This document shows, in pieces, positions 1 through 64,000 of a stretch of DNA of 64,000 nt; position 1 is the first letter of the stretch, and each line of letters starts with the position of its first letter. The DNA is from Deltaproteobacteria bacterium (GTDB taxonomy: Bacteria > Myxococcota > Kuafuiibacteriia > Kuafuiibacteriales > Kuafuiibacteriaceae). Below the pieces are notes generated by a model. The model saw nothing but the letters and a program-made list of their open reading frames with translations, ran no database searches and was not told where the DNA came from. A program made the translations under genes and the position numbers. The stretch covers positions 265,140 through 329,139 of the forward strand of contig JACKEN010000001.1 in NCBI GenBank assembly GCA_020632995.1, written 5' to 3'.

Positions 1-2340
1 CGTCGACGAGGAGGGCTACGCCGCCGGACATGAAGGCGCGGTCGGTGGTGTCGGCGCGGCGGCCGAACGCGAAGCCCTGGCCGAGGGTGCTGTTGGCGCG
101 GCCGGGGCGCTGGGCGTTGAAGTAGAGGGGGTCGCCGCCCACGTCGGGGTCGCCGGGATCCATCAGGTACTGGTCGTCGCCGGTGAGGTCGTAGACCACG
201 CCGGCCGCGCGGGCGAACGCGAAGCCCTGGCTCATGGTGTAGGCGTGGCGCACGTCGTTCCCGCCCGCGTCGTAGAGCAGGCCGATGCCGAACGCGGCGG
301 CGCCCTGAGACGCGGCCTCGGCGAAGTACTGATCGTCGCCGCCCTCGTCGAGGAGCACGCCGACCCCCACCACGCCGGTGCCCTGGGACAGGCGCAGCGA
401 CTGGTAGTGATCGCGCCCCTCGCCGATGTCGTAGAGCACCGCGATCCCCATGCGCGCGCCGCCCTGGCGGGGCACCTGGCTCAGGCTGATCGGGCCGTTG
501 TCGAGGTCGGGGGGCCGGATGGTGCGGTAGCGCCCGCCCGCGTCGGAGGGGAGGCGCCCCTGATCGCCCGCGGCGGGGGTGACCACGTAGCCGTAGACGT
601 CGTCTCCGCCGAGGTCGACGAGCACGCTGGCGGAGTTGTCGGCGCTCTGGTTCCCGCCCGCGGGGACCCGGTACTCGTCGTTCCCGCCGAGGTCGACGAG
701 GAGGGCCCAGGCCCCGTCCATGCCGGGGGCGCGCGGGTCGTAGACGCCGCTGTCACCGTCGCCGATCGCCACCCGGCCGAGGGGGGTCTCGGCCGAGAAG
801 ACGAAGGTGGCGGTGCTGGTGGCCACGCTGCTGGTGGGCACCTGGGCGAAGCGTGACAAGTCGGCTTGCGCCAAGGCCTCGAGCACGTCGACCCCGGCCC
901 CGTAGAGCTCGCCGTAGTCGATCCCGTCGTTCAGCAGCTCGCGCACGCTGTCGGAGGCCGCGTTCAGCGCGCGGCCGTCGGCGCGGGGCGCGATCCAGGC
1001 GGGGCCGTAGCTCCACAGGTCGTCGCGGGTGCTCGCGGTGGGCACCGCGGCGCGCTGGGCGAGGTGGGCCCGGCGCACCGCGTCTACGACCTGGGCCACC
1101 GCCCGCTGCAGGTCGTCCGGCACGTCGGCGGCGTCGGCGGCGAGGGCGGCGCGGTCCGCGGTGCCGCCCGCCGCCTCGATGAGCGCGGCCACCGCCTCGG
1201 CCAGGGGCTCCGTCGCCGCCACCGGGCCGGCGGGGTGGGGGAGGGCGGGGCGGTCGAGGCGCGCCGCCATGCGGGCCACCATCTTGGCCGCGCGGGCGGG
1301 GTGCGACTCGGACAGGGTGGCGTCGGCGTCGAGGTCGGCCACCATGGCCTTCATCACCTCGAGCCCCGAGAGCGGCGCGTTGTGGGCCGCGTCGTACCAG
1401 GAGAGGCGGTAGGGATCGAAGACGATGTCCCCCGGGTTCGGGGCCCAGTCGAAGATGTCGAAGATCGCCCCGCAGCGGCTGCTGCCCACGCTCGTCAACA
1501 CCTCTTGCAGCAGGTCCCGCGTGCCCGCCGGCACCGGCAGACCGTGGCAGGCGCAGCGGGCCGAGAGGCAGGCGGGCCCGCGGAGGGTCTCGGCGCACTC
1601 GAAGCCCGCACCGCAAGCCGAGTTGTCACACCGGACCGCGCAGACCCCGGGCAGGCGCGGCTCGCTCCGCACGCACACCGCGCCGGGCGTGCCCGCGCAG
1701 TCGCCGTCCACCGCGCAGGGGGCCTCTGCCGGGTCGCCGGTGCGGGCGCAGAGCTCCGCCGCGGCGACCTGGGTCGCGCGGCAGACGTCGACCCCGTCGT
1801 CGCCCGGGAGGCAGGCGTAGCCGGCGGGGCAGGGGGCGGCCGCGTCGCAGCCCCGGGTGCAGTAGCCGAGCGCGAACGCGTCGCCCTCGCAGTGCTCGAG
1901 CCCCAGGATGCAACCCGTGTTGTCACCGAAGCAGCTCGTGCCGAGGCCGGTCTGCGGGGGGAGGCAGGTCGCCCCGGGGGGTACGCAGTAGTACTGCCCT
2001 TCGCCCTGGCTGATGTCGAAGCAGGTGAAGCCATCGGGGCAGCCCTCGAGGTCCTCGTCGCAGGCGTCGGCGCAGAACGTCTCGTCCCCCGCCCGCAGGC
2101 AGAGGCCGCCCGGGCACTCGGTGTCGCAGGGCATGCAGCTGCTCTGGCCGAAGCGCACCCCGGAGTCGGGGTCGGGGCCCCCGTCCTCGGGCTCGCCCGC
2201 GTCCTCGGGCTCGCCCGCGTCGGGCCCTGCGTCGGGGTGCACCCCGGTGTCGGCGGTCTCCGCCGCGTCCGGGAGGTCGACCTCCTCGCCACAGGCGAGC
2301 AGGGGCGTGACGAGGAGCGAGAGGAGGAGGAGTCGGCGCA
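1..2340 (-). CDS. Lipoprotein (5'-partial in window, C-terminus runs off the left edge). Signal peptide MRRLLLLSLLVTPLLACG is followed by a Cys-rich domain. Then come six or more repeats of about 40 aa, each with a D-x-G-G-[ND]-D-x-Y loop (FG-GAP-like, calcium-binding type).
   Basis: I translated the minus strand manually in the frame that gives a lipobox and the repeated DLGGNDEY, DLGGDDVY, DEGGDDQY, DAGGNDV and DLTGDDQY motifs. The GTG start at 2340 is preceded by a stop-free region. The + strand ORFs 245..856 and 866..2356 are R/G/A-rich antisense artefacts. Confidence 0.6.
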
Positions 2341-2370
2341 CCGCCCGCCAGCATAGCACCAGGACCTCGA

Positions 2371-3161
2371 TGTTGAGGCGGCCGGCCGGGCGTGCTGTCA
2401 TCGACGGCGCGGTGCTGGACCTGCACAACCACGTCCTGTTCGGCCTGGACGACGGCTGCCGCACCCTCGAGGAGTCCCAGGCCCTGTGCGCCCGGGCCCG
2501 GGCGGCGGGCCACGTGGGCTTCGTGGCCACCCCCCACATCCGCCCCGGGATGTTCGAGAACGACCCCGCGGGCATCCTGCGGCGGCGCGACGAGGCGCGG
2601 GCCACGGTGGAGGCAGAGGGCCTGGAGCTGCACCTGGGGGCCGAGTACTACTTTTGTCCCGAGCTCCTGGACGGGGCCCGGCAGCGGGCGCTCCTGACCC
2701 TGGGCGAGACCAGCCGCTTCGTCCTCGTGGAGCTCCCCACCACCCGGCTCCCGGTGCGCTACGACGAGGTCCTCTACGAGATCCGACTGGCCGGCTACGT
2801 GCCGGTCATCGCCCACCCCGAGCGCGCCCAGGGGCTGCAGGACGACTTGCCGAAGGTCCTCGGCGCCCTGCGCCAGGTGGAGGTCCTCCTGCAGCTCGAC
2901 CTCGGGAGCCTCATCGGGCACTACGGCCGCGGCGCCAAGAAGGCGGCGGAGGAGCTGGTGAAGCGCGGGGCCTACCACGTGGCGGCGGGCGATCTGCACC
3001 GCCCCGACGACGTGAAGGCCATCATCCCGCCCGCCCTCGCCCGGCTGGCCAAGCTCCTGGGCAAGCGCAAGGTCGGGCCCGAGGGTGTGCGCACCCTCAC
3101 CCTCGACAACCCCCGGCGGATCCTGGCCGACGCCCCGCTCACCGACCTCGTTCCCGTGTAG
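2371..3161 (+). CDS. PHP-domain protein-tyrosine phosphatase of the CpsB/YwqE family
   Basis: The N-terminus VLDLHNHVLFGLDDG matches the metal-binding HxH...DDG motif of CpsB/YwqE manganese-dependent tyrosine phosphatases. The ATG is at 2371. The first roughly 120 codons of track ORF 2013..3161 are antisense of the neighbouring gene. Confidence 0.65.
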
Positions 3162-3182
3162 CCCCCGGCGGTCGGCTGGGCT

Positions 3183-4232
3183 ATGAGGGCCCGAGTGGAC
3201 GAGGTGGTGGAGGTCGAGCGGCCCAGGGGCAGCCTCGTCGGCTGGCTGCTGAAGGGTGGGCTGGCCCTGGGCGCCTCGGTGGGGGCCTTCTGGTGGGCGT
3301 TCCACGACGTCGACCTCACCTCGGTGACCCAGGAGCTGAAAGGCTCCAGCGTCGCGGTCCTGCTCACCTTCCTGGCGGTGCAGCTCGCCCTGCATGGGCT
3401 GCGGGTGGTCCGTTGGGGCCTGTTGATCAAGCCGCTGGGGCCCGCCACCAACCGCGCGGTGTTCGCGGCGGCCAGCGTCGGCTTCCCCGCCACCTTCTTC
3501 CTCCCCCTGCGCCTGGGTGAGTTCGTGCGCCCGGTGATGATCTCCCGCTCCGGCGTGCCGTTCGCGGGGGCGATGGCGTCGGTCGTCGTCGAGCGGGTGG
3601 CCGACGGCGTGGTGAACCTCGGCCTGTTCTTCCTGTTCCTGCGGATGCTCCCCGCCTCCGCGCCGGTGCCGGACGACCTGCGCACCTTCTCGTTGGCCGC
3701 CCTGGTGCTCTTCGGCGGCGCCCTCGTCTTCCTCGTGCTGGCCTGCGTGGCGCGCCGCCCCGCCCTGAGCCTGGTCGAGCGCCTCCTGTCCCCGATCTCC
3801 GAGACCCTGGCCTCGCGGGTCCTGGGCCTGCTGGACACCTTCATCCACGGGGTGATGGTGCTGCGCACCCCGGCCCGGATCCTCGGGTTCGTGGGCCTCT
3901 CGCTCCTGTATTGGCTCCTGAACGGCCTGGTGACCTGGTACCTGGCCCAGAGCTACATCCCGGAGCTCCCGGTGCTCGCCGGGCCCTTCACGATCTCGGT
4001 GGTGGTCTTCGCGATCATGATCCCCGCCGGTCCCGCCTTCGCCGGCACCCTCGAGGCGGGCTGCCGCTTCGGCATGGCCCCCTTCGGCATCGACGCCTCC
4101 GCCGCCGCGGTGGTGGCCCTCGCCATGCACGCCCTCCAGCTCGTGCTGATGGCAATCCTGGCCGGCGCTGGCTTCATGGCCGCGGAGTCCCGGCAGACCC
4201 ACAAGCCGGCCCCCGGTCCTGACGCGCCCTGA
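3183..4232 (+). CDS. UPF0104 / lysylphosphatidylglycerol-synthase-TM-like integral membrane protein (flippase-like)
   Basis: About 8 predicted TM segments. The composition and length (349 aa) are typical of the LPG_synthase_TM/UPF0104 family. It follows the phosphatase with a 21-bp gap. Confidence 0.55.
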   Translation: MRARVDEVVEVERPRGSLVGWLLKGGLALGASVGAFWWAFHDVDLTSVTQELKGSSVAVLLTFLAVQLALHGLRVVRWGLLIKPLGPATNRAVFAAASVGFPATFFLPLRLGEFVRPVMISRSGVPFAGAMASVVVERVADGVVNLGLFFLFLRMLPASAPVPDDLRTFSLAALVLFGGALVFLVLACVARRPALSLVERLLSPISETLASRVLGLLDTFIHGVMVLRTPARILGFVGLSLLYWLLNGLVTWYLAQSYIPELPVLAGPFTISVVVFAIMIPAGPAFAGTLEAGCRFGMAPFGIDASAAAVVALAMHALQLVLMAILAGAGFMAAESRQTHKPAPGPDAP

Positions 4233-4291
4233 GGCAGTCCGGCGCTCTGGTTTGGCCCGCGAGGCGCGCCAGCGCTACCCTGCGAGGGCAG

Positions 4292-4705
4292 GTGGTCTCG
4301 CGCCGCGATCTCTTCCCGCCCACCCGGCGGGCCGACTCCCTGGAGCCCATCGGGGCTCAGACCCTCGAGATTGGCACCTATCGGGAGTTCCGCTTCCTCC
4401 GCCAGCTGGTGGCGGCGGTGCTCGTCCTCAACCTGCTGGACGGCGTGCTGACGATGGTCTGGATCACCTCCGGCGTGGCGAGCGAGGCCAACCCCTTCAT
4501 GGAGCGGCTGGCCCACGAGCAGCCCGTGCTCTTCATGGCGGTGAAGACGGCGCTGGTGGGCCTCGGGTCGTACGTGCTGTGGAAGCAGCGCAAGCGCCCG
4601 GCCGCGGTGGTGGCCATCTTCCTGTGCTTCCTCGCCTACTACTTCGTGCTGCTCTACCACCTGCAGGCCATGGACCTGCGGCTGCTCACGCGCTGGCTGG
4701 GGTGA
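4292..4705 (+). CDS. Small DUF5658-like membrane protein
   Basis: 137 aa with TM helices and an NLLDGVLT...EANPF motif characteristic of DUF5658. Confidence 0.45.
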   Translation: MVSRRDLFPPTRRADSLEPIGAQTLEIGTYREFRFLRQLVAAVLVLNLLDGVLTMVWITSGVASEANPFMERLAHEQPVLFMAVKTALVGLGSYVLWKQRKRPAAVVAIFLCFLAYYFVLLYHLQAMDLRLLTRWLG

Positions 4706-4715
4706 GGCGAGCCGC

Positions 4716-7439
4716 CTACCGGGTGACGGTGGCGGTGAAGGTGCCCGAGTTCCCGTCGGGATCGGTGAGGCTCAGCTCCAGCCAGTAGTCGCCGGCGGGG
4801 AGGGCGTCGAGGCCCGGCACGGTGACCGAGAAGCGGGAGGTCGGGCGGGTCCGCTCGTCTTCGTAGCGCGGGCTCCCGCTCGCGTCGGTGCCGACGAGGC
4901 GCCGGCGCAGCGCGTCCGCCACCGTCACCTGGGCGCTCCCGGTCACCGGGGTCTCGGCCCCGCCCCGGGCCACGAGCCGGCCGCTCGCGGTGACGGTGGT
5001 GCCGGCGGCGAGCGGGGCGCCGAGGCGGCTGGGGACGGCCTCGGAGCGCAGCACCAGGGCGTCGTCCTCCGCCTTCATGCCGTCGCCGTCCGGTGTCAAC
5101 GCGACTTGCGGCGGGTCGAGCACCACGCCCGCGAGCGCGCCGCCGCTCGCGGTGACCTCCTCGACCACGAGGTGGGCCGAGGGCACCAGCTCGAACGCGC
5201 GGGAGGTCACGGTGTAGTCGGACACCACGGCGCCATCAAAGGCCTTGCCCTCGACCGCGAGCCGATAGCGGCCGGCGGGGAAGTCGCGGCCCTCCTGCCA
5301 GCGCACCTGCCACTGGTGGTCGTCGCACTGGGAGCGGTTGCAGGACCCCTGGTAGGTCACCATCATCTCGAAGCCGGCGTCGTCGTAGGCCCACCCGCCG
5401 GGGCGCGCCACCGGGACGAACTGCCCGCCCTCCTCGCGCTCGAGGCTGACCCGCGGCAGGTCCGCCCCGGGGTGCCCGCCCTGCCAGACGAAGCGCACCT
5501 GGCCGAGCCGCTCCACCGTCTCGGGCACGTCCACCCGGATCTCGCTCGGATCGGGGGACGCGGTGAAGGGCACCCGGGCCAGCTCCTCGTCGGTGAGCGG
5601 CCAGTACATGGGCTTGAGGTTGCGGTTGTCGATCACCCGGGCCTCGGGCTCCTTCGCCAGCTCCCGGGCGAGCTTCACCGCGTTCTCCTGCAGGTACGGG
5701 CCGAGGCGCCAGCCCCAGATGTCGCGGGAGGGCTCGTAGCCGCCCTGGAGCCAGTCGTCCTCGTTGAGGAGGTAGAAGTGGTGGTCCTGGCTGTAGCCGA
5801 TCACCGCGGTGTCGTCGACGTCCGGCAAGACGGCTTGCACCATCTCCGCCGCGTCGCGGCCGAAGTTCGACAGGGGCTCGCCCGGCATGGTGGTGAAGGC
5901 CAGCTTGCCGAGGCGCAGCACCGAGATCACCGTCTTCTGGAACTGCGGGATGGGGTGGCCGCCGGTGAGGCACTCCACGCTGAACACGCAGTTGAGGTCG
6001 CCGTCGGTGAACTTGGTGGCGGGGTCGGAGTCCTCGGGCCGGCCCTCCACGCACTGGAACGCCCCGTAGCGGAAGTAGTCGGGGGTCGCCTCGCAGGAGA
6101 CGTCGCTGTCGTAGAACGCGCCCTCCCCGTAGCCGAGGATGTCGTGGGAGATCGGGATGCGGCCGGTGACCAGGCCCACCGGCACCTCGGCGCTGGTCTG
6201 GATGCCGTCCAGCGCCGGCTCGATCACCGCCCAGGCCCGGCGCCCCACCACCTGCAGCTGCTCGTAGTTGTTGTGCTGGTGGTCGTCGCCCGAGGGCGAG
6301 ATGTCGCCCGCGTTGCCCTGGATGTAGAAGCCGAGCACCGGGCGCCCATACTTCTTGCTCGCGGCGTGGGTGAGCTCCACCTCGACCCCGCCGCCGGCGT
6401 CGCCGGTGACCACCGGGCTGTCGAAGTCGAAGATGGTGCCGTGCATGCCGAAGTTGGTGAACACCGCGCGGGGCTCCCCGTTCAGGTCGTCCACCCGCAT
6501 CACCACCATGCGGTCGTCCTTCTTGAGGTAGCCGGGGAGGTTGTCGTTCTCGCCGCGGCGGTCCCGGTGGATGCGGTTCTCGGGATCGAAGTCGTCGAGC
6601 ACCGTGTAGCCGAAGCGCGCGGGCTGGCGGTCGGCGAGGGCGAGCTCCACCGCGTCGGCGAAGGAGTCGGTCATCCGCTCGAAGACCTCGCCGCTGAACT
6701 CGCCGTACCCGAAGAAGCCGAAGCCGAGGCCGACCACGAGGTGCCAGTACCGGGCGGGCTGGGCGTGGCTGTGGGGCGCGCTCTGGACGATGCGATCGCG
6801 CACGTCGATGCCGGTGCGCAGGGCCACCTTCTCGGCCGTGCGCGCGAGGAGGAAGTCGGTGCTCCAGCAGGTCGGGGTGCGCAACAGGACGAAGAGCTCC
6901 TTGCCGTCGTCGAACGCGGCGGCCCGGACCTCGGGGCGGTCGAACCACGAGTGGGAGCCGCCGAGGCTGTCCTGGTAGGGGGTGCGGGGCCCGAGGCGGC
7001 TGCCGTAGCCGGCGAGCGACACGCCCATCGGGAAGTCCAGCGCGACCCGGGCCAGCCCGACCTGGAGCTGCCCGCGGGCGTCGCCGGTAGCGGGCATCCA
7101 GCCGGTCGCGTCGACCGGGTAACGCTCGCAGACCCCGTCGAGGCAGTGCCCGTCCGCGGGGCAGTCGTCGTCGAGCACGCAGGCGGGCAGGCACCGGTTG
7201 GTGTCCTCGTTGCAGAAGCACTTGTCGCCCTCGCACACCGGGACGGTGCGGCAGTTCCTGCGCTCCACGCAGGACGCGGTGGCGTAGCACGCGCCCTCGT
7301 AGCAGACCTGCCCGGTCGGGCACTCGTCGTGGTAGCCGCACTCGTCCTTCGGCGGGTCGGGCGGGGCGTCCTCACCGGAGCAGGCCGTAGCCCCCACCAC
7401 AAGCCCGAGGAGCCCAGACATCAGCAGCCGCGCGTACAT
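4716..7439 (-). CDS. Neutral/alkaline ceramidase-family hydrolase. Secreted or lipoprotein, with an N-terminal Cys-rich (EGF-like) domain.
   Basis: The signal peptide MYARLLMSGLLGLVVGATAC is followed by 18 Cys in about 100 aa. Then come VSLAGYGSR and SAPHSHAQP motifs, which resemble the PLMGYA and THTHSGP motifs of neutral ceramidases. The ATG at 7439 is preferred over the track start at 7478. Confidence 0.55.
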   Translation of the reverse strand: MYARLLMSGLLGLVVGATACSGEDAPPDPPKDECGYHDECPTGQVCYEGACYATASCVERRNCRTVPVCEGDKCFCNEDTNRCLPACVLDDDCPADGHCLDGVCERYPVDATGWMPATGDARGQLQVGLARVALDFPMGVSLAGYGSRLGPRTPYQDSLGGSHSWFDRPEVRAAAFDDGKELFVLLRTPTCWSTDFLLARTAEKVALRTGIDVRDRIVQSAPHSHAQPARYWHLVVGLGFGFFGYGEFSGEVFERMTDSFADAVELALADRQPARFGYTVLDDFDPENRIHRDRRGENDNLPGYLKKDDRMVVMRVDDLNGEPRAVFTNFGMHGTIFDFDSPVVTGDAGGGVEVELTHAASKKYGRPVLGFYIQGNAGDISPSGDDHQHNNYEQLQVVGRRAWAVIEPALDGIQTSAEVPVGLVTGRIPISHDILGYGEGAFYDSDVSCEATPDYFRYGAFQCVEGRPEDSDPATKFTDGDLNCVFSVECLTGGHPIPQFQKTVISVLRLGKLAFTTMPGEPLSNFGRDAAEMVQAVLPDVDDTAVIGYSQDHHFYLLNEDDWLQGGYEPSRDIWGWRLGPYLQENAVKLARELAKEPEARVIDNRNLKPMYWPLTDEELARVPFTASPDPSEIRVDVPETVERLGQVRFVWQGGHPGADLPRVSLEREEGGQFVPVARPGGWAYDDAGFEMMVTYQGSCNRSQCDDHQWQVRWQEGRDFPAGRYRLAVEGKAFDGAVVSDYTVTSRAFELVPSAHLVVEEVTASGGALAGVVLDPPQVALTPDGDGMKAEDDALVLRSEAVPSRLGAPLAAGTTVTASGRLVARGGAETPVTGSAQVTVADALRRRLVGTDASGSPRYEDERTRPTSRFSVTVPGLDALPAGDYWLELSLTDPDGNSGTFTATVTR

Positions 7440-7557
7440 CGAGGGCGGGTTGTAGGCCGGGCCGGCTGGCTTCCGCAAGCGGACGCCTGACCCCCCGGCG
7501 CGGGGGCGCGGGATTTGACTTGCAAGCGACCGGGGCGCTGCTCAAACTGCCCCGGTC

Positions 7558-7848
7558 ATGTACGAAGCCACGCTCCACTGCCACGCCTGCGGCAACGCCA
7601 TCGAGCTCATCGACAAGGTGAAGCGGGCGGACACCTGCGAGCACTGCGGGGTGGACCTGCACTGCTGCAAGAACTGCGACTTCTTCGATCCGAACGTCCA
7701 CAACCAGTGCCGGGAGTCGACCACGATGTGGGAGCCCGACAAGGAGAAGGCCAACTTCTGCACCTACTTCATCCCGAGGAAGGGCGAGGTGGACCGCGAG
7801 AACAAGACCGCCGCCCTGTCTGCCCTCGAGAGCCTCTTCAAGAAGTAG
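7558..7848 (+). CDS. Small zinc-ribbon protein (Cys-rich; CxxC, CxxC and CCxxC motifs)
   Basis: 96 aa with 9 Cys in CxxC spacing. Codon usage is clean and GC is lower than the surroundings. It ends in a hydrophilic C-terminus. Confidence 0.5.
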   Translation: MYEATLHCHACGNAIELIDKVKRADTCEHCGVDLHCCKNCDFFDPNVHNQCRESTTMWEPDKEKANFCTYFIPRKGEVDRENKTAALSALESLFKK

Positions 7849-7931
7849 GGCGCCGGTTCACCGGCGGCTTCCAGAAACGAATTTCCTTGGCCCGCTCGCT
7901 GAGATTTGCTATCTCGGCACCCCTCTGGCGG

Positions 7932-8005
7932 TGGTGGGGTAGCTCAGCCGGTTAGAGCGAGGGTCTCATAAGCCCTAGGTCGGCGGTTCAAGTCCGCCTC
8001 CCACC
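7932..8005 (+). tRNA. tRNA-Met (anticodon CAT; could alternatively be a lysidine-modified tRNA-Ile2)
   Basis: Manual fold. The acceptor GGTGGGG pairs with TCCCACC. The D-arm is GCTC/GAGC. The anticodon stem AGGGT/GCCCT carries the loop CTCATAA. The T-arm is GGCGG/CCGCC with TTCAAGT. The discriminator is A and there is no encoded CCA. Confidence 0.85.
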
Positions 8006-8260
8006 ACGCCCCTTTCCCCTCCCAATCTGCGGTGCTCGAGGCGGCCAACGCGAGCCGTTACGCCTCGCCTCGTCTCCGTTCCAGGACCGAAACGACATCG
8101 AGCCGCCGGGCCCGATCTACCGCGCCACGCCGCGCCGCCGTGTCGATCTCGAAGCGGTGGCGCGGGCGCCGGGGCGTACCGGTGCCGTAGTGCGCGGGGG
8201 GACATTACCGGCCCGTGACGAAACCGTCTCTTTGGGCCATTCGCCCGAATCCGGGGATGC

Positions 8261-8276
8261 TGGCTTGGCGCTTGCT
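8261..8276 (+). promoter_or_regulatory. Candidate sigma-54 (RpoN) -24/-12 promoter, TGGCttggcgcTTGCt, upstream of the cytochrome gene
   Basis: GG and GC are spaced exactly as in the TGGCAC-N5-TTGC consensus. The site lies in a 550-bp non-coding region, 283 nt upstream of the start codon at 8559. Confidence 0.3.
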
Positions 8277-8558
8277 ATGCCGGCGAGTGCGCGAGTCCAA
8301 GAACCGCGCGAAGCCCCGCGGTGCGGGGCACAACGCCCGAGGTAGCACGGAGTATGAGGACGTCGGAGACAGGACGCTACGGAGTCGGAACCTCACGTGA
8401 GCGCTACTGTATTTCTGATCGTGGCCGATTCTCTGCACCCGGCAACACGAGGCCCCCGTCGGGGTCGTCCACCCGGCCGAAGGCAAGCCTGCAGGGGGTC
8501 CGAACTCCGAAGGCGCACCGACGACCGGGCAGACATGTCAGTCAGTGAGAGGTCATTC

Positions 8559-11051
8559 ATGCGCAAAAGGGTTCAAGTAGTCAGCGCCGTTCTCGCGCTC
8601 GCGCTTGCGGGATGTGCCGGAGACAAGGGCGACACGGGCGCCACGGGTGCCACCGGCGCCACAGGACCGGAGGGCCCGGCGGGTCCGACCGGCGCGACCG
8701 GCGTCACCGGTCAGGACGGCCAGGATGGTCAGAACGGCCAGAATGGTCAGGACGGCCAGGATGGTCAGGACGGGCAGAACGGCCAGGACGGGCAGAACGG
8801 GCAGGACGGCTTGCCCGGCGCGCTCACCGTGAACCTGGCGGCCGAGGCGGTCTCCGCCCTCGAGATCACGATCGACAGCGTGTCCATGGGCGCGGTGTCC
8901 ACCATCGAGTTCACCGCGGTCGACGGCGCAGGCCGTGGCGCGGTCGGCCTCAAGGGCGGTAGCAGCGGCAACGTTCGCACTGCGCTCGCCAAGCTCCTCC
9001 CTCCACCTGCGAGCGGCGACCCCGACCACTGGCAGAGCATGTTCCTCCGGGCCCGGGGCACCGCCCCGAACCAGGTCACGCAGGCGACGAACGATCGCGG
9101 CGCCCTGGTGGACCACCTCGACGGCACCTACACCTATACCTTCGCGGGTGACGTGACCGCGGTGACCGACCCGGTCACCGGCGCTGCCGTGACCTGGGAG
9201 CCCACCCGCACCCACCGCCTGGTCCTGCAGGCCAGCGGCAGCGTGAACGGCAACTCGCTCCCGGCGGTGAACGCGGTGATGGACTTCGTGCCCGATGGCA
9301 GCGCAGTCACCGAGACCCGCAAGATCATCGAGACCAAGAACTGCAACGAGTGCCACGGGCGCATCGTCGCCCACGGCAGCCGCTACGACGCGGGCTACTG
9401 CGTGGTGTGCCACAACACCAACACCCGCAGCCTCGGCACCGACCTCACCATCGCGGACATGTCCTACATGATCCACGGCATCCACGGTGCTGGCTACCGC
9501 GCCGCTCGCGGCGGCCCGGACTTCATCATCGGCGGCGACAACTTCGCCGAGGTGACCTACCCGCAGGACCTGCGGCACTGCCGTAAGTGCCACGAGCAGA
9601 GCGCCGACGCCCCGGACGGCGACAACTGGAAGGCCGTGCCCAACAAGAACTCTTGCGGCGGCTGCCATGAGAACGACACCTACCGCGCCCACGTCGACCC
9701 GCAGACCAACGCCTCGTGCGTGACCTGCCACGGCCCGACCGCGGCCATCGCGCTGTGCGGCCCGACCAACAACGCCAGCTGCACGATCGAGTCGGTCCAC
9801 CTCACCGTGAACCCCACCACCAACAACCCGCAGGTCCCTGCCGGTCTGTCGGTGATCGAGTACGACGTGTCCGAGATGACGATCGACGCCAACAGCCAGG
9901 CCAACATCGTGTTCAAGGTGCTGCGTGACGGCGCCTCGGTCGACCTGATCACCCCGCCCGCGGACCTCACCGGCGGCCCGAGCTTCCTGCTCGCGTACGC
10001 CATGCCGCAGGACGGCATCGACGCCCCCGCCGACTACAACAACATGGGCCAGAGCGCGGCCCAGCCCGTCACCGTGTCCATCGCGAACCTGCGCGCGGGC
10101 ACCGCGGGCACCCTGACCGGCCCCGACGCCAACGGCTACTACACCGCGGTCGTCACGAGCTTCACGTTCCCCGTCGGCTCCACCATGCGTGCGGTGACCC
10201 TGCAGGGCTACTTCACCCAGGTGACGACCAACCTCGGCAACGTGGCGCGCCACGCGGTCGCGGCGGTCAAGGCGGCCACCGGCGACACGGCCCGTCGCGC
10301 CATCGTGGACTCGGCCAAGTGCGCCGGCTGCCACGAGTGGTTCGAGGCCCACGGCGGCAACCGCGTCTACGAGGTCCAGGCCTGCGTGATGTGTCACAAC
10401 CCGAACCTGTCCTCCGGCGGCCGCTCCGGTGACCCGGCGCGCATCGACGGCGACACCCAGGCCGAGCTCGACAACATCGCGTTCATCAACACCCACCTGT
10501 CCGGACGTGACCCGGTGGCTCCGTGGAACCCGGGCCCCATCGACGGGACGAACCCGCTGACCTACCCCGAGGAGTCGAACAACCTGAAGGACATGATCCA
10601 CGGGATCCACTCGTCGGCCATGCGGAGCACGGACTTCTCGTTCGTCCGCTACCGCAGCAACAACTTCTATCCCTTCAACTTCGCTGAGGTGACGTTCCCG
10701 AACGACCCCAACAACTGCGAGGCCTGCCACATCGCGGGGACCTACGACACCAACCTGCCCGCGGGCGAGCTGGCGTCGACCCAGATCATCCCCAGCACGG
10801 TCCCGAACGACCGAGCCTCCATCACGGCGGCTCGTGCCTCGGTGCCGAACGGCGAGGACATCGTGAAGAGCGCTGGCGCTGCGGCGTGCAGCAGCTGTCA
10901 CGACAACACCCAGGCCCTGAACCACATGAAGCTGAACGGCGCGTACATCAACGGGCCGCGCAGCGGGTTGGCCGCGGGCGACCTCGAGACCTGCAACGTC
11001 TGCCACGGCGCTGGCCGCACCGCGGACGCCGAAGTGGCCCACGGGAACTGA
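8559..11051 (+). CDS. Decahaem c-type cytochrome lipoprotein with an N-terminal collagen-like (Gly-X-Y)22 stalk
   Basis: ATG at 8559 with a GAGAGG RBS 7 nt upstream. The signal and lipobox are MRKRVQVVSAVLALALAGC. The collagen-like region is GDKGDTGATG...GQDGQNGQDGLPG. There are ten CxxCH motifs: CNECH, CVVCH, CRKCH, CGGCH, CVTCH, CAGCH, CVMCH, CEACH, CSSCH and CNVCH. Confidence 0.85.
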   Translation: MRKRVQVVSAVLALALAGCAGDKGDTGATGATGATGPEGPAGPTGATGVTGQDGQDGQNGQNGQDGQDGQDGQNGQDGQNGQDGLPGALTVNLAAEAVSALEITIDSVSMGAVSTIEFTAVDGAGRGAVGLKGGSSGNVRTALAKLLPPPASGDPDHWQSMFLRARGTAPNQVTQATNDRGALVDHLDGTYTYTFAGDVTAVTDPVTGAAVTWEPTRTHRLVLQASGSVNGNSLPAVNAVMDFVPDGSAVTETRKIIETKNCNECHGRIVAHGSRYDAGYCVVCHNTNTRSLGTDLTIADMSYMIHGIHGAGYRAARGGPDFIIGGDNFAEVTYPQDLRHCRKCHEQSADAPDGDNWKAVPNKNSCGGCHENDTYRAHVDPQTNASCVTCHGPTAAIALCGPTNNASCTIESVHLTVNPTTNNPQVPAGLSVIEYDVSEMTIDANSQANIVFKVLRDGASVDLITPPADLTGGPSFLLAYAMPQDGIDAPADYNNMGQSAAQPVTVSIANLRAGTAGTLTGPDANGYYTAVVTSFTFPVGSTMRAVTLQGYFTQVTTNLGNVARHAVAAVKAATGDTARRAIVDSAKCAGCHEWFEAHGGNRVYEVQACVMCHNPNLSSGGRSGDPARIDGDTQAELDNIAFINTHLSGRDPVAPWNPGPIDGTNPLTYPEESNNLKDMIHGIHSSAMRSTDFSFVRYRSNNFYPFNFAEVTFPNDPNNCEACHIAGTYDTNLPAGELASTQIIPSTVPNDRASITAARASVPNGEDIVKSAGAAACSSCHDNTQALNHMKLNGAYINGPRSGLAAGDLETCNVCHGAGRTADAEVAHGN
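8709..8810 (+). repeat. Tandem 9-bp repeat (about 11 units, GGY-CAG-RAY) encoding (GQD/GQN)n inside the collagen-like region
   Basis: The units ggtcaggac, ggccaggat, ggtcagaac and ggccagaat repeat head to tail. Confidence 0.8.
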
Positions 11052-11174
11052 GCCTGGTCCAGGCCCCCAACGGACGCCGCCAGGTCACCCCCTCGGGGCC
11101 TGGCGGCCTCCCTCTCTCCCCCACCTTCCGCGCCCAGCTGACGGCGGCGCCGGTTCATGCTTGAAGGTGTCGTG

Positions 11175-12023
11175 ATGCGTTCGACGCTCCTCTCCCTCCT
11201 CTTCGTGGTGGGCTGCGCCCAGGCCGCGGATACCAAGCCCGCGCCCGCCGCCCCGGCCCCAGAGGCGCCCGCGACCGGTCCCCTCGCGGTGGCGGTCCGG
11301 GTGAACGGCCGCCCGATCACCGAGGCCGAGGTGGCGCTCCGGATGAACGAGCGCGGCCCCGGCAAGGCCAAGCTCACCCGGGACGAGGCCCTCGAGCGGG
11401 TGATCGAGCTGGAGCTCCAGGCCCAGGCGGCGGAGGGCATGGGCGCCGACAAGGAGACGTCCTTCCTGGCCGACATGGCCCTGTTGCAGGCCAAGGTGAA
11501 CGACGCGCGCCGCACCGCGCTCGCCAAGAGCTATCGGATGCGGTCGGTCGATGGGTTGCCGCCGCCGAGCGAGGCCGAAGTGCAGGCCTACTTGACAGAG
11601 CACGAGGCCCGGCTCGACGTCGAGCTCAAGCTCCGTCGGGTGCGCGCTCGCACCCGGGCCGACGCGGAGGCGGCGCTCGCCGCGGTCCGCGCGGGCAAGC
11701 CCTTCGACGAGGTGGCCCACGAGTTCCCGGGCGAGACCTTCGACGTCGGCCCCCTCGGCTTCGACACCATCCCCGACCAGTGGTGGCGCGCCCTCGAGGG
11801 GGTGGAGCCGCCGGGGTTCGCCGAGGTGGTGCCGATGGGCGAGGGCCGGTTCGAGGTGCTGCAGCTCCTCGAGCGCAAGAAGGTCCCGCGCCCCGCCCCC
11901 GAGGAGCTCGCGCGGCGGGCGGCGGCGGTGCTCCACGCCCAGGCCTTCGAGGCCCGGCGGGCCACCCAGGCCGCCGAGATGCGGAAGGCCGCCCGGGTGG
12001 AGATCCCCGGCCAGGCCCCCTGA
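11175..12023 (+). CDS. PpiC/parvulin-type peptidyl-prolyl isomerase lipoprotein (SurA/PrsA-like chaperone)
   Basis: The signal and lipobox are MRSTLLSLLFVVGC. The C-terminal region EFPGETFDVGPLGF...VVPMGEGRFEVLQL resembles a parvulin domain. The RBS is GAAGGTG. Confidence 0.5.
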   Translation: MRSTLLSLLFVVGCAQAADTKPAPAAPAPEAPATGPLAVAVRVNGRPITEAEVALRMNERGPGKAKLTRDEALERVIELELQAQAAEGMGADKETSFLADMALLQAKVNDARRTALAKSYRMRSVDGLPPPSEAEVQAYLTEHEARLDVELKLRRVRARTRADAEAALAAVRAGKPFDEVAHEFPGETFDVGPLGFDTIPDQWWRALEGVEPPGFAEVVPMGEGRFEVLQLLERKKVPRPAPEELARRAAAVLHAQAFEARRATQAAEMRKAARVEIPGQAP

Positions 12024-12089
12024 GCCCGCGCCGTCGCTGGTTGCGCTTGCCGAAAGCGCCCCGAGGCCCTAGGTCTCGCCCCAGCCATC

Positions 12090-13367
12090 ATGCTGGATAT
12101 CAAGCTGATCCGAGAGAACACGGAAGAGGTCCGGGCCGCGCTCCTGAAGCGCATGGACGACGTGGACCTGGACGGCATCATCGCGCTCGACGAGAAGCGC
12201 CGGGGCCTGGTGGAGCGCATCGACACCTCCCGGGCCCAGCGCAACGAGCTCGCCAAGAAGATCGGCAAGCTCCGCGCCCAGAAGCAGGACTCGGCCGAGC
12301 TCGAGGCCGAGGCGGCGGCGCTCAGGGATGCGATCACCGAGGCCGAGCAGGGCCTGGCCTCGGCCGAGGCCGAGCTGCGCCAGCGGATGGACGAGCTGCC
12401 GAACATGCCCGACGATCGGGTGCCGGCGGGGGGCAAGGAGGCCAACCAGGTCGTCCGTACCTGGGGCGAGAAGCCTCAGCTCCCCGAGGGCGCGCCGGAC
12501 CACGTGGCCCTGTGCACCAAGCTCGGCCTCGTGGACTACGAGCGCGGGGTGAAGCTCGGCGGCAACGGCAGCTGGATCTACACCGGCATGGGCGCGGCCA
12601 TGGAGTGGGCGCTCCTGAACTTCTTCAACCAGGAGCACTTCGCGGACGGCTACACCTTCATGCTACCGCCCCACATGCTCCTGGACGAGTGCGGCTACAC
12701 CGCGGGGCAGTTCCCCAAGTTCCGCGACGACGTCTACCACCTCGCGGTGGAGGAGGGTGAGCGTGAGCGGTTCCTGCTCCCCACCGCGGAGACCGCGATC
12801 CTCAACGTCTACCGCGACGAGCTGATCCCGTTCGAGAAGCTCCCGATCAAGGCCTTCGCGTACACCCCGTGCTACCGGCGCGAGGCGGGCAGCCACCGGA
12901 GCGAGGAGCGCGGCACCATCCGCGGGCACCAGTTCAACAAGGTGGAGATGTTCCAGTTCGTACCCCCCGAGCTGGCCGAGCAGGCGTTCGAGGAGCTGGT
13001 GGGCAAGACCGAGCGGCTGGTCCAGAAGCTCGGCCTGCACTACCGCACGACGCTGTTGGCCGCGAAGGACGCCTCGGCCTCCATGCGCATGACCAACGAC
13101 ATCGAGGTGTGGCTGCCCAGCCTGGGCATCTACAAGGAGGTGTCGTCGGTGTCGTGGGCGGGCGAGTACCAGGCGCGCCGCGCGAGCATCCGCTTCAAGC
13201 GGGCCCCGAAGGGCAAGAGCGAGTACGTCCACACCCTGAACGGGTCGGGCCTCGCCACCAGCCGGCTCTTCCCCGCGATCATCGAGCAGCACCAGCAGCC
13301 CGACGGCTCGGTGCGGGTGCCGGAGCCCCTGCAGAAGTGGCTGGGGGTCGAGGTGCTGAAGCCGTAG
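12090..13367 (+). CDS. serS: Seryl-tRNA synthetase
   Basis: The N-terminus is MLDIKLIRENTEEV. There is a coiled-coil arm and class-II core motifs. The length is 425 aa. Confidence 0.9.
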   Translation: MLDIKLIRENTEEVRAALLKRMDDVDLDGIIALDEKRRGLVERIDTSRAQRNELAKKIGKLRAQKQDSAELEAEAAALRDAITEAEQGLASAEAELRQRMDELPNMPDDRVPAGGKEANQVVRTWGEKPQLPEGAPDHVALCTKLGLVDYERGVKLGGNGSWIYTGMGAAMEWALLNFFNQEHFADGYTFMLPPHMLLDECGYTAGQFPKFRDDVYHLAVEEGERERFLLPTAETAILNVYRDELIPFEKLPIKAFAYTPCYRREAGSHRSEERGTIRGHQFNKVEMFQFVPPELAEQAFEELVGKTERLVQKLGLHYRTTLLAAKDASASMRMTNDIEVWLPSLGIYKEVSSVSWAGEYQARRASIRFKRAPKGKSEYVHTLNGSGLATSRLFPAIIEQHQQPDGSVRVPEPLQKWLGVEVLKP

Positions 13368-13468
13368 GTCTGGGCTCCCGGGCCGGCGGGCCTTGTGGGC
13401 GTAAGGCGCCCGTGCCTCGGGTGTGGCCCCTTGCCCCCGTAGGGGAGCGTCGGTCACCATCGGGGCGC

Positions 13469-14041
13469 ATGCGCGCCCTGGCCTCGCTCTTCGTCCTCGC
13501 CCTCGTGCCCGGGGTGGCCTCGGCCCAGCGCCCCGCGCGGCCGGCCCAGGTCGCCCGGCCCGCCCCCGCCGCGAAGGCTGCGCCTCAGGCTGCTGCGGCC
13601 GCGCCCGCTGCCACCACGCCCGACCTCCACTTGGAGCAGACCGGGATCGGGCTGATCGTCCCCGCCGGGTGGACGTCCGAGGCCACCGGCGCCGAGACCT
13701 TCGTGCTCCTCGGCCCCGACGGGGTCACCACCCTCATGCTCTTCGGGGTCCCGGCCAAGGACATGGAGGGCGCGATGAAGGACCTCGAGCGCCTGGTGTC
13801 CGGCAAGGTCACCGCGGTGAAGCTCGAGCCGACCAAGGACGGCCGGGTGGGCGGGATGCCGGCGGTGATGGCCGACGGCAAGGGCCAGGTGGATGGCCAC
13901 GACGTCGACCTCGGGGTGATGCTCGTGCTGAACGAGGCGCGGCAGCGGGTGCTCTTCCTCGTGGGCTTCACCGTCCCCGGCAAGGGCGACTACGGCAAGG
14001 ACCTCGCGGACATGCTGAACAGCGTGCACACCGCGGAGTGA
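13469..14041 (+). CDS. Secreted hypothetical protein (signal peptide, then an Ala/Pro-rich linker and a globular domain)
   Basis: The ATG at 13469 gives MRALASLFVLALVPGVASAQ. The upstream part of track ORF 12869..14041 is the alternative frame of serS. Confidence 0.5.
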   Translation: MRALASLFVLALVPGVASAQRPARPAQVARPAPAAKAAPQAAAAAPAATTPDLHLEQTGIGLIVPAGWTSEATGAETFVLLGPDGVTTLMLFGVPAKDMEGAMKDLERLVSGKVTAVKLEPTKDGRVGGMPAVMADGKGQVDGHDVDLGVMLVLNEARQRVLFLVGFTVPGKGDYGKDLADMLNSVHTAE

Positions 14042-14057
14042 GGGGCCGTCGTTCGGG

Positions 14058-17000
14058 CTACGCGTCGTCCGCTTCGGGGTCGTCGAGCCCCGCCCGGATG
14101 AGGGCGGCGAGGTCCTCGGTGGTGAGCTTCGCCCCGGCCGAGGCGCCGCCGAGCACCGCGTCCGCGGTGGCCCGCTTGTCGTCCTGCAGATCCACGATCG
14201 CCGCCTCGATGGTGCCCTCCGCCACCAGGCGGTAGATGGTCACCGGGCGGCGCCGCCCGATGCGGTGGGCGCGGTCGCTCGCCTGGTCCTCCGCCGCCGG
14301 GTTCCACCACGGGTCCATGTGGATCACCGCGTCGGCCTCGGTGAGGTTCAGGCCGGTGCCCCCCGCCTTGAGCGAGATGAGGAACACCGCGCCCTCGCCG
14401 GCCTGGAACGCCTCCACCCGGCGGGCCCGCTCGCTCGCCGGGGTGCTCCCGGTGAGCACGAGGAACGGGATCCCCGCGCGATGCAAGGCTTCCTGCAGGA
14501 GATCCAGCTGACGCACGAACTGGCTGAACACCAGGGCCCGCTGGCCCGCGGCCATGAGCGCCTCGAGGAGCCCCATCAGGCGCTCGTGCTTGGCGGAGGG
14601 GAGGGCGGAGTCCCGCTGGTAGAGCCTCGGGTGGCAGGCCAGCTGGCGGAGGCGGGTGAGGGCGGCCAGCACCTGGAAACGGCGGTCCGCCTCCAGCCCC
14701 GGCACCACCGCCTCGGAGATCTCCCGCACCGCGGCGGCGTGCACCGACCGGTACAGCGCCCGCTCGGGGGCGGAGAGCGCCACGTCCACCCGCACCACGG
14801 TGCGCTCGGGCAGCTCCGGCGCCACCGCCCGCTTGGTGCGGCGGAGCAGGAAGGGTTGCACCAGCCGGGCCAGGCGCTCGAGGCGCCGGCCGGTGGCCCG
14901 CGCGTCACCGGGGACGGGGCCGAAGCGCCCGAGGAAGGCCTCGCGCTGGCCCAGCAGGCCCGGCGAGACCGCGTCGAGCACGCTCCACAGGTCCTGCACG
15001 TCGTTCTCGATCGGGGTGCCGGTGAGGGCGAGCCGAAAGCCCGCTTGCAGCGCGCGCGCTGCCTGGCTCCGCCGGGCGCCGGGGTTCTTGATCGCCTGCG
15101 CCTCGTCGAGGACAACGGTGGCGAAGGGGAGGGCGGCCAGGGCCTCGACGTCCCGCACCAGGAGATCGTAGCTGGTGATGAGCACCGCGCCCGGGCCGAG
15201 GTCGCGGAGGAGGGCGGCCCGCGCCGGCCCCCGGTACAGGCGCGCGTCGAGGGTCGGGGCGAAGCGCCCCAGCTCCCGCAGCCAGCCGTGCGAGACCGAG
15301 GTGGGGGTCACCACGAGGGCGGGGCCGGCGGCGCCGCGGGCGGCGAGCACCGCGATGGTCTGCACCGTCTTGCCGAGGCCCATCTCGTCCGCGAGCACCG
15401 CGCCCAGGCCCTGGTGGGCCAGGCGCATCATCCAGGCGTAGCCGGTGGCCTGATAGGGGCGCAGGTCTGCTTGCAGGGCCTCCGGGAGCTCGGGCTCGAG
15501 GTCATCCGCCTCGGCCAGGCGCTGCAGGCGGGCCTGCCAGTCGGGGGGGCGCGGGCCGCTGGCCGCGGCGGCGAGGAGCCCCTCGGCCTGCCGCAACCCC
15601 GCCGGCACCACCACCACCTTGGTGCCCCGGGCCTCGAGCCCGGACATCGCCTCGTCGAGCGCGGCCGAGAGGTCGTCATCGAGGCCCACCACCCGGCCCT
15701 CGCCTGCGGTGACGAAGCGCTCGTCCCGGCGCCGGGCCTCGAGCAGCACCGCCAGGGCCACCGTGGTGTCGTCGACCTCGAGCCCGCCCTCGAGGCGGAA
15801 GCCGCCCGCGTGGGCCTGGACCCCGAGCTTCAGCCCGGCGAGGCCGGCCCGGGTGATGCGCCAGCCGCCCTCGGGGAGCTCGACCGCCACGTCGTCCCTG
15901 GCCTCGGCCGCCGACAGGGCCCTCAGCGCCTCCTGGGTGGTGAGCATCCGCCGGTAGCCGGCCTGGCCGAGGCCGAGCTCGGCGGCAAGCTGGCTTGCCG
16001 TACGCCGCTCCGCCGCCCGGTCCCGGGCAAGGATCCGGATCCCATCGTCGCCCTGCACCGGGAGGTGCTCGGGGCCCTCGCCGGGCAGGAAGGTCGGCAG
16101 GGCCGGATCCACCTGCACCCGCAGCTCGCCCCATGCCCCGTCGGCGCCCTCGGGGGTCAGCCGGAGCACGAGGCGGCGCGGGGAGGCGGCGGGCTGGCCG
16201 AGGGACGGATCCAGATCCAGCCCCAGGCGCTCCACCAGGGTGAGGAGCTGGGGCAGGGCGGCCGGCACCTCCTCGGGGCGCAGCGCGAGGTCGTAGTGGG
16301 CCGCGGCCTCGAGGGCCTTCCGCACCGCGGGGGGCAGGGTGATCAGCCAGCAGGCCTCCCCCTCCAGCCACACCCCGGTGTCGCCGGACGCGCGCTCGAG
16401 CAAGGTCGCTTGCGCTTCCCAAGAGCGCAGCTGCCCCGCGAAGTGGGGGCGGAGCACCAGGGCCTCGTCGATCAGGACCAGGCGCACCTCCAAGGCGCAG
16501 CGGCGGATCGCCAACCGAGCTTCGGAGCCATCCGCCCGGACCAGGTCCGGGTGCCCCTCCAGGATGTCCAGCACCTGGGCCTGGAGCACCGCGCCCAGCC
16601 CGGTCATCTGGCGCTGGCGCCGCAGGTCCGGGTACTGGGCGAGCAGGTCCAGGGCCCGTCGATCCTGAGCGGTCCCCACGCCGTCCACCAGGAGCTTCTC
16701 CACCGTCACCGGCTCGGGCTTGAGCCACCCCCGCTGGCCGCGCCGCACCCGCACCACCGCCAGCTCATCCGGCGCCACCGTCCACACCAGGCGCTGGGGC
16801 GTGGGGTCGGGGAGCTGGTCGAGGATCAGCTGCAGGCCACGTTGCCAACTCGGGAGGCTGAGCTGCTCGAGGAGGACCCCCCGCAGGGGGTGCTCCGGGT
16901 CTCGAAGGGCCTTCAGGAGGAGGTCCACCAAGGCGAGGCCGAGAGCGTGGGCCTCGGCGCGCGGGGCGTCCACCTCGAGGCTGGCGCGGCTCATGCCTGC

Positions 17001-17849
17001 CGCGGCGAGGGGCAGGGTGACGGAGCCCTCGCGGTCCCCCACCCACGCCACCCCCGCGGTGGGCACCCGCTCCCGGGTGAGGTGGTACTTCACCGTCCCG
17101 TCCCTGAGCGCCATCGGGCAGGTCACCTTGCGGAGCTCGGCTCGCAGGTCGACCAGGGCAACCCGCAGCGCTTCGGCCGGCTCGGGCAGCGGCGGGCCGG
17201 GGAGCCAGGGCGCGTCGAGCTCTTCCTGGCGCAGGCTCTGTTGCACGTCCTCCACCGAGGCGAGGAGGTAGGTCCGGACCTGCGCGATGCGCCAGCCGTC
17301 GAAGCCGGCCAGGGGGCCCTCCAGGAAGGCCTCCACCGACACCGCGGGGGCCCGCGGATCGCGCAGGGCCGCCCGGAGCGGCTCGGCCAGCACCCATGTC
17401 GCGCCCGCGGCGCGGTGCCACGCCACCAGGTCCGCCACCGAGGCCCGCGTGCCAGGTGGGGGCGGGGGCGGGGTGGCGCCCGGCGCGGCGACGCCGGAGG
17501 CCGGAGTGGCGCGGACGGCGGCGGGCGGCGCCTCCCGGCTCGCGGGGCTAGCCGTCCGGCTCACCGGGCCCGCCTTGGAGCTCGAGGGGGGCGCTTCGAC
17601 CTTCAGCAGGCCCTGCACGAGTCCGAGCACCGCCTGGCGCGGCTTTCGGAGGTGGCGCCCCGCGAGCATGACGTCGCCCTCCGACAGGAGGTCGTCCACG
17701 GTGTCGAAGCCCTTCTGCCGGAGCCCGTGCAGCATCGCCTGGAGCTTCCGGTCCCGGGTCCGCTGCACCAGCTCCTCCAGCGGGGTGTGCAGCGCCATGG
17801 GGCGCTGGGCCAGGAGCGCCGCCCGGACCGCCATGAACTCACCGGCCAC
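14058..17849 (-). CDS. SNF2/Swi2-family DEAD/DEAH helicase with a large (about 650 aa) N-terminal region of unknown function
   Basis: LADEMGLGKTVQTIAVL is the Walker A, and DEAQAIKN is the DEAH-box equivalent. The helicase-C motifs are ALVFSQF...LISLKAGGTGLNLTEADAVIHMDPWWNPAAEDQASDRAHRIGR. Confidence 0.85.
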   Translation of the reverse strand: MAGEFMAVRAALLAQRPMALHTPLEELVQRTRDRKLQAMLHGLRQKGFDTVDDLLSEGDVMLAGRHLRKPRQAVLGLVQGLLKVEAPPSSSKAGPVSRTASPASREAPPAAVRATPASGVAAPGATPPPPPPGTRASVADLVAWHRAAGATWVLAEPLRAALRDPRAPAVSVEAFLEGPLAGFDGWRIAQVRTYLLASVEDVQQSLRQEELDAPWLPGPPLPEPAEALRVALVDLRAELRKVTCPMALRDGTVKYHLTRERVPTAGVAWVGDREGSVTLPLAAAGMSRASLEVDAPRAEAHALGLALVDLLLKALRDPEHPLRGVLLEQLSLPSWQRGLQLILDQLPDPTPQRLVWTVAPDELAVVRVRRGQRGWLKPEPVTVEKLLVDGVGTAQDRRALDLLAQYPDLRRQRQMTGLGAVLQAQVLDILEGHPDLVRADGSEARLAIRRCALEVRLVLIDEALVLRPHFAGQLRSWEAQATLLERASGDTGVWLEGEACWLITLPPAVRKALEAAAHYDLALRPEEVPAALPQLLTLVERLGLDLDPSLGQPAASPRRLVLRLTPEGADGAWGELRVQVDPALPTFLPGEGPEHLPVQGDDGIRILARDRAAERRTASQLAAELGLGQAGYRRMLTTQEALRALSAAEARDDVAVELPEGGWRITRAGLAGLKLGVQAHAGGFRLEGGLEVDDTTVALAVLLEARRRDERFVTAGEGRVVGLDDDLSAALDEAMSGLEARGTKVVVVPAGLRQAEGLLAAAASGPRPPDWQARLQRLAEADDLEPELPEALQADLRPYQATGYAWMMRLAHQGLGAVLADEMGLGKTVQTIAVLAARGAAGPALVVTPTSVSHGWLRELGRFAPTLDARLYRGPARAALLRDLGPGAVLITSYDLLVRDVEALAALPFATVVLDEAQAIKNPGARRSQAARALQAGFRLALTGTPIENDVQDLWSVLDAVSPGLLGQREAFLGRFGPVPGDARATGRRLERLARLVQPFLLRRTKRAVAPELPERTVVRVDVALSAPERALYRSVHAAAVREISEAVVPGLEADRRFQVLAALTRLRQLACHPRLYQRDSALPSAKHERLMGLLEALMAAGQRALVFSQFVRQLDLLQEALHRAGIPFLVLTGSTPASERARRVEAFQAGEGAVFLISLKAGGTGLNLTEADAVIHMDPWWNPAAEDQASDRAHRIGRRRPVTIYRLVAEGTIEAAIVDLQDDKRATADAVLGGASAGAKLTTEDLAALIRAGLDDPEADDA

Positions 17850-17887
17850 GCCGCCAGGTAGGGCGTCGGGGGCCGGGTGACAAGCGC

Positions 17888-19162
17888 TTGTCGCGCGCGT
17901 CGCTCCTGGGCTACAGCCCCGGTGCCGTGTTCATCGAAGAGATGCAGTGGCGCGGGCTGGTGAAGCAGCTCTCGCACGAGACCCTGGCCGACCTCATGCG
18001 GGGCGAGAAGATCACCCTGTACAGCGGCTTCGACCCCACCGCGCGGTCGCTGCACGTGGGGAACCTGATGCCGATCATGGGCCTGCGCCGGGCCCAGCTC
18101 CACGGGCACCACCCCATCGCGCTGGTGGGCGGGGCCACCGGCATGATCGGCGACCCGAGCGGCAAGTCCTCGGAGCGCAACCTCCTCACCCCCGAGGTGC
18201 TGGCCGAGAACCAGGCGGGCCTGAAGAGCCAGCTCGAGCGCTTCTTGGACTTCGACCACGCGACCATGGTGAACAACGCCGACTGGATCGGCCCCATGAC
18301 CTTCCTCGAGATGCTGCGCGACGTCGGCAAGCACTTCAGCGTCAACGCCATGATCGCCAAGGACTCGGTGAAGACGCGGCTCGAGGAGCGCGAGCACGGG
18401 ATCTCGTACACCGAGTTCTCGTACATGATCATCCAGGCCTACGACTTCTATCACCTCAACAAGCACAACGGCTGCCGCCTCCAGATCGGCGGGAGCGAGC
18501 AGTGGGGGAACATCACCGCGGGCATCGATCTCACCCGGCGCCTCACCGGGGCCGAGGTCTACGGCATGACCCTGCCGCTCCTCCTCGACGCCTCGGGCAA
18601 GAAGTTTGGCAAGAGCGAGGCGGGGGCGGTGTGGCTCGACGCCGAGCTGACCTCGACCTACGACTTCTACCAGTACTTCGTGCGGGTCGATGACCGCGAC
18701 GTGATCAAGGTGCTGCGGTACCTCACCACCCTCGACCGCGCCACGATCGAGGGGCTCGAGGCGGCCCACGCCGCGGCTCCCCAGGCGCGCGAGGCGCACC
18801 GGGCCCTCGCCCGCTTCATGACCACCCTCGTGCACGGCGAGGCGGCGGCGCTCGAGGCCGAGGCGGCGGCCCAGGCCCTGTTCAGCCACAAGGCCGGGGC
18901 GCTCCCGCCCGGCACGCCGACCCACGCCTTCGCGGAGGGCAAGCTGGCCGCGGGCTGGCCGCTGGTGGAGGCGCTGGTCGAGAGCGGGCTCCTGCCGTCC
19001 AAGGGGGCGGCGCGCCGCGAGATCCAGGGCGGCGGGATCTACGTCAACGACCAGCGGGTGGGCGACGCGGAGCACAAGCTGGGCACCGCCGACCTGCAAG
19101 ACGGCATGATCCGCCTGCGCAAGGGCAAGAAGAGCCACATGGTGCTCCAGCCGGGGGCATAG
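17888..19162 (+). CDS. tyrS: Tyrosyl-tRNA synthetase
   Basis: LYSGFDPTARSLHVGNL is the HIGH motif and KFGKSE is the KMSKS motif. There is a C-terminal S4-like domain. The true start may be the GTG at 17927 or the ATG at 17942. Confidence 0.88.
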   Translation: MSRASLLGYSPGAVFIEEMQWRGLVKQLSHETLADLMRGEKITLYSGFDPTARSLHVGNLMPIMGLRRAQLHGHHPIALVGGATGMIGDPSGKSSERNLLTPEVLAENQAGLKSQLERFLDFDHATMVNNADWIGPMTFLEMLRDVGKHFSVNAMIAKDSVKTRLEEREHGISYTEFSYMIIQAYDFYHLNKHNGCRLQIGGSEQWGNITAGIDLTRRLTGAEVYGMTLPLLLDASGKKFGKSEAGAVWLDAELTSTYDFYQYFVRVDDRDVIKVLRYLTTLDRATIEGLEAAHAAAPQAREAHRALARFMTTLVHGEAAALEAEAAAQALFSHKAGALPPGTPTHAFAEGKLAAGWPLVEALVESGLLPSKGAARREIQGGGIYVNDQRVGDAEHKLGTADLQDGMIRLRKGKKSHMVLQPGA

Positions 19163-19209
19163 CCGCAGGGCACCTTGCGTCACCGGGCGCGCCGCGCGAT
19201 CCTCCGGGG

Positions 19210-20205
19210 GTGCGCGGCCTGGCCGAGCGCGTGCGCTACGTGCACGCCGAGGACGGGCACCGGCTCGGCATCACCGAGCTGGTGGATCCGCACCCGACCG
19301 GGCCCGGCCACCTCCCGGTGCTCCTCGTCCACGGCTTCGCCCAGAACCGGCTCGCCTTCGCCCTCGGGCCGCTCCCGCGGGCGCTCTTGGCCCGCGGCTG
19401 CCGGGTGTTCCTCGGGGAGCTCCGCGGCCACGGGCTGTCCCGCGCCACCGACCCGCGCCTGCGCCGCCACGAGTGGGGGCTCGAGGCGCACCTGCAACTC
19501 GACCTGCCGGCCCTGATCAAGCACGTGCTCGACGAGACAGGCGCCCCGCGCCTGCACTACATGGGGCACTCCATGGGCGGGATGCTCGGCTACGCCGCGC
19601 TCGCCTTCGATCCGCCGCTGGCCTCCCTCACCGGGTGGGCGGCCCCGCTCCTCTTGGGCGCGGGGCGGCCGGTGGTGCGCGTGGCCGCCGCGCTGATCCC
19701 GCCCCTCGTGCGGGCGGGGCGCCCGCCCCGGGTGCCGATGGACCTGTTCCTGGGGGGCCTGGCCCCGCTCCTCAGCGACCCCGACGCCGGGCGCCTCGCG
19801 CGGGCCTTTCAGCGCTACGTGGGGCTGTCCAACCCGCACCGGGCCGCCCCGGCCGACCTCGAGGCGATCCTGGGCGCGGCGGATCCGGAGTCGAGCCTGG
19901 TCTTCCACCAGCTCGCCCGGCTGGCCGGGGACCCGCGCCCGGTGCTCGCGGGGGTCGACATGATCCAGGCGGTGCGCGCCTGGCCGGGGCGCCTCGCCGC
20001 GGTGGTCGGCGCGGCGGACATCTTCGCCGGCCCGAAGAGCGTCGCGCCCCTCGCCGAGCCCGGGCACATCGGGCTGCGCCAGGTGTTCGTGGTCGAGGAG
20101 GGCGCCCACGTGGACGTCACCATGGGCCACCACGTCGAGGACACCACCGCGGCCCTGTGGTCGTTCCTCTCGGTGGACGGCGGACCCGCCGCGGAGCCAG
20201 GGTGA
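19210..20205 (+). CDS. Alpha/beta-fold hydrolase
   Basis: The nucleophile elbow is GHSMGG. HGF lies near the N-terminus. There is a C-terminal His region. The start is a GTG. Confidence 0.7.
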   Translation: MRGLAERVRYVHAEDGHRLGITELVDPHPTGPGHLPVLLVHGFAQNRLAFALGPLPRALLARGCRVFLGELRGHGLSRATDPRLRRHEWGLEAHLQLDLPALIKHVLDETGAPRLHYMGHSMGGMLGYAALAFDPPLASLTGWAAPLLLGAGRPVVRVAAALIPPLVRAGRPPRVPMDLFLGGLAPLLSDPDAGRLARAFQRYVGLSNPHRAAPADLEAILGAADPESSLVFHQLARLAGDPRPVLAGVDMIQAVRAWPGRLAAVVGAADIFAGPKSVAPLAEPGHIGLRQVFVVEEGAHVDVTMGHHVEDTTAALWSFLSVDGGPAAEPG

Positions 20206-20209
20206 GCCC

Positions 20210-20728
20210 ATGCTTGCGTGCGTAGACGTGGACTACCGCCCGAGCGGCGTGGTGGCGGCGGCGCTCGGCTTCGAGGCGTGGGCGGACGACGACGCGCGTG
20301 AGGCGCAGACCTTCCGGAGCGTCGCGCCCCCCGCGCCCTACCAACCCGGGCAGTTCTATCGGCGGGAGCTGCCGTACCTGTTGAACGTGCTCGGGCTGCT
20401 GTCGGCCCCGCCCGATACGGTGATCATCGACGGCTACGTGTGGCTGGCCGACGACGCCCCGGGCCTCGGCGCGCACCTGTTCGAGGCGCTGCAGGGCGGG
20501 GCGCGGGTGGTCGGGGTGGCCAAGCGCCCCTTCCGCGGCGCGACCAACGCGGTGCCGGTGCTGCGGGGGGGCAGCCAGGTCCCGCTCTACGTCACCGCCG
20601 CGGGCATGCCGGTAGACGAGGCGGCCCGCGGGGTGGCGGCGATGCACGGCGCCCACCGCCTCCCGACCCTGCTGAAGCGGGTGGATCGCCTCTGCCGCGA
20701 CACCCCGCTCGGGGTGGGCGCCACGTGA
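20210..20728 (+). CDS. nfi: Endonuclease V (deoxyinosine 3'-endonuclease)
   Basis: CVDVDY...YQPGQFYRRELPYLL...IDGYVW match the Endo V motifs DVxY and Y-PG-L-FRE-P. The start overlaps the upstream stop. Confidence 0.75.
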   Translation: MLACVDVDYRPSGVVAAALGFEAWADDDAREAQTFRSVAPPAPYQPGQFYRRELPYLLNVLGLLSAPPDTVIIDGYVWLADDAPGLGAHLFEALQGGARVVGVAKRPFRGATNAVPVLRGGSQVPLYVTAAGMPVDEAARGVAAMHGAHRLPTLLKRVDRLCRDTPLGVGAT

Positions 20729-20751
20729 TCCTGGGGAGTTGGGCTTTTGTT

Positions 20752-20780
20752 TGTTGACAGCCGGCCTGGGTGAGAATAGA
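20752..20780 (+). promoter_or_regulatory. Candidate sigma-70-type promoter for tRNA-Leu. The -35 is TTGACA and an A/T-rich -10-like GAGAATAGA lies about 15-17 nt downstream.
   Basis: A perfect TTGACA hexamer sits at 20752-20757, about 38 nt upstream of the tRNA 5' end. The -10 assignment is ambiguous. Confidence 0.35.
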
Positions 20781-20794
20781 CATCCCGCCACCCC

Positions 20795-20879
<85 letters not shown>

Positions 20880-20889
20880 TCGGGTCTTG

Positions 20890-20931
20890 AAAAGCCCGGC
20901 CTCCAAAGCGGAGGCCGGGCTTTTCGCTTTT
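20890..20931 (+). terminator. Rho-independent terminator after tRNA-Leu
   Basis: The GC-rich stem GCCCGGCCTCC / GGAGGCCGGGC has loop AAAGC. It is flanked by AAAA and followed by TTTTCGCTTTT. Confidence 0.8.
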
Positions 20932-20975
20932 GGGCCCCTCGAGACCGCCGGGTATACTGACCGCCGGTCCTTGCG

Positions 20976-22730
20976 ATGAGCGACGCCCAGGTCGAGGCCG
21001 GTCCGGACTCCGGCGCCCATCATCGCCGCCTCGGGCCCTACACCGTCCTCGAGAAGCTGCCGCCCTACGGGATGGTCCAGCCGTACGTGGTGCGCCGCGA
21101 CGGCGGGGTCGACCTGTTGATCCTGAAGCGGCTCCTCCTCGAGCTGTCCTCCAACCCCACCGCGCGCAGCCGCTTCCAGCGCGAGGCGGTGATCGCCCAG
21201 CACCTCAGGCACCCCAACGTGGTCACCGCCCAGGCGGTGGGCGAGGACCACGACGTCTTCTACCTCGTCACCGAGTGGGTGCGCGGGGTGTCGCTCCACG
21301 CGGTGCAAGAACGCTTGCAGGGGCGCCCCCTCCCGCTCCCGGTGTTCCGCCGGGTGGCCCTCGGGGTGCTCGACGGCATCGGCTACGCCCACGCCGCCAC
21401 CACCCGCGAGGGGCTGCCCCTCGACGTGGTGCACCGGGACCTCGCGCCCCGGAGCATCCTCCTGAGCTTCTCGGGTGAGGTGAAGATCATCGACTTCGGG
21501 GTGGCGCGGGCCCGGGTCGACGACTTCAAGACGAGCCCCGGGATGGCGGTAGGCTCGGTGCCGTACTTCTCGCCCGAGCAGGCCCAGGGCAGGGCGCTCG
21601 ACCGCCGCAGCGACCTCTACACGCTCGGGGTGGTCTTCTACGAGCTCCTGACCGGCCGCCCGGTGGTGCGGGAGGACGCGCTGCTCCCCATGCTCCGGGC
21701 GGTGGTGGGTGAGGAGCCCGCGCCGCTGGCCAGCCTGCGCCCCGATCTGCCCCCGGCCCTCGTGCAGGCCATCCAGCGGGCCATGGCCAAGGAGCCCGAG
21801 GAGCGGTGGGCCGACGCGGTAGCCCTGCGCGCCGCGATGGCCGCGAGCTTGCCGCCCGGTCGAGACGATCACGAGGAGGTCTCCCGCTTCGTCCGGCAGC
21901 TGTTCCCCGATCGCGAGGCCGAGACCATCGCGCTGGTGGACCGGATCCGCGAGGTGGGCGCGAGCCTGCCCTCCCCGGTGATGCCGGTGGCGCTGGCGGA
22001 GCCGGAGCGGGAGCGGCTCACCCAGGTGGTGCGCAGCCGGCGCCGGATCGCGGAGGAGCCCCCGGAGCCGTCGGTGATGACGATGCCCGGCGTTCCGGTG
22101 CCCGCCCGCCCCGAGGCGCCCACCGCGGTGGTGGTCAAGCCGCCCGCCCGCGGGCTCAGGACCGGGGTGGTGGTGGGTGCAGGCCTGCTTGCGCTCAGCT
22201 TCCTCGGCGCCGCGCTGTGGGCCACCCTGCGCTCGAGCGAGCCCGGCCCGGCGCCAGCGGCGGCGCCCCAGGAGGCCGCCGCCCCCGCGATCGAGCCCGC
22301 GGTGTCGGTCTCACCCGCTGCGGCCACCGAGGCCGCGGCGCCGATCGAAGTGCCCGTCCCTGCGCCGGCCTCCGCCCGGCCGGCGGCGCCCCCGCGCCCG
22401 GAGCCACGTCGTACTGCGAGCCCGCCGCCCCGCGCCCCGGACCCGAGCCGCGCGGTAGAGGCGCCCGCCCCGCCGCCTGCCTCGCCCCCCGCGGCGTCGT
22501 CGGAGGACGCCGGGCTCCACGCCATTCGCCAGGCGCTGCGGGTCCTCCGGCGCGATCCCAGGGACGTGATGACGTTCGAGCGCACCCTGGCCGCCCTCCG
22601 CCAGCAGGCGCGGGCCCTGGGCGCGGCGGACGCCCGCGCGGTGGGGGCCCACCTCGACGCGGCGGAGCGCTCCTTCGACGTCGACGAGCTGGTGAAGGCC
22701 TTCGAGCGGGTCCAGCAGTCGAAGCGGTAG
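20976..22730 (+). CDS. Ser/Thr protein kinase with a Pro/Ala-rich C-terminal region and a single TM segment
   Basis: HRDLAPRSILL is the catalytic loop. IIDFGVAR is the DFG motif. SPEQ and DLYTLGVVFYELLTG follow. Confidence 0.85.
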   Translation: MSDAQVEAGPDSGAHHRRLGPYTVLEKLPPYGMVQPYVVRRDGGVDLLILKRLLLELSSNPTARSRFQREAVIAQHLRHPNVVTAQAVGEDHDVFYLVTEWVRGVSLHAVQERLQGRPLPLPVFRRVALGVLDGIGYAHAATTREGLPLDVVHRDLAPRSILLSFSGEVKIIDFGVARARVDDFKTSPGMAVGSVPYFSPEQAQGRALDRRSDLYTLGVVFYELLTGRPVVREDALLPMLRAVVGEEPAPLASLRPDLPPALVQAIQRAMAKEPEERWADAVALRAAMAASLPPGRDDHEEVSRFVRQLFPDREAETIALVDRIREVGASLPSPVMPVALAEPERERLTQVVRSRRRIAEEPPEPSVMTMPGVPVPARPEAPTAVVVKPPARGLRTGVVVGAGLLALSFLGAALWATLRSSEPGPAPAAAPQEAAAPAIEPAVSVSPAAATEAAAPIEVPVPAPASARPAAPPRPEPRRTASPPPRAPDPSRAVEAPAPPPASPPAASSEDAGLHAIRQALRVLRRDPRDVMTFERTLAALRQQARALGAADARAVGAHLDAAERSFDVDELVKAFERVQQSKR

Positions 22731-22812
22731 TCAGGGCCGCAAGGCCAAGCGAAGCGCGCAGCGGTGGCGAAGCACCGCGAAGAGGGGTGGGACGGCTCCG
22801 CCGGCCCGGGCA

Positions 22813-24081
22813 CTAGGGCCCGGCGACGGCGGCGCTGACGCCGTAGGCGGTCGCGCCCACCACCGCGCCGATCAGCCACGGGATCCACGGCAGCTCATTG
22901 GCCTCGGTGAGGAGCGCGCCCGCGCCCCACGCCGCGCCCGCGCCGGCGAGGCTGTAGCCGAGGGGCACCACCGCCACGCCGCTCGGGTTGACCGCGGTCG
23001 GGGCGGTGGAGGCCTGGCTGGGGTCGTAGCCGAAGCTCACGAAGCGCTTGCCGTCCTGGCAGCCGTCGGTCCCCTCGAAGCAGGACGTGCGGAGCCCGGG
23101 GTCCGGCCTCGTCGCGCCGTAGGCCACCAGGCCCACCCCGGCCGCGGCCACCGCGACCCCGGTCCAGAGGGTCAGCTGGCGCGGGAGATCGGAGCGCACG
23201 TTCGGCCGCGTCGCGAGCTCGGGCGAGATCAGGGTCGTCTCGCCGCGCTGCACCCGGACCTCGCTCGTGTAGGGGAGGCGGTCCGGGTGCTCCAGGCGCA
23301 GGGCGTGTTGACCGGGGCGGACCTTCTCGACCCGCGTCAACCCCGCTTGCGTCACGCCGAGGGGCTTGTCGTCGAGCAGGATGGTGGCGCCCGACACCGA
23401 GGTGGTGAGGTCGAGCGTGCCGTAGGGCTCCCAGTTGCCGGTGCTCTTGAAGGCGCGCAGGAAGTCGTCGGTGAACAGCTTCGTCAGGAACGTCTCGGCC
23501 TCGTCCGGGCTGGAGACCTGGGCCCGGGCGGGGGCCGCCACCACCGCGCCGCTGTTGAGGCGGGCCTCCGCCGCGTCCTCCCAGTCGGCCTGGTCGCGGG
23601 GGGCCTCGTGGAGCACCGCGAGGGCGAGGTCGGTGTTCACCAGCACCGCCGACATGCGGTCGGCCTGGCCGGAGAGGGTGACGTTGGAGACCACCAGGAG
23701 GTAGCGCGGGTAGATCTGCCCGCTCTGGCGGAGGCGCCGGACGTGCTCCCGGTAGGGGATGGGGCGGTTGCGGTCGTCCAGCAGATCGGAGCGCTGGTAG
23801 TCGCGCCGGGTCTTGAGGGTCAGGCAGCCGAGGCGCCCGCGGCACTCCGTCATGAGGCCGGGATCGAGGATCTGGACGTCGAAGTCGGTGTAGCGCCGGG
23901 CGAGGTTCGAGACGATGCGGATCAGCTCCGAGCTGCTGGTGCGGCCCACCTCGCCGGTGGGGGTGCCGAGGAGGAACGCGAAGGGCACCCGCTCCTGCAT
24001 CACGATGACCTGGGCCGGGTCCTGGGCCAAAGCAGGAGAGCTTGCCAGGACCAGCACCGCGGACAGCCACCCCACGCGCAC
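22813..24081 (-). CDS. Secreted hypothetical protein with a PEGA-like beta-sandwich segment and a C-terminal Gly/Ala-rich TM anchor
   Basis: The signal is MRVGWLSAVLVLASSPALAQ. GATILLDDKPLGVTQ...RPGQHALRLEHPDRLPYTSEVRV resembles a PEGA domain. The C-terminus is hydrophobic. Confidence 0.45.
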   Translation of the reverse strand: MRVGWLSAVLVLASSPALAQDPAQVIVMQERVPFAFLLGTPTGEVGRTSSSELIRIVSNLARRYTDFDVQILDPGLMTECRGRLGCLTLKTRRDYQRSDLLDDRNRPIPYREHVRRLRQSGQIYPRYLLVVSNVTLSGQADRMSAVLVNTDLALAVLHEAPRDQADWEDAAEARLNSGAVVAAPARAQVSSPDEAETFLTKLFTDDFLRAFKSTGNWEPYGTLDLTTSVSGATILLDDKPLGVTQAGLTRVEKVRPGQHALRLEHPDRLPYTSEVRVQRGETTLISPELATRPNVRSDLPRQLTLWTGVAVAAAGVGLVAYGATRPDPGLRTSCFEGTDGCQDGKRFVSFGYDPSQASTAPTAVNPSGVAVVPLGYSLAGAGAAWGAGALLTEANELPWIPWLIGAVVGATAYGVSAAVAGP

Positions 24082-24146
24082 GCCCGGACTCTAGCAGCGC
24101 CCGGGCCCCCGGGCCACGGGCGGTCTGTCTGTGGCATCATCCGGCG

Positions 24147-25658
24147 GTGGCGCGGCCCGACGCGGACATCATCGTGGTGGGGGCGGGCCCCGCCGGGAGC
24201 GCGGCGGCGGCCCGGCTGGCCGCCTTCGGGCACCGGGTCCTGATCCTGGAGCGGGCGCGCTTCCCGCGGCCGCGCATCGGGGAGTCCCTGCCCCCCAAGG
24301 TGGACGACCTCCTCCAGGTCCTCGGGGCGGCCGAGGCGGTGGCAGCGGCCGGCTTCGCCCGGATGCGGGGCACCGTGGTGGCCCGGGGCGGGGACGAGGC
24401 GCCCCTGTTCCACCCCTTCGATCCGGCGGGGGGCCGCCGCGGCTACCAGGTGGAGCGGGGGCGCTTCGACAGCCTGCTGCTGGAGCGGGCCCGGGCGCTG
24501 GGGGCCGAGGTGCGGGCCGCGGCGGCGGCGGAGCTCGGGTGGGCCGGCCCGCTTCGGCAGGTCAGCTTGCGCGAGGGTGGGGCCCTCACCGCGCGCTTCG
24601 TGGTCGACGCGAGCGGGGCGGCGGGGTGGGGGGCCCGGGCCCTGGGCCTGCGCAGCAAGGAGCCGGTGCGGACGGTGGCCCTGGCCGGGTACTGGGCGGG
24701 GTGCCGCCTCCCGGAGCTGCGCTCCGCTGGCGTAGTCGAGGCCACCGCGACCTTCTTCGAGATGCTCCCCGACGGGTGGATCTGGTCGGTGCTCCGGCAG
24801 GATGGCTTGCGGAACGTCACCCTCGGTCTCGACGCGGGCCGGGTGAAGGACCCGGAGGTCCTGCCGCTCGAGCTGTACCTCGACACGGTGCGCGCCTCCG
24901 CCCTCGTCGGGCCGATGCTCGGGCCGGCCCGGCTCGAGGGCGGGCTGTCGGCCCACGACGCCACCTGGACCCGGGCCGAGCGCTTCGTGGCCGACGGGAT
25001 CCTGTTCGCGGGCGACGCCGCCGCCACCATCGACCCCCTGACCTCGCAGGGGGTGTTCAAGGCGATGAGGTCCGGCATCGTGGCCGCCTCGGTGGTCAAC
25101 ACCGTCCTCGCGCGGCCCGAAGACGCGGCGCTCGCCCTCGAGCACTACGCCGAGGCCGAGGCCGACCTGGTGGCCCACTACGACGCGGTCGCGCGCAGCT
25201 TCTACCGGGCCGCGCCGTACGCCGACGCGCCGTTCTGGCGGGCCCGCACCCGCGACGGGGGGCCCGACGGCGGCGCGCCGGACGCGGACGCCGGTCGCGC
25301 CCGGCGGGAGGCGCTCGAGGCCCTGGCGCGGCACGTGGGCGGGCAGCGCCTGCACCTGACCGCGGCGCCGGGCCTGGCCCTCGAGGTGAGGGCGGTGGTG
25401 CGAGGGGCCTTCGTGGTGCGGGCGCGGGTGGCGGTGTTCGAGGGGCGGGTGGTGGACGTGGCGGGGCTGGATCCGCAAGCCCTCCTGCCGCTCCTCGACG
25501 ACCGCCCGATGGCCAGCGTGTTCGACCGCTACGCGGCGGCGGTGGGGCAGGGGCCCTCGGCCCAGCTGGGCCGCCAGCTCATGAGCGGGCTCCTGGCCCT
25601 GGCCGAGCGCGGCGCGCTCACGACGCGCGAGGCGACGCCCCCTGGGCCAGGGCGTTGA
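24147..25658 (+). CDS. FAD-dependent oxidoreductase (flavin-dependent halogenase or geranylgeranyl-reductase-like family)
   Basis: DIIVVGAGPAGSAAAARLA...ILER is the Rossmann FAD-binding motif. FAGDAAATIDPLTSQG is the GD motif. A GTG start at 24147 is proposed. The upstream part of the track ORF is non-coding. Confidence 0.7.
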   Translation: MARPDADIIVVGAGPAGSAAAARLAAFGHRVLILERARFPRPRIGESLPPKVDDLLQVLGAAEAVAAAGFARMRGTVVARGGDEAPLFHPFDPAGGRRGYQVERGRFDSLLLERARALGAEVRAAAAAELGWAGPLRQVSLREGGALTARFVVDASGAAGWGARALGLRSKEPVRTVALAGYWAGCRLPELRSAGVVEATATFFEMLPDGWIWSVLRQDGLRNVTLGLDAGRVKDPEVLPLELYLDTVRASALVGPMLGPARLEGGLSAHDATWTRAERFVADGILFAGDAAATIDPLTSQGVFKAMRSGIVAASVVNTVLARPEDAALALEHYAEAEADLVAHYDAVARSFYRAAPYADAPFWRARTRDGGPDGGAPDADAGRARREALEALARHVGGQRLHLTAAPGLALEVRAVVRGAFVVRARVAVFEGRVVDVAGLDPQALLPLLDDRPMASVFDRYAAAVGQGPSAQLGRQLMSGLLALAERGALTTREATPPGPGR

Positions 25659-28600
25659 GCTTCAACAGCTCGATGAGCTCCAATAGCGGCCGGCCCAGGG
25701 CGCGGACCTCTTCCAGGTTCCGGGCCGAGGTGTGCACGAGCGGCACGAGCGAGGCCTCGAGCGCGGCGAGCTGGCGCGTCAAGATGTCTTGCAGCTCCTT
25801 CGGCGCCTCGGTCTTCAGCGCCACGCTGAGCTTGGGCTGGGCGAGGGCCTGCACCGCCTTGTCCAGGCGCTCGAGGTGCGGCACCAGCCACGCCTGCCCC
25901 TCGCCGGCCCGGGCCGCCTCGACCGCCGCCTGCTCTTGGGCCTGTGCCACCGCGGCCTCGATGCGACCCTTGATGCCCTCGAGCTGCTCGCCGAGCGCGC
26001 CGAGGGTCGAGGTCATCCGGGTCACCGGATCGTCGTCCCCGCCCCCCTGTACCTGGAGCCGCCGGAAGTCCTTCTTGATCTGGTCCCAGCGCGCCGTCTC
26101 GGCCGCGGTCATGATCTTGCGCAGCTCGGCCAGCTTCAAGAGGTTCGCCTCCGCCCCCGAGGTGAGGGTCTGGGACTCGCCCTGGTAGTGGTCGGTGACC
26201 AGGCGCTGCAGCTCCTCGTCGTTCATCGCCGCCACCGTCTTCTCGGCCAGCTTGTTCATGTTGCGGTACGAGCCCTGGAGCTGGAACCGCGGCTCGGTCC
26301 GGAAGCGATCGTCCTGCGACGCGCTCTGGATGTACTGCAGGTTCACCTTCAGCAGGACGTCCTGCACCTTGAACAGGCGCTGGAGCACCTGGGTGATCTC
26401 CTCGATCTCCACCCCCGAGTAGCTGTGCTGGAACTCGGTCTGGGGCACCTCGTCGCCCCGCGCCATCTTGATGAACAGGTGCATGTCCGGGAGCGAGCGG
26501 GCCGCCACCGGGGCGAGGGCGGGGTTCGAGGTGAGGGCGTTCTCGATGTACGAGAGCGCGAAGACCTCATCCTTGCCCTCCAGGATGTCGCCGAGGTTGT
26601 AGGTGTCGGCGCGGTTCGCGAGCATGTCCGGGATCTGGAACTTCTCGCCCGACTCCGTATACGGGTTGCCCGCCATCACCACGCAGAACTTCTTGCCCCG
26701 CAGGTCATAGGTGCGCGTCCGCCCGTTCCACACGCCCTCGACTCGGCGCTGCGCGTCGCACAGCGAGATGAACTTCTGCAGGAACTCCGGGTTCGTGTGC
26801 TGGATGTCGTCGAGGTAGAGCATGACGTTGTTCGCCATCTCGAAGGCCAGGTTGACCTTCTCGACCTCCTGCCGCGCGGTCGCGTTGGGCGCCTCCGCCG
26901 GGTCGAGCGAGAGCACCTGGTGCCCGAGCGAGGGGCCGTTCACCTTCATGAACACCATGCCCAGGCGGCTCGCCATGTACTCCATCAGCGTGGTCTTGCC
27001 GTAGCCGGGCGGCGAGACGAGCAGGAGCAGACCCATCAGGTCGGTGCGCTTGTTCTCGCCCGCCGCGCCCAGCTGCTTGGCGAGGTTGTCGCCGATCATC
27101 GGCAGGTACACGTCGTTGATCAGCCGGTTGCGGACGAAGCTGGTGAGCACCCGGGGCTTGAACTCGTCCAGGCGCAGCCGGCTCCGCTCGCGCTCGAGCA
27201 CCGCGTGCCGCGCCTCCCGGAACGCCGCGTAGCCCGGCACCCGGACCTCGATGTAGCGGGTGAGCCGCGACAGGAACTCGTCGAGGCGCAGGTCGAGGAC
27301 CCGGCTCTGGACGCGAGGGTGCTGGCCAAGCAGGTCGGTGACCTGGGCCCGGGTGAGGGCCGCGCTCTCGGTGCGGGGCAGGTCCGGGGTCAGCAGGAGC
27401 ACCGCGGCCTCGACGAGGGCGGGCCGGAGCGCCGCCACCTCGTCCGCGTGCACGTTGTCGAGGAAGGCCAGGGTCCAGGCCCGCGCAAGCTCCAGCCGCT
27501 CCTTCACCGACTCCGCGAGGGCCGACAGGTCCTCCTCGAACGCGGCCCGGGACTGCTCGAGCTCGAGGTGCTCGAGCAAGGCAGCCTTCAAGCGCACCGC
27601 GTCGAGGCCGGTGGTGAAGCTGGGACGCTCCGCCACCAGCTCCTCCATCAGGTAGCGCCCGGCCATGCGCGCGTCCGCGGCGAGGTGATCGATGCCCTCG
27701 GCGGCGAGGAACGCGGCCACCGCGGCGCCCAGGTCCTGGGCCAGCGCCTCCTCGGCCTGGCTGTAGCGGAACGCCTTCCTCAGGCGCCCCAGCGACTGGG
27801 CGCGGCGCTGGAAGACCGCCCGGGCCTCCTTGTCGGTGAACCGGGCCCAGAACAGGCACGCCCACGCCCGAGGAGTGGGGGCGAAGCGGAGCAGGCCCGC
27901 GCTCTGCCGGATCGCGAGCAGGCGCTCCAGGATCCGGGCGGCGTCCGCGTCGTGCAGGCCCCGCTCGTAGCCCTCGTCGTAGCGGTCCGCCGCGTAGGCG
28001 CGGACCTTCTGCAACAGGCCCTGCTCGTCCCGCGCCGACTCGAGGAGGTCGGGCATGGTCAGGCCCTTCGCCCCGCGCTCGGCGTCGAACAGGATCGAGG
28101 CGGCGAGGTACTCACCCCGGTAGACCTCGTCGGTCTCGGAGACCAGCTGCTGCTGCCAGTACTCCTTGGTGGCGCCGAAGGCCTCGTCGGTGATCTTCTC
28201 GAAGAAGTCGGTGCCGGTGAGGTGGAGGTACATGTCCTCGTCCCGCGGCACCATGGTGAGCTCGAAGCTCTGGGTGTTGACCGTGAAGCGGTGGCGCCCC
28301 AGCTTGATGACGTTGTCGCCGCCCTCGAAGAGGTCCTGCTTGTCACGCAGGTTGCGGACCGCGTCCTGGCGCGCGCTCTTCACCCGCGCCTCGATGTCGT
28401 CGGCCTTGACGGTGTCGCCCAGGGCCCTGAGCTGCTCCACCAGCTGGCGGAGCTTCATCACCATCGGGTCGCTCGCGAAGTACGCGTTCAGCTCGTCGTC
28501 GGTCTTGAAGGTGCGGGTGCGGCGCTGCACGCCCTCCAGGATCCGGGTGGCGGCGCTGCCGAGGTTGGCGGCGCGGCGCTGCCGCTCGTCCATGAGCTGC

Positions 28601-30885
28601 TGCTTCTTGCCCTCGAGCGCCTCGTAGATCTCCTCCCGCTTGGCCGACAGGTCGGCGAGGAACTCGTCGAACTCCGAGAAGCGCCCCTCGAGATCCTCGA
28701 GCTGGACCATGAGCCGCGACAGCTGCTCGTCACACTTCTCGGGGGAGTCGGCGAGGGCGATGGCGGAGCTCACCGCCTGCCCCAGGAGCTTGAACTGGGC
28801 CGCGAACTCCGCGCGACCCTCCGCCCCCATGAGCTCCTTCTTGCGAGCGAGGATGGTGGCCCGCACCCGGTTGAGGGTGCCGAACACCTCGGAGATGCTC
28901 TCGAGGATCTCGGTGCGCTGGGTGGCGTCCTCGACCTCGAGGCCCGCCACGACCTCGGACAGGAGGTTCAGGCCCTCGGAGAGCTTCTCGACCTGGGTGG
29001 AGAGCGGCTCCACGTCCTTGGCCTTGTCGAGCCCCGCCACCGTGGTGAGGAGCGCCTCCATCTCGGCCATCAGGGGCTTGAAGGCCTCACCGGTGAGGAG
29101 GAAGCCCACGCAGCCCTTGCTCACCCGCTCGAACTGCTCGATGACCGCCTTCTCCAAGGCGTCCACCGCGGCGAGGTCCATGTAGCGGACCTCCTTCAGC
29201 GAGATCAGGTGCCCGCGGTGCGTGCGCAGGTCGGTCATCGCCACCAGGAAGGCGTCGACCTGGCGCCAGTCCTCGGGCCGGAGCTCCCGCACCAGCGCCT
29301 CTTGCGCCTTCTTCGCCTCCGCGAGGGCCTCCTCGGCCTTCTTCCTGAGGGCGAGGACCTTCTCGAACTCACCGACGATCAGATCCGCGTTGTGCTTGAT
29401 CTCGGCGAGCGGCGCCCTGAGGTCGCCCACCTCGTCGTTGGCGAGCCAGTAGTAGGCGTCGAGGGCCCGGGTCACGCCCGCGATCAGGTCCTCGAAGGTG
29501 CTCCGGGTGGGCTTCTCGTTCTCGATGAGGCGCCGGATGCTGAAGCAGTCCGAGATCCCGCGCACCAGCTCCGCGTTCCCCACCCGGCCGAGGAACGAGC
29601 CGTCGGTTGGGGCCTGCGCCGCGAACTCGTCCGACACGAACGGGGTCTGCCAGATCTGCATCGGGTGGACCCGGGTGGGCTCGTCGTTCGAGCGGAACAC
29701 GAGCATGCGCCCGTCCTCGAGGATGGTCATCCCGTGCGCGTGGATCGGGGTGGCGACCTCCTTCTTGATGAGGTTGTAGGGCAGGAGCAGGTAGCGGCCG
29801 GACTCGGGCTGGTAGAAGACGTAGAGCACGTCCTCACCGTTGGGGGCGCGGACCTGTCGCTTGAACACGAGGTCCTTGATGTCCTCGTCGAAGACCTTGT
29901 AGTCGCCGGTCTGCAGGTAGTAGCCGCCCGGGAACACCACCCCGTGATCCTCGGGGAGCTGCACGCAGGCCTGCCCGACCGCGTCGATGCGCCGCACGTC
30001 GTTGTTGCGGGTGTTGAACACCAGGTAGCGCCAGGTGGTCTCCTGGTAGGGCAGGATCTTGAGGAGGATGAGGCCGCCCACCTTCGCGTAGTGGATCTCG
30101 GCGTCGTCCAGGGACTGGCGCGGGTCGTCCACCAGCTCGCGATAGATGCCGAGGCCGTCCTCGGTGTTGTCCTCGACCTTGACGGTGAGATCGCCCCCCA
30201 CCGTCTCCACGAACACCTCGTTCAGGATGTTCACGTGCGGGTGCCGGCCGCGCACGTGGTCGTCGCGGGTGGTGGCCACCCACTCGAAGTCGTGGGAGGG
30301 CGGGTACACGTGATCCCGCTCGCCCCGGTTGTCGATGTACTTCACCTTGCCGGTGGGGCTCACCGCCCACCGGAACGCCTTCACGTCCTCGATCTTGTCG
30401 CCGATCTGGAAGACGGCGAGGAGCTTGCCCTCGGGGCGCCGCACGGTGAGGAGCTTGGCGTCGCGATAGTACCGATAGAGCTCCTCGAACTCCTTGTTGA
30501 AGCCGCCGTCGTCGAAGAGCCCGGGCACCGCGTCGAGGGGCAGGGTCGACAGGTCCACCGCGCCGGCCTCGGACGCGAAGTCGTGCAGGCTGAACACGTC
30601 GGCCACCGCGGTGCCGGTCTTCAGGCCGAGGAACACGTTGTAGCCGAACAGGAGCTTGCCCCCGACGTTCACGATGTCGCGGGGCACGCAGTTGTTCTCG
30701 GTGCGCACCCGGGTGTTGCCCACCACCGTGAGCACGGTGCCGCCGAAGGTCTGGGTGCGCTTCTCGTTCAGGGCGTTGGCCCGTCGCGCCAGCTCCGCCC
30801 CCTGCTCGCGCAGGCGCTTCCTGATGACCTCGTAGCTCCCGCCCTCCATCTGGGCAGAGTCCTGGGTGTCGACTTCACTCGTCAT
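25618..30885 (-). CDS. Giant (1755 aa) coiled-coil protein with a C-terminal AAA_5 (MoxR/dynein-like) P-loop ATPase domain. It is co-operonic with flotillin.
   Basis: LVSPPGYGKTTLMEYM is the Walker A. VMLYLDDIQH is the Walker B. FCVVMAGNP is the sensor. Long helical regions lie upstream. A GGTGAG RBS precedes the ATG at 30885. Confidence 0.75.
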   Translation of the reverse strand: MTSEVDTQDSAQMEGGSYEVIRKRLREQGAELARRANALNEKRTQTFGGTVLTVVGNTRVRTENNCVPRDIVNVGGKLLFGYNVFLGLKTGTAVADVFSLHDFASEAGAVDLSTLPLDAVPGLFDDGGFNKEFEELYRYYRDAKLLTVRRPEGKLLAVFQIGDKIEDVKAFRWAVSPTGKVKYIDNRGERDHVYPPSHDFEWVATTRDDHVRGRHPHVNILNEVFVETVGGDLTVKVEDNTEDGLGIYRELVDDPRQSLDDAEIHYAKVGGLILLKILPYQETTWRYLVFNTRNNDVRRIDAVGQACVQLPEDHGVVFPGGYYLQTGDYKVFDEDIKDLVFKRQVRAPNGEDVLYVFYQPESGRYLLLPYNLIKKEVATPIHAHGMTILEDGRMLVFRSNDEPTRVHPMQIWQTPFVSDEFAAQAPTDGSFLGRVGNAELVRGISDCFSIRRLIENEKPTRSTFEDLIAGVTRALDAYYWLANDEVGDLRAPLAEIKHNADLIVGEFEKVLALRKKAEEALAEAKKAQEALVRELRPEDWRQVDAFLVAMTDLRTHRGHLISLKEVRYMDLAAVDALEKAVIEQFERVSKGCVGFLLTGEAFKPLMAEMEALLTTVAGLDKAKDVEPLSTQVEKLSEGLNLLSEVVAGLEVEDATQRTEILESISEVFGTLNRVRATILARKKELMGAEGRAEFAAQFKLLGQAVSSAIALADSPEKCDEQLSRLMVQLEDLEGRFSEFDEFLADLSAKREEIYEALEGKKQQLMDERQRRAANLGSAATRILEGVQRRTRTFKTDDELNAYFASDPMVMKLRQLVEQLRALGDTVKADDIEARVKSARQDAVRNLRDKQDLFEGGDNVIKLGRHRFTVNTQSFELTMVPRDEDMYLHLTGTDFFEKITDEAFGATKEYWQQQLVSETDEVYRGEYLAASILFDAERGAKGLTMPDLLESARDEQGLLQKVRAYAADRYDEGYERGLHDADAARILERLLAIRQSAGLLRFAPTPRAWACLFWARFTDKEARAVFQRRAQSLGRLRKAFRYSQAEEALAQDLGAAVAAFLAAEGIDHLAADARMAGRYLMEELVAERPSFTTGLDAVRLKAALLEHLELEQSRAAFEEDLSALAESVKERLELARAWTLAFLDNVHADEVAALRPALVEAAVLLLTPDLPRTESAALTRAQVTDLLGQHPRVQSRVLDLRLDEFLSRLTRYIEVRVPGYAAFREARHAVLERERSRLRLDEFKPRVLTSFVRNRLINDVYLPMIGDNLAKQLGAAGENKRTDLMGLLLLVSPPGYGKTTLMEYMASRLGMVFMKVNGPSLGHQVLSLDPAEAPNATARQEVEKVNLAFEMANNVMLYLDDIQHTNPEFLQKFISLCDAQRRVEGVWNGRTRTYDLRGKKFCVVMAGNPYTESGEKFQIPDMLANRADTYNLGDILEGKDEVFALSYIENALTSNPALAPVAARSLPDMHLFIKMARGDEVPQTEFQHSYSGVEIEEITQVLQRLFKVQDVLLKVNLQYIQSASQDDRFRTEPRFQLQGSYRNMNKLAEKTVAAMNDEELQRLVTDHYQGESQTLTSGAEANLLKLAELRKIMTAAETARWDQIKKDFRRLQVQGGGDDDPVTRMTSTLGALGEQLEGIKGRIEAAVAQAQEQAAVEAARAGEGQAWLVPHLERLDKAVQALAQPKLSVALKTEAPKELQDILTRQLAALEASLVPLVHTSARNLEEVRALGRPLLELIELLKLNALAQGASPRAS

Positions 30886-30952
30886 GGGTGCTCACCGTCG
30901 CGGGAGGTGGGCCCCCTCCGCGGGGAGGGGGCCCGGAGTCAAAGCTGCAGGC

Positions 30953-33049
30953 CTAGTTGACGTTCCGGCCCTTGGGGGCGGGGAGGGTGTCCACCCCGAG
31001 CTCCTGGGCCTTCTCCAACAGGGTCTCCAGCTTGCCCTTCATCTGGTCGTCGGCGTTCACCATCAGGCTCCCCAGCAGGCCCGAGATGCTCAGGTTCTGC
31101 AGGTCCTTGGTGGACAGCCCGCCGATCGCCTGCAGGACCTCGCCGGGGAGGTTGCCGCCCCCGCCCAGGTACTTGCCGAAGAGCTGCTGGACGCTGTCGC
31201 TCTGGTCCACGAAGCCGTCCACCGACTTGCCCACCGACACCGCGTTGACGAAGCGGTCGAAGAACTGCCCGTCGCCGCCCACGATGTTGATCTTGGCCGC
31301 CGCGAACGCCTCCTTGAGGATGGCCGCGCGGGCGTCCGCGATCTTCTGCTGGGCCTCGATGTGGGCGAGCTCGACCTGCTTGTCCTTCTCGAGCCGGAGC
31401 CGGAACTCCTCGTGCTCGCGACCCACGCCGTCGAGGGCCTTCATCGCGTCGGCCTTCTCGGCCAGGCCCTTGGCCTCCGCGGTGAGCTTCTTCTCGATCG
31501 CCACCGCCTCGGCCTCGCCCTGCTTCTGCACCACCGTGGCCTCGGCCAGGCCCCGGCGCTCCACCGCGTCGGCCTCGGCCATCTTGCCCTGGGCCTCCGC
31601 CTCCATCTGGGTCTTGGTGACGCGGGCCTTGGCGCCGCCCTCCTTCTCGAGGGCGATCGCGTCCGCCTCACGCACCTTCACCTTGGCGAGCCCCTCGGCC
31701 GCCACCTCGGCCTGGACACCTTCGGCCAGCCGGATCTTGGCCTTGGCGGTGCGGTCCGCCGCCTCGAGGTCGGCGTCGGCCAGCGTCAACTTCTCCTTCG
31801 CCTTGTGGCGCGCCACGTTCTCCTGGGCCTCCGCCGCCTTCACGTTGGAGATCATCTTCTCCTCGGCCTGGGCGGACGCGGCGGTCACCTGGACCTCCTT
31901 GTTCCGCTTGGCCTCGGCGATCGCCCGGGTGTCCTTGATGCGCTCCTCCTCCTCGGCCACCGTCTTCTCGACCGCGATGCGGCCGCGGATGACGTCGGCG
32001 ATCTCCTTCTTCTGGACCTCGACCTCCTTCTCCTTCTGGATCCGGTTGAGCTCGGTCTCGCGCTCACGGGAGATCTGCTCGAGCATGCGGTCCTTCTCGA
32101 CCCGCTCGGTCTCGATCGCGATGACCCGCTCGCGGTTCTTCTGGGCCACCTGCACCTGCCGCTCCTTGGCCTCCTCGGTGACCTTGATGTCCTCCTCGGT
32201 CTTGATGCGGGCGAGCTGGGCCTTCCGGAACTCCTCGGCCTGGATCTTCTGGGCCTCGGCCTCCTCGCGCGCCTTCACCGAGGCGATCTCACGCGCCTGC
32301 TTGGCCTTGGCCTCCTCCTCCTGGCGGATCAGGGCCAGCACCGCCTCCTCGGCCTCGACGTTCTGCTTCTTGATCGCCTTGCGCTCGGCCTGACGCAGCT
32401 CGTTGGTCTGGATGTTCTGCTGGGTGGTGAGGTCGGTGATCTTCCGGATGCCGTGCGCGTCCAGGATGTTGTCCTTGTCGAGGACCTCGACCGGGGTCTG
32501 CTCGAGGTAGTCGATCGCCGCGTCGTCCAGCACGTAGCCGTTCAGGTCACGGCCGATGGTGCGCACGATCTCGTCCTTGAAGTCCTCGCGCTTGGTGTAC
32601 AGCTCGACGAAGTCCAGCTGCTTGCCCACCGTCTTGAGGGCCTCGGAGAACTTGGCGTTGAACAGCTCCTCCAGGGTGCCCTGGTCGGAGGCGCGCACGC
32701 AGCCCACCTGCTGCGCCACCTTGAGCACGTCCTCGGTGGTCTTGTTCACCTTCACGAAGAAGGTCACCTTGATGTCCGCGCGGATGTTGTCCTTGCAGAT
32801 CAGGCCCTCCTTGCCGCGGCGGTCGATCTCGATGGTCTTCACCGAGATGTCCATGACCTCCGCGCGGTGCACGATGGGGAGCACCAACCCGCCGGTGAAC
32901 GTGACCTCCGGCTCCTTGGATACCTTGTTGATGATGAGGGCTCGACCCTGCTCCACCTTCCGGTAGAACTTCGCCACCATGAAGGCGAAGCCGATCAAGA
33001 CCAGCAGGACGATGCCTGCGATGGTCGCAAAGAAGATCAAGTTGCCCAT
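30953..33049 (-). CDS. Flotillin-family SPFH/band-7 protein (YqiK/FloT-like) with a long Glu/Ala/Lys-rich coiled coil
   Basis: There is an N-terminal TM (MGNLIFFATIAGIVLLVLIGFAFMV). An SPFH domain follows, and then a heptad-rich region of about 400 aa. The RBS is GAGGGGAG. Confidence 0.85.
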   Translation of the reverse strand: MGNLIFFATIAGIVLLVLIGFAFMVAKFYRKVEQGRALIINKVSKEPEVTFTGGLVLPIVHRAEVMDISVKTIEIDRRGKEGLICKDNIRADIKVTFFVKVNKTTEDVLKVAQQVGCVRASDQGTLEELFNAKFSEALKTVGKQLDFVELYTKREDFKDEIVRTIGRDLNGYVLDDAAIDYLEQTPVEVLDKDNILDAHGIRKITDLTTQQNIQTNELRQAERKAIKKQNVEAEEAVLALIRQEEEAKAKQAREIASVKAREEAEAQKIQAEEFRKAQLARIKTEEDIKVTEEAKERQVQVAQKNRERVIAIETERVEKDRMLEQISRERETELNRIQKEKEVEVQKKEIADVIRGRIAVEKTVAEEEERIKDTRAIAEAKRNKEVQVTAASAQAEEKMISNVKAAEAQENVARHKAKEKLTLADADLEAADRTAKAKIRLAEGVQAEVAAEGLAKVKVREADAIALEKEGGAKARVTKTQMEAEAQGKMAEADAVERRGLAEATVVQKQGEAEAVAIEKKLTAEAKGLAEKADAMKALDGVGREHEEFRLRLEKDKQVELAHIEAQQKIADARAAILKEAFAAAKINIVGGDGQFFDRFVNAVSVGKSVDGFVDQSDSVQQLFGKYLGGGGNLPGEVLQAIGGLSTKDLQNLSISGLLGSLMVNADDQMKGKLETLLEKAQELGVDTLPAPKGRNVN

Positions 33050-33164
33050 CTGACTCCCCTCGCTCTCGATACAGTGGCCCCTCGGGCCGGTTAAGCCCAC
33101 GGCCTCGCCGTGGTAGTACGGGTCAATCCGGCCCGCAAGGCTGGCCCCTGCAAGCCGTGCCGGC

Positions 33165-33911
33165 CTATGACGTGCGTTCGCGCCGGCCCAGGGCTTCCAC
33201 CTTGAACACCTCGCGCTCCGGGTCGTAGGCGATGATCAGGGCCTCGTCGCCCCGCCTGAGGTCGTTCGCCTGCTCACACACCACGTGGACCTTCATCCAG
33301 CCGCCGTCCTCCTCGATCGTGGCCAGGCCGAAGCGCTGATCCACCGTCCCCGTCTCGATCCGGCACGTCCGGCCGACGAGGTCCTCTCGACTGCCGGCCT
33401 TGTGGGTCTCGAACAGCGGCGCGAGCGGCCGCGCGGTGATCCCGGTCAGCGGCATCGCCACCACGAACGCCAGGACCGCGACCACCCCGGCCGACACTAC
33501 CGGCGGCAGGACGCCGTCGAGGATCGGGGCGAGGTACGCCATCCCGAGGAAGCAGAACGCCCACGCGGCCAGGATCATGAGGCTCGCGATCACCGTGAAA
33601 GGCGCCTTGCGGAGCCCGATGAACGACGCGAGGCTCATGCCCTCGGTCAGCCCGTCGTGGGCGTGGCCCGCGGCCTCCGCCGCGCCGTCTCCCGCCGCGT
33701 CCGCGGCGCCGTCCAGCGCCCCGTCCGCCGCGCCATCCATCGCGCTGTCGAGGGCCCCGTCCAGCGCGCCGTCACCCGCGCCGTCGAAGTTGAACATGTC
33801 CATGTCCAGCGCGCCGACGATGACGAACACCCAGTAGATGAGCACCACGGCGAGGAGCGCGGTGTAGAACACGGTCGGGAACGCCATGATCTGATGAAGG
33901 AACTCGGTCAT
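33165..33911 (-). CDS. NfeD/YqiJ-like membrane protein with a C-terminal OB-fold. It is the usual flotillin partner.
   Basis: TM helices flank a DG/A-rich acidic loop (GDGALDGALDSAMDGAADGALDG). The C-terminus is beta-rich. It is the first gene of the operon, directly upstream of flotillin. Confidence 0.6.
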   Translation of the reverse strand: MTEFLHQIMAFPTVFYTALLAVVLIYWVFVIVGALDMDMFNFDGAGDGALDGALDSAMDGAADGALDGAADAAGDGAAEAAGHAHDGLTEGMSLASFIGLRKAPFTVIASLMILAAWAFCFLGMAYLAPILDGVLPPVVSAGVVAVLAFVVAMPLTGITARPLAPLFETHKAGSREDLVGRTCRIETGTVDQRFGLATIEEDGGWMKVHVVCEQANDLRRGDEALIIAYDPEREVFKVEALGRRERTS

Positions 33912-34044
33912 CTTCCGGCTCTCCCGTATGAAAGGCACCGCTACACACCGGTCTACACGATTCGGTCATGGGACCGTCGGCGCCGCGCGAAACCCCCCGC
34001 TTGTACTACCGCCCGGGGTTGTCGCAAACCGGGCGCGGCTTACT

Positions 34045-37000
34045 ATGGCGACGTTGAGCCGCGCCGCACGCACCGTCCTCCTGGTGGGCCACGATGAGGC
34101 CACCCGCGCCCGGCTCGAGGTCCGGGCCCGGCTCCGCGGGCTCGAGCCCGTGTCCTGCGTCACGGGGGAGGCCGCCCTGACCCGGGCCGAGGCCGAACCG
34201 CCGTTCGCGGTCATCTCGGCCCTCGTGCTCCCCGGCGCCAGCGGCCTCGTCGTCCTGGCGGAGCTCGAGCGGCGCTGGCCGGGCACCCACACCGTCCTCC
34301 TCTCCGACATCCCGCCCGGGCCCTCACCCCAGGCCCGGGCGCGCCTCGCGGTCGACGCGATCCTGGTCCGACGCGGGGCCTGGGAGCCGGCGGTGGTGCA
34401 GGCCGCCTTGCAGACGCCGGTGGTCGACGCCTCGCTCGACCCCGCGCTGGACTCGGGCGACCCAGAGGCGGTGGCCGCCCTCGTTCGGGCCGCGGCCCTC
34501 GACGAGGCCGGGGAGGCCCTGGCCCTCACCCACCTCGCGGCCGCCGCGCCACCGCAGGTTGCCCTGCCGATCCTGGAGGAGGCCCTCAGCCTCTCGCCCC
34601 CCCGGCCGGCCCGCTTCGTGACCGCGCTCGACGTGGCGGCGGGCCTGGGGGAGGCCGGCCTGGAGGTGGTGATCCGGGTGGCGGAGGCGGCGGACGCGCC
34701 GCCGGAGGTCCGGGGCCGGGCGATGCGGCGGGTGGCGGCCACCGCGCCGCTCCCGTCCGTCCGGGCCTGCCTCGGGCCGCTCCTCTCCGATCCCAGGCTG
34801 GCCCTCGACGCGGCCGACGCCCTGATGGAGGCGGCCACCGCGGCGGGCCCGGAGGGGTTCGAGGTGCTCCGGGAGCTCTGCACCACCGACGCCACCCCGG
34901 AGTCGGTGCGGGTGGCCGCGCTGGGCCACCTCTTCGAGGCCTTCGGCCGGGCCGAGGTCGCCCCGGTCCTCTCCGCCCTGACCCGCGCCGCCCCGCCCGC
35001 GCTCAAGGCCGAGGCCTCACGCCTGCTCGCGCGGGCCGACGAGTTCAGCCTCGAGGCCCTGGTGGCGGCGGCCGAGGATCCCGCCCGGCCGGTGGCGGAG
35101 CGCAAGGCGGCGCTGGCCCGGGCCGCGGCGGACCTCCCGAAGGCGGAGGCCCTCGCCCTGTTGGAGCGGGCTCAGGTGGCGGAGGCGCCGGCCCTCGCCC
35201 TGGCCGGGTTCGAGCTGGCCGCGAGCCGGGCGGACACCGACTTCGAGGCGACCTTCACCCGCGCCGCGCGCGCGGGTGCGGGGGCGCTGCAAGCCGTCCT
35301 GCTCGGGATCATGAAGCTCGGGCCCCGCGGGGCGCCGGCGCTGGAGCGGCTGGTCTTTGCCCCGTGGGTGCCGCCGACGGTGCGGGGGCAGGCCCTGCGC
35401 CTGCTCGCCCTGCGCTTCCCGGCTCGGATCGCGGCGCCCAAGGTGCAACAGAGCCTGCAAGGTGAGGACGAGGTCCTCCACGACGCGGCGGTCCTCGCGG
35501 CGCTGCAGCTCGGCCGCACCGGGTGGGCCCTGCTGTACTCCACCCTGAGCTCGTCCGCCCCGCCCACGGCGCGGGCGGCGGCCCTCGCGGCCCTCGATCG
35601 CCACGCCCCGGCCGAGCTCGTGCAAGAAGCCTTGCGGCGCGCCTCCCGGGACCCCAACCCCGCGGTGCGCTGGGCCGCGGTGCGTGCCGCGGCCCGGCGG
35701 ACGGGGGCGGAGGTGGCGCGGATGCTCCCGGCCCTCGCCCGGGCCGGGGATCCGAGCCTCTTCGAGGCGGCCCTCGACGGCGCCCGGGCCCTGGGGGAGG
35801 CGGGGTTCTCGGGCCTCGCCGCCCTCGCCACCCGCCCGGAGGTGCCGACGCCGACCCGGCGCCGGGCCCTGGCGGTGCTCGCGGCCGAGTTCACCCCCGA
35901 CGAGGTCGCGCCGGTGCTCGCGGCCGCGCGCCTGAGCCCGTCCGAGGCCGCGCCGGCCGCCGCCCCTCGGGTGGCGCCCGGCCCCGCTCCGGTGGCCGCG
36001 GCCTGGGACACCTCCGCCCCCGCGCGCCCCGCGCTCCCGCGGGCGGAGGGGCTGGGGCCGAGGGTGGAGTCATGGGAGGTCGCGGACACCCGGCCCACGC
36101 CCCCGGCGACGGACGGTGCTCAGGAGGTGCCCGGGGCCGAAGGCCTCGGGGCAGCCGCGGCGGGTGGGCCGGCGCTCGCAGCGCATGGGCCAGGAGCTGG
36201 AGCCGATGCGCCTGGATCGACGGCTGGGGTGCGTGGGGCCGCGGCGCCAGGGCCGGCGGCCGGCGCGGATGCGGCCGGGGTGCTCGATCCTGCGGCCGCA
36301 GCGGCCGGGGGCGGTGCGCCCGCAGCGGCTGGGGCCGAGGGGGCTGGCCGGCCGATGCTCCCCGCCTCCGAGGCGCCGACCCAGCCCGCGGCGCCCGCAG
36401 GACAGCCTGCGCAGCGCTCAGGCCAGCTCGCAGCGCACCCGGCGCAAGCAGCCCAGCCTTCGCCAGGCTCCGACCAACGCGCAGCTCACCCTGCGCCAGC
36501 TCCGCACCCCACCGTGAGCGACCTGACACCCCCCGCCGCAGGCCAGCCTGCGCCGCCCCTCGCCGAGGGCACGACCTGGCTGCCGTCCGGGCGGGTGCGC
36601 CCCCCGTCGCCCCAGGGGGCGCGGCAGATCAGCCTGCGCCGGGCCTCCGAGGCCCTGACGTCGGCCCTGCGCCTGGGCCGGGACGGCTACCGTGGCCTCA
36701 GGACCCTGACCGAGTCGGGGCGCGTCCCCGTGCAGGTGCGGGTGCAGGCCCTCCGGCACCTCGCGGCCGACTTCGGCGATCGGGACGTGAGCCCGATCCT
36801 GGAGCGGGCGATGGCCTCCGACGTCCCCGGGCTCCAGAACGCCGCGCTGTCCGCGGTGATGCTGCGGCGGGACGCGGCCCTCGGGCCGCTGGTGACCCTG
36901 TCGACCCGGCCCGACGTCGAGGTGGCCACCCGGGTGCGGGCGGTGCGCTTCATGGCGTCACGCTTCCCGAAGGCCGAGACCCGAGCCAGCCTCGAGGCTC

Positions 37001-37272
37001 TCCTCGAGGCCGGCGACCCCGACGTCCGGCGGGCCGCCCTCGAGGCGCTGTTCACCTCGATGCGCTTCGTGCCGCCCGACCAGGTCGAGGCGGGGCTGGT
37101 GAACATCCTGAAGGAGCACCACGAGCTCGAGGTCCGCGTCTCCGCCGCGCGGGCCCTCGGGGCCTTCGGCGGCCACCAGGCGCAGTCTGCCTTGCGGTGG
37201 GCGGCGGGCTTCTCGGGCGACGGCGCGCTCAAGCAAGCGGCGCGGGAGGCGCTCGAGCGGCTCAAGGAATAG
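34045..37272 (+). CDS. Response-regulator receiver (REC)-like domain fused to extensive HEAT/PBS-lyase-like repeats with a low-complexity Ala/Pro linker
   Basis: The N-terminus TVLLVGHDEATRARL...VISALVLPGASGLVVLAELER...VLLSD resembles a REC domain. Many VRxAAxxAL helical repeats follow. The ATG is at 34045. Confidence 0.55.
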   Translation: MATLSRAARTVLLVGHDEATRARLEVRARLRGLEPVSCVTGEAALTRAEAEPPFAVISALVLPGASGLVVLAELERRWPGTHTVLLSDIPPGPSPQARARLAVDAILVRRGAWEPAVVQAALQTPVVDASLDPALDSGDPEAVAALVRAAALDEAGEALALTHLAAAAPPQVALPILEEALSLSPPRPARFVTALDVAAGLGEAGLEVVIRVAEAADAPPEVRGRAMRRVAATAPLPSVRACLGPLLSDPRLALDAADALMEAATAAGPEGFEVLRELCTTDATPESVRVAALGHLFEAFGRAEVAPVLSALTRAAPPALKAEASRLLARADEFSLEALVAAAEDPARPVAERKAALARAAADLPKAEALALLERAQVAEAPALALAGFELAASRADTDFEATFTRAARAGAGALQAVLLGIMKLGPRGAPALERLVFAPWVPPTVRGQALRLLALRFPARIAAPKVQQSLQGEDEVLHDAAVLAALQLGRTGWALLYSTLSSSAPPTARAAALAALDRHAPAELVQEALRRASRDPNPAVRWAAVRAAARRTGAEVARMLPALARAGDPSLFEAALDGARALGEAGFSGLAALATRPEVPTPTRRRALAVLAAEFTPDEVAPVLAAARLSPSEAAPAAAPRVAPGPAPVAAAWDTSAPARPALPRAEGLGPRVESWEVADTRPTPPATDGAQEVPGAEGLGAAAAGGPALAAHGPGAGADAPGSTAGVRGAAAPGPAAGADAAGVLDPAAAAAGGGAPAAAGAEGAGRPMLPASEAPTQPAAPAGQPAQRSGQLAAHPAQAAQPSPGSDQRAAHPAPAPHPTVSDLTPPAAGQPAPPLAEGTTWLPSGRVRPPSPQGARQISLRRASEALTSALRLGRDGYRGLRTLTESGRVPVQVRVQALRHLAADFGDRDVSPILERAMASDVPGLQNAALSAVMLRRDAALGPLVTLSTRPDVEVATRVRAVRFMASRFPKAETRASLEALLEAGDPDVRRAALEALFTSMRFVPPDQVEAGLVNILKEHHELEVRVSAARALGAFGGHQAQSALRWAAGFSGDGALKQAAREALERLKE

Positions 37273-37279
37273 CGGGAAG

Positions 37280-37756
37280 CTATTGGCTGGAGCCGTCGCC
37301 GCGCACGTCCTCGCAGCCCGCGGGCAACCACACGCTGGTGTGCATCAGGGTCGCGTAGGTGGTGCAGCGCTGGGCGACGGCCACGTCGGGCTCCGGGTAG
37401 GAGGTGCCGTCGGAGCGCTTGGTGGTGGGCGGGTCGTAGTAGTAGGCGGCCGCGTGGACCTCCGGGCACTCATCGAAGGCGGTGGTGATCCGCACCTCGA
37501 GGGGCCCGGAGCTCGGCAGCTGGGTGCAGATGCTCGTGGTCGCGTCGGCGCCCGCGTACTGGATCTCGGTCCGGACCCCGCGCACCTGCAGGTACACGTC
37601 CTTCGGCGCGACGATGCCCCCGGCGTCGTCCACCAGGTAGACCGAGACCGTGCCGTCCTCGGCCACGTCGATGGAGACGAGGCCGGAGGGCACACCCCCG
37701 CATGCGCTCAGGGCGACCCCCGCGGCCAGGAGCCACGCCGTCGACCAGATCCTCAT
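37280..37756 (-). CDS. Small lipoprotein, hypothetical
   Basis: MRIWSTAWLLAAGVALSAC is the signal and lipobox. The protein is 158 aa with 4 further Cys. Confidence 0.5.
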   Translation of the reverse strand: MRIWSTAWLLAAGVALSACGGVPSGLVSIDVAEDGTVSVYLVDDAGGIVAPKDVYLQVRGVRTEIQYAGADATTSICTQLPSSGPLEVRITTAFDECPEVHAAAYYYDPPTTKRSDGTSYPEPDVAVAQRCTTYATLMHTSVWLPAGCEDVRGDGSSQ

Positions 37757-37807
37757 GCGGTTAAGGGGTCGGCGGTCCGGGGCGCGATTTGAGTCACGTG
37801 GTGGCGA

Positions 37808-38860
37808 TCAGCCCCCGCTGACGTACAGGTCGCCGAAGTTCGCCTGGAAGTCCTCCAGGGTCATCTCGTGGGTCACGTCACCGACCCCGCGCGCCCCGTC
37901 GTTCACGCCCCAGGGGTTGTAGACCTGGACGTAGCGCTGGCCGTCGCGCTCGTAGGCGTCCAGCACCGCGTAGGCGTGGTTGTCGTGCAGGGGCTCCGCC
38001 GTGCCGGTGTCGTGGGTGGACGCCACCATCGGGTGGTCGCCGTCGATCCCGCCGCGCAGCGCGGTCCAGGTGTCGTCGACGTCGCCAGTGGGGGTGATGG
38101 CGGTGCGGGTGCTCGGCTGGCCGGTGAGGGACTCCAGCGCCCGGCCTGGGTTGCCACCGTCGAGGTTCTCGTACGAGTTGCCCTCCTGCTGCGCGTAGGC
38201 CTTCTCGACCAGGGCGGGCCACAGGGTGTCGCTCTGCCCGTTCGGGGTGGGGTCCGCGTAGCCGGCGTCCGGGAAGGTCGGTTGCACGCGCTGGGTCTCG
38301 TCGCCCAGGCGCACGTCGAAGCTGCCGTCCTCGTTCTCGCTGATGCGGTCCTGGATGTACTCGGGGTCGGTGTGGGCCACCGCGGCCGACGCTGCCATGA
38401 GCCAGCAGTCTCCCAGATCGCCCTGATCCACGTCACCGATCTCCGGCGGGACCTCGTTGCCCTCGGCGTCGGTGCGGAACGCGTCGCCCTCCACCCGGGT
38501 GTAGCCGCCGCCCACGTCGTCGTCGTCGAGCGCGGGGTCCTTGCCGGTGCCGCCGCCGCTCAGGGCGGGGTCCTTGCCGGTGCCGCCGGTGGCGGTGCCG
38601 GGCTCGTCCGCGCGCGCCTCCGCCCGCTGCCGCAGCTGCGTGGCGAGGGGGTTCGCGGCGGCGAGGGTGCGGCCGTCTTGGGCGGTCTGCGGCGTGGCCC
38701 GCGACGCTGGCGCTTCGGGGGTGGTGGTCGTGGTGTCGGTGGTCGGGTTCGTGGCCGCGCTCGGGTTCGCCTCCTGGCTCTTCGCGGGGCCGGCGTCGCT
38801 GGTGGCGACGGGTGAGTGGTGGGTTGTGGTCGTCCTGGACCTGATCGAGGTGTCGAGCAT
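37808..38860 (-). CDS. Calpain-family (peptidase C2) cysteine protease with a Thr/Pro-rich disordered N-terminus
   Basis: QGDLGDCWLMAASAAVA is the calpain active-site Cys motif. HAYAVL is the catalytic His. YNPWG is the Asn/Trp motif. Confidence 0.75.
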   Translation of the reverse strand: MLDTSIRSRTTTTHHSPVATSDAGPAKSQEANPSAATNPTTDTTTTTPEAPASRATPQTAQDGRTLAAANPLATQLRQRAEARADEPGTATGGTGKDPALSGGGTGKDPALDDDDVGGGYTRVEGDAFRTDAEGNEVPPEIGDVDQGDLGDCWLMAASAAVAHTDPEYIQDRISENEDGSFDVRLGDETQRVQPTFPDAGYADPTPNGQSDTLWPALVEKAYAQQEGNSYENLDGGNPGRALESLTGQPSTRTAITPTGDVDDTWTALRGGIDGDHPMVASTHDTGTAEPLHDNHAYAVLDAYERDGQRYVQVYNPWGVNDGARGVGDVTHEMTLEDFQANFGDLYVSGG

Positions 38861-39003
38861 CTCAGAGCCCTTATCGGGGCGAGGGCTCGGGAAATTGCTA
38901 GAAATATCGGGTAGTTATTTTGCCTTCAGTGGATACCGTGGTCCGCTGAAGGAGGCTGAAGGGCGCTGAACACGTACAGCGGCGATGCAGTTTGTGTTGC
39001 AGA

Positions 39004-41481
39004 TCACGGACCCGAGATGAGCTGGTAGGTGTTGCCCGGCACGCTGCCCGCGTCGCGGTAGAGCTCGACCTGCAGGACGTGGGTGCCGCTCTGGGTGGCG
39101 GTGTAGTTGATGTTCTCGTCGTCGGTGGTCGAGAGCGAGGTCGCGACCTGGGTGCCCGCGGGATCGAAGAGGCGCAGGTCGATGTCACCCTCGGCGTGGG
39201 AGAAGAGGGCCTGCAAGCTGGCTTGCTGACCCGCGGTGAGGTTCAGGGCGTAGAAGTCGTCGTCGGCCTCGCACGCGGTGAGGCCGGAGTGGGTGCCGGC
39301 GGGGAGGGTGGCCGCCGCGGCGGCGGAGTCGTTGGGCTCGAAGGCGTCTGCGGTGCAGGTGGCGGCGCCCGCCACCTGGAAGTTGAGGGCGTAGGCGTTG
39401 CCGGGGGTGGCGCCGCTGTCCGAGTAGAGGAACACGCGCAGGGTGTGGGGGCCGGTGGTGGCCGCGGTGTACGAGAAGCTCTCGTTGTCGGTGGAGGTCG
39501 CGCTGCTCGCCACGGTGGTACCGCTGGGGTTGAGGAGCTGCACGTCGATGTCGCCCTCGGCGTCGCTGAAGGACACGTTGACGGTGACGTCGTCGCCCGC
39601 GGTGAGGTCGTACCGGTAGTAGTCGTCGTCCCCCGAGCACACCGTGAGGCTCGACTGGTTGCCCGGGGTCATGGGCCGGGCCGCGCTCGCGCTGTCGTTC
39701 TCCTCGAGCGCGTCGGCGGTGCAGGTGGCGGCCGGGGCTCGGGTGACGGTGACGTTCATGCCGTACGGGTTGCCGGGGACGCTCCCGGACTCCGCGGCGA
39801 GCACCACGCGGATGGTGAAGAAGCCGAAGTTGCGCGCGGTGTAGCTGACCGACTCGTTGTCGGTGGTGGAGTCGCCGGTGGCGAGCGGGATGCCCAACAG
39901 GCCCAGGATCTGGACGTCGATGTCGCCCTCGGCGTGAGAGAAGGTCAGGTCCACCCGGAGGGTGTCGCCGCCCTGCAGGATGACGTCGTAGAAGTCCTCG
40001 TCGCCCACGCAGACGTTGAGGTTGGCCGCGTTGCCGGGGCCGATGAGGGCGGCGTCGCCGTCGGTGTCGTTGTCCTCGAAGGCGTCGTCGGGGCAGGGCG
40101 CGACCTGGGCCCGGATGTCGAGGGTGTAGGTGTTGCCGGGGGTCGGGCCGGTGTCGCGGGTGAGCATCACGTGCACCACGTGCACCCCGGGCGCGGTGGC
40201 CTGGTAGGTGAACGTCTCGGTCCCGGTGGTGCCGAGCGAGCTCGCCACGAGCTGCCCGCTCGGGCTGTAGAGCTCGAGGTCCAGGTTGCCCTCGCCGTGC
40301 ACGAACGAGAGGGTCACGGTGACGCTGTCTCCCTGCCCGAGGGACACCGAGAAGTAGTCGTCGTCGCCAGGGCAGAGCGTCAACCCAGACTGCGCGCCGC
40401 CGTTGATCTGGGCCGGCGTCTGCCGGGTGTCGTTCGGCTCGAAGCGGTCCGCGGTGCAGGTCGCGTTGCCCTCGCAGTGCCCGGTGGTGGCGTTGCAGGT
40501 CTCGGGCGCGGTGCACCCGGTGGTGCCGCAGCCCGCCTCGCACGCCCCGGAGAACAGGTTGCAGACGGTGGTGGGTACGTTGCAGTCGTCGTCCGAGATG
40601 CACACCGGCCCACCGGCCCGGCAGCGGCCGGTGCTCGGGTTGCACTCCTGGCCGCCTGGGCACTGTACGCCGCCCACCTGCCCGCAGCCGGGAATGCACT
40701 GGCCGGACTCGCACACCGTCATCGGCGGGGTGCAGTCGGGGTCGCTGGTGCAGGGGCCCTCGATGGTGACGCAGCGGCCGCGCGCGGTGTCGCAGACCGC
40801 GTCCTCGTCGCACACCTGGCCGCCGGGCTGAGCGCAACCCAGGCTGCACGACCCCTCGAGGCAGATGGTGAGGGGCGGGTTGCACTCGGTGTCGAGGGTG
40901 CAGCCGTTGGGGTCCTCCGGCTTCTCGGGGTCCACGCACACGTTCTCGCGGCAGACGTCGGTCCCAGTGCAGTGCTCGTCGGCGAGGCAGGCGACGCAGG
41001 CGTTCTGGACCGTCTCGCAGTAGGTGCCGCTGGGGCAGCTGCCGCCCTCGCCGCAGGAACGTGGGGCGTCGATGCACACCCCGGTTGTGGTGTTGCAGCG
41101 CTGCTGGGCCGGGCACTGCTCGTCCGCCTGGCAGGACACCACCCGGTTCACCGCGCACTTGTGGGAGTCGAGGTCGCAGTACTCCCCGAGGGGGCAGTCC
41201 GCGTTGTCGTTGCAGCCGCTCGCGGCGCCGCCGACGCAGGCGCCGCCCACGCAGACGAAGCCGTCCTCGCAGTCCCGGTTGGAGGCGCAGCCCTCGCTCG
41301 CGCTGGGGCCGGATCCCGAGCAGCCCGCGAGGGCCAGCAGGGCGAGCAGGGCGGCGCCGGCCCAGGGGTGAAGGGCCTCGAGAGACGTGGGACGTCGCGT
41401 CACGGGTGCATTGTGGGATTCGGGTAATCCGCGGGACCATCGGTCAGACGACGCGGCGCCCCCTGGCGGAGTGGGCTTCAC
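39004..41481 (-). CDS. Lipoprotein with myxobacterial-type Cys-rich repeats followed by four tandem PPC (bacterial pre-peptidase C-terminal) domains
   Basis: The signal and lipobox are ALLALLALAGC. About 60 Cys occur in CxxxC/GxC repeats. There are four repeats of FEPNDT...GDDDYF...L.FSH.EGD-ID-L.L...G...A.S...D.E...Y.A...G.H...V. The start could be the GTG at 41412. Confidence 0.7.
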   Translation of the reverse strand: MKPTPPGGAASSDRWSRGLPESHNAPVTRRPTSLEALHPWAGAALLALLALAGCSGSGPSASEGCASNRDCEDGFVCVGGACVGGAASGCNDNADCPLGEYCDLDSHKCAVNRVVSCQADEQCPAQQRCNTTTGVCIDAPRSCGEGGSCPSGTYCETVQNACVACLADEHCTGTDVCRENVCVDPEKPEDPNGCTLDTECNPPLTICLEGSCSLGCAQPGGQVCDEDAVCDTARGRCVTIEGPCTSDPDCTPPMTVCESGQCIPGCGQVGGVQCPGGQECNPSTGRCRAGGPVCISDDDCNVPTTVCNLFSGACEAGCGTTGCTAPETCNATTGHCEGNATCTADRFEPNDTRQTPAQINGGAQSGLTLCPGDDDYFSVSLGQGDSVTVTLSFVHGEGNLDLELYSPSGQLVASSLGTTGTETFTYQATAPGVHVVHVMLTRDTGPTPGNTYTLDIRAQVAPCPDDAFEDNDTDGDAALIGPGNAANLNVCVGDEDFYDVILQGGDTLRVDLTFSHAEGDIDVQILGLLGIPLATGDSTTDNESVSYTARNFGFFTIRVVLAAESGSVPGNPYGMNVTVTRAPAATCTADALEENDSASAARPMTPGNQSSLTVCSGDDDYYRYDLTAGDDVTVNVSFSDAEGDIDVQLLNPSGTTVASSATSTDNESFSYTAATTGPHTLRVFLYSDSGATPGNAYALNFQVAGAATCTADAFEPNDSAAAAATLPAGTHSGLTACEADDDFYALNLTAGQQASLQALFSHAEGDIDLRLFDPAGTQVATSLSTTDDENINYTATQSGTHVLQVELYRDAGSVPGNTYQLISGP

Positions 41482-41574
41482 CCGACCTCCGGTCGGGCAA
41501 GCGAGCTTGCGGCGCCATGTCGCGCGGGCTTCCCTTGATGCCAGAGGGAGGGGCGTGTACCACCGTGGCCCAGG

Positions 41575-45036
<3,462 letters not shown>

Positions 45037-45124
45037 CCCTCGGGGTCTATCGTAAACCCTCGGGATCGCTTGACTCCGAGCCAGGTTCTGGATCCCCAGG
45101 CCGGGGCGTGCCAAGCCAGTCCTG

Positions 45125-47254
45125 ATGGCGTCGGTGACCGAGGGCGAGGCCCGCCTCCTCTTTGGCGGAGACGTGGCCGCCCTGACCCAGGTGGTGGAGC
45201 GCTTCGCCTTCCCGCGCGCGCAGCCCTTCAAGCTGCTCGAGACCCTCTCGGGTCGGCGCTTCGGGCCGGAGATGACCGCGTGGATCCGCATCTTCGAGCG
45301 CTGGGAGCTCGAGGCCGCCGACCCCGCGGACGCCGAGCTGAAGGCGCCGGGCGAGAAGCAGGGCATCACCGCGCTGGTGGAGGGCAGGGGGGCCGCCTGG
45401 CTGGCGGACTTCATCGCCTACTTCGTGGACGCCGCGGTGGTGGTGCAGGAGGACGCGATGAGCTACCTCGCGTCCCTCGCCGGCACCGAGTCCGGGGTGT
45501 GCAAGGTATATTACTTTCACCCGAACGACTGGGGCCTGTGGCCCACCGACCCGTCCCTCACCACCCGCCTGTACCGCACCCTCCAGGAGGAGGACCGCCC
45601 CGAGCTCGCCCACGCCCGCTTCGAGGGCGCGGAGGCCCGCCGCCGCGCCGCCGCGCTGACCTTGTACGAGACCCTGGCCAAAGCCGAGGCCCTGCCCGCG
45701 CTCCGTGACCCGGCGCGCCTGTGGCCGCGGGTGGACTGGCTGGTCCATGCGCTGCTGGGGGTGGGCAACGACTTCCGGCGCGAGCTGGACCGGGCCCCGC
45801 CCTTCACCGCCTACGCGGAGGAGGCGCCCCACCTGGCCGAGCACCCCCACCTCGGCACCTACTGGCTGTGGGCCCACTTCTTCCTCGACAACCGCGAGGC
45901 GCTGCAAGATACCTTGCGCCGCACCGCCGCGAGCGAGGAGCCGGCCCTGGCCGAGAGCCGCACGCTGATCACCGCGCTCGCCGCGGGGGAGCGGGTGCGC
46001 CTGGGCGAGCACGATCAGGCCGCGCTCCTCGCCCTCCGGGACGAGATCGTGCAGCGCGCTCCGATCGCCGCCTTCGAGCCGGCGGCCCGGGTGCGGGCCA
46101 ACGCGTTCCGGGCCGACCTCGCCAAGGAGAGCCAGGTGGAGGAGGGCGCCCGGAGCGTGCTCGAGGACGCGGCCCGCCGCGAGCCCCTGGTGCGCGAGGC
46201 CCTGACCCTGCTCGATCACCTCGCGGTGGGCGGCGCCATCCCTCCCGAGCCCGCCCCTGTGCACGGCGGCCTGCCGGTGGACGACGCGGTGGACCGCCTG
46301 GCCGAGCTGATGGACCCGCGCTTTCGCCCCCTGGTGCGGGCGCGCCTGGAGCGGGCGCTGCACGTGGGCGACAGCCACCAGGACGCGGCGTGGGGCCTGT
46401 TGGTGGCCTGGGCCGCCGCCGCCCCCGACTTCGATACCTTCGAGGGCCTGCTGAAGGAGGTCGGCACCGAGAACCTCGGCCCGCGGCGCCTGAGGGAACT
46501 CTACCGGGCCTACGGCCGCTTCGACGACCCGCGGGCCACCGCGTTCCTGGTGGCCGGCGTCCGGGCCTGGCTCAAGGAGATGGACGACTGGATCCGGATG
46601 GCCCCGGACGAGCCCCTCCTGCAACTCTTCCTGCGCGACACCCTCGACACCCACCGGGTGATCGCCGCGGTGCTCGAGCGCGCCAGCTACTCCGCCGCCA
46701 ACTGGACGGTCTGCGTGGCCGCCGCGGTGGCGGCGGGCGAGCTGAAGAGCAAGCGCGCGGTCCCGGGCCTGCGGCGCGCGGTGGAGTCCCGCCTCGGCCG
46801 GGTGGACGACGGCAGCCGCGCCAAGGTCGTGCAGGCCCTGGTGGCGGCCGAGGGCGCGTCTTCGCAGGCCTTCTTGCGCAGCCTCTTCGACTGGAGCCTC
46901 GACGAGTGGGAGTCGGCGGACGAGGACGACAAGGACGGCCACGAGAAGGACATCGCCTGCTACCTCGCGGGCCTCCTCACCCTGGCCCCCGAGGACCCAG
47001 TGCTCCTCGGCACCGCCCGGCGCCTGCTGGAGCTGTTCCTCTTGAAGCTGGGCCCCAAGCGCACCCCCCGCCGCGACATGATCGCCGCCGCCGCCGCGAT
47101 CCTGGCCGGCGTCCGGGGCGGCGAGGTCCGACCCCTGGTCGACTCGGTGGTGCCCTACCGCACCCTGGCCTTCCACGAGACCGCCTCCACCCGCGCCGCG
47201 GCGGAGGAGCTCCGCACCCTGGCCGACACCGTCACCCGGGAGTTGGAGGGGTAG
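45125..47254 (+). CDS. Hypothetical protein (709 aa, mostly helical, no recognised domain). It is probably co-transcribed with the upstream kinase-WD40 gene.
   Basis: A clean high-GC coding frame lies 88 bp after the kinase stop. The other frames and the opposite strand give R/G-rich artefacts. Confidence 0.55.
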   Translation: MASVTEGEARLLFGGDVAALTQVVERFAFPRAQPFKLLETLSGRRFGPEMTAWIRIFERWELEAADPADAELKAPGEKQGITALVEGRGAAWLADFIAYFVDAAVVVQEDAMSYLASLAGTESGVCKVYYFHPNDWGLWPTDPSLTTRLYRTLQEEDRPELAHARFEGAEARRRAAALTLYETLAKAEALPALRDPARLWPRVDWLVHALLGVGNDFRRELDRAPPFTAYAEEAPHLAEHPHLGTYWLWAHFFLDNREALQDTLRRTAASEEPALAESRTLITALAAGERVRLGEHDQAALLALRDEIVQRAPIAAFEPAARVRANAFRADLAKESQVEEGARSVLEDAARREPLVREALTLLDHLAVGGAIPPEPAPVHGGLPVDDAVDRLAELMDPRFRPLVRARLERALHVGDSHQDAAWGLLVAWAAAAPDFDTFEGLLKEVGTENLGPRRLRELYRAYGRFDDPRATAFLVAGVRAWLKEMDDWIRMAPDEPLLQLFLRDTLDTHRVIAAVLERASYSAANWTVCVAAAVAAGELKSKRAVPGLRRAVESRLGRVDDGSRAKVVQALVAAEGASSQAFLRSLFDWSLDEWESADEDDKDGHEKDIACYLAGLLTLAPEDPVLLGTARRLLELFLLKLGPKRTPRRDMIAAAAAILAGVRGGEVRPLVDSVVPYRTLAFHETASTRAAAEELRTLADTVTRELEG

Positions 47255-47392
47255 GCGGAACGGACACCGCATGGGCGGACGTAGCCCTCTACAGCCCTGG
47301 AGCTCCTGGGCTGGACGCCCGCGCGTCTACGCGCCTCGGGTGTGCACAGACGCGCCTTCACCGCCCCGGCAGCGCTGCGTACCGTCGCGCCC

Positions 47393-47671
47393 ATGATCTA
47401 CGCCTTCGCACAGCTCTCCATCCGCGATCGGGACACCCTGGGCGCCTACCGCGCCAAGGCGGCCGAGGCCCTGGCCCGCCACGGCGGCACCGTGGTGGCC
47501 GCCGGCCCCGCCACCCTCCTCGAGGGCGACGCCCCCGCCCCCGACACCGCCGCCCTGTTGGGCTTCCCCGATCGCGCCGCCGCCCTGGCCTGGATCCAGG
47601 ACCCCACCCTGGCCGACATCCACGCCCTCCGCCGGGGCAGTGGGGACTCCCGCGTCATCCTCCTCGCCTGA
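47393..47671 (+). CDS. DUF1330-family small protein
   Basis: MIYAFAQLSIRDRDTLGAYRAKAAEAL... has the typical DUF1330 N-terminus and length. Confidence 0.55.
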   Translation: MIYAFAQLSIRDRDTLGAYRAKAAEALARHGGTVVAAGPATLLEGDAPAPDTAALLGFPDRAAALAWIQDPTLADIHALRRGSGDSRVILLA

Positions 47672-47739
47672 CCCTGGGGCGCGTGACCCGCGTCCCACCT
47701 TGGGTGAAGCCCGTCCCACCTGCTACCGTCCCACTCCCA

Positions 47740-48278
47740 TGCTCCGCCTGCTGGTCCTGGCCGCGTCCCTCACCCTCGCCACCCCCGCCCTGGCCGCCGA
47801 GCCCGACCCCGACGCCCTCGCGGTCGGCCGCCCCGCCCCCAACTTCACCCTCAAGACCCTGAACCCGGAGCGCACCAAGAGCCGCCTCTTCGCCCTCAGG
47901 ACCCTGGTGGGCGACGACGCCAAGGCCAAGAAGACGGTGGTCCTCTCCTTCGCCGCCTCCTACTGCGAGCCCTGCAAGCGCGAGCTGAAGGAGCTGGCCC
48001 CCATGGCGGCGGACTTCGCCAAGCACGACGTGGTCCTGGCGGTGGTCATCATCGACACCGAGCCCGACGCGATCGCGGAGATGAAGAAGCTCACCGTCGA
48101 CGAGCTGAACCTGGCGTACCCGGTGCTGTCGGACAGGTTCGGGGTGCTGGCGCGCAGGTATCAGGCCGAGCAGCTGCCGAAGACGGTGGTGGTGGGCCCG
48201 GATGGGTTGGTGAAGTATGTGGCGACCGGGTTCAAGAAGGACGCGTTGCAGAAGTTGAGGGCTCAGGTGGGGCTGTAG
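47740..48278 (+). CDS. Periplasmic thiol:disulfide oxidoreductase (TlpA/ResA-like thioredoxin fold)
   Basis: The signal is MLRLLVLAASLTLATPALA. The active site is SFAASYCEPCKRE (CxxC). Confidence 0.7.
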
Positions 48279-48516
48279 GTTGCGGAGTTGTGGCGGGGCG
48301 GAGTCCAGAAGAGGAAGGCCCGCCTAAACCCTGGGAATCAGGCTCCTTTTCGGACTTGATCGAACCGATTCCGTCCAAGTGATTTCAGAGAGTTACGCGC
48401 GTTCTGATCCAGATTGTGGATCCCGCCCGTTGTGGAGTTATCGAGCAGGATTTGGCTGGCTGCGTGGCCGATGCAGCGACTTGCAGGCCAGACCAGTCTC
48501 GACAATAATGGCGCCA

Positions 48517-48917
48517 TGACCAACGAACGGGAAGAAGCCATACGACAGCTCGTACTGGGTGCAGCAGACCCATCCATCCTCGAAGACTATGTCGCAGAGC
48601 CTGAGGCATTGATTGAGGATATTAGGGGGGTACTACGGGATTCCATGCCGACCGCTGCGAAGCCGATCGTTCTTCGGCAGGGTCGCTTGTCGCTCTCGAC
48701 TGAATCCGCAAAGTACATAGCAGTCGTAATCGCCGCGGCTGACTTGCTTCTAGGATCGATGGATGCCTACCTCGATGCGGACAAGGACGGCTTTGTGAGT
48801 GAGGATGCCGAGAAGTCGTTCCTCGAAGAAGTCCGACAGAGATGTGGGGCAGTGGCTCTTACTCCTCGTGTTCAGTTGGCGGTCGTCAAGCTGGCGGTGG
48901 TCGCGGCCGCGTTGTAG
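48517..48917 (+). CDS. Hypothetical protein encoded on the low-GC island
   Basis: The ATG at 48517 (MTNEREEAIRQL...) gives a hydrophobic C-terminus. GC is clearly lower than the chromosomal background. Confidence 0.4.
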
Positions 48918-48935
48918 TCGATGACTTCCATCGGT

Positions 48936-50123
48936 CTATCCTGGCGCCTGACCTTGCAGCGACAGCAGGGTTCGCACGTGCGCGTCGAGGCGCATAGTAG
49001 TCATCTGCAAGAATTGAATCCTTCCCCAGACTACCCATGCCAGCAATACACAGCAGAGAACAATTAACGCTACGAGCCAACTCCGATGGAAGAACTCGGG
49101 CGAGATGGTCCACGCGGCCACGAATGCGGCCGCCAGCCTGCAGCAGAAGACGAAGGGCGTAAGAAGGCGTTCGTGAATTGTCACGTGTGGCGGGATCCGC
49201 AGCCTTCTGCCAGAATTCGCGTATGCGCCAAGGAACCTCAACAACGGGAGGCGACGCTTCCCATGTAGCGCTGCGTTGGGGTCGCGGCTTTCGGCCTGGA
49301 TCTCGTGTCGTGCAATTGCTCTCTGTAGGGCGTGTGCTGCGTAGTCGGATCCGAATCTATTCTCGAGTTGACTATACGCAAAGAGATCCGCGGTCCACTC
49401 GTTTGCTGTCTTCGACTTTTCGATTAAGTAGTTGATGATCCCCGCCGATACTATCACGCAAATGGGCCATGCGCTCATTGGGAGCATCGCTGCAGGGAGG
49501 TAATATGAGAGCATTCGAGGTCCAACTAGTGCATTATTGGCGTTGTCATTGCGCGCTGCCGTAGTTGCATGCCCCAGCTCGTGATAGGCTTCATACATCA
49601 GGCCGGGTGTGTCGACGTCGGGGACGCGGTCCAAGATGAGGATGTTTGCGTCGTACTTCAGGAAGGCGACATTGTGGTGCAAACGTTCTCCAGTCTTCGA
49701 GGCTCGATAGACCTGGAGCGTTGGCCTGTCAATGGGATGTTGCAGGCATTCCAGTGCGGAGCGACCGAATATGAGGTCCGGAGATACTTCATCGAGCCTG
49801 AATCCTCTGTTGTAAATATCTTCAATGAATTTGCATGTCTCCAACGCCGTGCTTCTTGAATAGCTGGCAGCGATATAGAGATGGAAGATCAAGAGCAACC
49901 AGAGCAGAAAGGAGGCGGGAACTAGCGCAGACCACCAGTCGTGGATCGGGATTGTAAGAAGGAAAGCTGTGGGGCCGACACCGAACGCGGCCAGCCATAG
50001 TGCCGTTGCCAAGATACTCCTCAACATAGAGGAGGCAACCATCGTATCATTGGCTTGGACCACAGAGGGTAGTTTCCACCAGCAGCGAGCCAATTGAAAG
50101 GGTGTGTTTTCAACAACGGTCAT
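48936..50123 (-). CDS. Polytopic membrane protein with a HELGH (HExxH) zinc-metalloprotease-like motif (M48/HtpX-like), encoded on the low-GC island
   Basis: The ATG is at 50123 (MTVVENTPFQ...). There are about 6 TM helices. YHELGHATTAA lies between TM2 and TM3. The upstream 100 codons of the track ORF are a high-GC read-through artefact. Confidence 0.55.
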   Translation of the reverse strand: MTVVENTPFQLARCWWKLPSVVQANDTMVASSMLRSILATALWLAAFGVGPTAFLLTIPIHDWWSALVPASFLLWLLLIFHLYIAASYSRSTALETCKFIEDIYNRGFRLDEVSPDLIFGRSALECLQHPIDRPTLQVYRASKTGERLHHNVAFLKYDANILILDRVPDVDTPGLMYEAYHELGHATTAARNDNANNALVGPRMLSYYLPAAMLPMSAWPICVIVSAGIINYLIEKSKTANEWTADLFAYSQLENRFGSDYAAHALQRAIARHEIQAESRDPNAALHGKRRLPLLRFLGAYANSGRRLRIPPHVTIHERLLTPFVFCCRLAAAFVAAWTISPEFFHRSWLVALIVLCCVLLAWVVWGRIQFLQMTTMRLDAHVRTLLSLQGQAPG

Positions 50124-50481
50124 GGCGCTCGAACGCAGCTCGGGCCCGGCTCCAAGCGTCGTAGGTGCGCCTCCCGGTGCCAGGCGGCCCCGTAGGCAGC
50201 GCTGCGCGCAGCCGCCGGTTCCTACGTGCCTGGTGCAGGATTCGCAACCTTTGAAAGGGTCTCGGCAGGTCAAGGGGCGGTGCCGCCGGGTCGTGACCAG
50301 ACGCGGGCCCAACTCCCCCGCCCACAGACCTCCTTCCCAAGTGGCAGAACGGGGCTCTGGTGTTTCCAGGCCTATAGGGGCTTCTGTAGGAATCGGCCCT
50401 CCATCGGCCCCTGGCGGGGTTGACCGAAAGATCAAACTCCAGTCTCATGGAGCCATAGCTAGCGGGCAAAGAAGAACGACA

Positions 50482-51531
50482 ATGGAACCGACGATTCGTA
50501 CATTCAGAGACTATGCGTCCGATTCGATTGGGAATTTGGTTCTCGGGGAGGGGTTCCCGCCGGATCCGGATATCCGTCCGGGGATAATTGCCATCCTTGA
50601 TGTTCTCTCTGCATACTTTGAGGAAGGAAAAAGATTGTATCCTGAGGTTGTTGTAACCTCCTCGATCGATGGATTGGTTGCGTTTCTCCCTGGGTATCGG
50701 ATCGTGATGGTCGGGGAAGGGCCGCCTGAGCAGGGGACTTATCAGAAGGCGCTCAAGACCTGCGCCCCGCTCGCCCAGAATGGCTGGGCAATCGCGTTGC
50801 AGGTCTCTTCCGAGCGCCTTAAGTACGGGATTCTGACGGCCGAGACGTCTCCGATAAGCCCCGCGCTGTGGAGGCTGGTCGTCGGAGATCTTGCTGAGTA
50901 TGGATCTGATCCTGAGCCTCGTGTTGCGATGCTTCGCTCGTTGGGGCAGAATACTGTTGAGATTCGTGGAAGGAGGGCTGCCTTGCAGCTGGTCTTCTCG
51001 GTTCGTGTCGCTGCTCCGCACGATGCATCTCCCAGAGATGTGGTCCTTGATCAACTGGTGCGAGACATAGGTGAGGAGTCAAGAGACAAGGTCAGAGCGT
51101 TTCTGCAGCGTGTCCTTGAGGATGCCTTTCGCGGTGGTCACGGCTGCCTAATTGGAGTCGTGGATGATGCGGACGACTCCGTGCGCGGACTTAGGCAGGA
51201 TTTTCCGGATGCGCACCACCTCAGTGTCCCAATTTCGCTCGGCAAGGTGCTTGTGGAATGCGAGACACAGAATACCATTCGGAGCGCAACCGAGCTTCGG
51301 TTGGCTGCTGAAGTGGTTACCAACATGATAAACCACGATGGAATTGCGGTCTTTACGTCAAGTGGGAGACTGATTGCATTCAACCTCTTCGTGCCGAAGC
51401 CTGATGAAGTGAGAACGATGGGCGGGGCCCGTTCTCGTGCCTTTGAGCAGATGAGAAGCTCGAGCAGGTTCATTTGTTGTTTTATACGGTCGCAGGATGG
51501 TGCGATGCGTGTTTGGAGGTCCCAACAGTGA
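50482..51531 (+). CDS. Hypothetical protein with a divergent diadenylate-cyclase (DAC/DisA_N)-like C-terminal domain, encoded on the low-GC island
   Basis: GHGCLIGVVDD, then HDGIAVFTSSGRLIAFNLF, then GGARSRAFEQM, then SRFICCFIRSQDGAMRV align to GALIVIE ... HDGAVII ... GTRHRAALGIS ... TIVVSEETGGISL of CdaA/DisA. The RHR is replaced by RSR. The ATG is at 50482. Confidence 0.5.
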   Translation: MEPTIRTFRDYASDSIGNLVLGEGFPPDPDIRPGIIAILDVLSAYFEEGKRLYPEVVVTSSIDGLVAFLPGYRIVMVGEGPPEQGTYQKALKTCAPLAQNGWAIALQVSSERLKYGILTAETSPISPALWRLVVGDLAEYGSDPEPRVAMLRSLGQNTVEIRGRRAALQLVFSVRVAAPHDASPRDVVLDQLVRDIGEESRDKVRAFLQRVLEDAFRGGHGCLIGVVDDADDSVRGLRQDFPDAHHLSVPISLGKVLVECETQNTIRSATELRLAAEVVTNMINHDGIAVFTSSGRLIAFNLFVPKPDEVRTMGGARSRAFEQMRSSSRFICCFIRSQDGAMRVWRSQQ

Positions 51532-52844
51532 CGGAAAAGAGTCTGGTGCCGTGGGTCGGGCCTGAAGGGTTGGCTCTTCCCCCGTCGATAAGAGAGCCGT
51601 CCGAAATCCTGCGGTACGCGGTTGCGCTGAAGCCTGCCGACCAACTGCGAATAGTCTCGGCGTTTGCGAGCGGTCATGAAGACATGGCAGCCGAGTTCGT
51701 CTGGAGGCGGTCGATGACTCGATTGCGCGATAATCTCGCGCAGTTGGGAATGCGTTTCGTAGGGGAGATGCTGGATCGAGAGGATGTCGATGAGTCCAGT
51801 TCGCCCGCGAATGTGCTGACAGACTATGACTCGATTCGCTTGGCGGAGGCGCTTGGTGTGGTGAATGCGACTGGGGCATTGCGACTTCGGCATGCTCTAG
51901 AACTCATTACGCATTTTGCATCTGGGGAGACCGAAGAGCAGCTCGGGCATATCGACGCAGTCCAAACGGTACGAGCTTGTGTTCAGTACCTGTTGGGTTC
52001 CGAGGATATCAGGGCCTCGGTGGACTTCTCCGAGTTTCGGGAGCGCTTGCTCACGGAATCCATCCAGTCTGATGATGGTGCTTTTGAGCGCCTACGTGCC
52101 TCGCCCGTCTTTTTCGTGCGAACGACGCTCCGGACCTTGCTCGCTGCGGTAAAATCCGAACATGGTGCTCGCCTTGAGCATGCGCTCAACAATCTCGTGA
52201 CTGCGCTGCCAATCGTTTGGGATCCGCTCCCTGAAACTGACCGGTGGTCAGTTGGAATGGCGTATTCTGAAGCATCGGCATTTGGCAATGAAGAGGCGAT
52301 GACCGCACTAAAACGTGGTCTCATTCGTGTTCGTGGATTTGACTACGTGCCCGAGGATCTCAGGTCTCGCACGTTCAAGAAGGCGGCGCAGGCGGTAATG
52401 GCTGCGCATCATGGATGGAACAACTTTTACAACGAGCCTGGTCCGACGCGGTACCTCAGCGGGCTGGGAACTACCATTCCGCCGGCAGCGCTTGCTGAGT
52501 GCATGCAGGCATATTTGTCCGTCTATCTCGGGAATAGATATGGTGTTTCGTGGGATGCGGCATCTGTTTCTCTTGATGTTCTGAAGGGCGTCCCTGAAAG
52601 CCGCTGGCAGTACTATCTGGAAAAGATGCTCGTCGTCGATGATGAGGTGCTTCGAAAGCTCACGCAATCAAGGCCAGTTGGGCGATTCTGTGAACTGGCG
52701 GATGAATTGGGCTTGGCCAACAAGGTGAATGGCTCCTCGGATATCTTCGCCCTTCTGCAGGCTGCAGAGAAACGGAATACTGTCCGCGTTCAATCTCGCG
52801 CAGAGAAGCTCCTTCAGAACATGGGGAGCGCGGCTGGTTCGTAG
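51528..52844 (+). CDS. Hypothetical protein (about 438 aa, helical) whose GTG start overlaps the TGA stop of the upstream gene. Encoded on the low-GC island.
   Basis: A GTGA start/stop overlap at 51528-51531 suggests translational coupling. No domain is recognised. Confidence 0.5.
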   Translation: MTEKSLVPWVGPEGLALPPSIREPSEILRYAVALKPADQLRIVSAFASGHEDMAAEFVWRRSMTRLRDNLAQLGMRFVGEMLDREDVDESSSPANVLTDYDSIRLAEALGVVNATGALRLRHALELITHFASGETEEQLGHIDAVQTVRACVQYLLGSEDIRASVDFSEFRERLLTESIQSDDGAFERLRASPVFFVRTTLRTLLAAVKSEHGARLEHALNNLVTALPIVWDPLPETDRWSVGMAYSEASAFGNEEAMTALKRGLIRVRGFDYVPEDLRSRTFKKAAQAVMAAHHGWNNFYNEPGPTRYLSGLGTTIPPAALAECMQAYLSVYLGNRYGVSWDAASVSLDVLKGVPESRWQYYLEKMLVVDDEVLRKLTQSRPVGRFCELADELGLANKVNGSSDIFALLQAAEKRNTVRVQSRAEKLLQNMGSAAGS

Positions 52845-52857
52845 GTCTGAAGACCTC

Positions 52858-54459
52858 TCAAAACCGCACGTCGATAGGCCCAATACTCCGCGTAGGCGAA
52901 GTATCCCGCCCCGCCGCCCAAACCCCCACCGCGGTCGCCCCCCCGACCACCGCCACGCCAGTAGCCACCCACCAGACCCACCCCGGCACCTTCACCCCCG
53001 CGTCCACCAGGTCCTTCACCGGCACCGACGCAGGATCCGGATCCCCATAGGTCGCAAGCACCACCCCAGACACGTCCTGGGCCAGCACCTTCACCAGCGC
53101 CACGTCATACGAGAACGCATCGGGCTCCCCGCTGAAGCGCGCCACCAGGTGCGGCGCCCCGTCGACCTGCTCGGCGCGGACCTTCTGGCTCTTGTCCAAG
53201 GCGCCGCCGAAGCCCCACAGCTCGATCTGCCCCCCGGAGACCAGGCCGTGGGGGTCGTCGGCGAGCAGGGCGTCGACCACCAGCTCGACGCCGTCGTCGG
53301 CGGGGCGGCGCTCCACCGTGACGGCGGAGACGGCGAGGGCACCTTCGCAGGCCGCCTTGCCCGACGCCTCTTGAAAGCGCGCTTGCAGGGCGGGGCGGGT
53401 CAGCTTCACCTGCAGCGCGGGGTCGAGGCAGCGGGCGGCGCCAATGAGGCGGGCGGCGGCCGCGTCCCGGCCGCGGAGGTAGTTCACGGCGGCCAGCAAC
53501 GCCAGGGTCTCGGCCAGCTCCGCGTGCTCGAGGCGGCCGCTGGTGCGGAGCTTGTTCAGGAAGCCCTCGGCCTCGTCGACCTGCAGGTCGTCGAGGGCGC
53601 GGCGGGCGAGGGCGAGGGCCTGGTCGGTGGTCACGCCCTCGATCGCGCGGGCCCGCGCCGCGGGGCCGGTGGGCTTGTCGCTGAGGGCGCCGATGGCGCG
53701 GGCGGCGGCGGCGGCGAGGGCGAGGTCCTTCGCGTCGGCGGCGTGGCGGAGGCGGGCGCGGGCGATGTCGGCCCGGAGGCGGTGGGCGAGGAAGCGCTCG
53801 AGCACCGAGTCCTTCTCGGCCGGCACACGGCCGGGGGAGGGTGGGCGGTCCACGCGGTCGAGGCGCAGGTAGTGCTTCAGCTCGGGGAGGGCCTCGGCCG
53901 CCTTCTGGGCCACCGCCTGCAGCGCGATGAAGGCGGCGCGGTCGGCCTCGATCTCCAGCACGCTCGGCGCGCTCGCGGTGACCTTCACCGTCTGCTCGAC
54001 CTCGGCCCGGCCGGCCGGGGCGTCGTCGGGGCCGCGGACCTCGAGCGCCATCTGCAGGCTGAGTTGCGCGCCGGGCTCGGCCGAGGTGGCGCGCACCGCG
54101 TAGCGGACGAGCACCCCGCCCTTGGTGGGGGCGCCGAGCTCGCCGAAGGGCGCGACCCACAGGCCGCGGGGGGCGCGGATGGCGAGGGGCACGACGCGGG
54201 GGCGCTCGGGGAGGGGGCGGGTGAGGCGGACGGGGAGCTCCACGAACACGGTGTCACCCGCCGCGAGCTCCAGGGTCGGGCCGTAGGGCACCACGCGGGT
54301 CGTCTGCGCGACGTGGGCGGCGAGGACCTGGGCGTCGGTGGCCTCGGCCGGGGCCGCGTCGGCGAAGGAGAGGTCCTCCTCACCCGGGGCCGCGGCCAGG
54401 CAGAGGAGCCCCACCAGGGCGATGGCGCCGGTCCCGTGCACCGCGCACGACGCTAGCAC
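52858..54459 (-). CDS. Secreted hypothetical protein with a C-terminal TM anchor
   Basis: The N-terminal signal is VHGTGAIALVGLLCLAAAP. A C-terminal hydrophobic segment WVWWVATGVAVVGGATAVGVWAA is present. The frame is high-GC. Confidence 0.5.
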   Translation of the reverse strand: MLASCAVHGTGAIALVGLLCLAAAPGEEDLSFADAAPAEATDAQVLAAHVAQTTRVVPYGPTLELAAGDTVFVELPVRLTRPLPERPRVVPLAIRAPRGLWVAPFGELGAPTKGGVLVRYAVRATSAEPGAQLSLQMALEVRGPDDAPAGRAEVEQTVKVTASAPSVLEIEADRAAFIALQAVAQKAAEALPELKHYLRLDRVDRPPSPGRVPAEKDSVLERFLAHRLRADIARARLRHAADAKDLALAAAAARAIGALSDKPTGPAARARAIEGVTTDQALALARRALDDLQVDEAEGFLNKLRTSGRLEHAELAETLALLAAVNYLRGRDAAAARLIGAARCLDPALQVKLTRPALQARFQEASGKAACEGALAVSAVTVERRPADDGVELVVDALLADDPHGLVSGGQIELWGFGGALDKSQKVRAEQVDGAPHLVARFSGEPDAFSYDVALVKVLAQDVSGVVLATYGDPDPASVPVKDLVDAGVKVPGWVWWVATGVAVVGGATAVGVWAAGRDTSPTRSIGPIDVRF

Positions 54460-54644
54460 GAGGTCTGCCGAGGCGCGCCCCCACGTCCGCCTCCAGCCAC
54501 GAGGTCCGCTGCTTCGCGCCCCAAGCGTGTCCGGCCGACCGCAGCGCCTTGCCTCGACGCCACCCGAGAACGCCGCAGCCGTCGCTCGCGTGCCTCGCTC
54601 GAGCCCCCCGTGCGTCCACCCGCCCGCCCTGCTAGCCTCCGCTC

Positions 54645-55046
54645 GTGGCCCGCCGTCTCCGCTTCCCCCTGCTCCTGGCGTGGGCGCTGGTATGCCTGGC
54701 TGGCTGCGGCGGGCGCACCGTCCACCGCCCGCTGGAGCTGTTCGTGGGGGGGATCTCGGGCCGCGCGATGACCCTGGTGGTGCTGGTGTTCCCCGGCGGC
54801 GAGCCGGCCTGCGCGAGCATGAGCGCGTCGACCGCGCAGGGGGCCGACGCGCCGATCCGGGCGGAGTGGCACCGGGGCGCGGACGAGCGGGGGCTCCTGT
54901 TGGACGCGGTGGACGCCGAGCAGATCACCCTGGCGGTCTACACCGAGGACGCGGACGGGCAGGTGATCCAGTTCGTCTGCCAGGACATCGAATACGCGGA
55001 CCTGGAGTCACCGAGCCTGTCGATTCAGTTGCGCGCCGCGGGGTAG
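54645..55046 (+). CDS. Small lipoprotein, hypothetical
   Basis: RFPLLLAWALVCLAGCGG is the lipobox. The protein is 133 aa. Confidence 0.45.
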   Translation: MARRLRFPLLLAWALVCLAGCGGRTVHRPLELFVGGISGRAMTLVVLVFPGGEPACASMSASTAQGADAPIRAEWHRGADERGLLLDAVDAEQITLAVYTEDADGQVIQFVCQDIEYADLESPSLSIQLRAAG

Positions 55047-55064
55047 CTCACGTGTTCCATCTGC

Positions 55065-56357
55065 GTGACGACCGCGCTCCTGGCTCAAAAAAGATCTTCC
55101 GGGCCCGGGCTCGCCCCGTATAGTACGCGCGCCTTGTCCGAGCCGTTTGGATCCTTCGAGCTGCTGCGCCTGTTGGGCCGCGGTGGCATGGCCGAGGCTT
55201 TCATCGCCCAGCACAGCCCCGACGAGCACCCGCTGGTGCTGAAGCGGATCCGCCCCGACTACGCGCACAACGAGGAGTACCTGCGGCGCTTCGTGCTCGA
55301 GGCGCAGGTCGCGTCGCGCCTGCACCACCCGAACCTGGCGAGCTTCCGCGAGTTCGGGCGGGTAGGGCGCTGCCACTACCTCGTGATGGACATGGTGCGC
55401 GGGCACAGCCTGCACCGGCTCCTCGACGTGGTGTTCCTGCAGCAGGAGCCGCCGCCCCTCACCGTGGCGATGGCGCTGTCGGCCGGCATCCTCGACGGGC
55501 TCGCCGCGATGCACGCGGTGAAGGACGAGGCGGGGCGCCCGCGGCCGATGCTCCACCGCGACGTCACCCCCTCGAACGTGATCGTGGCCCAGGACGGGCA
55601 CCCGGTGATCATCGACTTCGGAATCACCAAGGACGTGCTCGGGCCCGCCATCACCCTGCCGGGCAAGGTGATCGGCACCGCGCGCTACATGTCGCCCGAG
55701 CACAGGAAGGCCGAGTACATCGACACCCGCGCCGACGTGTTCTCGGCCAGCGTGATCCTGTACGAGCTCCTCTTCGGCAAGCACCCCTGGCCGCCCCTCA
55801 ACACGATGAAGGAGCTCTTGCGGGTGACCTTCGATCCGCCGGAGATCACCGACGCGATGTCCGCGCACGTGCCGCGCGAGATCATCGACGTGGTCCTGAA
55901 GGGGCTGGCCAACGATCCCGCGGATCGCTTCACCGACGCGGCCGAGATGCGGGACGCCCTGTTCGCGTGCAAGACGTGCCCGCGCCAGCTGAACGCCGAG
56001 CGCCTCCACGAGGTGGCGGCCTGGGTCGACACCCTGAACCTGCCCCTCGACGAGGATCTGTCCCGGCCCGTGGTCGACCTGGTCGACGCCACGGGCGAGG
56101 AGGAGGTCATGTGGACGTCCTCCGGGAGCCTCTCCACCGACGAGGCGTGGGCCGAGGATCCGACCCTGCCGCCCTCCCAGCCCCTCACCGTGCCCCCGCT
56201 CCCGCCCCCTCGGGCCGCCGCCCTGGTCGAGGCCGGGGGCACCGAGGAGGTCGACGTGAAGGCGGCCCTGGGAACAACCCTGCCCGCCAAGCTCATCGGC
56301 ATCGGTGTGGCCTTGCTCACACTCGGCGGCCTGGTCTGGCTCTTCCTGGACTCGTAA
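55065..56357 (+). CDS. Ser/Thr protein kinase (cytoplasmic kinase domain plus a C-terminal TM)
   Basis: The motifs are GRGGMAEAF, LHRDVTPSNVIV, IIDFGITK, SPEH and DVFSASVILYELL. The C-terminal hydrophobic segment is LIGIGVALLTLGGLVWLFL. Confidence 0.85.
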   Translation: MTTALLAQKRSSGPGLAPYSTRALSEPFGSFELLRLLGRGGMAEAFIAQHSPDEHPLVLKRIRPDYAHNEEYLRRFVLEAQVASRLHHPNLASFREFGRVGRCHYLVMDMVRGHSLHRLLDVVFLQQEPPPLTVAMALSAGILDGLAAMHAVKDEAGRPRPMLHRDVTPSNVIVAQDGHPVIIDFGITKDVLGPAITLPGKVIGTARYMSPEHRKAEYIDTRADVFSASVILYELLFGKHPWPPLNTMKELLRVTFDPPEITDAMSAHVPREIIDVVLKGLANDPADRFTDAAEMRDALFACKTCPRQLNAERLHEVAAWVDTLNLPLDEDLSRPVVDLVDATGEEEVMWTSSGSLSTDEAWAEDPTLPPSQPLTVPPLPPPRAAALVEAGGTEEVDVKAALGTTLPAKLIGIGVALLTLGGLVWLFLDS

Positions 56358-56386
56358 GCGGACGGCAACTTCGTCCTTGGCCCGGG

Positions 56387-58525
56387 ATGGACTATCCTGA
56401 GGTGGCCGTGGCGGCGCCTGGTCCACGACAGTCTTTCAACGTCGACGTCCCGGGGCTCCTCGCGGCCCTCACCGAGCAGTTCCCGGAGCCGCTCCTCTGC
56501 GTCCGCGAGCTGGTGCAGAACGCGGCCGACGCGGGCTCGGGGCGCATCGAGACCGACGTGGCCTACGACGCCTCGCGAGGCCTCTTGCGCCTGTCGGTGC
56601 GGGACGACGGCCGCGGCATGAACGCGGACGAGGTCGAGGCGTACCTGACCATCGGCTTCTCCGACAAGGACACCAACCGGCAGCGCGGGCGCTTCGGGGT
56701 CGGGAAGCTGTCGCCGTACGCGCTCGGGATCATGCGCATGGTGGTGGAGACCTGCGACGGCCACCAGACCCATCGCATCAGCTTCAACTCCGACGGCTCG
56801 GGCACCATCGCGCGCCTCGAGGCGCGGCCGCGCGGCACCGTGGTGCGGGTCTACAAGCGCTGCGGTCGCGAGGAGGCCGAGGCGCTGGCCGAGCGCACCT
56901 TCAAGCTGGTGCAAGAGACCTGCGGCAGCATCGCGATCCCGCTCTTCGTCAACGGCACCCCGGTGAACCGGGACATCGCGCTGCCCACGATCTACGCCCT
57001 CAACTTCAACGCGCCGGCGGGCAAGGGCGTCCTCGGGATCACCGCGGAGCCCACGCACACGTTGATGGGCGGCGGCATCGTGCTCGAGACGGCGGCGCCG
57101 GTGCTGGGCGACGAGGTCTCGTACATCCTCGACTCGCCGCGCCTGTCGCCGACCCTGTCGCGGAACGCGGTGCGCCGGGACCAGGCCTTCGACGAGCTCC
57201 TCCGCGCGGCGCGCGCGCGCATGCCCGCCTTCACCGCGCACGTGGCGCGCCAGCTCCGGGTGCGCTGCGATCGCCTGCGCTCCGAGGGCACCCCGGTGGA
57301 GCGCGGGCTCGATCAGAACGATCGCGCCGCCCTCGAGTGGCTGCGCTCGCTCCTCTTGCAGCCCGAGGAGGACGCGCCGGGCTCGGTGGTGCGCGACGCG
57401 CCGGTGCTCGAGACGGCGGACGGCAGCCTGGTCTCGGCCAACGAGCTCATCGAGGTGATCCGGCGCGAGGGCCGGGTGCCGATCTCGCGGGTGCCGCGCA
57501 CCCCGGAGGAGATCGGCGGCTACGTGGATCGCGGGATCCCGGTGCTGCTCCTGTACCGCGACCTCGAGGACTTCCTCGAGCGCCAGGGCATCCCGAGCGT
57601 CGAGGTGGACGGCCTCGACGACGGGGTCGAGATCGAGGAGCTGGAGTGGGGCCGGGGCGAGGCGGCGCTCGCGGATCGCGCGATGGTGGTGAAGCGGGTC
57701 CCCGCCCGCGGCGCCGCAGTGGTGGTCGCGGTGGGCCTGTTGGCCGCGGCCGGCCTCGCCGGCTACGCGCGCTTCGGGGGCGGGCCGGCGGTGGACGCGC
57801 CGGTGGCGTACGCCCCCGCGCCCGGCGACGTGGTGGAGCCCGGCGACGCGCCGCCCGAGGGCGAGCCGGCGGCGTCGCCCCAGGAGACGCCCCCCACCGT
57901 GAGCCCGCCGCGCGCGAGCTCGCTCGTGACCCTGGCCGGGGTGGTGGCGGCGCTGTCCGCCGCAAGCGGGCTTGCGCTCATCTACCTGACCATGGCCTCC
58001 CGCCGGAAGCCGAGCCAGAGCTGGCTCCGGGCGGAGGCGGGGGCGCCCCTCACGGTGGGCGAGACCCGGCGGCGGCGCCTCAACGTGCTCTCCCGGGCCC
58101 TGCTGCACCCGGTGGACTTCGTGGTGGCGCGGGGCTGGTCCATGCGGGCCTCGGGGCCGAAGCCGCTCGGGGCCTCGGCCGGCATCCAGGGCTACCGCGA
58201 GCTCGCGCCCGAGCAGCCGATCCGCTCCGGGGTCCGCCTCGACCTCGACCGGGTGCGCATCGGCTTCGTCGACCTCATGTCGCAGTCCGGCGACCCGAAC
58301 GACGGCCGGGTGCTCCTGCGCCGGCAGGGGCGCATTCTCTTGAATAGAAACCACCCGACCATCCGCGATCTCATCCTGGTCGCGGAGTCGAACCCGATGC
58401 AGGCCCGCTTGCTCCTCGACGTGCTCCTCGCCACCGACCCGGACCTCGCCAAGGGCACCGACCCCCGCCAGGTGGAGTGGGATCTGTTGGGCCGGGCCGA
58501 GCAGGGCCTCAGGGGGCTCGCGTGA
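56387..58525 (+). CDS. Hsp90/HtpG-N-like GHKL ATPase domain protein (paralogue 1) with a mid-protein TM region
   Basis: ELVQNAADA is the N-box. VRDDGRGMN is the G1 box. GRFGVGKLS is the G2 box. The ATG is at 56387, 30 nt after the kinase stop. Confidence 0.7.
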   Translation: MDYPEVAVAAPGPRQSFNVDVPGLLAALTEQFPEPLLCVRELVQNAADAGSGRIETDVAYDASRGLLRLSVRDDGRGMNADEVEAYLTIGFSDKDTNRQRGRFGVGKLSPYALGIMRMVVETCDGHQTHRISFNSDGSGTIARLEARPRGTVVRVYKRCGREEAEALAERTFKLVQETCGSIAIPLFVNGTPVNRDIALPTIYALNFNAPAGKGVLGITAEPTHTLMGGGIVLETAAPVLGDEVSYILDSPRLSPTLSRNAVRRDQAFDELLRAARARMPAFTAHVARQLRVRCDRLRSEGTPVERGLDQNDRAALEWLRSLLLQPEEDAPGSVVRDAPVLETADGSLVSANELIEVIRREGRVPISRVPRTPEEIGGYVDRGIPVLLLYRDLEDFLERQGIPSVEVDGLDDGVEIEELEWGRGEAALADRAMVVKRVPARGAAVVVAVGLLAAAGLAGYARFGGGPAVDAPVAYAPAPGDVVEPGDAPPEGEPAASPQETPPTVSPPRASSLVTLAGVVAALSAASGLALIYLTMASRRKPSQSWLRAEAGAPLTVGETRRRRLNVLSRALLHPVDFVVARGWSMRASGPKPLGASAGIQGYRELAPEQPIRSGVRLDLDRVRIGFVDLMSQSGDPNDGRVLLRRQGRILLNRNHPTIRDLILVAESNPMQARLLLDVLLATDPDLAKGTDPRQVEWDLLGRAEQGLRGLA

Positions 58526-60504
58526 GCGAAGACGGCTCCGGCCCCACCGACATGAAGCTCGGGCCCGCGGTGCGGCGGCCCGACGCGGGGCGGGTGGTGC
58601 CCCAGGCGCCCGACGCGCGGGGGCCCGAGGAGCTCCGCTCGGACCTGTTCGAGCGCATCGACGTGGCGGCCTCGGTCAAAACCCAGCCGGTGAGCCCGGG
58701 GGCGGCGCGCCGCCCGCTGTACCGCGCGGACCCCGACCGCGTGCTCCGGGTGCTGAGCGCCAACCAGTTCGAGGACCCCTTCCTCGCGTTCCGGGAGCTG
58801 TACGCCAACGCCCTCGACGCGGTGCGGGGCCGGCGCGACCCGAAGATCGAGCTCAAGGTGGCGGCGGACCGGGTGGTGGTCGAGGACAACGGCACCGGCC
58901 TCGACGAGCCGGGCATCGAGGCGCTCACCACGCTCGGCATGTCGACCCGCCGGGGGCGCGACGCGATCGGGCGCTTCGGCATCGGCTTCGCGTCGATCTT
59001 CGATCCGAGCCTCGGGGTGCAGCGGGTGGACTTCCACGCGGTGCGCTACGGGCTGGACGAGGGGATCCTGATCCGCTTCCTCCCCGACGTGAGCGGCGGC
59101 GTCTCCATCCGGGTGGAGGACGCCCCGGTGCCCCGCTGCGGCGGCAGCCACCTCGAGGTCTGCTTCGACGCCGGGCGCGCCCCCGAAGACCGGGTGGCCC
59201 GCGCGGTGGAGGTGTTCGAGACCCACGCCGCGTACTCCGGCGTGCACACCGAGCTCAACGGCCGCCCCCTCGGCAAGGAGCTGTCCGACTACATCCGGGC
59301 CGAGATCGCGCACGGCGAGTGGAGCGCGGTGGAGCGGGCCCTGGTGGCGGCGAGCGCGGTGAAGGGGCCGGTGGGGGTGGCGGCGATCGACCCGTCCCGC
59401 GCCGAGTCCAAGTTCCGGGTGTACCAGCGCGGCCTCTTCGTGTGCGAGATCCCGCTCGCCCGGGTGCAGGGCAAGCCGTGGCCGCGCGGGGTGTTCGGCG
59501 CGGCCCAGGCCGAGGGCCTCGAGCTCGTGGCCAGCCGCAACGCCTTCGTCGAGAACGAGCGCTACCAGCGCTTCCAGGAGGAGCTCCGCAGGCTGGCTTA
59601 CGAAGCGGCCTATCGGGTGGTGCGCTACTACGAGCAGAGCAAGGACACCTACGCCCGCATCGTGCTCCTCGACGCGCTCCGCCGCGGCCTCAGGAGCGCC
59701 ACCCCCGAGAGCCTGATGGCGGAGTCCGAGGACCTCTTCTCGTCCGCGGTGGTGCGCTCGCCCCTGTTCTCGGCCTGGGGGCAGAAGAAGATGTTCTCGT
59801 TCGAGGAGCTGGTGGCGCTCAAGCAGGCCGACCGCTTCCGGGCGCTCTCGTACCGCCCCGCGTGGCGCGACAAGGAGGGCGGGCCGATCCTGCGGGCCGA
59901 CGACTCGATCGAGCGGGACATCTTCCGCAAGCTGTCCGGCATGCGCGAGATGCCGGCGGCGGCGCGGGCGGAGGAGATCGCGTCCCCCACCTTCTTCTCG
60001 CGGGTGCGCGACAAGCTGATGAGCGGGCCCCGGGCGGAGTACTCGCTCTTCCAGCGCCCGGTCGACGCCAAGGACGTGCCCGAGGGGACCCGGAAGCTGG
60101 TGCAGGCGCTCGAGGCCTTCATGGCCACCGAGGAGGTGGCGGAGGCCCTGGCCCGGCTCCTCCCCGGCGCGCTGCCTCACCTCGGCTACGGCCGCAGCAC
60201 CAACGCCTTCGGGCCGGTGGCGGCCTACCGGATGGGCGAGATCCGCTTCAACGTGGCGCACCGGGCGGTGCGCCGGCTCTCGAAGGGCACCGACGCCAAG
60301 CTGGGGGCCCGGGCCCTGCTCCCGGTGCTGGCCCACGAGCTCGCCCACATGTGCCACGAGCTCCACGACCTCGACTTCTATCGCACCAGCCGGGCCATCC
60401 TGCGGGCCCTGGCGGTGGCGGCGGCCAAGGTGGACGCCCGGGAGCTGTCCCCCGAGATGCCCACGATGGGCATCCAGCGCTTCCGGACCGAACCGGGGGT
60501 GTAG
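58522..60504 (+). CDS. Hsp90/HtpG-N-like GHKL ATPase domain protein (paralogue 2) with a C-terminal HELAH (HExxH-like) motif
   Basis: ELYANALDA, VEDNGTGLD and GRFGIGFAS are the GHKL boxes. The GTG start overlaps the upstream TGA (GTGA). The C-terminus carries LAHELAHMCHELHD. Confidence 0.65.
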   Translation: MSEDGSGPTDMKLGPAVRRPDAGRVVPQAPDARGPEELRSDLFERIDVAASVKTQPVSPGAARRPLYRADPDRVLRVLSANQFEDPFLAFRELYANALDAVRGRRDPKIELKVAADRVVVEDNGTGLDEPGIEALTTLGMSTRRGRDAIGRFGIGFASIFDPSLGVQRVDFHAVRYGLDEGILIRFLPDVSGGVSIRVEDAPVPRCGGSHLEVCFDAGRAPEDRVARAVEVFETHAAYSGVHTELNGRPLGKELSDYIRAEIAHGEWSAVERALVAASAVKGPVGVAAIDPSRAESKFRVYQRGLFVCEIPLARVQGKPWPRGVFGAAQAEGLELVASRNAFVENERYQRFQEELRRLAYEAAYRVVRYYEQSKDTYARIVLLDALRRGLRSATPESLMAESEDLFSSAVVRSPLFSAWGQKKMFSFEELVALKQADRFRALSYRPAWRDKEGGPILRADDSIERDIFRKLSGMREMPAAARAEEIASPTFFSRVRDKLMSGPRAEYSLFQRPVDAKDVPEGTRKLVQALEAFMATEEVAEALARLLPGALPHLGYGRSTNAFGPVAAYRMGEIRFNVAHRAVRRLSKGTDAKLGARALLPVLAHELAHMCHELHDLDFYRTSRAILRALAVAAAKVDARELSPEMPTMGIQRFRTEPGV

Positions 60505-60553
60505 GCAGATCTGACGAGGCCTTTACCGGCCGCGAAATACGCCGAACAATGCC

Positions 60554-62317
60554 GTGGGTATGTCCGCCTGGGACCGCTTGGACGCCTGGCTGAACCCGGG
60601 TGCTGCCCCGTCCGCGGACGAGCGTCGTCAGCGTCGGCTCCTGTTCAGCATGAGCGTCAGCCTGTTGGCAGGCGCGTCGTTGGTGCTGGCCCTGCACCTG
60701 TCCCTCGGCAACACCGCGCTCGCCGGAGCCTTCGGGTTGCTGGTGATCCTGGGGGCGGCCTCGGTGGTGGGCCTCAGGCGCTCCACCTCGAGGCTGGTCG
60801 CCCACCTCGTGCCGCTGCAGGTCTTCCTCGCCGCTACCCTCATCAACTACGCCAACGATGGCCTGGGCTACCCGTCCTTCTTCGCCCTCGTGCTTGCCCC
60901 TCAGGTGGCGTTCCTCCTCGACGGCGCCCGGTCCGGGGTGATCTTCGCGGTGCTCTCGGGGTTGGAGATGGTCTACCTGGCCGCGGTGCATCCAGACCCC
61001 GCCGCGGTGTCCCAGCGGCCAGGGTGGGCCACCATGACGCTCGTGGGGGGCACGGCGGTCCTGGTCATGGTGAGCGGCCTGACCTGGGCCTACGAGGCCC
61101 TCAAGACCAGCACCGTGCGCGAGCTCGAGCAGGAGCGGGAGCGGGCGCGCCAGGCCAACGCGGCCAAGGGCGAGTTCCTCGCCAACATCAGCCACGAGAT
61201 CCGGACCCCGATGAACGGGGTCCTCGGCATGCTGGAGCTGATGCAACAAGACTTGCAAGGCGAGCACCGCGACATGGCGAGCACTGCGGTCCGCTCGGCC
61301 CGCTCGCTCTTGGCCCTGTTGGGCGACGTGCTCGACATGTCGAAGCTCGAGGCGGGGGCGCTCGAGCTCGAGGCCCGTCGGGTGGACCTGGTGGACCTGG
61401 TCACCGGCGCCGCCGCCCTCTTCGAGGAGGCGGCCAGGAAGCGTGGCCTCCGCATGCAGGTGGAGGCTCCGGCGCCGAGCGCGGTGCCCCATGTCCTCGG
61501 TGACCCGGTGCGGCTGCGCCAGGTGCTCCACAACCTCCTGGGGAACGCGGTGAAGTTCACCGAGGCGGGGGAGGTGACGGCGCGCCTGGTGGCGGAGCGC
61601 GTGCAGGACGACCTGCAGGTGAGCGTGATCATCGAGGACACCGGCTGCGGGATCCCGCCCGACCGCCTGGAGCTGGTCTTCGAGCGCTTCCGCCAGGGCG
61701 ACGGCTCCACCACCCGGCGCTTCGGGGGGACCGGCCTGGGGCTCGCCATCAGCCGCGATCTCGCGGTGCGCATGGGCGGCACCCTCGAGGTCAAGAGCAC
61801 GGTGGGCGAGGGGAGCCGCTTCACCCTGCGGCTCCGCCTGCCGGTGGCCGGCCCCGGCGCCCCGCCCAGCTCCGGCATGACGATGGACGTCCCCATCCGG
61901 GTCGTCCCGCGCCCCGACGGCGGGCAGGCCCTGCCGGTGCTCGTGGTCGAGGACGACGCGGTGAACCGCCTCGTCTGCACCAAGATGCTCGAGCGCCTCG
62001 GGGTCCGCTACCGGGCGGTCGAGAACGGGGCCGAGGCGGTCGACGCGGTGGCGGCCGAGCCCTTCTCCCTCGTCCTGATGGACTGCCACATGCCGGTGAT
62101 GGACGGCTTCGAGGCCACCCGCCGCATCCGCGGCACGGCCGGCGACTCGGGCCAGACCCCGATCGTGGCCCTGACCGCGCTCGCGGTGGTCGGCGATCGC
62201 GAGCGCTGCATCGAGGCGGGGATGGACGACTTCCTCTCGAAGCCGATCAGCCAGCGGGCGCTGGCCCAGATGCTCGAGCAGTTCTCGGTCCTCAGTACCG
62301 ATAGTGCTCCGGCTTGA
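60554..62317 (+). CDS. Hybrid sensor histidine kinase/response regulator with a six-TM N-terminal sensor (HisKA, HATPase_c, REC)
   Basis: The H-box is FLANISHEIRTPMNG. The ATPase boxes are NLLGNAVKFT, DTGCGI and GGTGLGLAI. The receiver is VLVVEDDAVNRL...LVLMDCHMPVMDG...SKP. Confidence 0.85.
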   Translation: MGMSAWDRLDAWLNPGAAPSADERRQRRLLFSMSVSLLAGASLVLALHLSLGNTALAGAFGLLVILGAASVVGLRRSTSRLVAHLVPLQVFLAATLINYANDGLGYPSFFALVLAPQVAFLLDGARSGVIFAVLSGLEMVYLAAVHPDPAAVSQRPGWATMTLVGGTAVLVMVSGLTWAYEALKTSTVRELEQERERARQANAAKGEFLANISHEIRTPMNGVLGMLELMQQDLQGEHRDMASTAVRSARSLLALLGDVLDMSKLEAGALELEARRVDLVDLVTGAAALFEEAARKRGLRMQVEAPAPSAVPHVLGDPVRLRQVLHNLLGNAVKFTEAGEVTARLVAERVQDDLQVSVIIEDTGCGIPPDRLELVFERFRQGDGSTTRRFGGTGLGLAISRDLAVRMGGTLEVKSTVGEGSRFTLRLRLPVAGPGAPPSSGMTMDVPIRVVPRPDGGQALPVLVVEDDAVNRLVCTKMLERLGVRYRAVENGAEAVDAVAAEPFSLVLMDCHMPVMDGFEATRRIRGTAGDSGQTPIVALTALAVVGDRERCIEAGMDDFLSKPISQRALAQMLEQFSVLSTDSAPA

Positions 62318-63689
62318 AGGGGCCCTCGAGCGGCACCCCCATGTACGCGGCCTGGGCCGGGGTGAGCGTCGACAGCGCCGCCCCCAGGTGCGGCAGGTGG
62401 AGCCGCGCGACCTCCTCGTCGAGCGCCTTCGGGAGGCGGTGCACCCCCACCTCGTGTCGCCGCTGCCACAGGGCGAGCTGGGCGAGCACCTGGTTGGTGA
62501 AGCTGCACGACATCACGAAGGCGGGGTGGCCGGTGGCGCAGGCCAGGTTGACGAGCCGACCTTCGGCGAGCAGGTAGATCGCCTTGCCGTCCGCGAACGT
62601 GTAGCGGTCGACCCCCGGCTTCACCGCCTCGCGGGTCACCCCCGGAGCGGCGTTCAGGGCCGCCACCTGGATCTCGCAGTCGAAGTGCCCGATGTTGGCC
62701 ACCACCGCGCCGCGCTTGGCCCGCGCGAGGTGGGCCACCGTCACCACGTCGCGGTTCCCGGTGGCGGTGACGATGAAGTCGGCGTGGGGGAGGGCGGCCT
62801 CGAGGGTCACCACCCGGTAGCCGCTCATGGCCGCCTGGAGGGCGCACAGCGGGTCCACCTCGGTGACCCACACCTGGCACCGGTGGGCGGCGAGGGCCTC
62901 GGCGCAGCCCTTGCCGACGTCGCCGAAGCCGCAGACCACCGCCACCTTCCCGCTCAGCATCAGGTCGGTGGCCCGCTTGAGGGCGTCGACCAGGGACTCC
63001 CGGCAGCCGTAGATGTTGTCGAGCTTGCTCTTGGTCACCGAGTCGTTGACGTTGATCGCCGGCACCCGCAGGCCACCTTGCGCGAACAGCGCCTCGAGGC
63101 GCCGCACCCCGGTGGTGGTCTCCTCGCTCACCCCCTTCAGGCGGGCGAGGGCGCGCCCGAAGAAGCCGGGGGTGGCGGCGAGGCGCGCCTCGATCTGCAA
63201 CCAGCCCTGCCGCTCGTCCTCGCCCTCGGCCTCGGGGCGGGGCTCGCCCGCCTCCCGACGGGCCCCGGCGTGCAGGTACCAGGTGGCGTCGCCCCCGTCG
63301 TCCACGATGAGGTCGGGGCCCTCGCCGTCGGGGAACACCAGGGCGCGGTCCAACAGGCGCCAGTAGGTGGCGAGATCCACGCCCTTCTTGGCGAAGATCG
63401 GGAGGCCCGCGGCGGCGAGGGCGGCGGCCGCGGGGTCGTGGGTGGAGAACACGTTGCAGGACGCCCAGCGCACCTCGGCCCCGAGCGCCACCAGGGTCTC
63501 GGCGAGGACCGCGGTCTCCACCGTGGCGTGCAGGCTCCCGCTGATCCGCGCCCCCGCGAGGGGCGGGTCGCCCTGGTGGCGGCGGCGCAGGGCCATCAGC
63601 CCCGGCATCTCCGCCTCGGCCTGGCGGATGGCCTCGCGGCCGGCCGCGGCCTGCTGGATGTCGGCGATTTCGTACTCGTGCTCGGACAT
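62292..63689 (-). CDS. ahcY: Adenosylhomocysteinase
   Basis: MSEHEYEIADI is the N-terminus. Conserved SAHH core motifs are present, with an NAD-binding GxGxxG region. A strong AAGGAG RBS lies before the ATG at 63689. Confidence 0.9.
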   Translation of the reverse strand: MSEHEYEIADIQQAAAGREAIRQAEAEMPGLMALRRRHQGDPPLAGARISGSLHATVETAVLAETLVALGAEVRWASCNVFSTHDPAAAALAAAGLPIFAKKGVDLATYWRLLDRALVFPDGEGPDLIVDDGGDATWYLHAGARREAGEPRPEAEGEDERQGWLQIEARLAATPGFFGRALARLKGVSEETTTGVRRLEALFAQGGLRVPAINVNDSVTKSKLDNIYGCRESLVDALKRATDLMLSGKVAVVCGFGDVGKGCAEALAAHRCQVWVTEVDPLCALQAAMSGYRVVTLEAALPHADFIVTATGNRDVVTVAHLARAKRGAVVANIGHFDCEIQVAALNAAPGVTREAVKPGVDRYTFADGKAIYLLAEGRLVNLACATGHPAFVMSCSFTNQVLAQLALWQRRHEVGVHRLPKALDEEVARLHLPHLGAALSTLTPAQAAYMGVPLEGPFKPEHYRY

Positions 63690-63783
63690 GGGGGCTCCTT
63701 CGCGTGCGTCGGGCGCACGCGGGCTGGGCGGACCCGGAGGTCCGCGGTTCATGCAGGACTGGTTGCGGGCGGGGCCGGCGGCC

Positions 63784-64000
63784 TCAGGCGTCCAGCACCA
63801 CCACCCCGTGGGCGTCGACGCCCTCGGTGACCCGGGCGGTGGCGCCGATCCCGTCCGGGCAGCGCTCCGCTACCCTGGCGAGCAAAGTGAAGGCGGTGTT
63901 GACGGGCGCCCCGAGGATGTCGAGCGCCGCGTAGTCGGGGTGGCCGATCGTGCCGAGGTAGATCTCGCCCGCGTCGAGGGCCACCACCAGGCCGGGGTGA
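63784..64000 (-). CDS. C-terminal end of a class III adenylate/guanylate cyclase (CHD) domain protein, 3'-fragment. The gene continues beyond the right window edge.
   Basis: GEIYLGTIGHPDYAALDILGAPVNTAFTLLA resembles the C-terminal G.iG...D..G..VN.AaRL motif of nucleotidyl cyclases. Confidence 0.4.
   Translation of the reverse strand, partial: HPGLVVALDAGEIYLGTIGHPDYAALDILGAPVNTAFTLLARVAERCPDGIGATARVTEGVDAHGVVVLDA

Follow-up and report, generated by a model that had tools for sequence, protein, structure and literature searches.

A Gly-X-Y tether at the lipid anchor of a Myxococcota OmcA/MtrC-type decahaem cytochrome and of its family

We analysed an 830-residue protein encoded in a stretch of 64 kb of DNA (hereafter the window), which an initial annotation had described as a decahaem lipoprotein cytochrome of the MtrC/OmcA type carrying an unusual collagen-like stalk. 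Sequence and predicted fold place the protein clearly in the OmcA/MtrC family, as an ordinary ten-haem lipoprotein cytochrome. A Gly-X-Y run that starts at the lipidated cysteine is the majority state of this family, and the 22 triplets of the window protein are typical of its clade. By analogy with characterised relatives, we consider it probable that the protein is a lipid-anchored terminal decahaem reductase at the cell surface, held on an acidic, length-variable Gly-X-Y spacer.

The protein is the product of a single open reading frame (Table 1), and the possibility that its haem motifs fall in a non-coding frame, raised in the initial annotation, did not materialise: GC3 of the frame is 0.90 (genome GC, 72%), a Shine-Dalgarno-like sequence precedes the ATG, and the motifs are conserved across 28 homologues. 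In the alignment of these homologues, all ten CxxCH motifs and 11 non-motif histidines are invariant or nearly so, and this number of conserved distal histidines is sufficient for bis-His ligation of ten haems. The equivalent start in the homologue P0002 is MSKRIQTLGAILAIALAGC. Shuffling the protein 20,000 times gave a mean CxxCH count of 0.02 and never more than 2 (observed, 10), and a longest Gly-X-Y run of 2.7 triplets on average and 7 at most (observed, 22); both features are far above chance. A promoter and terminator scan of positions 7850-11300 returned nothing that exceeded shuffled expectation, and an Rfam search for an rRNA or riboswitch that might account for the long gap upstream of the gene matched only two tRNAs, one of them a tRNA-Met.

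Table 1. Features of the decahaem cytochrome gene and its surroundings, in window coordinates
Feature	Position	Strand	Remarks
tRNA-Met	7933-8007		Rfam match
Shine-Dalgarno-like sequence (RBS)	8547..8552	+	GAGAGG, 6 nt 5' of the ATG at 8559; read from sequence
Open reading frame	8559-11051	+	830 aa, translation of 8559-11048
Lipoprotein signal peptide	8559..8615	+	MRKRVQVVSAVLALALAGC; lipobox LAGC; mature protein predicted to start at lipidated Cys19
Collagen-like tether	8619..8816	+	22 uninterrupted Gly-X-Y triplets, residues 21-86
18-bp (two-triplet) tandem array	8709..8810	+	GQD/GQN; 5.7 copies, 88% matches (Tandem Repeats Finder)
Domain I, beta-barrel	8817..9323	+	OmcA-like N-terminal type; about residues 87-255
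Site of 1-bp deletion in contig L083	about 9050..9053	+	GGGCCCGGGG run (G3C3G4); frame split into 198 aa and 647 aa
Domain II, pentahaem	9324..9803	+	CxxCH at residues 262, 281, 341, 366, 387; then CX7C pair C400, C408
Domain III, second beta-barrel	9804..10298	+	about residues 416-580; AF2 strands at model residues 346-486
Domain IV, pentahaem, and stop	10299..11051	+	CxxCH at residues 588, 609, 720, 777, 812; PF22113 at residues 580-828
Parvulin/PpiC-type PPIase lipoprotein gene	11157..12023	+	105 bp downstream; PF13145 Rotamase_2

Family membership was evident in both sequence and structure searches. The protein scored 420.1 bits against TIGR03507 (OmcA/MtrC decahaem; cut-off, 209.3), with positions 7-672 of the 672-position model aligned to residues 113-828, and PF22113 matched it twice. 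Its sequence matches in the PDB were MtrF (5e-37), OmcA (2e-26) and MtrC (4e-23). The AF2 model (pLDDT 87.5, pTM 0.80) comprises four domains in the order beta, helical, beta, helical, with strands of domain I predicted at model residues 3-156. When this model was compared with the PDB using Foldseek, the top 16 matches were exclusively OmcA, MtrC, UndA and MtrF (E down to 5e-31; TM 0.54-0.70 for 15 full-length chains), and OmcA was the best of them (E 5e-31, TM 0.60-0.65). Domain I likewise matched the OmcA-like_N model (PF22112, 30.6 bits; cut-off, 27) rather than MtrC-MtrF_N (PF22111), which stayed under its own cut-off. The decahaem MtrC/OmcA-type assignment is therefore borne out by the family model, the fold, the lipobox and the haem layout.

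The ten CxxCH motifs of the initial annotation were all recovered, divided five and five between the two pentahaem domains. Lipoprotein signal, 5+5 haem arrangement and the barrel/pentahaem/barrel/pentahaem fold are shared with Shewanella OmcA (4LMH), MtrC, MtrF and UndA, although identity to these proteins is only 15-20% in structural alignments and the window gene, unlike its Shewanella counterparts, adjoins neither mtrAB nor another cytochrome gene and belongs to a Myxococcota-like genome of high GC content. A further difference concerns cysteines. Outside the haem motifs, the window protein contains only Cys19, C400 and C408, and the C400-X7-C408 pair, located where domain II joins domain III, lacks conservation across the wider alignment. 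Since there is no cysteine between residues 409 and 587, domain III lacks the CX8-15C disulfide which, in Shewanella clades, gates flavin binding (PMC4486940). That disulfide characterises the Shewanella clades and lies outside the TIGR03507 definition.

Closer relatives were found among the Myxococcota. The exact sequence had no record in the protein collection searched, and the closest match among GTDB species genomes was a Myxococcota metagenome-assembled genome at 61% identity. Myxococcota database entries named "OmcA/MtrC family decaheme c-type cytochrome" (P0002, P0003 and P0004, at 77%, 66% and 64% identity) share the lipobox, a run of 15-24 Gly-X-Y triplets immediately behind the cysteine, the four domains and all haem motifs, and differ from the window protein in the triplet number and X/Y sequence of the stalk; some of these homologues also share the adjacent PpiC-type gene. 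Proteins of the same architecture are thus already in public databases under the OmcA/MtrC family name. We found no experimental study of Myxococcota OmcA/MtrC homologues in the literature searched.

The tether of the window protein lies between the lipidated cysteine on one side and the OmcA-type domain I on the other, and residue +2 is Ala, not Asp. Its sequence is GDKGDTGATGATGATGPEGPAGPTGATGVTG(QD/QN)x11 GLP, such that GQD/GQN makes up half of the 22 triplets. The collagen-like segment described in the initial annotation is present in full and passes the Pfam Collagen threshold, if marginally (PF01391, 32.0 bits against 27.2), while the NCBIfam Scl/Lcl models remained sub-threshold (47 bits against a cut-off of 325). 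Bacterial collagens on average carry Pro at 19% of X positions and Thr at 31.6% of Y positions, with polar or charged residues replacing hydroxyproline (PMC8968730). The window tether comes near these averages (X, 14% Pro; Y, 32% Thr and 32% Asp), yet it has few prolines (4 in 66 residues) and an acidic excess (10 acidic residues and 1 basic; net charge, -9). All four synonymous codons are used for its glycines (GGC 11, GGT 6, GGG 3, GGA 2). The 18-bp array forms the second half of the tether and is its recently expanded part. As a triple helix, the tether would have a computed length of 18.9 nm. Neither Pfam, NCBIfam, the AF2 model nor Foldseek detected a trimerisation or nucleation domain beside it.

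To place this tether in context, we surveyed 104 full-length representatives of the family at 50% identity. At least four Gly-X-Y triplets directly follow the lipidated cysteine in 73 of the 104, and at least ten do so in 29. The suggestion that a collagen-cytochrome fusion is unusual is thus not supported. Among Myxococcota homologues, the median is 19 triplets (typically 15-34; other phyla, 3-11). Most family members have a lipobox at the equivalent place, and glycine occupies positions +2, +5, +8 and +11 in 51-59% of 181 members. The tether is present across at least seven phyla, with 3-5 triplets in Shewanella and Geobacterales and 15-48 in Myxococcota. Shewanella OmcA and MtrF carry five triplets each at their mature N-termini (GSD GKD GED GKP GVV and GSD GDD GSP GEP GKP), against the 22 of the window protein, and these align to the end of its stalk. 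Tether length varied from 0 to 48 triplets over the whole family, the maximum occurring in one protein, and from 15 to 24 among close relatives at 51-77% identity. In the 59 proteins with long runs (at least ten triplets), the run is single and uninterrupted in 44 and begins at the lipobox glycine in 29.

Asp and Glu far outnumber Lys and Arg in tethers family-wide. Over 135 runs the X and Y positions are asymmetric: Pro, Glu and Leu occur preferentially at X, and Gln, Asn, Asp and Thr at Y. Pfam Collagen scored above threshold in 31 (about a quarter) of the 120 nearest homologues, and in some paralogues Gly-X-Y runs are interleaved with PF19079 "collagen-flanked surface repeat" modules. The run is enriched in these cytochromes: only 1 of 62 haem-free putative lipoproteins encoded at the same loci contained one.

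Two other readings of the tether were considered and rejected. Recent gain of a foreign collagen module is at odds with a tether that is in register with the lipobox, occurs family-wide and aligns with Shewanella N-termini. RTX-like nonapeptide calcium repeats, considered for GQDGQNGQD, have a consensus (GGxGxDxUx) that lacks three-residue periodicity. Our literature searches on collagen with multihaem cytochromes and on Myxococcota OmcA/MtrC proteins found no paper discussing the Gly-X-Y tether of the family; the mentions of collagen that did appear were unrelated, namely a remark on the circular dichroism of PgcA and a table of collagen-binding domains.

Several known surface proteins offer partial parallels. 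Scl1 and Scl2 of Streptococcus, BclA of Bacillus and Lcl of Legionella share with the window protein a few dozen uninterrupted Gly-X-Y triplets without hydroxyproline, Thr-rich Y positions, polar or charged residues and a globular domain that, in the window protein by analogy, would be borne on the cell surface. They differ in having a dedicated trimerisation domain beside the helix and LPXTG or exosporium anchoring, whereas the window protein has an N-terminal lipid anchor and an adjoining cytochrome domain that is not known to trimerise. Geobacter PgcA is an extracellular trihaem cytochrome in which low-complexity Pro-Thr repeats prone to polyproline II (PPII) conformation space the redox domains (PMC5732950). 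The likeness may extend to the use of repeat spacers in an extracellular multihaem cytochrome, but the (PT)n repeats of PgcA lie between haem domains, are not Gly-X-Y and do not sit at a lipid anchor, and its haem domains are unrelated.

How might such a protein work? In the reading we favour, the decahaem protein would be made as a lipoprotein and loaded with haem in the periplasm, and its N-terminal lipidated cysteine would anchor it to the outer membrane, with display at the cell surface by analogy with Shewanella OmcA and MtrC. Respiratory electrons would then reach insoluble or extracellular acceptors by way of its ten bis-His haems. The (Gly-X-Y)22 run is, in this reading, the expanded, Myxococcota-typical form of the family tether, not a foreign collagen module, and would serve as an acidic, extended spacer whose length changes when 9- and 18-bp units slip in frame. 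On a spacer of this kind the haem domain could be held, or could swing, as far as about 19-20 nm from its anchor, a reach that could carry it past the lipopolysaccharide/exopolysaccharide layer and place it between an electron source embedded in the membrane and a mineral or neighbouring cytochrome. Surface exposure, an electron-transfer function and a spacer role are what we infer for the window protein in particular. In Shewanella, MtrC and OmcA are lipid-anchored and undergo lateral diffusion, and electrons are transported among them by collision exchange (PMC9171617). A point against this reading is that a stalk of 19 nm, if rigid, would put the haems out of range of direct transfer with a membrane conduit, unless it were hinged or electrons were carried by shuttles or collisions.

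The genomic surroundings bear on the electron supply. The association with a conduit that the initial annotation drew from MtrC/OmcA-type proteins was not borne out within the window, in which we found no gene for MtrA, MtrB or another multihaem protein and, in six frames, no other CxxCH-bearing open reading frame. Pfam scans of 29 of the other predicted proteins of the window likewise returned no MtrB/PioB or other porin family and no type II secretion or conduit genes. The electron source for the cytochrome must, we infer, be encoded outside the 64-kb window. Most Myxococcota homologues are similarly "orphans" within +/-10 kb. One exception is locus L004, where a homologue (52% identity, 21 triplets) follows a cluster encoding 7-, 8-, 8(+cytochrome b)-, 4(+NHL)- and 12-haem proteins, and we counted this cluster, by analogy, as a possible link of a long-tether homologue to electron transfer and so in favour of the surface reductase. 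The missing multihaem partner in the window, the missing domain III disulfide and a frameshift in an independent assembly, L083, all weigh on the other side. A PpiC-type gene lies downstream in L004 as it does in the window, and a PPIase homologue adjoins the cytochrome gene in six loci in all (L083, L082, L004, L038, L027 and L012), each with 19-24 triplets. Because this adjacency recurs in relatives, the PPIase is a possible partner of the cytochrome.

Within the reading of a surface reductase on a spacer, the oligomeric state of the stalk can be taken in different ways. The initial annotation had suggested that the spacer could keep the haem domain off the membrane or trimerise three cytochrome modules, and either role may apply. 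The cytochrome could be a monomer, as in Shewanella, on an extended or flexible polyanionic linker, and we regard this as evenly poised between right and wrong. The Gly-X-Y periodicity would then be a by-product of 9-bp slippage and a PPII preference. Consistent with this are the tandem 9- and 18-bp arrays that form much of the window stalk, the wide variation of tether length even among close relatives, the compatibility of short tethers with function in Shewanella, and a stalk that is acidic, Pro-poor and without a trimerisation domain. However, an unconstrained linker should gain register-breaking indels, and long, diverged, non-repetitive runs nonetheless keep perfect register; nor is the X/Y asymmetry expected of a random coil.

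Another possibility is a true collagen triple helix, in which three lipid-anchored chains form a rod of about 19 nm by 1.5 nm with 30 haems at its tip. This form, the "lollipop" or "bouquet" of Scl, BclA and C1q, would refine the favoured explanation without excluding it, and we hold it to be a serious candidate that falls a little short of an even chance. Strict glycine periodicity is unbroken here and extends to 48 triplets in homologues with diverse, non-repetitive X/Y residues, mostly as single, uninterrupted runs. Glycine is maintained through four synonymous codons in the window stalk, and both the family-wide X/Y asymmetry and the Thr content of Y positions here resemble bacterial-collagen composition. 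The Pfam Collagen matches here and among the nearest homologues, the paralogues with PF19079 modules and the parvulin PPIase gene adjacent in six long-stalk loci point in the same direction, and three N-termini anchored in one membrane plane could set the register of the chains. Against a triple helix, the domain next to the run is an OmcA-type domain I rather than a trimerisation domain, the Shewanella proteins are monomeric in soluble form, and the MtrCAB complex has 1:1:1 stoichiometry. Many family members, including functional Shewanella proteins, have only 3-6 triplets, which is too short for a stable triple helix without hydroxyproline, and the window stalk itself is poor in proline, strongly negative and half GQD/GQN. 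We would propose only tentatively that the long-stalk Myxococcota clade displays homotrimeric, 30-haem "bouquets" on triple-helix rods of 13-40 nm, with lengths tuned by slippage.

It is also conceivable, if improbable, that the protein faces the periplasm from the inner leaflet of the outer membrane and acts as a relay, with its stalk spanning part of the periplasm. The default Lol pathway leads to that leaflet and residue +2, an Ala, is compatible with it, the periplasm has a width comparable to a stalk of 19 nm, and neither type II secretion genes nor conduit genes were seen in the window. Characterised members of the family, in contrast, are all surface-exposed (Shewanella OmcA, MtrC and MtrF; PMC9171617), and a non-conducting stalk would part the haems from the outer membrane and leave them no outward route.

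Finally, Logan contig L083, with 99.5% identity over 5.9 kb, reproduces the stalk without an indel. Its one-base deletion, unlike the frameshift between collagen region and cytochrome envisaged in the initial annotation, falls inside domain I; it yields gene calls of 198 and 647 aa (P0001). That the intact frame is an artefact or pseudogene, with the stalk and the start of domain I separate from the haem domains, is very improbable, given that the window frame runs unbroken and can be aligned, position by position, with dozens of homologues that read through the deletion site in the same frame, that GC3 remains at coding level, that the break is within domain I and not at the boundary of stalk and cytochrome, and that the deletion lies in a G3C3G4 run of an unpolished single-run assembly whose ends also carry clusters of mismatches.

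Taken alone, the gene adds a further decahaem lipoprotein to the OmcA/MtrC family, from an uncultured Myxococcota-like genome, and the notable point may be the tether pattern that runs through the family. Tether length sets the distance from the membrane that a terminal reductase can reach, and the tether bears on how cells gain access to minerals across lipopolysaccharide and exopolysaccharide, on how surface cytochromes meet their electron source and on whether they act as monomers or oligomers. If they exist, triple-helix bouquets would give extracellular electron transfer an architecture not yet described, and the short tether of the Shewanella proteins would be either a remnant or a nucleus of that oligomerisation device.

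The initial annotation described a decahaem cytochrome lipoprotein with a collagen-like stalk, and we recovered each element at the coordinates it had given: a single uninterrupted open reading frame of 830 codons, a lipobox, a (Gly-X-Y)22 segment, and ten CxxCH motifs (see table). The GC3 of this frame is 0.90 in a genome of 72% GC, and we therefore conclude that it is coding. Neither the CxxCH count nor the Gly-X-Y run can be due to chance, since 20,000 shuffles of the protein never approached either (CxxCH mean 0.02, maximum 2; longest Gly-X-Y run at most 7). Among its 23 cysteines, the only ones outside the haem motifs are the lipobox cysteine and a C400-X7-C408 pair.

Features of the cytochrome gene, the window, and related loci
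Feature	Sequence	Position	Strand	Remarks
96-aa Cys/His-rich ORF	window	7558-7848	+	no Pfam family; conserved in L083
tRNA-Met (CAT)	window	7933-8007	+	then about 550 bp without obvious gene to cytochrome start
Shine-Dalgarno-like GAGAGG	window	6 nt 5' of start codon	+	
Cytochrome ORF	window	8559-11051	+	
Lipoprotein signal peptide	cytochrome	protein start MRKRVQVVSAVLALALAGC	+	lipobox LAGC, classical type
Gly-X-Y stalk	cytochrome	residues 21-86 (window 8619-8816)	+	22 triplets, no interruption
First five CxxCH	cytochrome	residues 262, 281, 341, 366, 387		
Second five CxxCH	cytochrome	residues 588, 609, 720, 777, 812		
PpiC-type PPIase lipoprotein gene	window	11157-12023	+	followed by serS
1755-aa protein	window	25618-30885	-	DUF3686, DUF7902, AAA domain
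Low-GC region	window	about 48000-52800		GC 57% versus about 72% elsewhere
Multihaem cluster	L004	577-9300	+	upstream of cytochrome homologue
PpiC-type gene	L004	12346-13164		
PpiC-type gene	L082	12703-12876		
PpiC-type gene	L038	8865-9611		
PpiC-type gene	L027	8735-9541		
PpiC-type gene	L012	8708-9574		
Eight-haem cytochrome	L032	4845-7175	-	
Eight-haem cytochrome	L029	7040-9394	-	

The Logan contig L083 (run SRR32609001), an independent assembly, is 99.5% identical to the window over 5.9 kb, has no indel in the stalk, and reproduces the count of 22 triplets. One base is missing from a GGGCCCGGGG run at about its position 2899 (window about 9050-9053), so that gene calling there yields two pieces, of 198 aa and 647 aa. 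A frameshift parting the collagen region from the cytochrome had been named as grounds for doubt; this break falls inside beta-barrel domain I, away from the stalk-cytochrome junction. Across this site all homologues align with the window frame, and in our view the missing base is probably an error of the assembly and otherwise no more than an allelic variant.

The assignment to the MtrC/OmcA type was also borne out. The protein matches the NCBIfam model for OmcA/MtrC family decahaem c-type cytochromes (TIGR03507) from end to end at 420 bits (cut-off 209), and its haem motifs fall into two sets of five. The Pfam model for MtrC/MtrF domains II/IV is found twice; the OmcA-like N-terminal domain scores above threshold and the MtrC/MtrF N-terminal model below it, and the closest solved structures by sequence are MtrF, OmcA, and MtrC. 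AlphaFold2, applied to residues 88-830 with an alignment of 28 homologues, gave a model (mean pLDDT 87.5, pTM 0.80) with the order expected for the family, in which a beta-barrel and a helical haem domain are followed by a second beta-barrel and a second helical haem domain. The top 16 Foldseek matches in the PDB are exclusively OmcA, MtrC, UndA, and MtrF, with OmcA the best (E 5e-31, TM about 0.6-0.65). The homologue alignment shows little or no variation at the ten haem motifs and at eleven further histidines, which suffices for each haem to have two His ligands. In Shewanella clades a CX8-15C disulfide in domain III gates flavin binding (PMC4486940), whereas this cytochrome has no cysteine at all in domain III; its CX7C pair, which only its nearest relatives share, lies in the linker that joins domain II to domain III. 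The cytochrome is a previously unreported member of a known family, with an architecture already common in sequence databases.

To avoid bias towards collagen, we searched for homologues with the cytochrome part only. Precomputed Pfam Collagen matches were present in 31 (about a quarter) of the 120 nearest homologues, whose N-terminal Gly-X-Y runs begin at or beside the lipobox cysteine and reach 48 triplets. With HMMER, an exhaustive scan over 1.84 billion cluster representatives returned 2,093 relatives, and we measured the longest run in the 104 full-length representatives with a lipobox among the best 150 of these. Runs of at least 4 triplets occurred in 73 of the 104, at least 6 in 59, at least 10 in 29, and at least 20 in 3. 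The consensus for the start of the mature protein in 181 members is C-[S/G/A]-G-[D/G/S]-D-G-x-x-G-x-x-G, and 51-59% of them have glycine at +2, +5, +8, and +11. Shewanella OmcA (GSD GKD GED GKP GVV) and MtrF (GSD GDD GSP GEP GKP) begin with a five-triplet version of the same tether, which HMMER pairs with the final triplets of the 22-triplet stalk.

Tether length also differed between groups, as judged from the longest run per protein at 80 loci from species genomes. The median was 19 triplets in Myxococcota (range 5-34), 9 in Geothrix (9-9), 6.5 in Nitrospirota (3-10), 6 in Desulfobacterota/Geobacterales (0-11), 5 in Beta/Gammaproteobacteria (3-9), and 4 in Planctomycetota (0-8); the short Myxococcota values come from proteins with several runs split by other modules. 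Given that the tether is family-wide and long in Myxococcota, we conclude that 22 triplets is the normal state for this clade and that the stalk is an expanded family tether. A foreign collagen module is rejected on the same grounds, and the view that such a fusion is unusual was mistaken. Among the lipoproteins of these loci the tether marks the cytochromes: it is present in OmcA/MtrC paralogues and in a family of eight-haem proteins, unlike the haem-free putative lipoproteins of the same loci, of which only 1 of 62 had at least 6 triplets near the lipid-bearing cysteine. At L032 and L029, a different cytochrome with eight haems is encoded beside OmcA/MtrC genes; it is about 780-800 aa long and carries 19-20 triplets with a Pfam Collagen match. 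In Myxococcota the tether is therefore common to at least one other multihaem family.

Whether the stalk of this protein forms a collagen triple helix is harder to say, and we give that reading slightly less than an even chance. The Gly-X-Y register is perfect over up to 48 triplets despite diverse X and Y residues, and stalk glycine is preserved by way of four synonymous codons. The two positions are asymmetric, X favoring Pro, Glu, and Leu and Y favoring Gln, Asn, Asp, and Thr; in the stalk, Thr at Y (32%) and Pro at X (14%) are near bacterial-collagen averages (PMC8968730). Paralogues, moreover, alternate their runs with modules that Pfam names collagen-flanked surface repeats. However, a trimerization domain is absent, and functional members have five triplets only. 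OmcA/MtrC proteins with solved structures act as monomers, and the stoichiometry of MtrCAB is 1:1:1. This stalk is also poor in proline and polyanionic (net charge -9), and a triple helix is somewhat likelier for the Pro-rich homologues.

Asp and Glu far exceed Lys and Arg across 135 Gly-X-Y runs of the family. The stalk DNA consists partly of 9- and 18-bp tandem units; it also holds many A/T-ending codons (GGT, GGA, GAT, AAT, ACA) in a genome with a GC3 of about 0.95, and these codons make the repeats of the array less alike as DNA. In many Myxococcota paralogues (P0049, P0039, P0043, P0047, and others), short runs alternate over the N-terminal 50-250 residues with repeated two-Cys modules (SCTVTDNGDGTKTISCTDGT) that match PF19079. 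Other paralogues (P0028, P0191, and P0032) have an acidic CWDLNANGVGDV...DC module inserted after the run.

The window looks like ordinary myxobacterial chromosome, with many Ser/Thr kinases, a WD40-kinase fusion, serS, tyrS, and ahcY. We detected no CxxCH in any other ORF of the 64 kb and, in Pfam scans of 29 of the other predicted proteins, no porin family. Upstream of the cytochrome gene are a ceramidase-like lipoprotein gene on the opposite strand, the 96-aa Cys-rich ORF, and tRNA-Met. Elsewhere, the DUF3686 match of the 1755-aa protein ("ATPase involved in DNA repair") scores 694 bits. The next two proteins on its strand, of 715 aa and 257 aa, lack significant family matches, and the three may form a large uncharacterized system. 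The low-GC region contains no rRNA or other Rfam family and three long ORFs (499, 475, and 456 aa) with no Pfam match; it may be a horizontally acquired island.

At most Myxococcota loci, another multihaem gene is absent within 10 kb. The closest homologues are as isolated as the cytochrome of the window: the gene for P0003 adjoins a lactate permease and a lactate-dehydrogenase-like gene, and that for P0002 has unrelated neighbors. At L004, a homologue with 52% identity, 21 triplets, and the same PpiC gene 3' is the last gene of a same-strand cluster. The other products of this cluster are cytochromes with 7, 8, and 12 haems, a tetrahaem protein with NHL repeats, a 1066-aa protein in which eight haems are combined with a cytochrome b561 (Ni_hydr_CYTB) domain, and a 415-aa protein that matches no family and is possibly a porin. 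A pathway for extracellular electron transfer would be expected to have such a cluster. At 70% GC, the record is probably mislabelled as "uncultured Enterobacteriaceae."

In the window, the cytochrome gene has a parvulin/PpiC-type PPIase lipoprotein gene as its direct neighbor, and so it does at six related Myxococcota-type loci, all with 19-24 triplets; one of the six, L083, is the window region in an independent assembly. Since prolyl isomerization limits collagen folding in eukaryotes, this PPIase may be a dedicated foldase, although the six loci are phylogenetically related, and the adjacency therefore counts as a lead without statistical weight.

Following the Shewanella paradigm, the cytochrome would be a lipidated protein that receives its haem in the periplasm, is anchored to the outer membrane, and is exposed at the surface, where it could hand electrons to minerals, shuttles, or neighboring cytochromes. 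Lateral diffusion and collisional electron exchange are described for MtrC and OmcA, both of which have lipid anchors (PMC9171617). We propose that the tether acts as a spacer. A 66-residue triple helix is calculated to span 18.9 nm (0.286 nm per residue) and a single PPII strand about 20 nm, and an acidic tether would be repelled by anionic lipopolysaccharide; thus, the haem domain could reach past the lipopolysaccharide or exopolysaccharide layer and range widely about the point where it is anchored. Tether length could be readily tuned via in-frame slippage. The genes for the electron source must lie outside the window, and charging along a rigid stalk would need a hinge, collisions, or shuttles. 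Our literature search found no paper on OmcA/MtrC cytochromes that discusses a tether of Gly-X-Y or collagen-like type, and the family-wide pattern may therefore be of modest, testable interest for the extracellular electron-transfer field.

What the first reader, a model, noticed from the sequence alone, without database searches (positions are those of the whole stretch)
48280..52855. Low-GC genomic island of about 4.6 kb with four genes of unknown function
GC content drops from the background of about 70% to roughly 40-58% exactly between the stop of the TlpA-like gene (48278) and the stop of the convergent gene ending at 52858. Codon usage and amino-acid composition change accordingly (many K/N/I/F codons). 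The island carries four genes:
- a small hypothetical protein;
- an oppositely oriented polytopic membrane protein with a HELGH zinc-protease motif;
- a two-gene operon whose first product has a divergent DAC-like domain;
- an unknown partner whose start overlaps the first gene's stop.
No integrase, transposase or tRNA flanks it. It therefore looks like an older horizontally acquired cargo module rather than an active mobile element. Compact, compositionally foreign modules that mix a nucleotide-signalling-like enzyme, an unknown partner and a membrane protease are a classic architecture for phage-defence or signalling systems. None of the four proteins matches a named system that I recognise.
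Basis: partly seen in the sequence, partly recalled or inferred. Interest (0 to 1): 0.8.

Follow-up and report, generated by a model that had tools for sequence, protein, structure and literature searches.

The report
Inserted island carrying cryptic DAC–HEPN-like gene pair
A 4.6-kb block of foreign DNA inserted between two host genes carries a mobile two-gene cassette, not described in the libraries and papers searched: a structurally cryptic diadenylate-cyclase-like enzyme and a conserved all-helical partner, which is probably a new nucleotide-based phage-defence or toxin-type module, plus two unrelated orphan genes.

Summary
Window 48279-52857 has 56.5% GC against 72.7% elsewhere, and GC3 of 0.58-0.63 against 0.93-0.97. 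A syntenic relative has an empty site: only 5 bp separate the two flanking stop codons there.

The four-gene-system reading is only partly right. Only g3 (50482-51531) and g4 (51528-52844) form a conserved unit. In 83 of the first 84 loci retrieved (the last is cut by a contig end), from at least 12 phyla, a g3 homologue lies directly upstream of g4. The two genes co-evolve (Mantel r = 0.94) and usually have lower GC than their hosts. g1 and g2 are orphans that never accompany the pair.

Neighbours often include SIR2-pAgo systems, restriction-modification genes, integrases and prophage genes. One variant replaces the DAC gene with a fused caspase domain.

No library or paper searched describes the pair. 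The two published defence DAC classes (Panoptoo/PanDA and CBASS-DAC) differ in architecture and partner. The pair is most likely a new nucleotide-controlled conflict module. Its function is inferred, not shown.

The parts
48279..52857 (.). Inserted low-GC island of 4,579 bp, lying exactly between the stop codons of two convergent host genes
   Evidence: GC is 0.565 against 0.727 outside and GC3 is 0.58-0.63 against 0.93-0.97. The empty site in syntenic contig L100 has a 5-bp spacer at this position.
47640..48278 (+).
   Evidence: Pfam AhpC-TSA E = 3.6e-19 and Redoxin E = 8.5e-13. GC3 is 0.93. The L100 orthologue is 67% identical.
52858..54459 (-). Right flanking host gene, 533 aa, no Pfam match, convergent on the island
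   Evidence: GC3 is 0.94. No Pfam family. The L100 orthologue is 46% identical and ends 5 bp from the redoxin stop.
48432..48917 (+). g1: small orphan ORF. It is 161 aa from GTG 48432; NCBI aa from ATG 48516 (locus tag H6730_01350). Not part of the conserved pair.
   Evidence: ORF list and candidate starts. Its cluster holds only 3 members, seen in NCBI, Logan and ENA records. No family hit. Absent from the 84 loci tested and from plasmids. GC3 is 0.63.
48936..50123 (-). g2: orphan protein with several hydrophobic stretches, 395 aa (NCBI: 375 aa from GTG 50063). HELGH lies at 49569-49583 and E-W-T-A-D at 49386-49400. Not part of the conserved pair.
   Evidence: No Pfam, NCBIfam or PADLOC hit. 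Only itself found among 5.8 billion proteins. One marginal relative, P0142, at E = 8e-4 among 1.84 billion representatives; it conserves HE[LI]GHA and E-x-[TS]-A-D-x-FA. Absent from the 84 loci tested and from plasmids.
50124..50481 (.). Divergent intergenic spacer between g2 and g3. It is 66% GC, well above the rest of the island.
   Evidence: No Rfam match. Sequence read.
50482..51531 (+). g3: 349-aa two-domain protein. The N-terminal domain of about 185 aa has no known relative. The C-terminal DAC-fold domain spans residues ~198-349 (51073-51528). Motifs: HG 51139-51144, DG 51337-51342, GGARSRA 51421-51441, SQDG 51490-51501.
51516..51531 (+). Translational-coupling junction: GGAGG (51516-51520), then GTG start of g4 (51528-51530) overlapping the TGA stop of g3 (51529-51531)
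   Evidence: Sequence read directly. The same tight or overlapping arrangement is seen in most of 83 homologous loci.
51528..52844 (+). g4: 438-aa all-helical protein with a local HEPN-like four-helix bundle. Invariant polar residues: E80 (51765-51767), H129 (51912-51914), R171 (52038-52040), N222, GFDYVPExLRS 270-280 (52335-52367), H294-x3-NN-xx-NE303 (52407-52436), GN335-336 (52530-52535).

Best explanation
SHOWN
- The island is a 4.58-kb insertion of foreign DNA placed exactly between two convergent host genes.
- Its only evolutionarily coherent component is the g3-g4 operon. This is an obligate, translationally coupled, co-evolving two-gene cassette. It moves horizontally among at least 12 bacterial phyla, on plasmids, in prophages and integrative elements, and as naked insertions like this one.
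- The g3 model has a DAC (diadenylate-cyclase) fold in its C-terminal half. The nucleotide-binding and catalytic motif positions are conserved: D286-G287, R317-x-R319 and S337-x-D339-G340. This domain sits behind a novel N-terminal domain of about 185 aa.
- The g4 model is a conserved all-helical protein. It contains a HEPN-like helical bundle and has 12 invariant polar residues.
- g1 and g2 are unrelated orphan cargo.

INFERRED (most likely mechanism)
- g3-g4 is a self-contained conflict module, either anti-phage / abortive-infection or toxin-type.
- The DAC-fold enzyme uses NTPs to make a nucleotide signal, most probably a cyclic dinucleotide. Every characterised DAC does this, including both known defence DAC classes.
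- That signal controls the activity of g4. g4 is the more constrained, enzyme-like partner, and a HEPN-like RNase activity is the leading guess.
- The fast-evolving N-terminal domain of g3 is the candidate infection sensor or regulator.
- Whether the signal switches g4 on (CBASS-like) or keeps it off (Panoptes/PanDA-like guard) cannot be decided from sequence. The presence of a regulatory N-domain favours the first.
For: Insertion:
- Composition and the empty site.

Obligate pair:
- g3 lies directly upstream of g4 on the same strand in 83 of 84 loci; the exception is a contig end. The pair was also found in 8 of 9 later loci.
- Mantel r = 0.935, with 0 of 999 permutations reaching it.
- No third conserved gene.

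Mobility:
- 145 hits among 185,579 species genomes, in at least 12 phyla.
- The pair's GC is below its flanks in 64 of 71 loci, median -7 points.
- Copies on Agrobacterium and Vibrio plasmids, in prophage-like contigs and beside integrases.

DAC fold and motifs.

HEPN-like fold and invariant residues.

g4 is more conserved than g3 in 99.8% of sequence pairs, 42% against 30% mean identity.

Conflict-system context:
- SIR2-pAgo systems immediately adjacent on the same strand in 5 loci plus L098; type I RM in 5 and 3 loci; M78 regulators, resolvases and integrases.
- AbiC, a Cas gene and a type II RM system nearby.
- Partner swap: a Peptidase_C14 caspase domain fused to the g4 module in place of the DAC gene.

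Precedent: DAC enzymes act as immune signal synthases in Panoptoo/PanDA and CBASS-DAC. Both were identified by the same criteria, namely defence or mobile-element neighbours and GC about 10% below the host.
Against: - No experiment supports the model. No PADLOC match.
- Defence-neighbour enrichment was not measured against a control. About half of the eight contexts inspected gene by gene are plain housekeeping neighbourhoods (and this window).
- g3 fails the Pfam DAC threshold. Most members have RSR instead of RHR and DG[IV] instead of DGA, so it may have another activity or none.
- g4 lacks a canonical Rx4-6H motif; the best candidate is [RK]-[QH]-x6-H. It has no sequence-level link to HEPN. 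The HEPN match covers only about a quarter of the protein.
- No recognised nucleotide-sensor domain (CARF, SAVED, 2TM-beta) is present in g4.
- The caspase-fused variant keeps E80, H129 and R171 without any DAC gene. Those residues therefore do not simply bind a DAC product.
Confidence: 0.5

Rival explanations
1. Type VII toxin-antitoxin analogue. g4 is a HEPN-type toxin. The DAC-fold protein g3 is an enzymatic antitoxin that neutralises it by covalent nucleotidylylation, as MNT does to HEPN, and makes no diffusible signal.
Against: No DAC enzyme is known to modify proteins. The Tyr that MNT AMPylates next to RX4H has no conserved counterpart: position 130 is Phe in 65 and Tyr in 16 of 84 sequences. 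g4 is three times larger than HEPN-T toxins, and its superfamily-wide conserved core lies outside the putative HEPN half.
Confidence: 0.2
2. The pair is not an immune system. It could be a two-subunit nucleotidyltransferase or a signalling pair serving the mobile element's own maintenance or host physiology, with the HEPN-like domain acting as a non-catalytic substrate-binding helper as in GlnE, DrrA or kanamycin nucleotidyltransferase.
Against: The pair is sparse and patchy (145 of 185,579 species) and compositionally foreign nearly everywhere. It recurs in tight linkage with pAgo and RM systems and with mobility genes. It can swap its partner for a caspase effector domain. All of these are typical of conflict systems.
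Confidence: 0.2
3. One reading: all four island genes, including the HELGH membrane protease and the small protein, form one defence or signalling system.
For: The four genes are physically adjacent, have similar GC3 (0.58-0.63) and were all absent from the empty site.
Against: g1 and g2 are absent from all 84 g3-g4 loci tested. No third gene is conserved with the pair. g2's only relative lies in a context without g3 or g4. g2 is transcribed divergently from g3, across a compositionally distinct 358-bp spacer.
Confidence: 0.04
4. The island is a decaying relic of horizontal transfer whose genes no longer function.
For: No mobility genes, tRNA or att sites flank it. The closest known relatives are only 34% (g3) and 53% (g4) identical.
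Against: All ORFs are intact. Every family-invariant residue of g3 and g4 is present in the window copies. The RBS and coupled start are preserved. An independent assembly gives the same arrangement with an identical g3 protein.
Confidence: 0.04

Closest known systems
Panoptoo / PanDA (PanS minimal DAC + PanE 2TM-beta effector; bioRxiv 10.64898/2026.08.10.743927 and PMC13640721)
   Same: A two-gene operon in which the first gene encodes a DAC-fold enzyme. It is horizontally mobile, has GC below its host, and occurs in defence or mobile-element neighbourhoods. The DG and R-x-R active-site positions are conserved.
   Different: PanS is a ~150-aa bare DAC that Pfam recognises. g3 is 349 aa with a novel ~185-aa N-terminal domain and fails the Pfam threshold. 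PanE is a two-TM beta-barrel membrane effector. g4 is an all-helical protein with no resemblance to it.
CBASS-DAC / DS-2 (DS-2C = CdaG-type DAC of ~550-575 aa, with cGAS-like cyclase and patatin phospholipase; PMC13092281, PMC13069673)
   Same: A DAC-fold enzyme carrying N-terminal putative sensor domains, used in anti-phage signalling.
   Different: DS-2C carries DACNG and DACNH domains and sits in a three-gene CBASS operon. g3 has neither domain (no Pfam hits). No CD-NTase or phospholipase is linked to it.
HEPN-MNT type VII toxin-antitoxin systems (e.g. SO_3165/SO_3166; PDB 5yep, 7ae2, 8xdj)
   Same: A nucleotidyltransferase gene upstream of, and overlapping, a gene for a HEPN-fold protein. 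g4's best structural matches are these HEPN toxins.
   Different: The transferase here has a DAC fold, not the Pol-beta-type MNT fold. g4 is 438 aa rather than ~130 aa. There is no canonical Rx4-6H and no conserved AMPylation Tyr.
Cyclic-oligonucleotide-activated HEPN effectors (Csm6/Csx1 of type III CRISPR)
   Different: g4 has no CARF or SAVED sensor domain, and the signal synthase belongs to an unrelated fold family.
M48/M56-type membrane gluzincins (Ste24, HtpX, BlaR1). This applies to g2 only.
   Same: An HExxH motif followed about 57 residues later by E-x-x-A-D, flanked by hydrophobic segments. Both motifs are conserved in g2's single relative. The resemblance to M48 rests on my own knowledge of the family motifs.
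   Different: No Pfam or NCBIfam match at E <= 1. The family has two known members among 1.84 billion representatives. Its fold was not modelled.

Membership tests
DAC / DisA_N diadenylate cyclase domain (PF02457) | DAC alpha/beta fold | tested here: met
DAC / DisA_N diadenylate cyclase domain (PF02457) | Sequence match above the Pfam gathering score | tested here: not met
   14.4 bits against a cut-off of 27 (E = 0.028). Only 1 of 22 family members gives any DAC hit at E <= 0.1. The C-terminal profile against PDB finds only DisA and CdaS, but at E = 0.23-0.88.
DAC / DisA_N diadenylate cyclase domain (PF02457) | DGA and RHR active-site motifs | tested here: inconclusive
   D286 is present in 83 of 83 sequences and G287 in 82 of 83, but the third position is I or V. 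R317 is present in 82 of 83 and R319 in 71 of 83, but the middle His is mostly Ser or Arg (a few members keep RHR). The acidic residue of the SEETG-equivalent, D339, is present in 79 of 83.
DAC / DisA_N diadenylate cyclase domain (PF02457) | Synthesis of c-di-AMP or another cyclic dinucleotide | not testable with these tools
   Requires biochemistry.
HEPN superfamily | Four-helix up-down HEPN bundle | tested here: met
HEPN superfamily | Rx4-6H catalytic motif at the end of helix 3 | tested here: not met
   No conserved R-x(4-6)-H exists. The nearest candidate is [RK]121-[QH]122-x6-H129, a spacer of 7, at the end of helix 114-131. H129 is present in 83 of 84 sequences, and position 121 is basic in 75 of 84.
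HEPN superfamily | Conserved acidic residue, typically within an Ex3[KR] motif in helix 2 | tested here: inconclusive
   E80 (84 of 84) followed by R84 (75 of 84) fits the motif. Its placement within the HEPN-like bundle could not be verified without model coordinates.
HEPN superfamily | Sequence-profile relationship to any HEPN family | tested here: not met
   Neither the window protein (E <= 1) nor any of 33 family members (E <= 0.1) hits a Pfam HEPN model. Whole-protein and half-protein profiles find no HEPN chain in PDB.
Type VII HEPN-MNT toxin-antitoxin | Pol-beta-fold minimal nucleotidyltransferase as the antitoxin | tested here: not met
   The upstream enzyme has a DAC fold, not an MNT fold.
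Type VII HEPN-MNT toxin-antitoxin | Conserved Tyr beside the catalytic His as the AMPylation site | tested here: not met
   Position 130 is Phe in 65 and Tyr in 16 of 84 sequences.
Panoptoo / PanDA | Minimal ~150-aa DAC with no regulatory domain, plus a 2TM-beta (S2TM-beta) effector | tested here: not met
   g3 is 349 aa and has an N-terminal domain. g4 is all-helical with no beta-strands. Definitions taken.
CBASS-DAC (DS-2, CdaG) | DAC of ~550-575 aa with DACNG and DACNH domains, in an operon with a CD-NTase and an effector | tested here: not met
   No such domains are found in g3. No conserved third gene accompanies the pair.
Genomic island (horizontally acquired insertion) | Compositional deviation plus absence from the syntenic site in a relative | tested here: met
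   for composition; for the empty site with a 5-bp spacer.
Genomic island (horizontally acquired insertion) | Mobility hallmarks: integrase or transposase, tRNA target, flanking direct repeats | tested here: not met
   The nearest tRNA is 27 kb away. The eight flanking genes scanned have no mobility domains. There are no flanking repeats beyond a 6-mer, GTAGGT.
M48/M56-like gluzincin (g2) | HExxH plus a downstream Glu ligand (E-x-x-A-D), and a match to a peptidase family model | tested here: inconclusive
   Both motifs are present and are conserved in the sole relative. There is no Pfam or NCBIfam match, and the fold was not modelled.

The most novel reading that the evidence does not exclude
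g3-g4 is a third class of DAC-fold immune enzymes that cannot be recognised by sequence, and it works in a way not yet seen for this fold. One possibility is that it makes a new nucleotide signal read by a new all-helical receptor-effector. The more radical possibility is that it covalently nucleotidylylates its HEPN-like partner. That would be a convergent re-invention of type VII toxin-antitoxin logic using a non-homologous transferase. In either case the C-terminal H-x3-NN-x2-NE...GN core of g4 would define a new effector or enzyme superfamily, shared with caspase-fused and stand-alone plasmid versions.
Probability: 0.3. Interest if true: 0.85.

Novelty: new variant of a known kind. Interest (0 to 1): 0.68.

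Why it matters
DAC enzymes were first tied to phage defence in 2025-2026. Only two classes are described, and both were found through sequence signatures (Pfam, or seeds from the 22 proposed DAC families).

This pair shows that a further, widely dispersed DAC-fold family exists below those detection thresholds. It has about 145 species-level occurrences in at least 12 phyla. It has its own N-terminal domain and a conserved partner family that has no name in any library searched.

If the pair is active, it would add a new synthase-effector pairing to nucleotide-based immunity, and possibly a new signal or a new chemistry for the DAC fold. It would also add a new effector family that can be coupled to a caspase domain instead and that recurs next to short Argonaute systems.

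The finding also shows that structure-level screening of compositional islands recovers systems that HMM-based pipelines miss.

Tried and rejected
- **Family libraries.** Pfam, NCBIfam and PADLOC on all four proteins gave nothing above threshold.
- **Whole-family Pfam scans.** One of 22 g3 members gave a sub-threshold DAC hit. None of 33 g4 members hit a HEPN model.
- **PDB sequence searches.** Whole-protein profiles against PDB sequences gave nothing useful. Profiles of the two g4 halves gave chance hits only. The g3 N-domain profile gave a chance hit only.
- **Internal duplication.** None found in g3. In g4 the N-half against the C-half gave only a weak match (E = 0.09), although it aligns GEMLxR with PExLRS. 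Treated as a lead, not a result.
- **Fold searches.** Foldseek against PDB for g4 gave only generic alpha-solenoid hits at TM <= 0.32. The AFDB50 library was unavailable.
- **Other collections.** GenBank phages gave no g4 match. E. coli genomes gave no match to the Pantoea copy. g1 and g2 gave no plasmid match.
- **RNA and repeats.** Rfam on the island gave nothing. No att-like direct or inverted repeats were found at the borders.
- **g1-g2 as a second conserved pair.** Rejected: the small genes beside g2's only relative are unrelated to g1.
- **Empty-site search.** The first metagenome scan, with the 533-aa flank gene, found nothing. The second scan succeeded.
- **Literature.** No held paper mentions both 'DAC domain' and HEPN. 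The Galperin 2023 DAC census could not be read.

Full report
**1. The observation**

The stretch 48279-52857 is compositionally foreign. It has 56.5% GC against 72.7% for the remaining 59 kb. All 1-kb windows inside it (0.546-0.593) fall below the minimum outside it (0.636), giving z = -4.7. Third-codon-position GC is 0.58-0.63 in the four island ORFs and 0.93-0.97 in five flanking genes.

The typical value is 52-60% and only one 100-nt window reaches 41%. A 358-bp spacer between g2 and g3 is 66% GC.

The window's two tRNA genes are more than 27 kb away. The flanking genes are ordinary host genes with no mobility domains: a WD40 Ser/Thr kinase, DUF1330, an AhpC/TSA redoxin, two genes without Pfam hits, a kinase and an HATPase protein. 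No att-like repeats flank the block.

**2. Proof of insertion**

A metagenome contig from a related organism (L100) is syntenic across the site. Its genes match the window's 709-aa gene (71% identity), redoxin (67%), convergent 533-aa gene (46%), 133-aa gene (50%) and kinase (74%). It has flat GC of 0.65-0.72 and none of g1-g4.

At the junction, the redoxin TAG and the convergent gene's stop are separated by 5 bp. In the window that spacer is replaced by 4,579 bp.

An independent assembly (Logan) shows the same arrangement as the window and encodes an identical g3 protein. The source is an NCBI MAG labelled 'Deltaproteobacteria bacterium', locus tags H6730_01350 to H6730_01365.

**3. What is conserved and what is not**

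g4 (438 aa) has more than 155 homologues at 40-53% identity, with no Pfam domain. g3 (349 aa) has fewer detectable homologues, at 26-33% identity.

A scan of one genome per species found 145 g4 relatives among 185,579 species. They occur in Bacteroidota, Verrucomicrobiota, Gemmatimonadota, Planctomycetota, Acidobacteriota, Alpha-, Beta- and Gammaproteobacteria, delta-type lineages, Bacillota, Actinomycetota, Cyanobacteria and Nitrospirota.

- In 83 of the first 84 loci retrieved, a g3 homologue lies immediately upstream on the same strand, usually overlapping by 4 or 8 nt. The single exception is cut by the contig end. The pair was also found in 8 of 9 further loci.
- Pairwise identities of g3 and g4 are tightly correlated (Mantel r = 0.935, with 0 of 999 permutations reaching it). 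g4 is the more conserved partner in 99.8% of comparisons.
- The pair has lower GC than its flanks in 64 of 71 host genomes, median -7 points.
- No third gene is conserved. The largest neighbour cluster is found in 7 loci and is a housekeeping ABC-F ATPase.
- g1 and g2 have no homologue in any of the 84 loci tested.
- g2 finds only itself among 5.8 billion proteins. It has one marginal relative among 1.84 billion representatives under exhaustive HMMER. That relative conserves HE[LI]GHA and E-x-[TS]-A-D-x-FA and lies in an unrelated context.

So the 'four-gene system' breaks down into one autonomous two-gene cassette plus two orphan genes.

**4. g3 is a cryptic DAC-fold enzyme**

By sequence the relationship is sub-threshold. 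The Pfam DAC score is 14.4 bits against a cut-off of 27, and only 1 of 22 members gives any DAC hit. A profile of the C-terminal 150 residues recovers only DisA and CdaS from 177,635 PDB sequences, at E = 0.23-0.88. Those alignments superpose:
- HG-L on (F/H)GALI;
- D286-G287 on the catalytic DGA;
- GGAR-x-R on GTRHR.

Across 83 sequences D286 is invariant. G287, R317, S337 and G340 are each present in 82 of 83, D339 in 79 of 83 and R319 in 71 of 83. A few members keep a full RHR. This pattern argues for a nucleotide-binding, probably catalytic, domain.

**5. g4 is a conserved all-helical protein with a HEPN-like sub-domain**

No sequence method links g4 to HEPN, and the defining Rx4-6H motif is absent. 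The closest arrangement is E80-x3-R84 followed by [RK]121-[QH]122-x6-H129 at the end of a long helix. This resembles the Ex3[KR] plus Rx4-6H layout described for HEPN, but with a 7-residue spacer. I therefore call g4 'HEPN-like fold, catalytic motif not canonical'.

Twelve polar residues are invariant or nearly invariant in 84 sequences: E80, H129, R171, N222, D272, E276, R279, S280, H294, N299, E303 and N336. This indicates an enzyme or a very constrained ligand site.

A more distant branch, at 21-23% identity, has no DAC partner. It occurs on 12-kb Clostridium perfringens plasmids, on a Pantoea plasmid just downstream of a DUF4297-HerA defence system, and on Streptomyces plasmids beside DUF4238. 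It keeps only the C-terminal core: H294, N298-N299, E303, G335-N336, N222 and W231.

**6. Genomic context**

Contexts are mixed.
- **Mobile or defence settings:**
  - Ferruginibacter: AbiC and resolvases.
  - Burkholderia: integrase and an HTH-M78 regulator.
  - A contig carrying a Cas gene.
  - A prophage-like region with integrase, S24 repressor and terminase.
  - A Vibrio plasmid with a C-protein-type regulator and a type II RM system.
  - Four IMG/VR prophage-like contigs.
- **Solitary insertions among housekeeping genes**, as in this window.

Recurrent neighbours are mostly defence or mobility genes:
- SIR2-(APAZ)-Piwi short Argonaute systems directly adjacent on the same strand in 5 loci plus L098;
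- type I RM HsdM (5 loci) and HsdR (3 loci);
- Peptidase_M78 regulators (6 loci);
- resolvases (4 loci) and integrases (4 loci).

I did not measure enrichment against a control, so the defence-island association is suggestive, not established.

**7. A partner swap**

In L098 the g4 module is fused to an N-terminal Peptidase_C14 caspase domain (E = 1.4e-13), and there is no DAC gene. The module keeps E80, H129, R171, GFDYVPENLRS, H-x3-NNFYNEP and GN. It sits 38 nt downstream of a SIR2-domain protein that falls in the same neighbour cluster as the SIR2-pAgo genes.

Modular exchange of a nucleotide enzyme for a protease is typical of conflict systems. It also shows that the N-half invariant residues are not there merely to bind a DAC product.

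**8. Comparison with what is known**

Two 2026 preprints and two 2026 papers describe defence DACs:
- minimal ~150-aa PanS with the 2TM-beta effector PanE (Panoptoo/PanDA), where constitutive c-di-AMP or cUA represses the effector;
- ~550-575-aa CdaG/DS-2C in CBASS-DAC.

Both were found through Pfam signatures or seeds from the 22 proposed DAC families. The pair here matches neither in size, domain content or partner, and it falls below those sequence thresholds. No held paper combines 'DAC domain' with HEPN. The 2013 HEPN census lists no cyclase-linked family.

The nearest conceptual relatives are:
- Panoptoo/PanDA and CBASS-DAC (a DAC as immune synthase);
- HEPN-MNT type VII toxin-antitoxins (a nucleotidyltransferase upstream of a HEPN protein);
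- cOA-activated Csm6.

**9. Mechanism**

*Shown:* the insertion; the obligate, co-evolving, mobile pair; the DAC fold with conserved active-site positions; the HEPN-like fold with many invariant polar residues; the modular partner swap.

*Inferred:* the pair is a conflict module in which the DAC-fold enzyme's nucleotide chemistry controls g4.

My estimates are:
- about 0.5 for a diffusible nucleotide signal (positive or guard-type control);
- about 0.2 for covalent nucleotidylylation of g4 (type VII-like);
- about 0.2 for a non-immune nucleotidyltransferase or signalling role.

The four-gene reading and the relic reading are both unlikely.

**10. Verdict**

The island is real and its limits are proven. 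Its interesting content is a two-gene cassette not described in the libraries and papers searched. It pairs a structurally cryptic DAC-fold enzyme with a conserved HEPN-like partner family that has no name in those libraries. I rate it a new variant of a known kind (nucleotide-enzyme-based conflict systems). Its function is not yet tested.

Noticed in passing
L098:7188-9272 (IMGVR_UViG_2788500236_000002): A g4-like module is fused to an N-terminal Peptidase_C14 caspase domain (E = 1.4e-13). No DAC gene is present. It lies 38 nt downstream of a 1,045-aa SIR2-domain protein. This is a partner swap, DAC to caspase.
   Followed up: partly
L008:5778-8906; L046:2865-6020; L063:2471-5626; L075:11361-14516; L077:5200-7131; L098:4012-7146: SIR2-(APAZ)/Piwi short Argonaute systems lie immediately beside the g3-g4 pair in six loci from different genera. 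In five of the six they are on the same strand with gaps of about 30-50 nt, sometimes upstream and sometimes downstream. This could be co-transfer or functional linkage. It was not tested against expectation.
   Followed up: partly
L085:4785-6203, L086:4821-6236, L087:4740-6185 (plasmids of C. perfringens, Pantoea, Streptomyces): A distant DAC-less branch of the g4 superfamily (21-23% identity, ~470-480 aa) keeps only the C-terminal H-x3-NN-x2-NE...GN core. It stands alone on 12-kb Clostridium plasmids. In Pantoea it sits directly after a DUF4297-HerA defence system.
   Followed up: partly
window 50124-50481: The divergent g2/g3 intergenic spacer is 66% GC against 55-57% for the rest of the island, with a 100-nt peak of 77% near 50119. 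The island may combine DNA of two origins. No Rfam element was found there.
   Followed up: partly
window 48936-50123 (-) and L089:568-1683: g2 and its single known relative define a very rare membrane-protein family with conserved HE[LI]GHA and E-x-[TS]-A-D-x-FA motifs (gluzincin-like). By eye, the ORF downstream of the relative resembles the N-terminus of a tyrosine recombinase. This was not tested.
   Followed up: partly
window 48275-48280 and 52841-52846: The hexamer GTAGGT occurs at both the redoxin stop (left junction) and the g4 stop (13 bp from the right junction). It could be microhomology used during integration, or chance.
   Followed up: no
L092:8874-10001: One g3 homologue (375 aa) carries a precomputed Pfam DUF2934 hit. 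This suggests an N-terminal extension in some members.
   Followed up: no
window 26001-27000 and 32001-33000: Two other 1-kb bins have mildly reduced GC (0.657 and 0.636, against about 0.73). The dips are much shallower than the island. They were not examined.
   Followed up: no
window 47342-47671 versus L100: The DUF1330 gene upstream of the redoxin in the window has no tblastn match in the syntenic contig L100, where only about 160 nt separate the 709-aa gene from the redoxin match. This may be a second small gene-content difference between the relatives.
   Followed up: no

What the first reader, a model, noticed from the sequence alone, without database searches (positions are those of the whole stretch)
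50482..51531. Divergent diadenylate-cyclase-like (DAC) domain in an island protein
The C-terminal roughly 150 aa of this 349-aa protein line up motif by motif with the DAC (DisA_N/CdaA) fold. GHGCLIGVVDD corresponds to GALIVIE. HDGIAVF corresponds to HDGAVII (the DGA motif). About 29 aa later comes GGARSRAFE, which corresponds to GTRHRAAL (the RHR motif, here RSR). It then ends with SRFICCFIRSQDGAMRV, which corresponds to TIVVSEETGGISL. The DGA-to-RHR spacing is conserved, but the catalytic His is replaced by Ser and the N-terminal 180 aa are unrelated to CdaA or DisA. This could be a nucleotide second-messenger synthase of altered specificity, or an inactivated sensor. It sits on a foreign island and is coupled to an unknown partner gene.
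Basis: inference. Interest (0 to 1): 0.75.

Follow-up and report, generated by a model that had tools for sequence, protein, structure and literature searches.

The report
Divergent DAC-fold enzyme in mobile cassette
The gene really does encode a distant relative of the enzymes that make the bacterial signal c-di-AMP, and it is half of a widespread, horizontally moving, unannotated two-gene cassette that looks like a new kind of anti-phage defence module.

Summary

Pfam, NCBIfam and PADLOC do not recognise the family, which has at least 750 clusters at 50% identity. It is always translationally coupled to a 438-aa all-helical partner: 80 of 80 genomes from more than 10 phyla, and 17 of 19 loci found from the DAC side.

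The partner descends from solo HEPN RNases that carry RNxxSAAH, but it has lost that motif. In other genomes the same module is fused to a caspase, a metallophosphoesterase or a PD-T4-6-type kinase domain.

Best reading: this is a mobile defence cassette in which the helical module is the constant sensor or regulator and the DAC-like protein is the interchangeable output enzyme. Its product and target are unknown. It belongs to neither Panoptoo nor CBASS-DAC.

The parts
48280..52850 (.). Low-GC horizontally acquired island holding four ORFs, including the cassette
   Evidence: GC is 0.51-0.60 inside against 0.67-0.77 outside. GC3 is 0.58-0.63 for the island genes against 0.93-0.94 for the flanking host genes. 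No tRNA, integrase or flanking repeats were found.
50482..51531 (+). Gene for the 349-aa DAC-like protein (NCBI H6730_01360)
   Evidence: Translation. There is a 100% match to an annotated hypothetical protein. The family has at least 750 clusters at 50% identity, nearly all 340-355 aa.
50482..51066 (+). N-terminal alpha/beta domain (aa 1-195) of unknown fold family. Conserved: Y45 (60 of 61), E47, E48, P54, K92 (60 of 61), W102
51067..51528 (+). DAC-fold domain (aa 196-349)
51139..51144 (+). Invariant H220-G221 at the start of strand beta1 (HGxLIAV), aligned to GALI(V) of DAC
   Evidence: Invariant in 61 of 61 sequences. Aligned by hhalign.
51337..51342 (+). Invariant D286-G287, equivalent to the DG of the DGA motif. 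The Ala is replaced by Ile or Val
   Evidence: D and G are each 61 of 61. Position 288 is I41/V16. hhalign pairs sDGIt with DGAv.
51421..51438 (+). G314-G315-A316-R317-S318-R319, equivalent to G-T-R-H-R. R317 is invariant, the His position is variable, and R319 is kept in 54 of 61
   Evidence: PanS has GGR here.
51490..51501 (+). S337-Q338-D339-G340, aligned to the VS(EETG) strand of CdaA. S, D and G are invariant
51528..51531 (+). GTGA, where the partner's GTG start overlaps the DAC-like gene's TGA stop (translational coupling)
   Evidence: Sequence. The same tight or overlapping junction occurs in nearly all related loci.
51528..52844 (+). Gene for the 438-aa all-helical partner (NCBI H6730_01365), a HEPN-derived constant module
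51867..51920 (+). Partner helix aa 114-131 (TGALRLRHALELITHF), which aligns with the Rx6H catalytic helix of the solo relatives. The catalytic R and H are lost. R/K119, Q/H122, E/D125 and H129 are conserved instead
   Evidence: MAFFT and hhalign alignments and column counts.
52335..52439 (+). Partner signature GFDYVPE-LRS ... AH--NNFYNEP (aa 270-304). D272, E276, R279, S280, H294, N299 and E303 are invariant
   Evidence: The residues are also kept in caspase, phosphoesterase and kinase fusions. AH..NNFYNEP and LGNxYG are shared with the solo HEPN relatives.

Best explanation
The 349-aa protein has two domains: an uncharacterised alpha/beta N-terminal domain and a highly divergent but genuine DAC-fold domain. 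The DAC-fold domain keeps the core catalytic constellation (D-G, G-x-R, S-x-D), so it is most likely an active nucleotidyltransferase or cyclase (inferred).

It is the upstream gene of an obligatory, translationally coupled, horizontally mobile two-gene cassette (shown). Its partner is a soluble all-helical protein that descends from solo HEPN ribonucleases but has lost the Rx6H catalytic motif (shown by alignment).

In other genomes the same helical module, with the same invariant residues, is covalently fused to a caspase, a calcineurin-like phosphoesterase or a PD-T4-6-type Ser/Thr kinase instead of being paired with the DAC-like protein (shown). The helical module is therefore most likely the constant sensor or regulator of a family of abortive-infection-type anti-phage systems. 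The DAC-like protein would fill the interchangeable output-enzyme slot (inferred).

Proposed mechanism: the two proteins form a complex. On a phage-derived or stress cue the partner releases or activates the DAC-like enzyme. No third gene is conserved. The reaction itself, or its product acting on host targets, would therefore arrest the infected cell. That reaction could be NTP consumption, synthesis of a c-di-AMP-like cyclic dinucleotide, or transfer of an NMP to a 3'-OH acceptor. This last step is speculative.
For: DAC fold and motifs:
- hhalign P=1.1e-5 with motifs in register.
- D286, G287, R317, S337, D339 and G340 are invariant in 61 diverse members.
- The same D, G, G, R set makes the conserved catalytic contacts in the PanS structure, and mutating the DGF and GGR motifs of VcPanS abolishes product formation.

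Obligatory pair:
- The DAC-like gene lies upstream of the partner in 80 of 80 species-representative genomes found through the partner, directly adjacent in all but a few.
- The partner lies directly downstream in 17 of 19 metagenome loci found through the DAC-like protein. One of the two exceptions was too short to tell.
- Start and stop codons overlap.
- No conserved third gene was found.

Mobility and defence context:
- GC3 of 0.6 against 0.93 in the host genes.
- The cassette occurs in more than 10 phyla.
- Neighbours include type I R-M, GmrSD, TIR, SLATT, patatin, NERD, SIR2-pAgo, Mads, integrases and IS200.
- It sits next to putAbiC, next to BsuBI/Eco57I R-M on a Vibrio plasmid, as Tn7-like cargo beside HEPN_LA2681 and AbiH in B. 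cytotoxicus, and on prophage-like IMG/VR contigs.

Partner is a HEPN-derived constant module:
- Solo relatives carry RN(Y/W/N)(A/F)SAAH, and the homologous helix in the partner lacks the R and H.
- Fusions exist to Peptidase_C14 (about 100 clusters), Metallophos and protein kinase.
- The fused domains match known defence effectors: PD-T4-6 at E=3e-83, and PDC-S60 or the CBASS endonuclease effector.
- All module invariants are retained in the fusions.
- The C. difficile caspase fusion stands alone in a mobile element.
Against: - No enzymatic activity, phage phenotype or protein-protein interaction has been tested.
- Pfam DAC is below threshold, and a profile search of PDB sequences found nothing.
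- The Ala of DGA and the His of RHR are not kept. DAC catalysis needs head-to-head dimers, which I could not model.
- A DAC enzyme acting as a terminal effector has no precedent. Known defence DACs make signals for a receptor.
- The effector-slot argument is by analogy, and the direction of control between the two proteins is not established.
- Defence-gene enrichment among neighbours was counted, not statistically tested.
- One divergent DAC-like gene is followed by a Fic protein instead of the partner.
Confidence: 0.45

Rival explanations
1. Classical signal-and-receptor logic, as in CBASS or Panoptoo. The DAC-like protein senses infection through its N-domain, or works constitutively as a decoy, and makes a cyclic (di)nucleotide. 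The helical partner binds this nucleotide and is the effector, for example through a remodelled HEPN cleft.
Against: The partner has no recognisable nucleotide-sensor domain (CARF, SAVED, STING, S2TM-beta), no TM segment and no Rx4-6H motif. The same module, with the same invariant residues including that helix face, works with fused caspase, kinase or phosphoesterase domains in loci that have no cyclase. Its conserved sites are therefore not specific to a DAC product.
Confidence: 0.22
2. A toxin-antitoxin-like pair analogous to MNT-HEPN. The upstream nucleotidyltransferase, here of DAC fold, neutralises the downstream HEPN-like protein by nucleotidylation or by stoichiometric binding, or the roles are reversed.
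Against: The HEPN catalytic motif is lost in the DAC-linked branch, so there is no obvious toxin activity to neutralise. No conserved Tyr sits next to the motif: position 130 is F38/Y10. The DAC fold has no known protein-nucleotidylating member. The fusions to caspase or kinase do not fit a toxin-antitoxin logic.
Confidence: 0.08
3. The DAC-like domain is catalytically dead and serves as a nucleotide-binding (ATP or c-di-AMP) or purely structural regulatory domain. The real activity would lie in the N-terminal domain (invariant E47, E48 and W102, near-invariant K92) or in the partner.
For: The canonical Ala of DGA and His of RHR are replaced. Pfam DAC is sub-threshold. The N-domain has its own conserved acidic and basic residues.
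Against: Purifying selection keeps exactly the residues that contact phosphates and metal in active DACs (D, G, G-x-R, S-x-acid) in 61 of 61 or 60 of 61 sequences. PanS is active with DGF and GGR. In M. tuberculosis DisA, G73A of DGA retained activity and only the whole RHR-to-AAA change killed it.
Confidence: 0.15
4. The DAC resemblance is a chance or convergent similarity and the domain is not homologous to DAC.
For: The single-sequence Pfam E-value is only 0.028. There are no PDB sequence hits.
Against: Two structure-search methods rank only DAC domains at the top. Profile-profile P=1e-5 puts four motifs in the same order and spacing. Five of 61 members independently hit PF02457, and no other family recurs.
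Confidence: 0.03

Closest known systems
Canonical diadenylate cyclases (DisA, CdaA/DacA, CdaS, CdaM; Pfam PF02457 DAC/DisA_N)
   Different: Below the Pfam threshold. Ala of DGA becomes Ile or Val. His of RHR is variable (Ser here). An invariant His precedes the GxLI strand. A helical insertion of about 30 aa lies before the DG strand. The N-terminal domain is new. The gene is not a housekeeping gene but island cargo, and it is obligatorily paired with a HEPN-derived protein. The product is unknown.
Panoptoo (PanS minimal DAC + PanE S2TM-beta effector; Ragucci et al., bioRxiv 10.64898/2026.08.10.743927)
   Same: A divergent DAC in a two-gene defence-island operon, with relaxed motifs (PanS DGF and GGR against DG(I/V) and G-A-R here).
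   Different: PanS is about 150 aa with a DAC domain only and is found through the Pfam signature. Its partner is a two-TM beta-rich membrane effector. Here the protein is 349 aa with an extra N-domain. The partner is soluble, all-helical and HEPN-derived, with no TM segment.
CBASS-DAC / DS-2 (DS-2C: DACNG + DACNH + DAC, with cGAS-like cyclase and patatin)
   Same: A multi-domain DAC protein with N-terminal non-catalytic domains, implicated in phage defence.
   Different: No DACNG or DACNH match even at E<=10. The protein is about 350 aa rather than about 550. There is no conserved cGAS or patatin neighbour. The partner family is different.
HEPN ribonuclease modules (MNT-HEPN toxin-antitoxins, Abi-type HEPN proteins, Csm6/RnlA)
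   Different: The Rx6H motif is lost in the DAC-linked and fused branch. The protein is 438 aa, with a large conserved C-terminal helical domain (AH..NNFYNEP, LGNxYG). It matches no Pfam HEPN family. The NTase has the DAC fold, not the Pol-beta fold.
Single-protein defence systems with an N-terminal effector and a C-terminal regulatory region (e.g. the PD-T4-6 Ser/Thr kinase)
   Same: The kinase domain fused to the partner module matches PD-T4-6 models at E=3e-83. The phosphoesterase fusion matches PDC-S60 and a CBASS endonuclease effector. The logic of effector swapping on a constant core is the same.
   Different: The constant core here is the HEPN-derived module, which is absent from PADLOC. 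In the window's version the enzyme is a separate polypeptide of DAC fold.

Membership tests
DAC / DisA_N (PF02457) | Scores above the Pfam gathering threshold (27 bits) | tested here: not met
   14.4 bits, E=0.028. Only 5 of 61 relatives give even sub-threshold hits, best E=1.8e-4.
DAC / DisA_N (PF02457) | DAC alpha/beta fold | tested here: met
DAC / DisA_N (PF02457) | DGA motif | tested here: inconclusive
   D286 and G287 are invariant, but the Ala is replaced by I41/V16 of 61. PanS is active with DGF.
DAC / DisA_N (PF02457) | RHR motif | tested here: not met
   The motif here is R317-S318-R319. Across the family the His position is R22/S18/T12/H2. R317 is invariant and R319 is kept in 54 of 61.
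DAC / DisA_N (PF02457) | Head-to-head DAC dimer and synthesis of c-di-AMP from two ATP | not testable with these tools
   Needs a multimer model or biochemistry.
Panoptoo (PanS/PanE) | Minimal DAC-only synthase of about 150 aa | tested here: not met
   The protein is 349 aa with a conserved 195-aa N-domain.
Panoptoo (PanS/PanE) | Adjacent S2TM-beta (Cap15-like) membrane effector | tested here: not met
   The partner is all-alpha, has no TM segment (maximum KD19 0.93) and gives no Pfam hit.
CBASS-DAC (DS-2C) | [quoted passage not shown] | tested here: not met
   No such Pfam hits at E<=10. No conserved neighbour. Patatin appears in only 2 of 150 immediate neighbours.
HEPN RNase (partner protein) | HEPN four-helix fold | tested here: met
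HEPN RNase (partner protein) | Rx4-6H catalytic motif | tested here: not met
   The homologous helix reads (R/K)L(R/K)(Q/H)xxExxxHF. The catalytic R and H of the solo relatives (RNxxSAAH) align to I127 and position 134.
MNT-HEPN toxin-antitoxin | Pol-beta-fold MNT nucleotidyltransferase paired with a catalytically competent HEPN toxin | tested here: not met
   The upstream protein has the DAC fold. The HEPN motif is absent.
Anti-phage defence system (generic) | Enrichment next to known defence genes and on mobile elements | tested here: inconclusive
   Many defence neighbours were counted, but there was no statistical background model and no phage assay.

The most novel reading that the evidence does not exclude
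The DAC fold is used here as the terminal effector of an immune system, not as a second-messenger synthase. In this reading, a HEPN-derived sensor module that elsewhere drives a caspase, a kinase or a phosphoesterase unleashes the DAC-like enzyme. The enzyme then kills or arrests the cell by draining NTPs, by flooding it with a c-di-AMP-like molecule, or by adding nucleotides to the 3'-OH of an RNA, DNA or protein target. This would be a new biochemical role for the DAC fold. It would also define a previously unrecognised, phylum-spanning family of effector-swapping defence systems built on a degenerate HEPN core.
Probability: 0.3. Interest if true: 0.85.

Novelty: new variant of a known kind. 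Interest (0 to 1): 0.72.

Why it matters
DAC enzymes were linked to phage defence only in 2025-2026 (CBASS-DAC, Panoptoo), through searches based on the Pfam DAC signature. This family is invisible to that signature. It is nevertheless large, with at least 750 clusters at 50% identity, and it spans Bacteroidota, Pseudomonadota, Bacillota, Acidobacteriota, Planctomycetota, Verrucomicrobiota, Cyanobacteria, Actinomycetota and others.

If the enzyme is active, the family adds a third, architecturally distinct class of immune DAC-like enzymes, possibly with a new product or acceptor. It also brings to light an unannotated HEPN-derived core module. That module pairs with caspase, kinase, phosphoesterase or DAC-like enzymes, which gives a natural handle for asking how one sensor scaffold controls very different outputs.

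Cassettes from cultivable hosts make this directly testable. Examples are Pantoea sp. FN060301, Bacillus cytotoxicus, the Vibrio sp. dhg plasmid, Burkholderia ubonensis and Ferruginibacter albus.

Tried and rejected
- Sequence-only searches of the target against solved structures found nothing. This covers the full-length profile and the C-terminal domain alone. NCBIfam, PHROGs and PADLOC also gave nothing meaningful for the target.
- I looked for island borders (tRNA, direct or inverted repeats) and for promoters or terminators. Nothing exceeded chance.
- I looked for DAC-like/partner fusions among unusually long family members. The extensions are only low-complexity Pro/Ala tails or insertions.
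- I looked for a conserved third gene by clustering 424 neighbouring ORFs and found none.
- The cassette was not found in INPHARED phage genomes by tblastn, despite a PHROG hit for the partner. It was not found in complete E. coli genomes at the DNA level.
- The partner and its solo relatives match no Pfam family, including every Pfam HEPN family. The profile against PDB sequences found nothing.
- Galperin's 2023 DAC architecture survey (PMC10127676) and the companion Nabhani/Sullivan preprint were not retrievable. I could not check whether either mentions this family. Full-text searches for DAC with HEPN or for DAC-like families found no description of it.
- The search for related loci with the 61-sequence alignment failed because it lacked a conserved peptide stretch.
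Full report
**1. The observation**

The ATG at 50482 is the true start. Homologues begin at the same Met, and NCBI annotates an identical 349-aa hypothetical protein (H6730_01360) on a 2.2-Mb contig of a 'Deltaproteobacteria bacterium' MAG.

The gene lies in a 4.6-kb stretch (about 48280-52850) of 51-60% GC inside a 70-77% GC genome. GC3 of the four island ORFs is 0.58-0.63, against 0.93-0.94 for the host genes on either side. The downstream gene starts with a GTG that overlaps the TGA stop (GTGA, 51528-51531). The island has no tRNA, integrase or terminal repeats.

**2. Is it a DAC domain?**

On its own the protein gives only a sub-threshold Pfam DAC hit: E=0.028, 14.4 bits against a cut-off of 27, aa 267-347 on profile positions 35-116. 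Sequence searches against PDB chains find nothing. Three independent lines show the similarity is real.

- Among 61 diverse relatives, DAC is the only Pfam family hit more than once (5 members, best E=1.8e-4).
- A profile of the family's C-terminal 154 columns was aligned with hhalign to six solved DAC sequences taken from PDB search output. The result is 82% probability and P=1.1e-5. It pairs HGxLIAV with GALI(V), sDG(I/V) with DGA, GGARxRA with GTRHRA and fRSQDG with the VS(EETG) strand.

The N-terminal 195 residues form a separate alpha/beta domain. It has no detectable relation to DAC, to the C-terminal domain or to any library family.

**3. Is the active site intact?**

A HMMER profile search of 1.84 billion representatives finds 750 clusters (E<=1e-3; 437 at E<=1e-30). 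Nearly all are 340-355 aa. The word-indexed search had found only 20.

In 61 spread-out members the invariant residues are E47, E48, P54 and W102 in the N-domain. In the DAC domain they are H220, G221, D286, G287, R317, S337, D339 and G340. G315 and K92 are kept in 60 of 61 and R319 in 54 of 61. The position of the RHR histidine is free (R22/S18/T12/H2), and the Ala of DGA is Ile or Val.

The literature calls DGA and RHR the ligand-binding motifs. However, the defence DAC PanS is active with DGF and GGR, and its structure singles out D71, G72, G107 and R108 as the conserved catalytic contacts. These correspond to D286, G287, G315 and R317 here. The conservation pattern argues for a working nucleotide site (inference).

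I could not inspect model coordinates. The adjacency of the motifs is therefore inferred from the superpositions, and the idea that invariant H220 replaces the lost His is only a hypothesis.

**4. The partner and the operon**

The downstream gene (51528-52844) encodes a 438-aa protein (H6730_01365). It is more conserved than the DAC-like protein (mean column identity 51% against 33%).

A scan of one genome per species with the partner alignment kept the best 80 loci (of 173 confirmed relatives). They come from Bacteroidota, Pseudomonadota, Bacillota, Acidobacteriota, Planctomycetota, Verrucomicrobiota, Gemmatimonadota, Cyanobacteria, Actinomycetota, Nitrospirota-like and other lineages. All 80 have a DAC-like gene upstream on the same strand. 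In most the gap between HMM envelopes is under 25 nt. In a few the DAC-like match is truncated or displaced (L051, L071, L075, L084).

The reverse scan of metagenome contigs, from the DAC-like side, gave the partner directly downstream in 17 of 19 loci. One exception is too short to tell. The other has a Fic-domain gene downstream instead.

Clustering 424 neighbouring ORFs reveals no third conserved gene. The unit is therefore a self-contained, translationally coupled gene pair.

**5. Context**

The flanks differ everywhere and are rich in mobile and defence genes. Among 150 immediate neighbours are type I R-M subunits, ResIII, GmrSD, TIR, SLATT, patatin, NERD, three SIR2-pAgo proteins, Mads components, integrases and IS200 transposases. 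Individual cases:

- putAbiC and resolvases in Ferruginibacter albus
- an integrase island in Burkholderia ubonensis
- a BsuBI/Eco57I R-M system on a Vibrio plasmid
- Tn7-like cargo beside HEPN_LA2681 and AbiH in Bacillus cytotoxicus
- three prophage-like IMG/VR contigs

This is the signature of a defence or conflict cassette. I did not compute an enrichment statistic.

**6. What the partner is**

No Pfam family matches. Distant solo relatives occur on plasmids of C. perfringens, Pantoea, Streptomyces, Rhizobium and Sphingopyxis. They share 21-24% identity, have no DAC-like neighbour, and are clearly homologous (hhalign 99.8%, E=1.9e-29). All carry a textbook HEPN motif, RN(Y/W/N)(A/F)SAAH.

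In both MAFFT and hhalign, that helix aligns with partner residues 114-131. There the catalytic Arg and His are gone. Instead R/K119, Q/H122, E/D125 and H129 are conserved on one helical face. The superfamily-wide signature lies in the C-terminal half: AH294..NNFYNE303P and LGN336xYG339.

**7. Effector swapping**

One IMG/VR locus (L096) lacks the DAC-like gene. Instead it encodes a 694-aa protein whose N-terminus is a caspase domain (Peptidase_C14, E=1.4e-13, GHG...DACHSG) fused to the partner module.

A database search with this protein shows about 100 clusters of such caspase fusions in Clostridia. It also shows fusions to calcineurin-like phosphoesterases (790-816 aa) and to a protein kinase (727 aa). 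In the same hit list are ordinary stand-alone partners of about 430 aa. Only one of these, the B. cytotoxicus protein, was checked and found to be DAC-linked. Its partner is 42% identical to the caspase-fused module.

The fused domains are bona fide defence effector types. The kinase matches PD-T4-6 at E=3e-83. The phosphoesterase matches PDC-S60 and a CBASS endonuclease effector. The C. difficile caspase fusion is a lone gene in a recombinase-bearing element.

All residues invariant in DAC-linked partners are also kept in the fusions: W9, W59, E80, R119, E125, R171, N222, GFD272, E276, R279, S280, H294, N299, E303 and GN336. H129 is kept in most.

The helical module thus has an autonomous, constant role, and the enzyme attached to it is interchangeable.

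**8. Mechanism**

The best-supported reading is a family of abortive-infection-type systems. A HEPN-derived module has lost its own RNase site and acts as the constant sensor or regulator. The effector role has passed to a swappable enzyme. In the window's version that enzyme is a separate DAC-fold nucleotidyltransferase with its own docking or regulatory N-domain.

Shown: the fold, the conservation, the obligatory pairing, the mobility, the loss of the HEPN motif and the domain swaps. Inferred: catalysis, complex formation, the direction of control, the defence role and the nature of the output.

Because no receptor gene is conserved, the DAC-like reaction would have to act directly or on host targets. 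It could do so by NTP depletion, by overload of a c-di-AMP-like product, or by nucleotidylation of a 3'-OH acceptor. This has no precedent for the DAC fold and is the most novel possibility.

The main rival is the classical scheme in which the DAC-like protein makes a signal that the partner reads. It fits every known defence DAC. It is weakened because the partner's conserved sites are the same in cyclase-free fusions. A toxin-antitoxin scheme of MNT-HEPN type and a dead-domain scheme are less likely, for the reasons given under the rival explanations.

**9. Comparison with known systems and novelty**

The domain works like, and is homologous to, DAC enzymes. It fails the Pfam threshold and lacks the canonical RHR His, so it is best described as a new, divergent DAC-like family rather than a PF02457 member.

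It is not Panoptoo, which has a 150-aa PanS and a membrane S2TM-beta PanE. It is not CBASS-DAC, which has a DACNG-DACNH-DAC protein with cGAS and patatin. The defence-DAC study I could read searched by Pfam signature, which would have missed this family. Full-text searches found no description of the family or of the helical module. Two relevant papers could not be read.

I rate it a new variant of a known kind (DAC-type enzymes in mobile immune cassettes). There is a realistic chance that its logic, with a DAC fold as effector on a degenerate HEPN scaffold, is new.

Noticed in passing
window 48936-50126 (-) and 48516-48917 (+): The same low-GC island carries two more ORFs. One is a ~396-aa multi-TM protein with an HExxH motif (YHELGHA; maximum KD19 2.63). 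The other is a 133-aa ORF. Neither matches Pfam, NCBIfam, PADLOC or PHROGs, and neither is conserved next to the cassette elsewhere.
   Followed up: partly
L117:140-991 and 1101-2219 (Ga0209629_10139550): The most divergent DAC-like homologue (283 aa, lacking the first ~80 residues) is followed by a 372-aa Fic-domain protein (HPFSDGNGRMAR) rather than the helical partner. This may be an alternative pairing.
   Followed up: partly
L056, L069, L077 (gene immediately downstream of the cassette); L096:4012-7146: Long SIR2-pAgo proteins of about 1050 aa sit directly next to the cassette in three genomes, on the same strand. One also sits directly upstream of the caspase-module fusion. This could be a shared hotspot or a functional link.
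   Followed up: no
L008:4785-6203, L009:4821-6236, L090:3740-5185, L091:3803-5125, L092:3803-5125: An unannotated family of solo proteins of 440-480 aa carries a canonical HEPN motif (RNxxSAAH) and the AH..NNFYNEP and LGNxYG signatures. It occurs on plasmids, including 12-kb C. perfringens plasmids. It matches no Pfam or PADLOC model and is probably an undescribed Abi-type RNase.
   Followed up: partly
L099:6001-8142 (C. difficile), P0289-P0388: A large clostridial family annotated only as 'caspase family protein' is in fact a caspase fused to the degenerate-HEPN module. It is encoded as a lone gene in recombinase-bearing elements.
   Followed up: partly
L051, L075, L084, L071: In a few genomes the DAC-like gene is truncated or frameshifted (L051, L075, L084) or separated from the partner by about 5 kb (L071). 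These suggest decay or an insertion.
   Followed up: no
window 51528-52844; phrog_27609: The partner matches a PHROG of unknown function (E=1.4e-20). Even so, tblastn finds no copy in 50,697 GenBank phage genomes. Only prophage-like IMG/VR contigs carry it.
   Followed up: partly
window 55065-56357 (+): Just outside the island, a host gene encodes a Ser/Thr protein-kinase-like protein (HRDVTPSN, DFG) with a C-terminal TM segment. This is typical myxobacterial content and unrelated to the finding.
   Followed up: no
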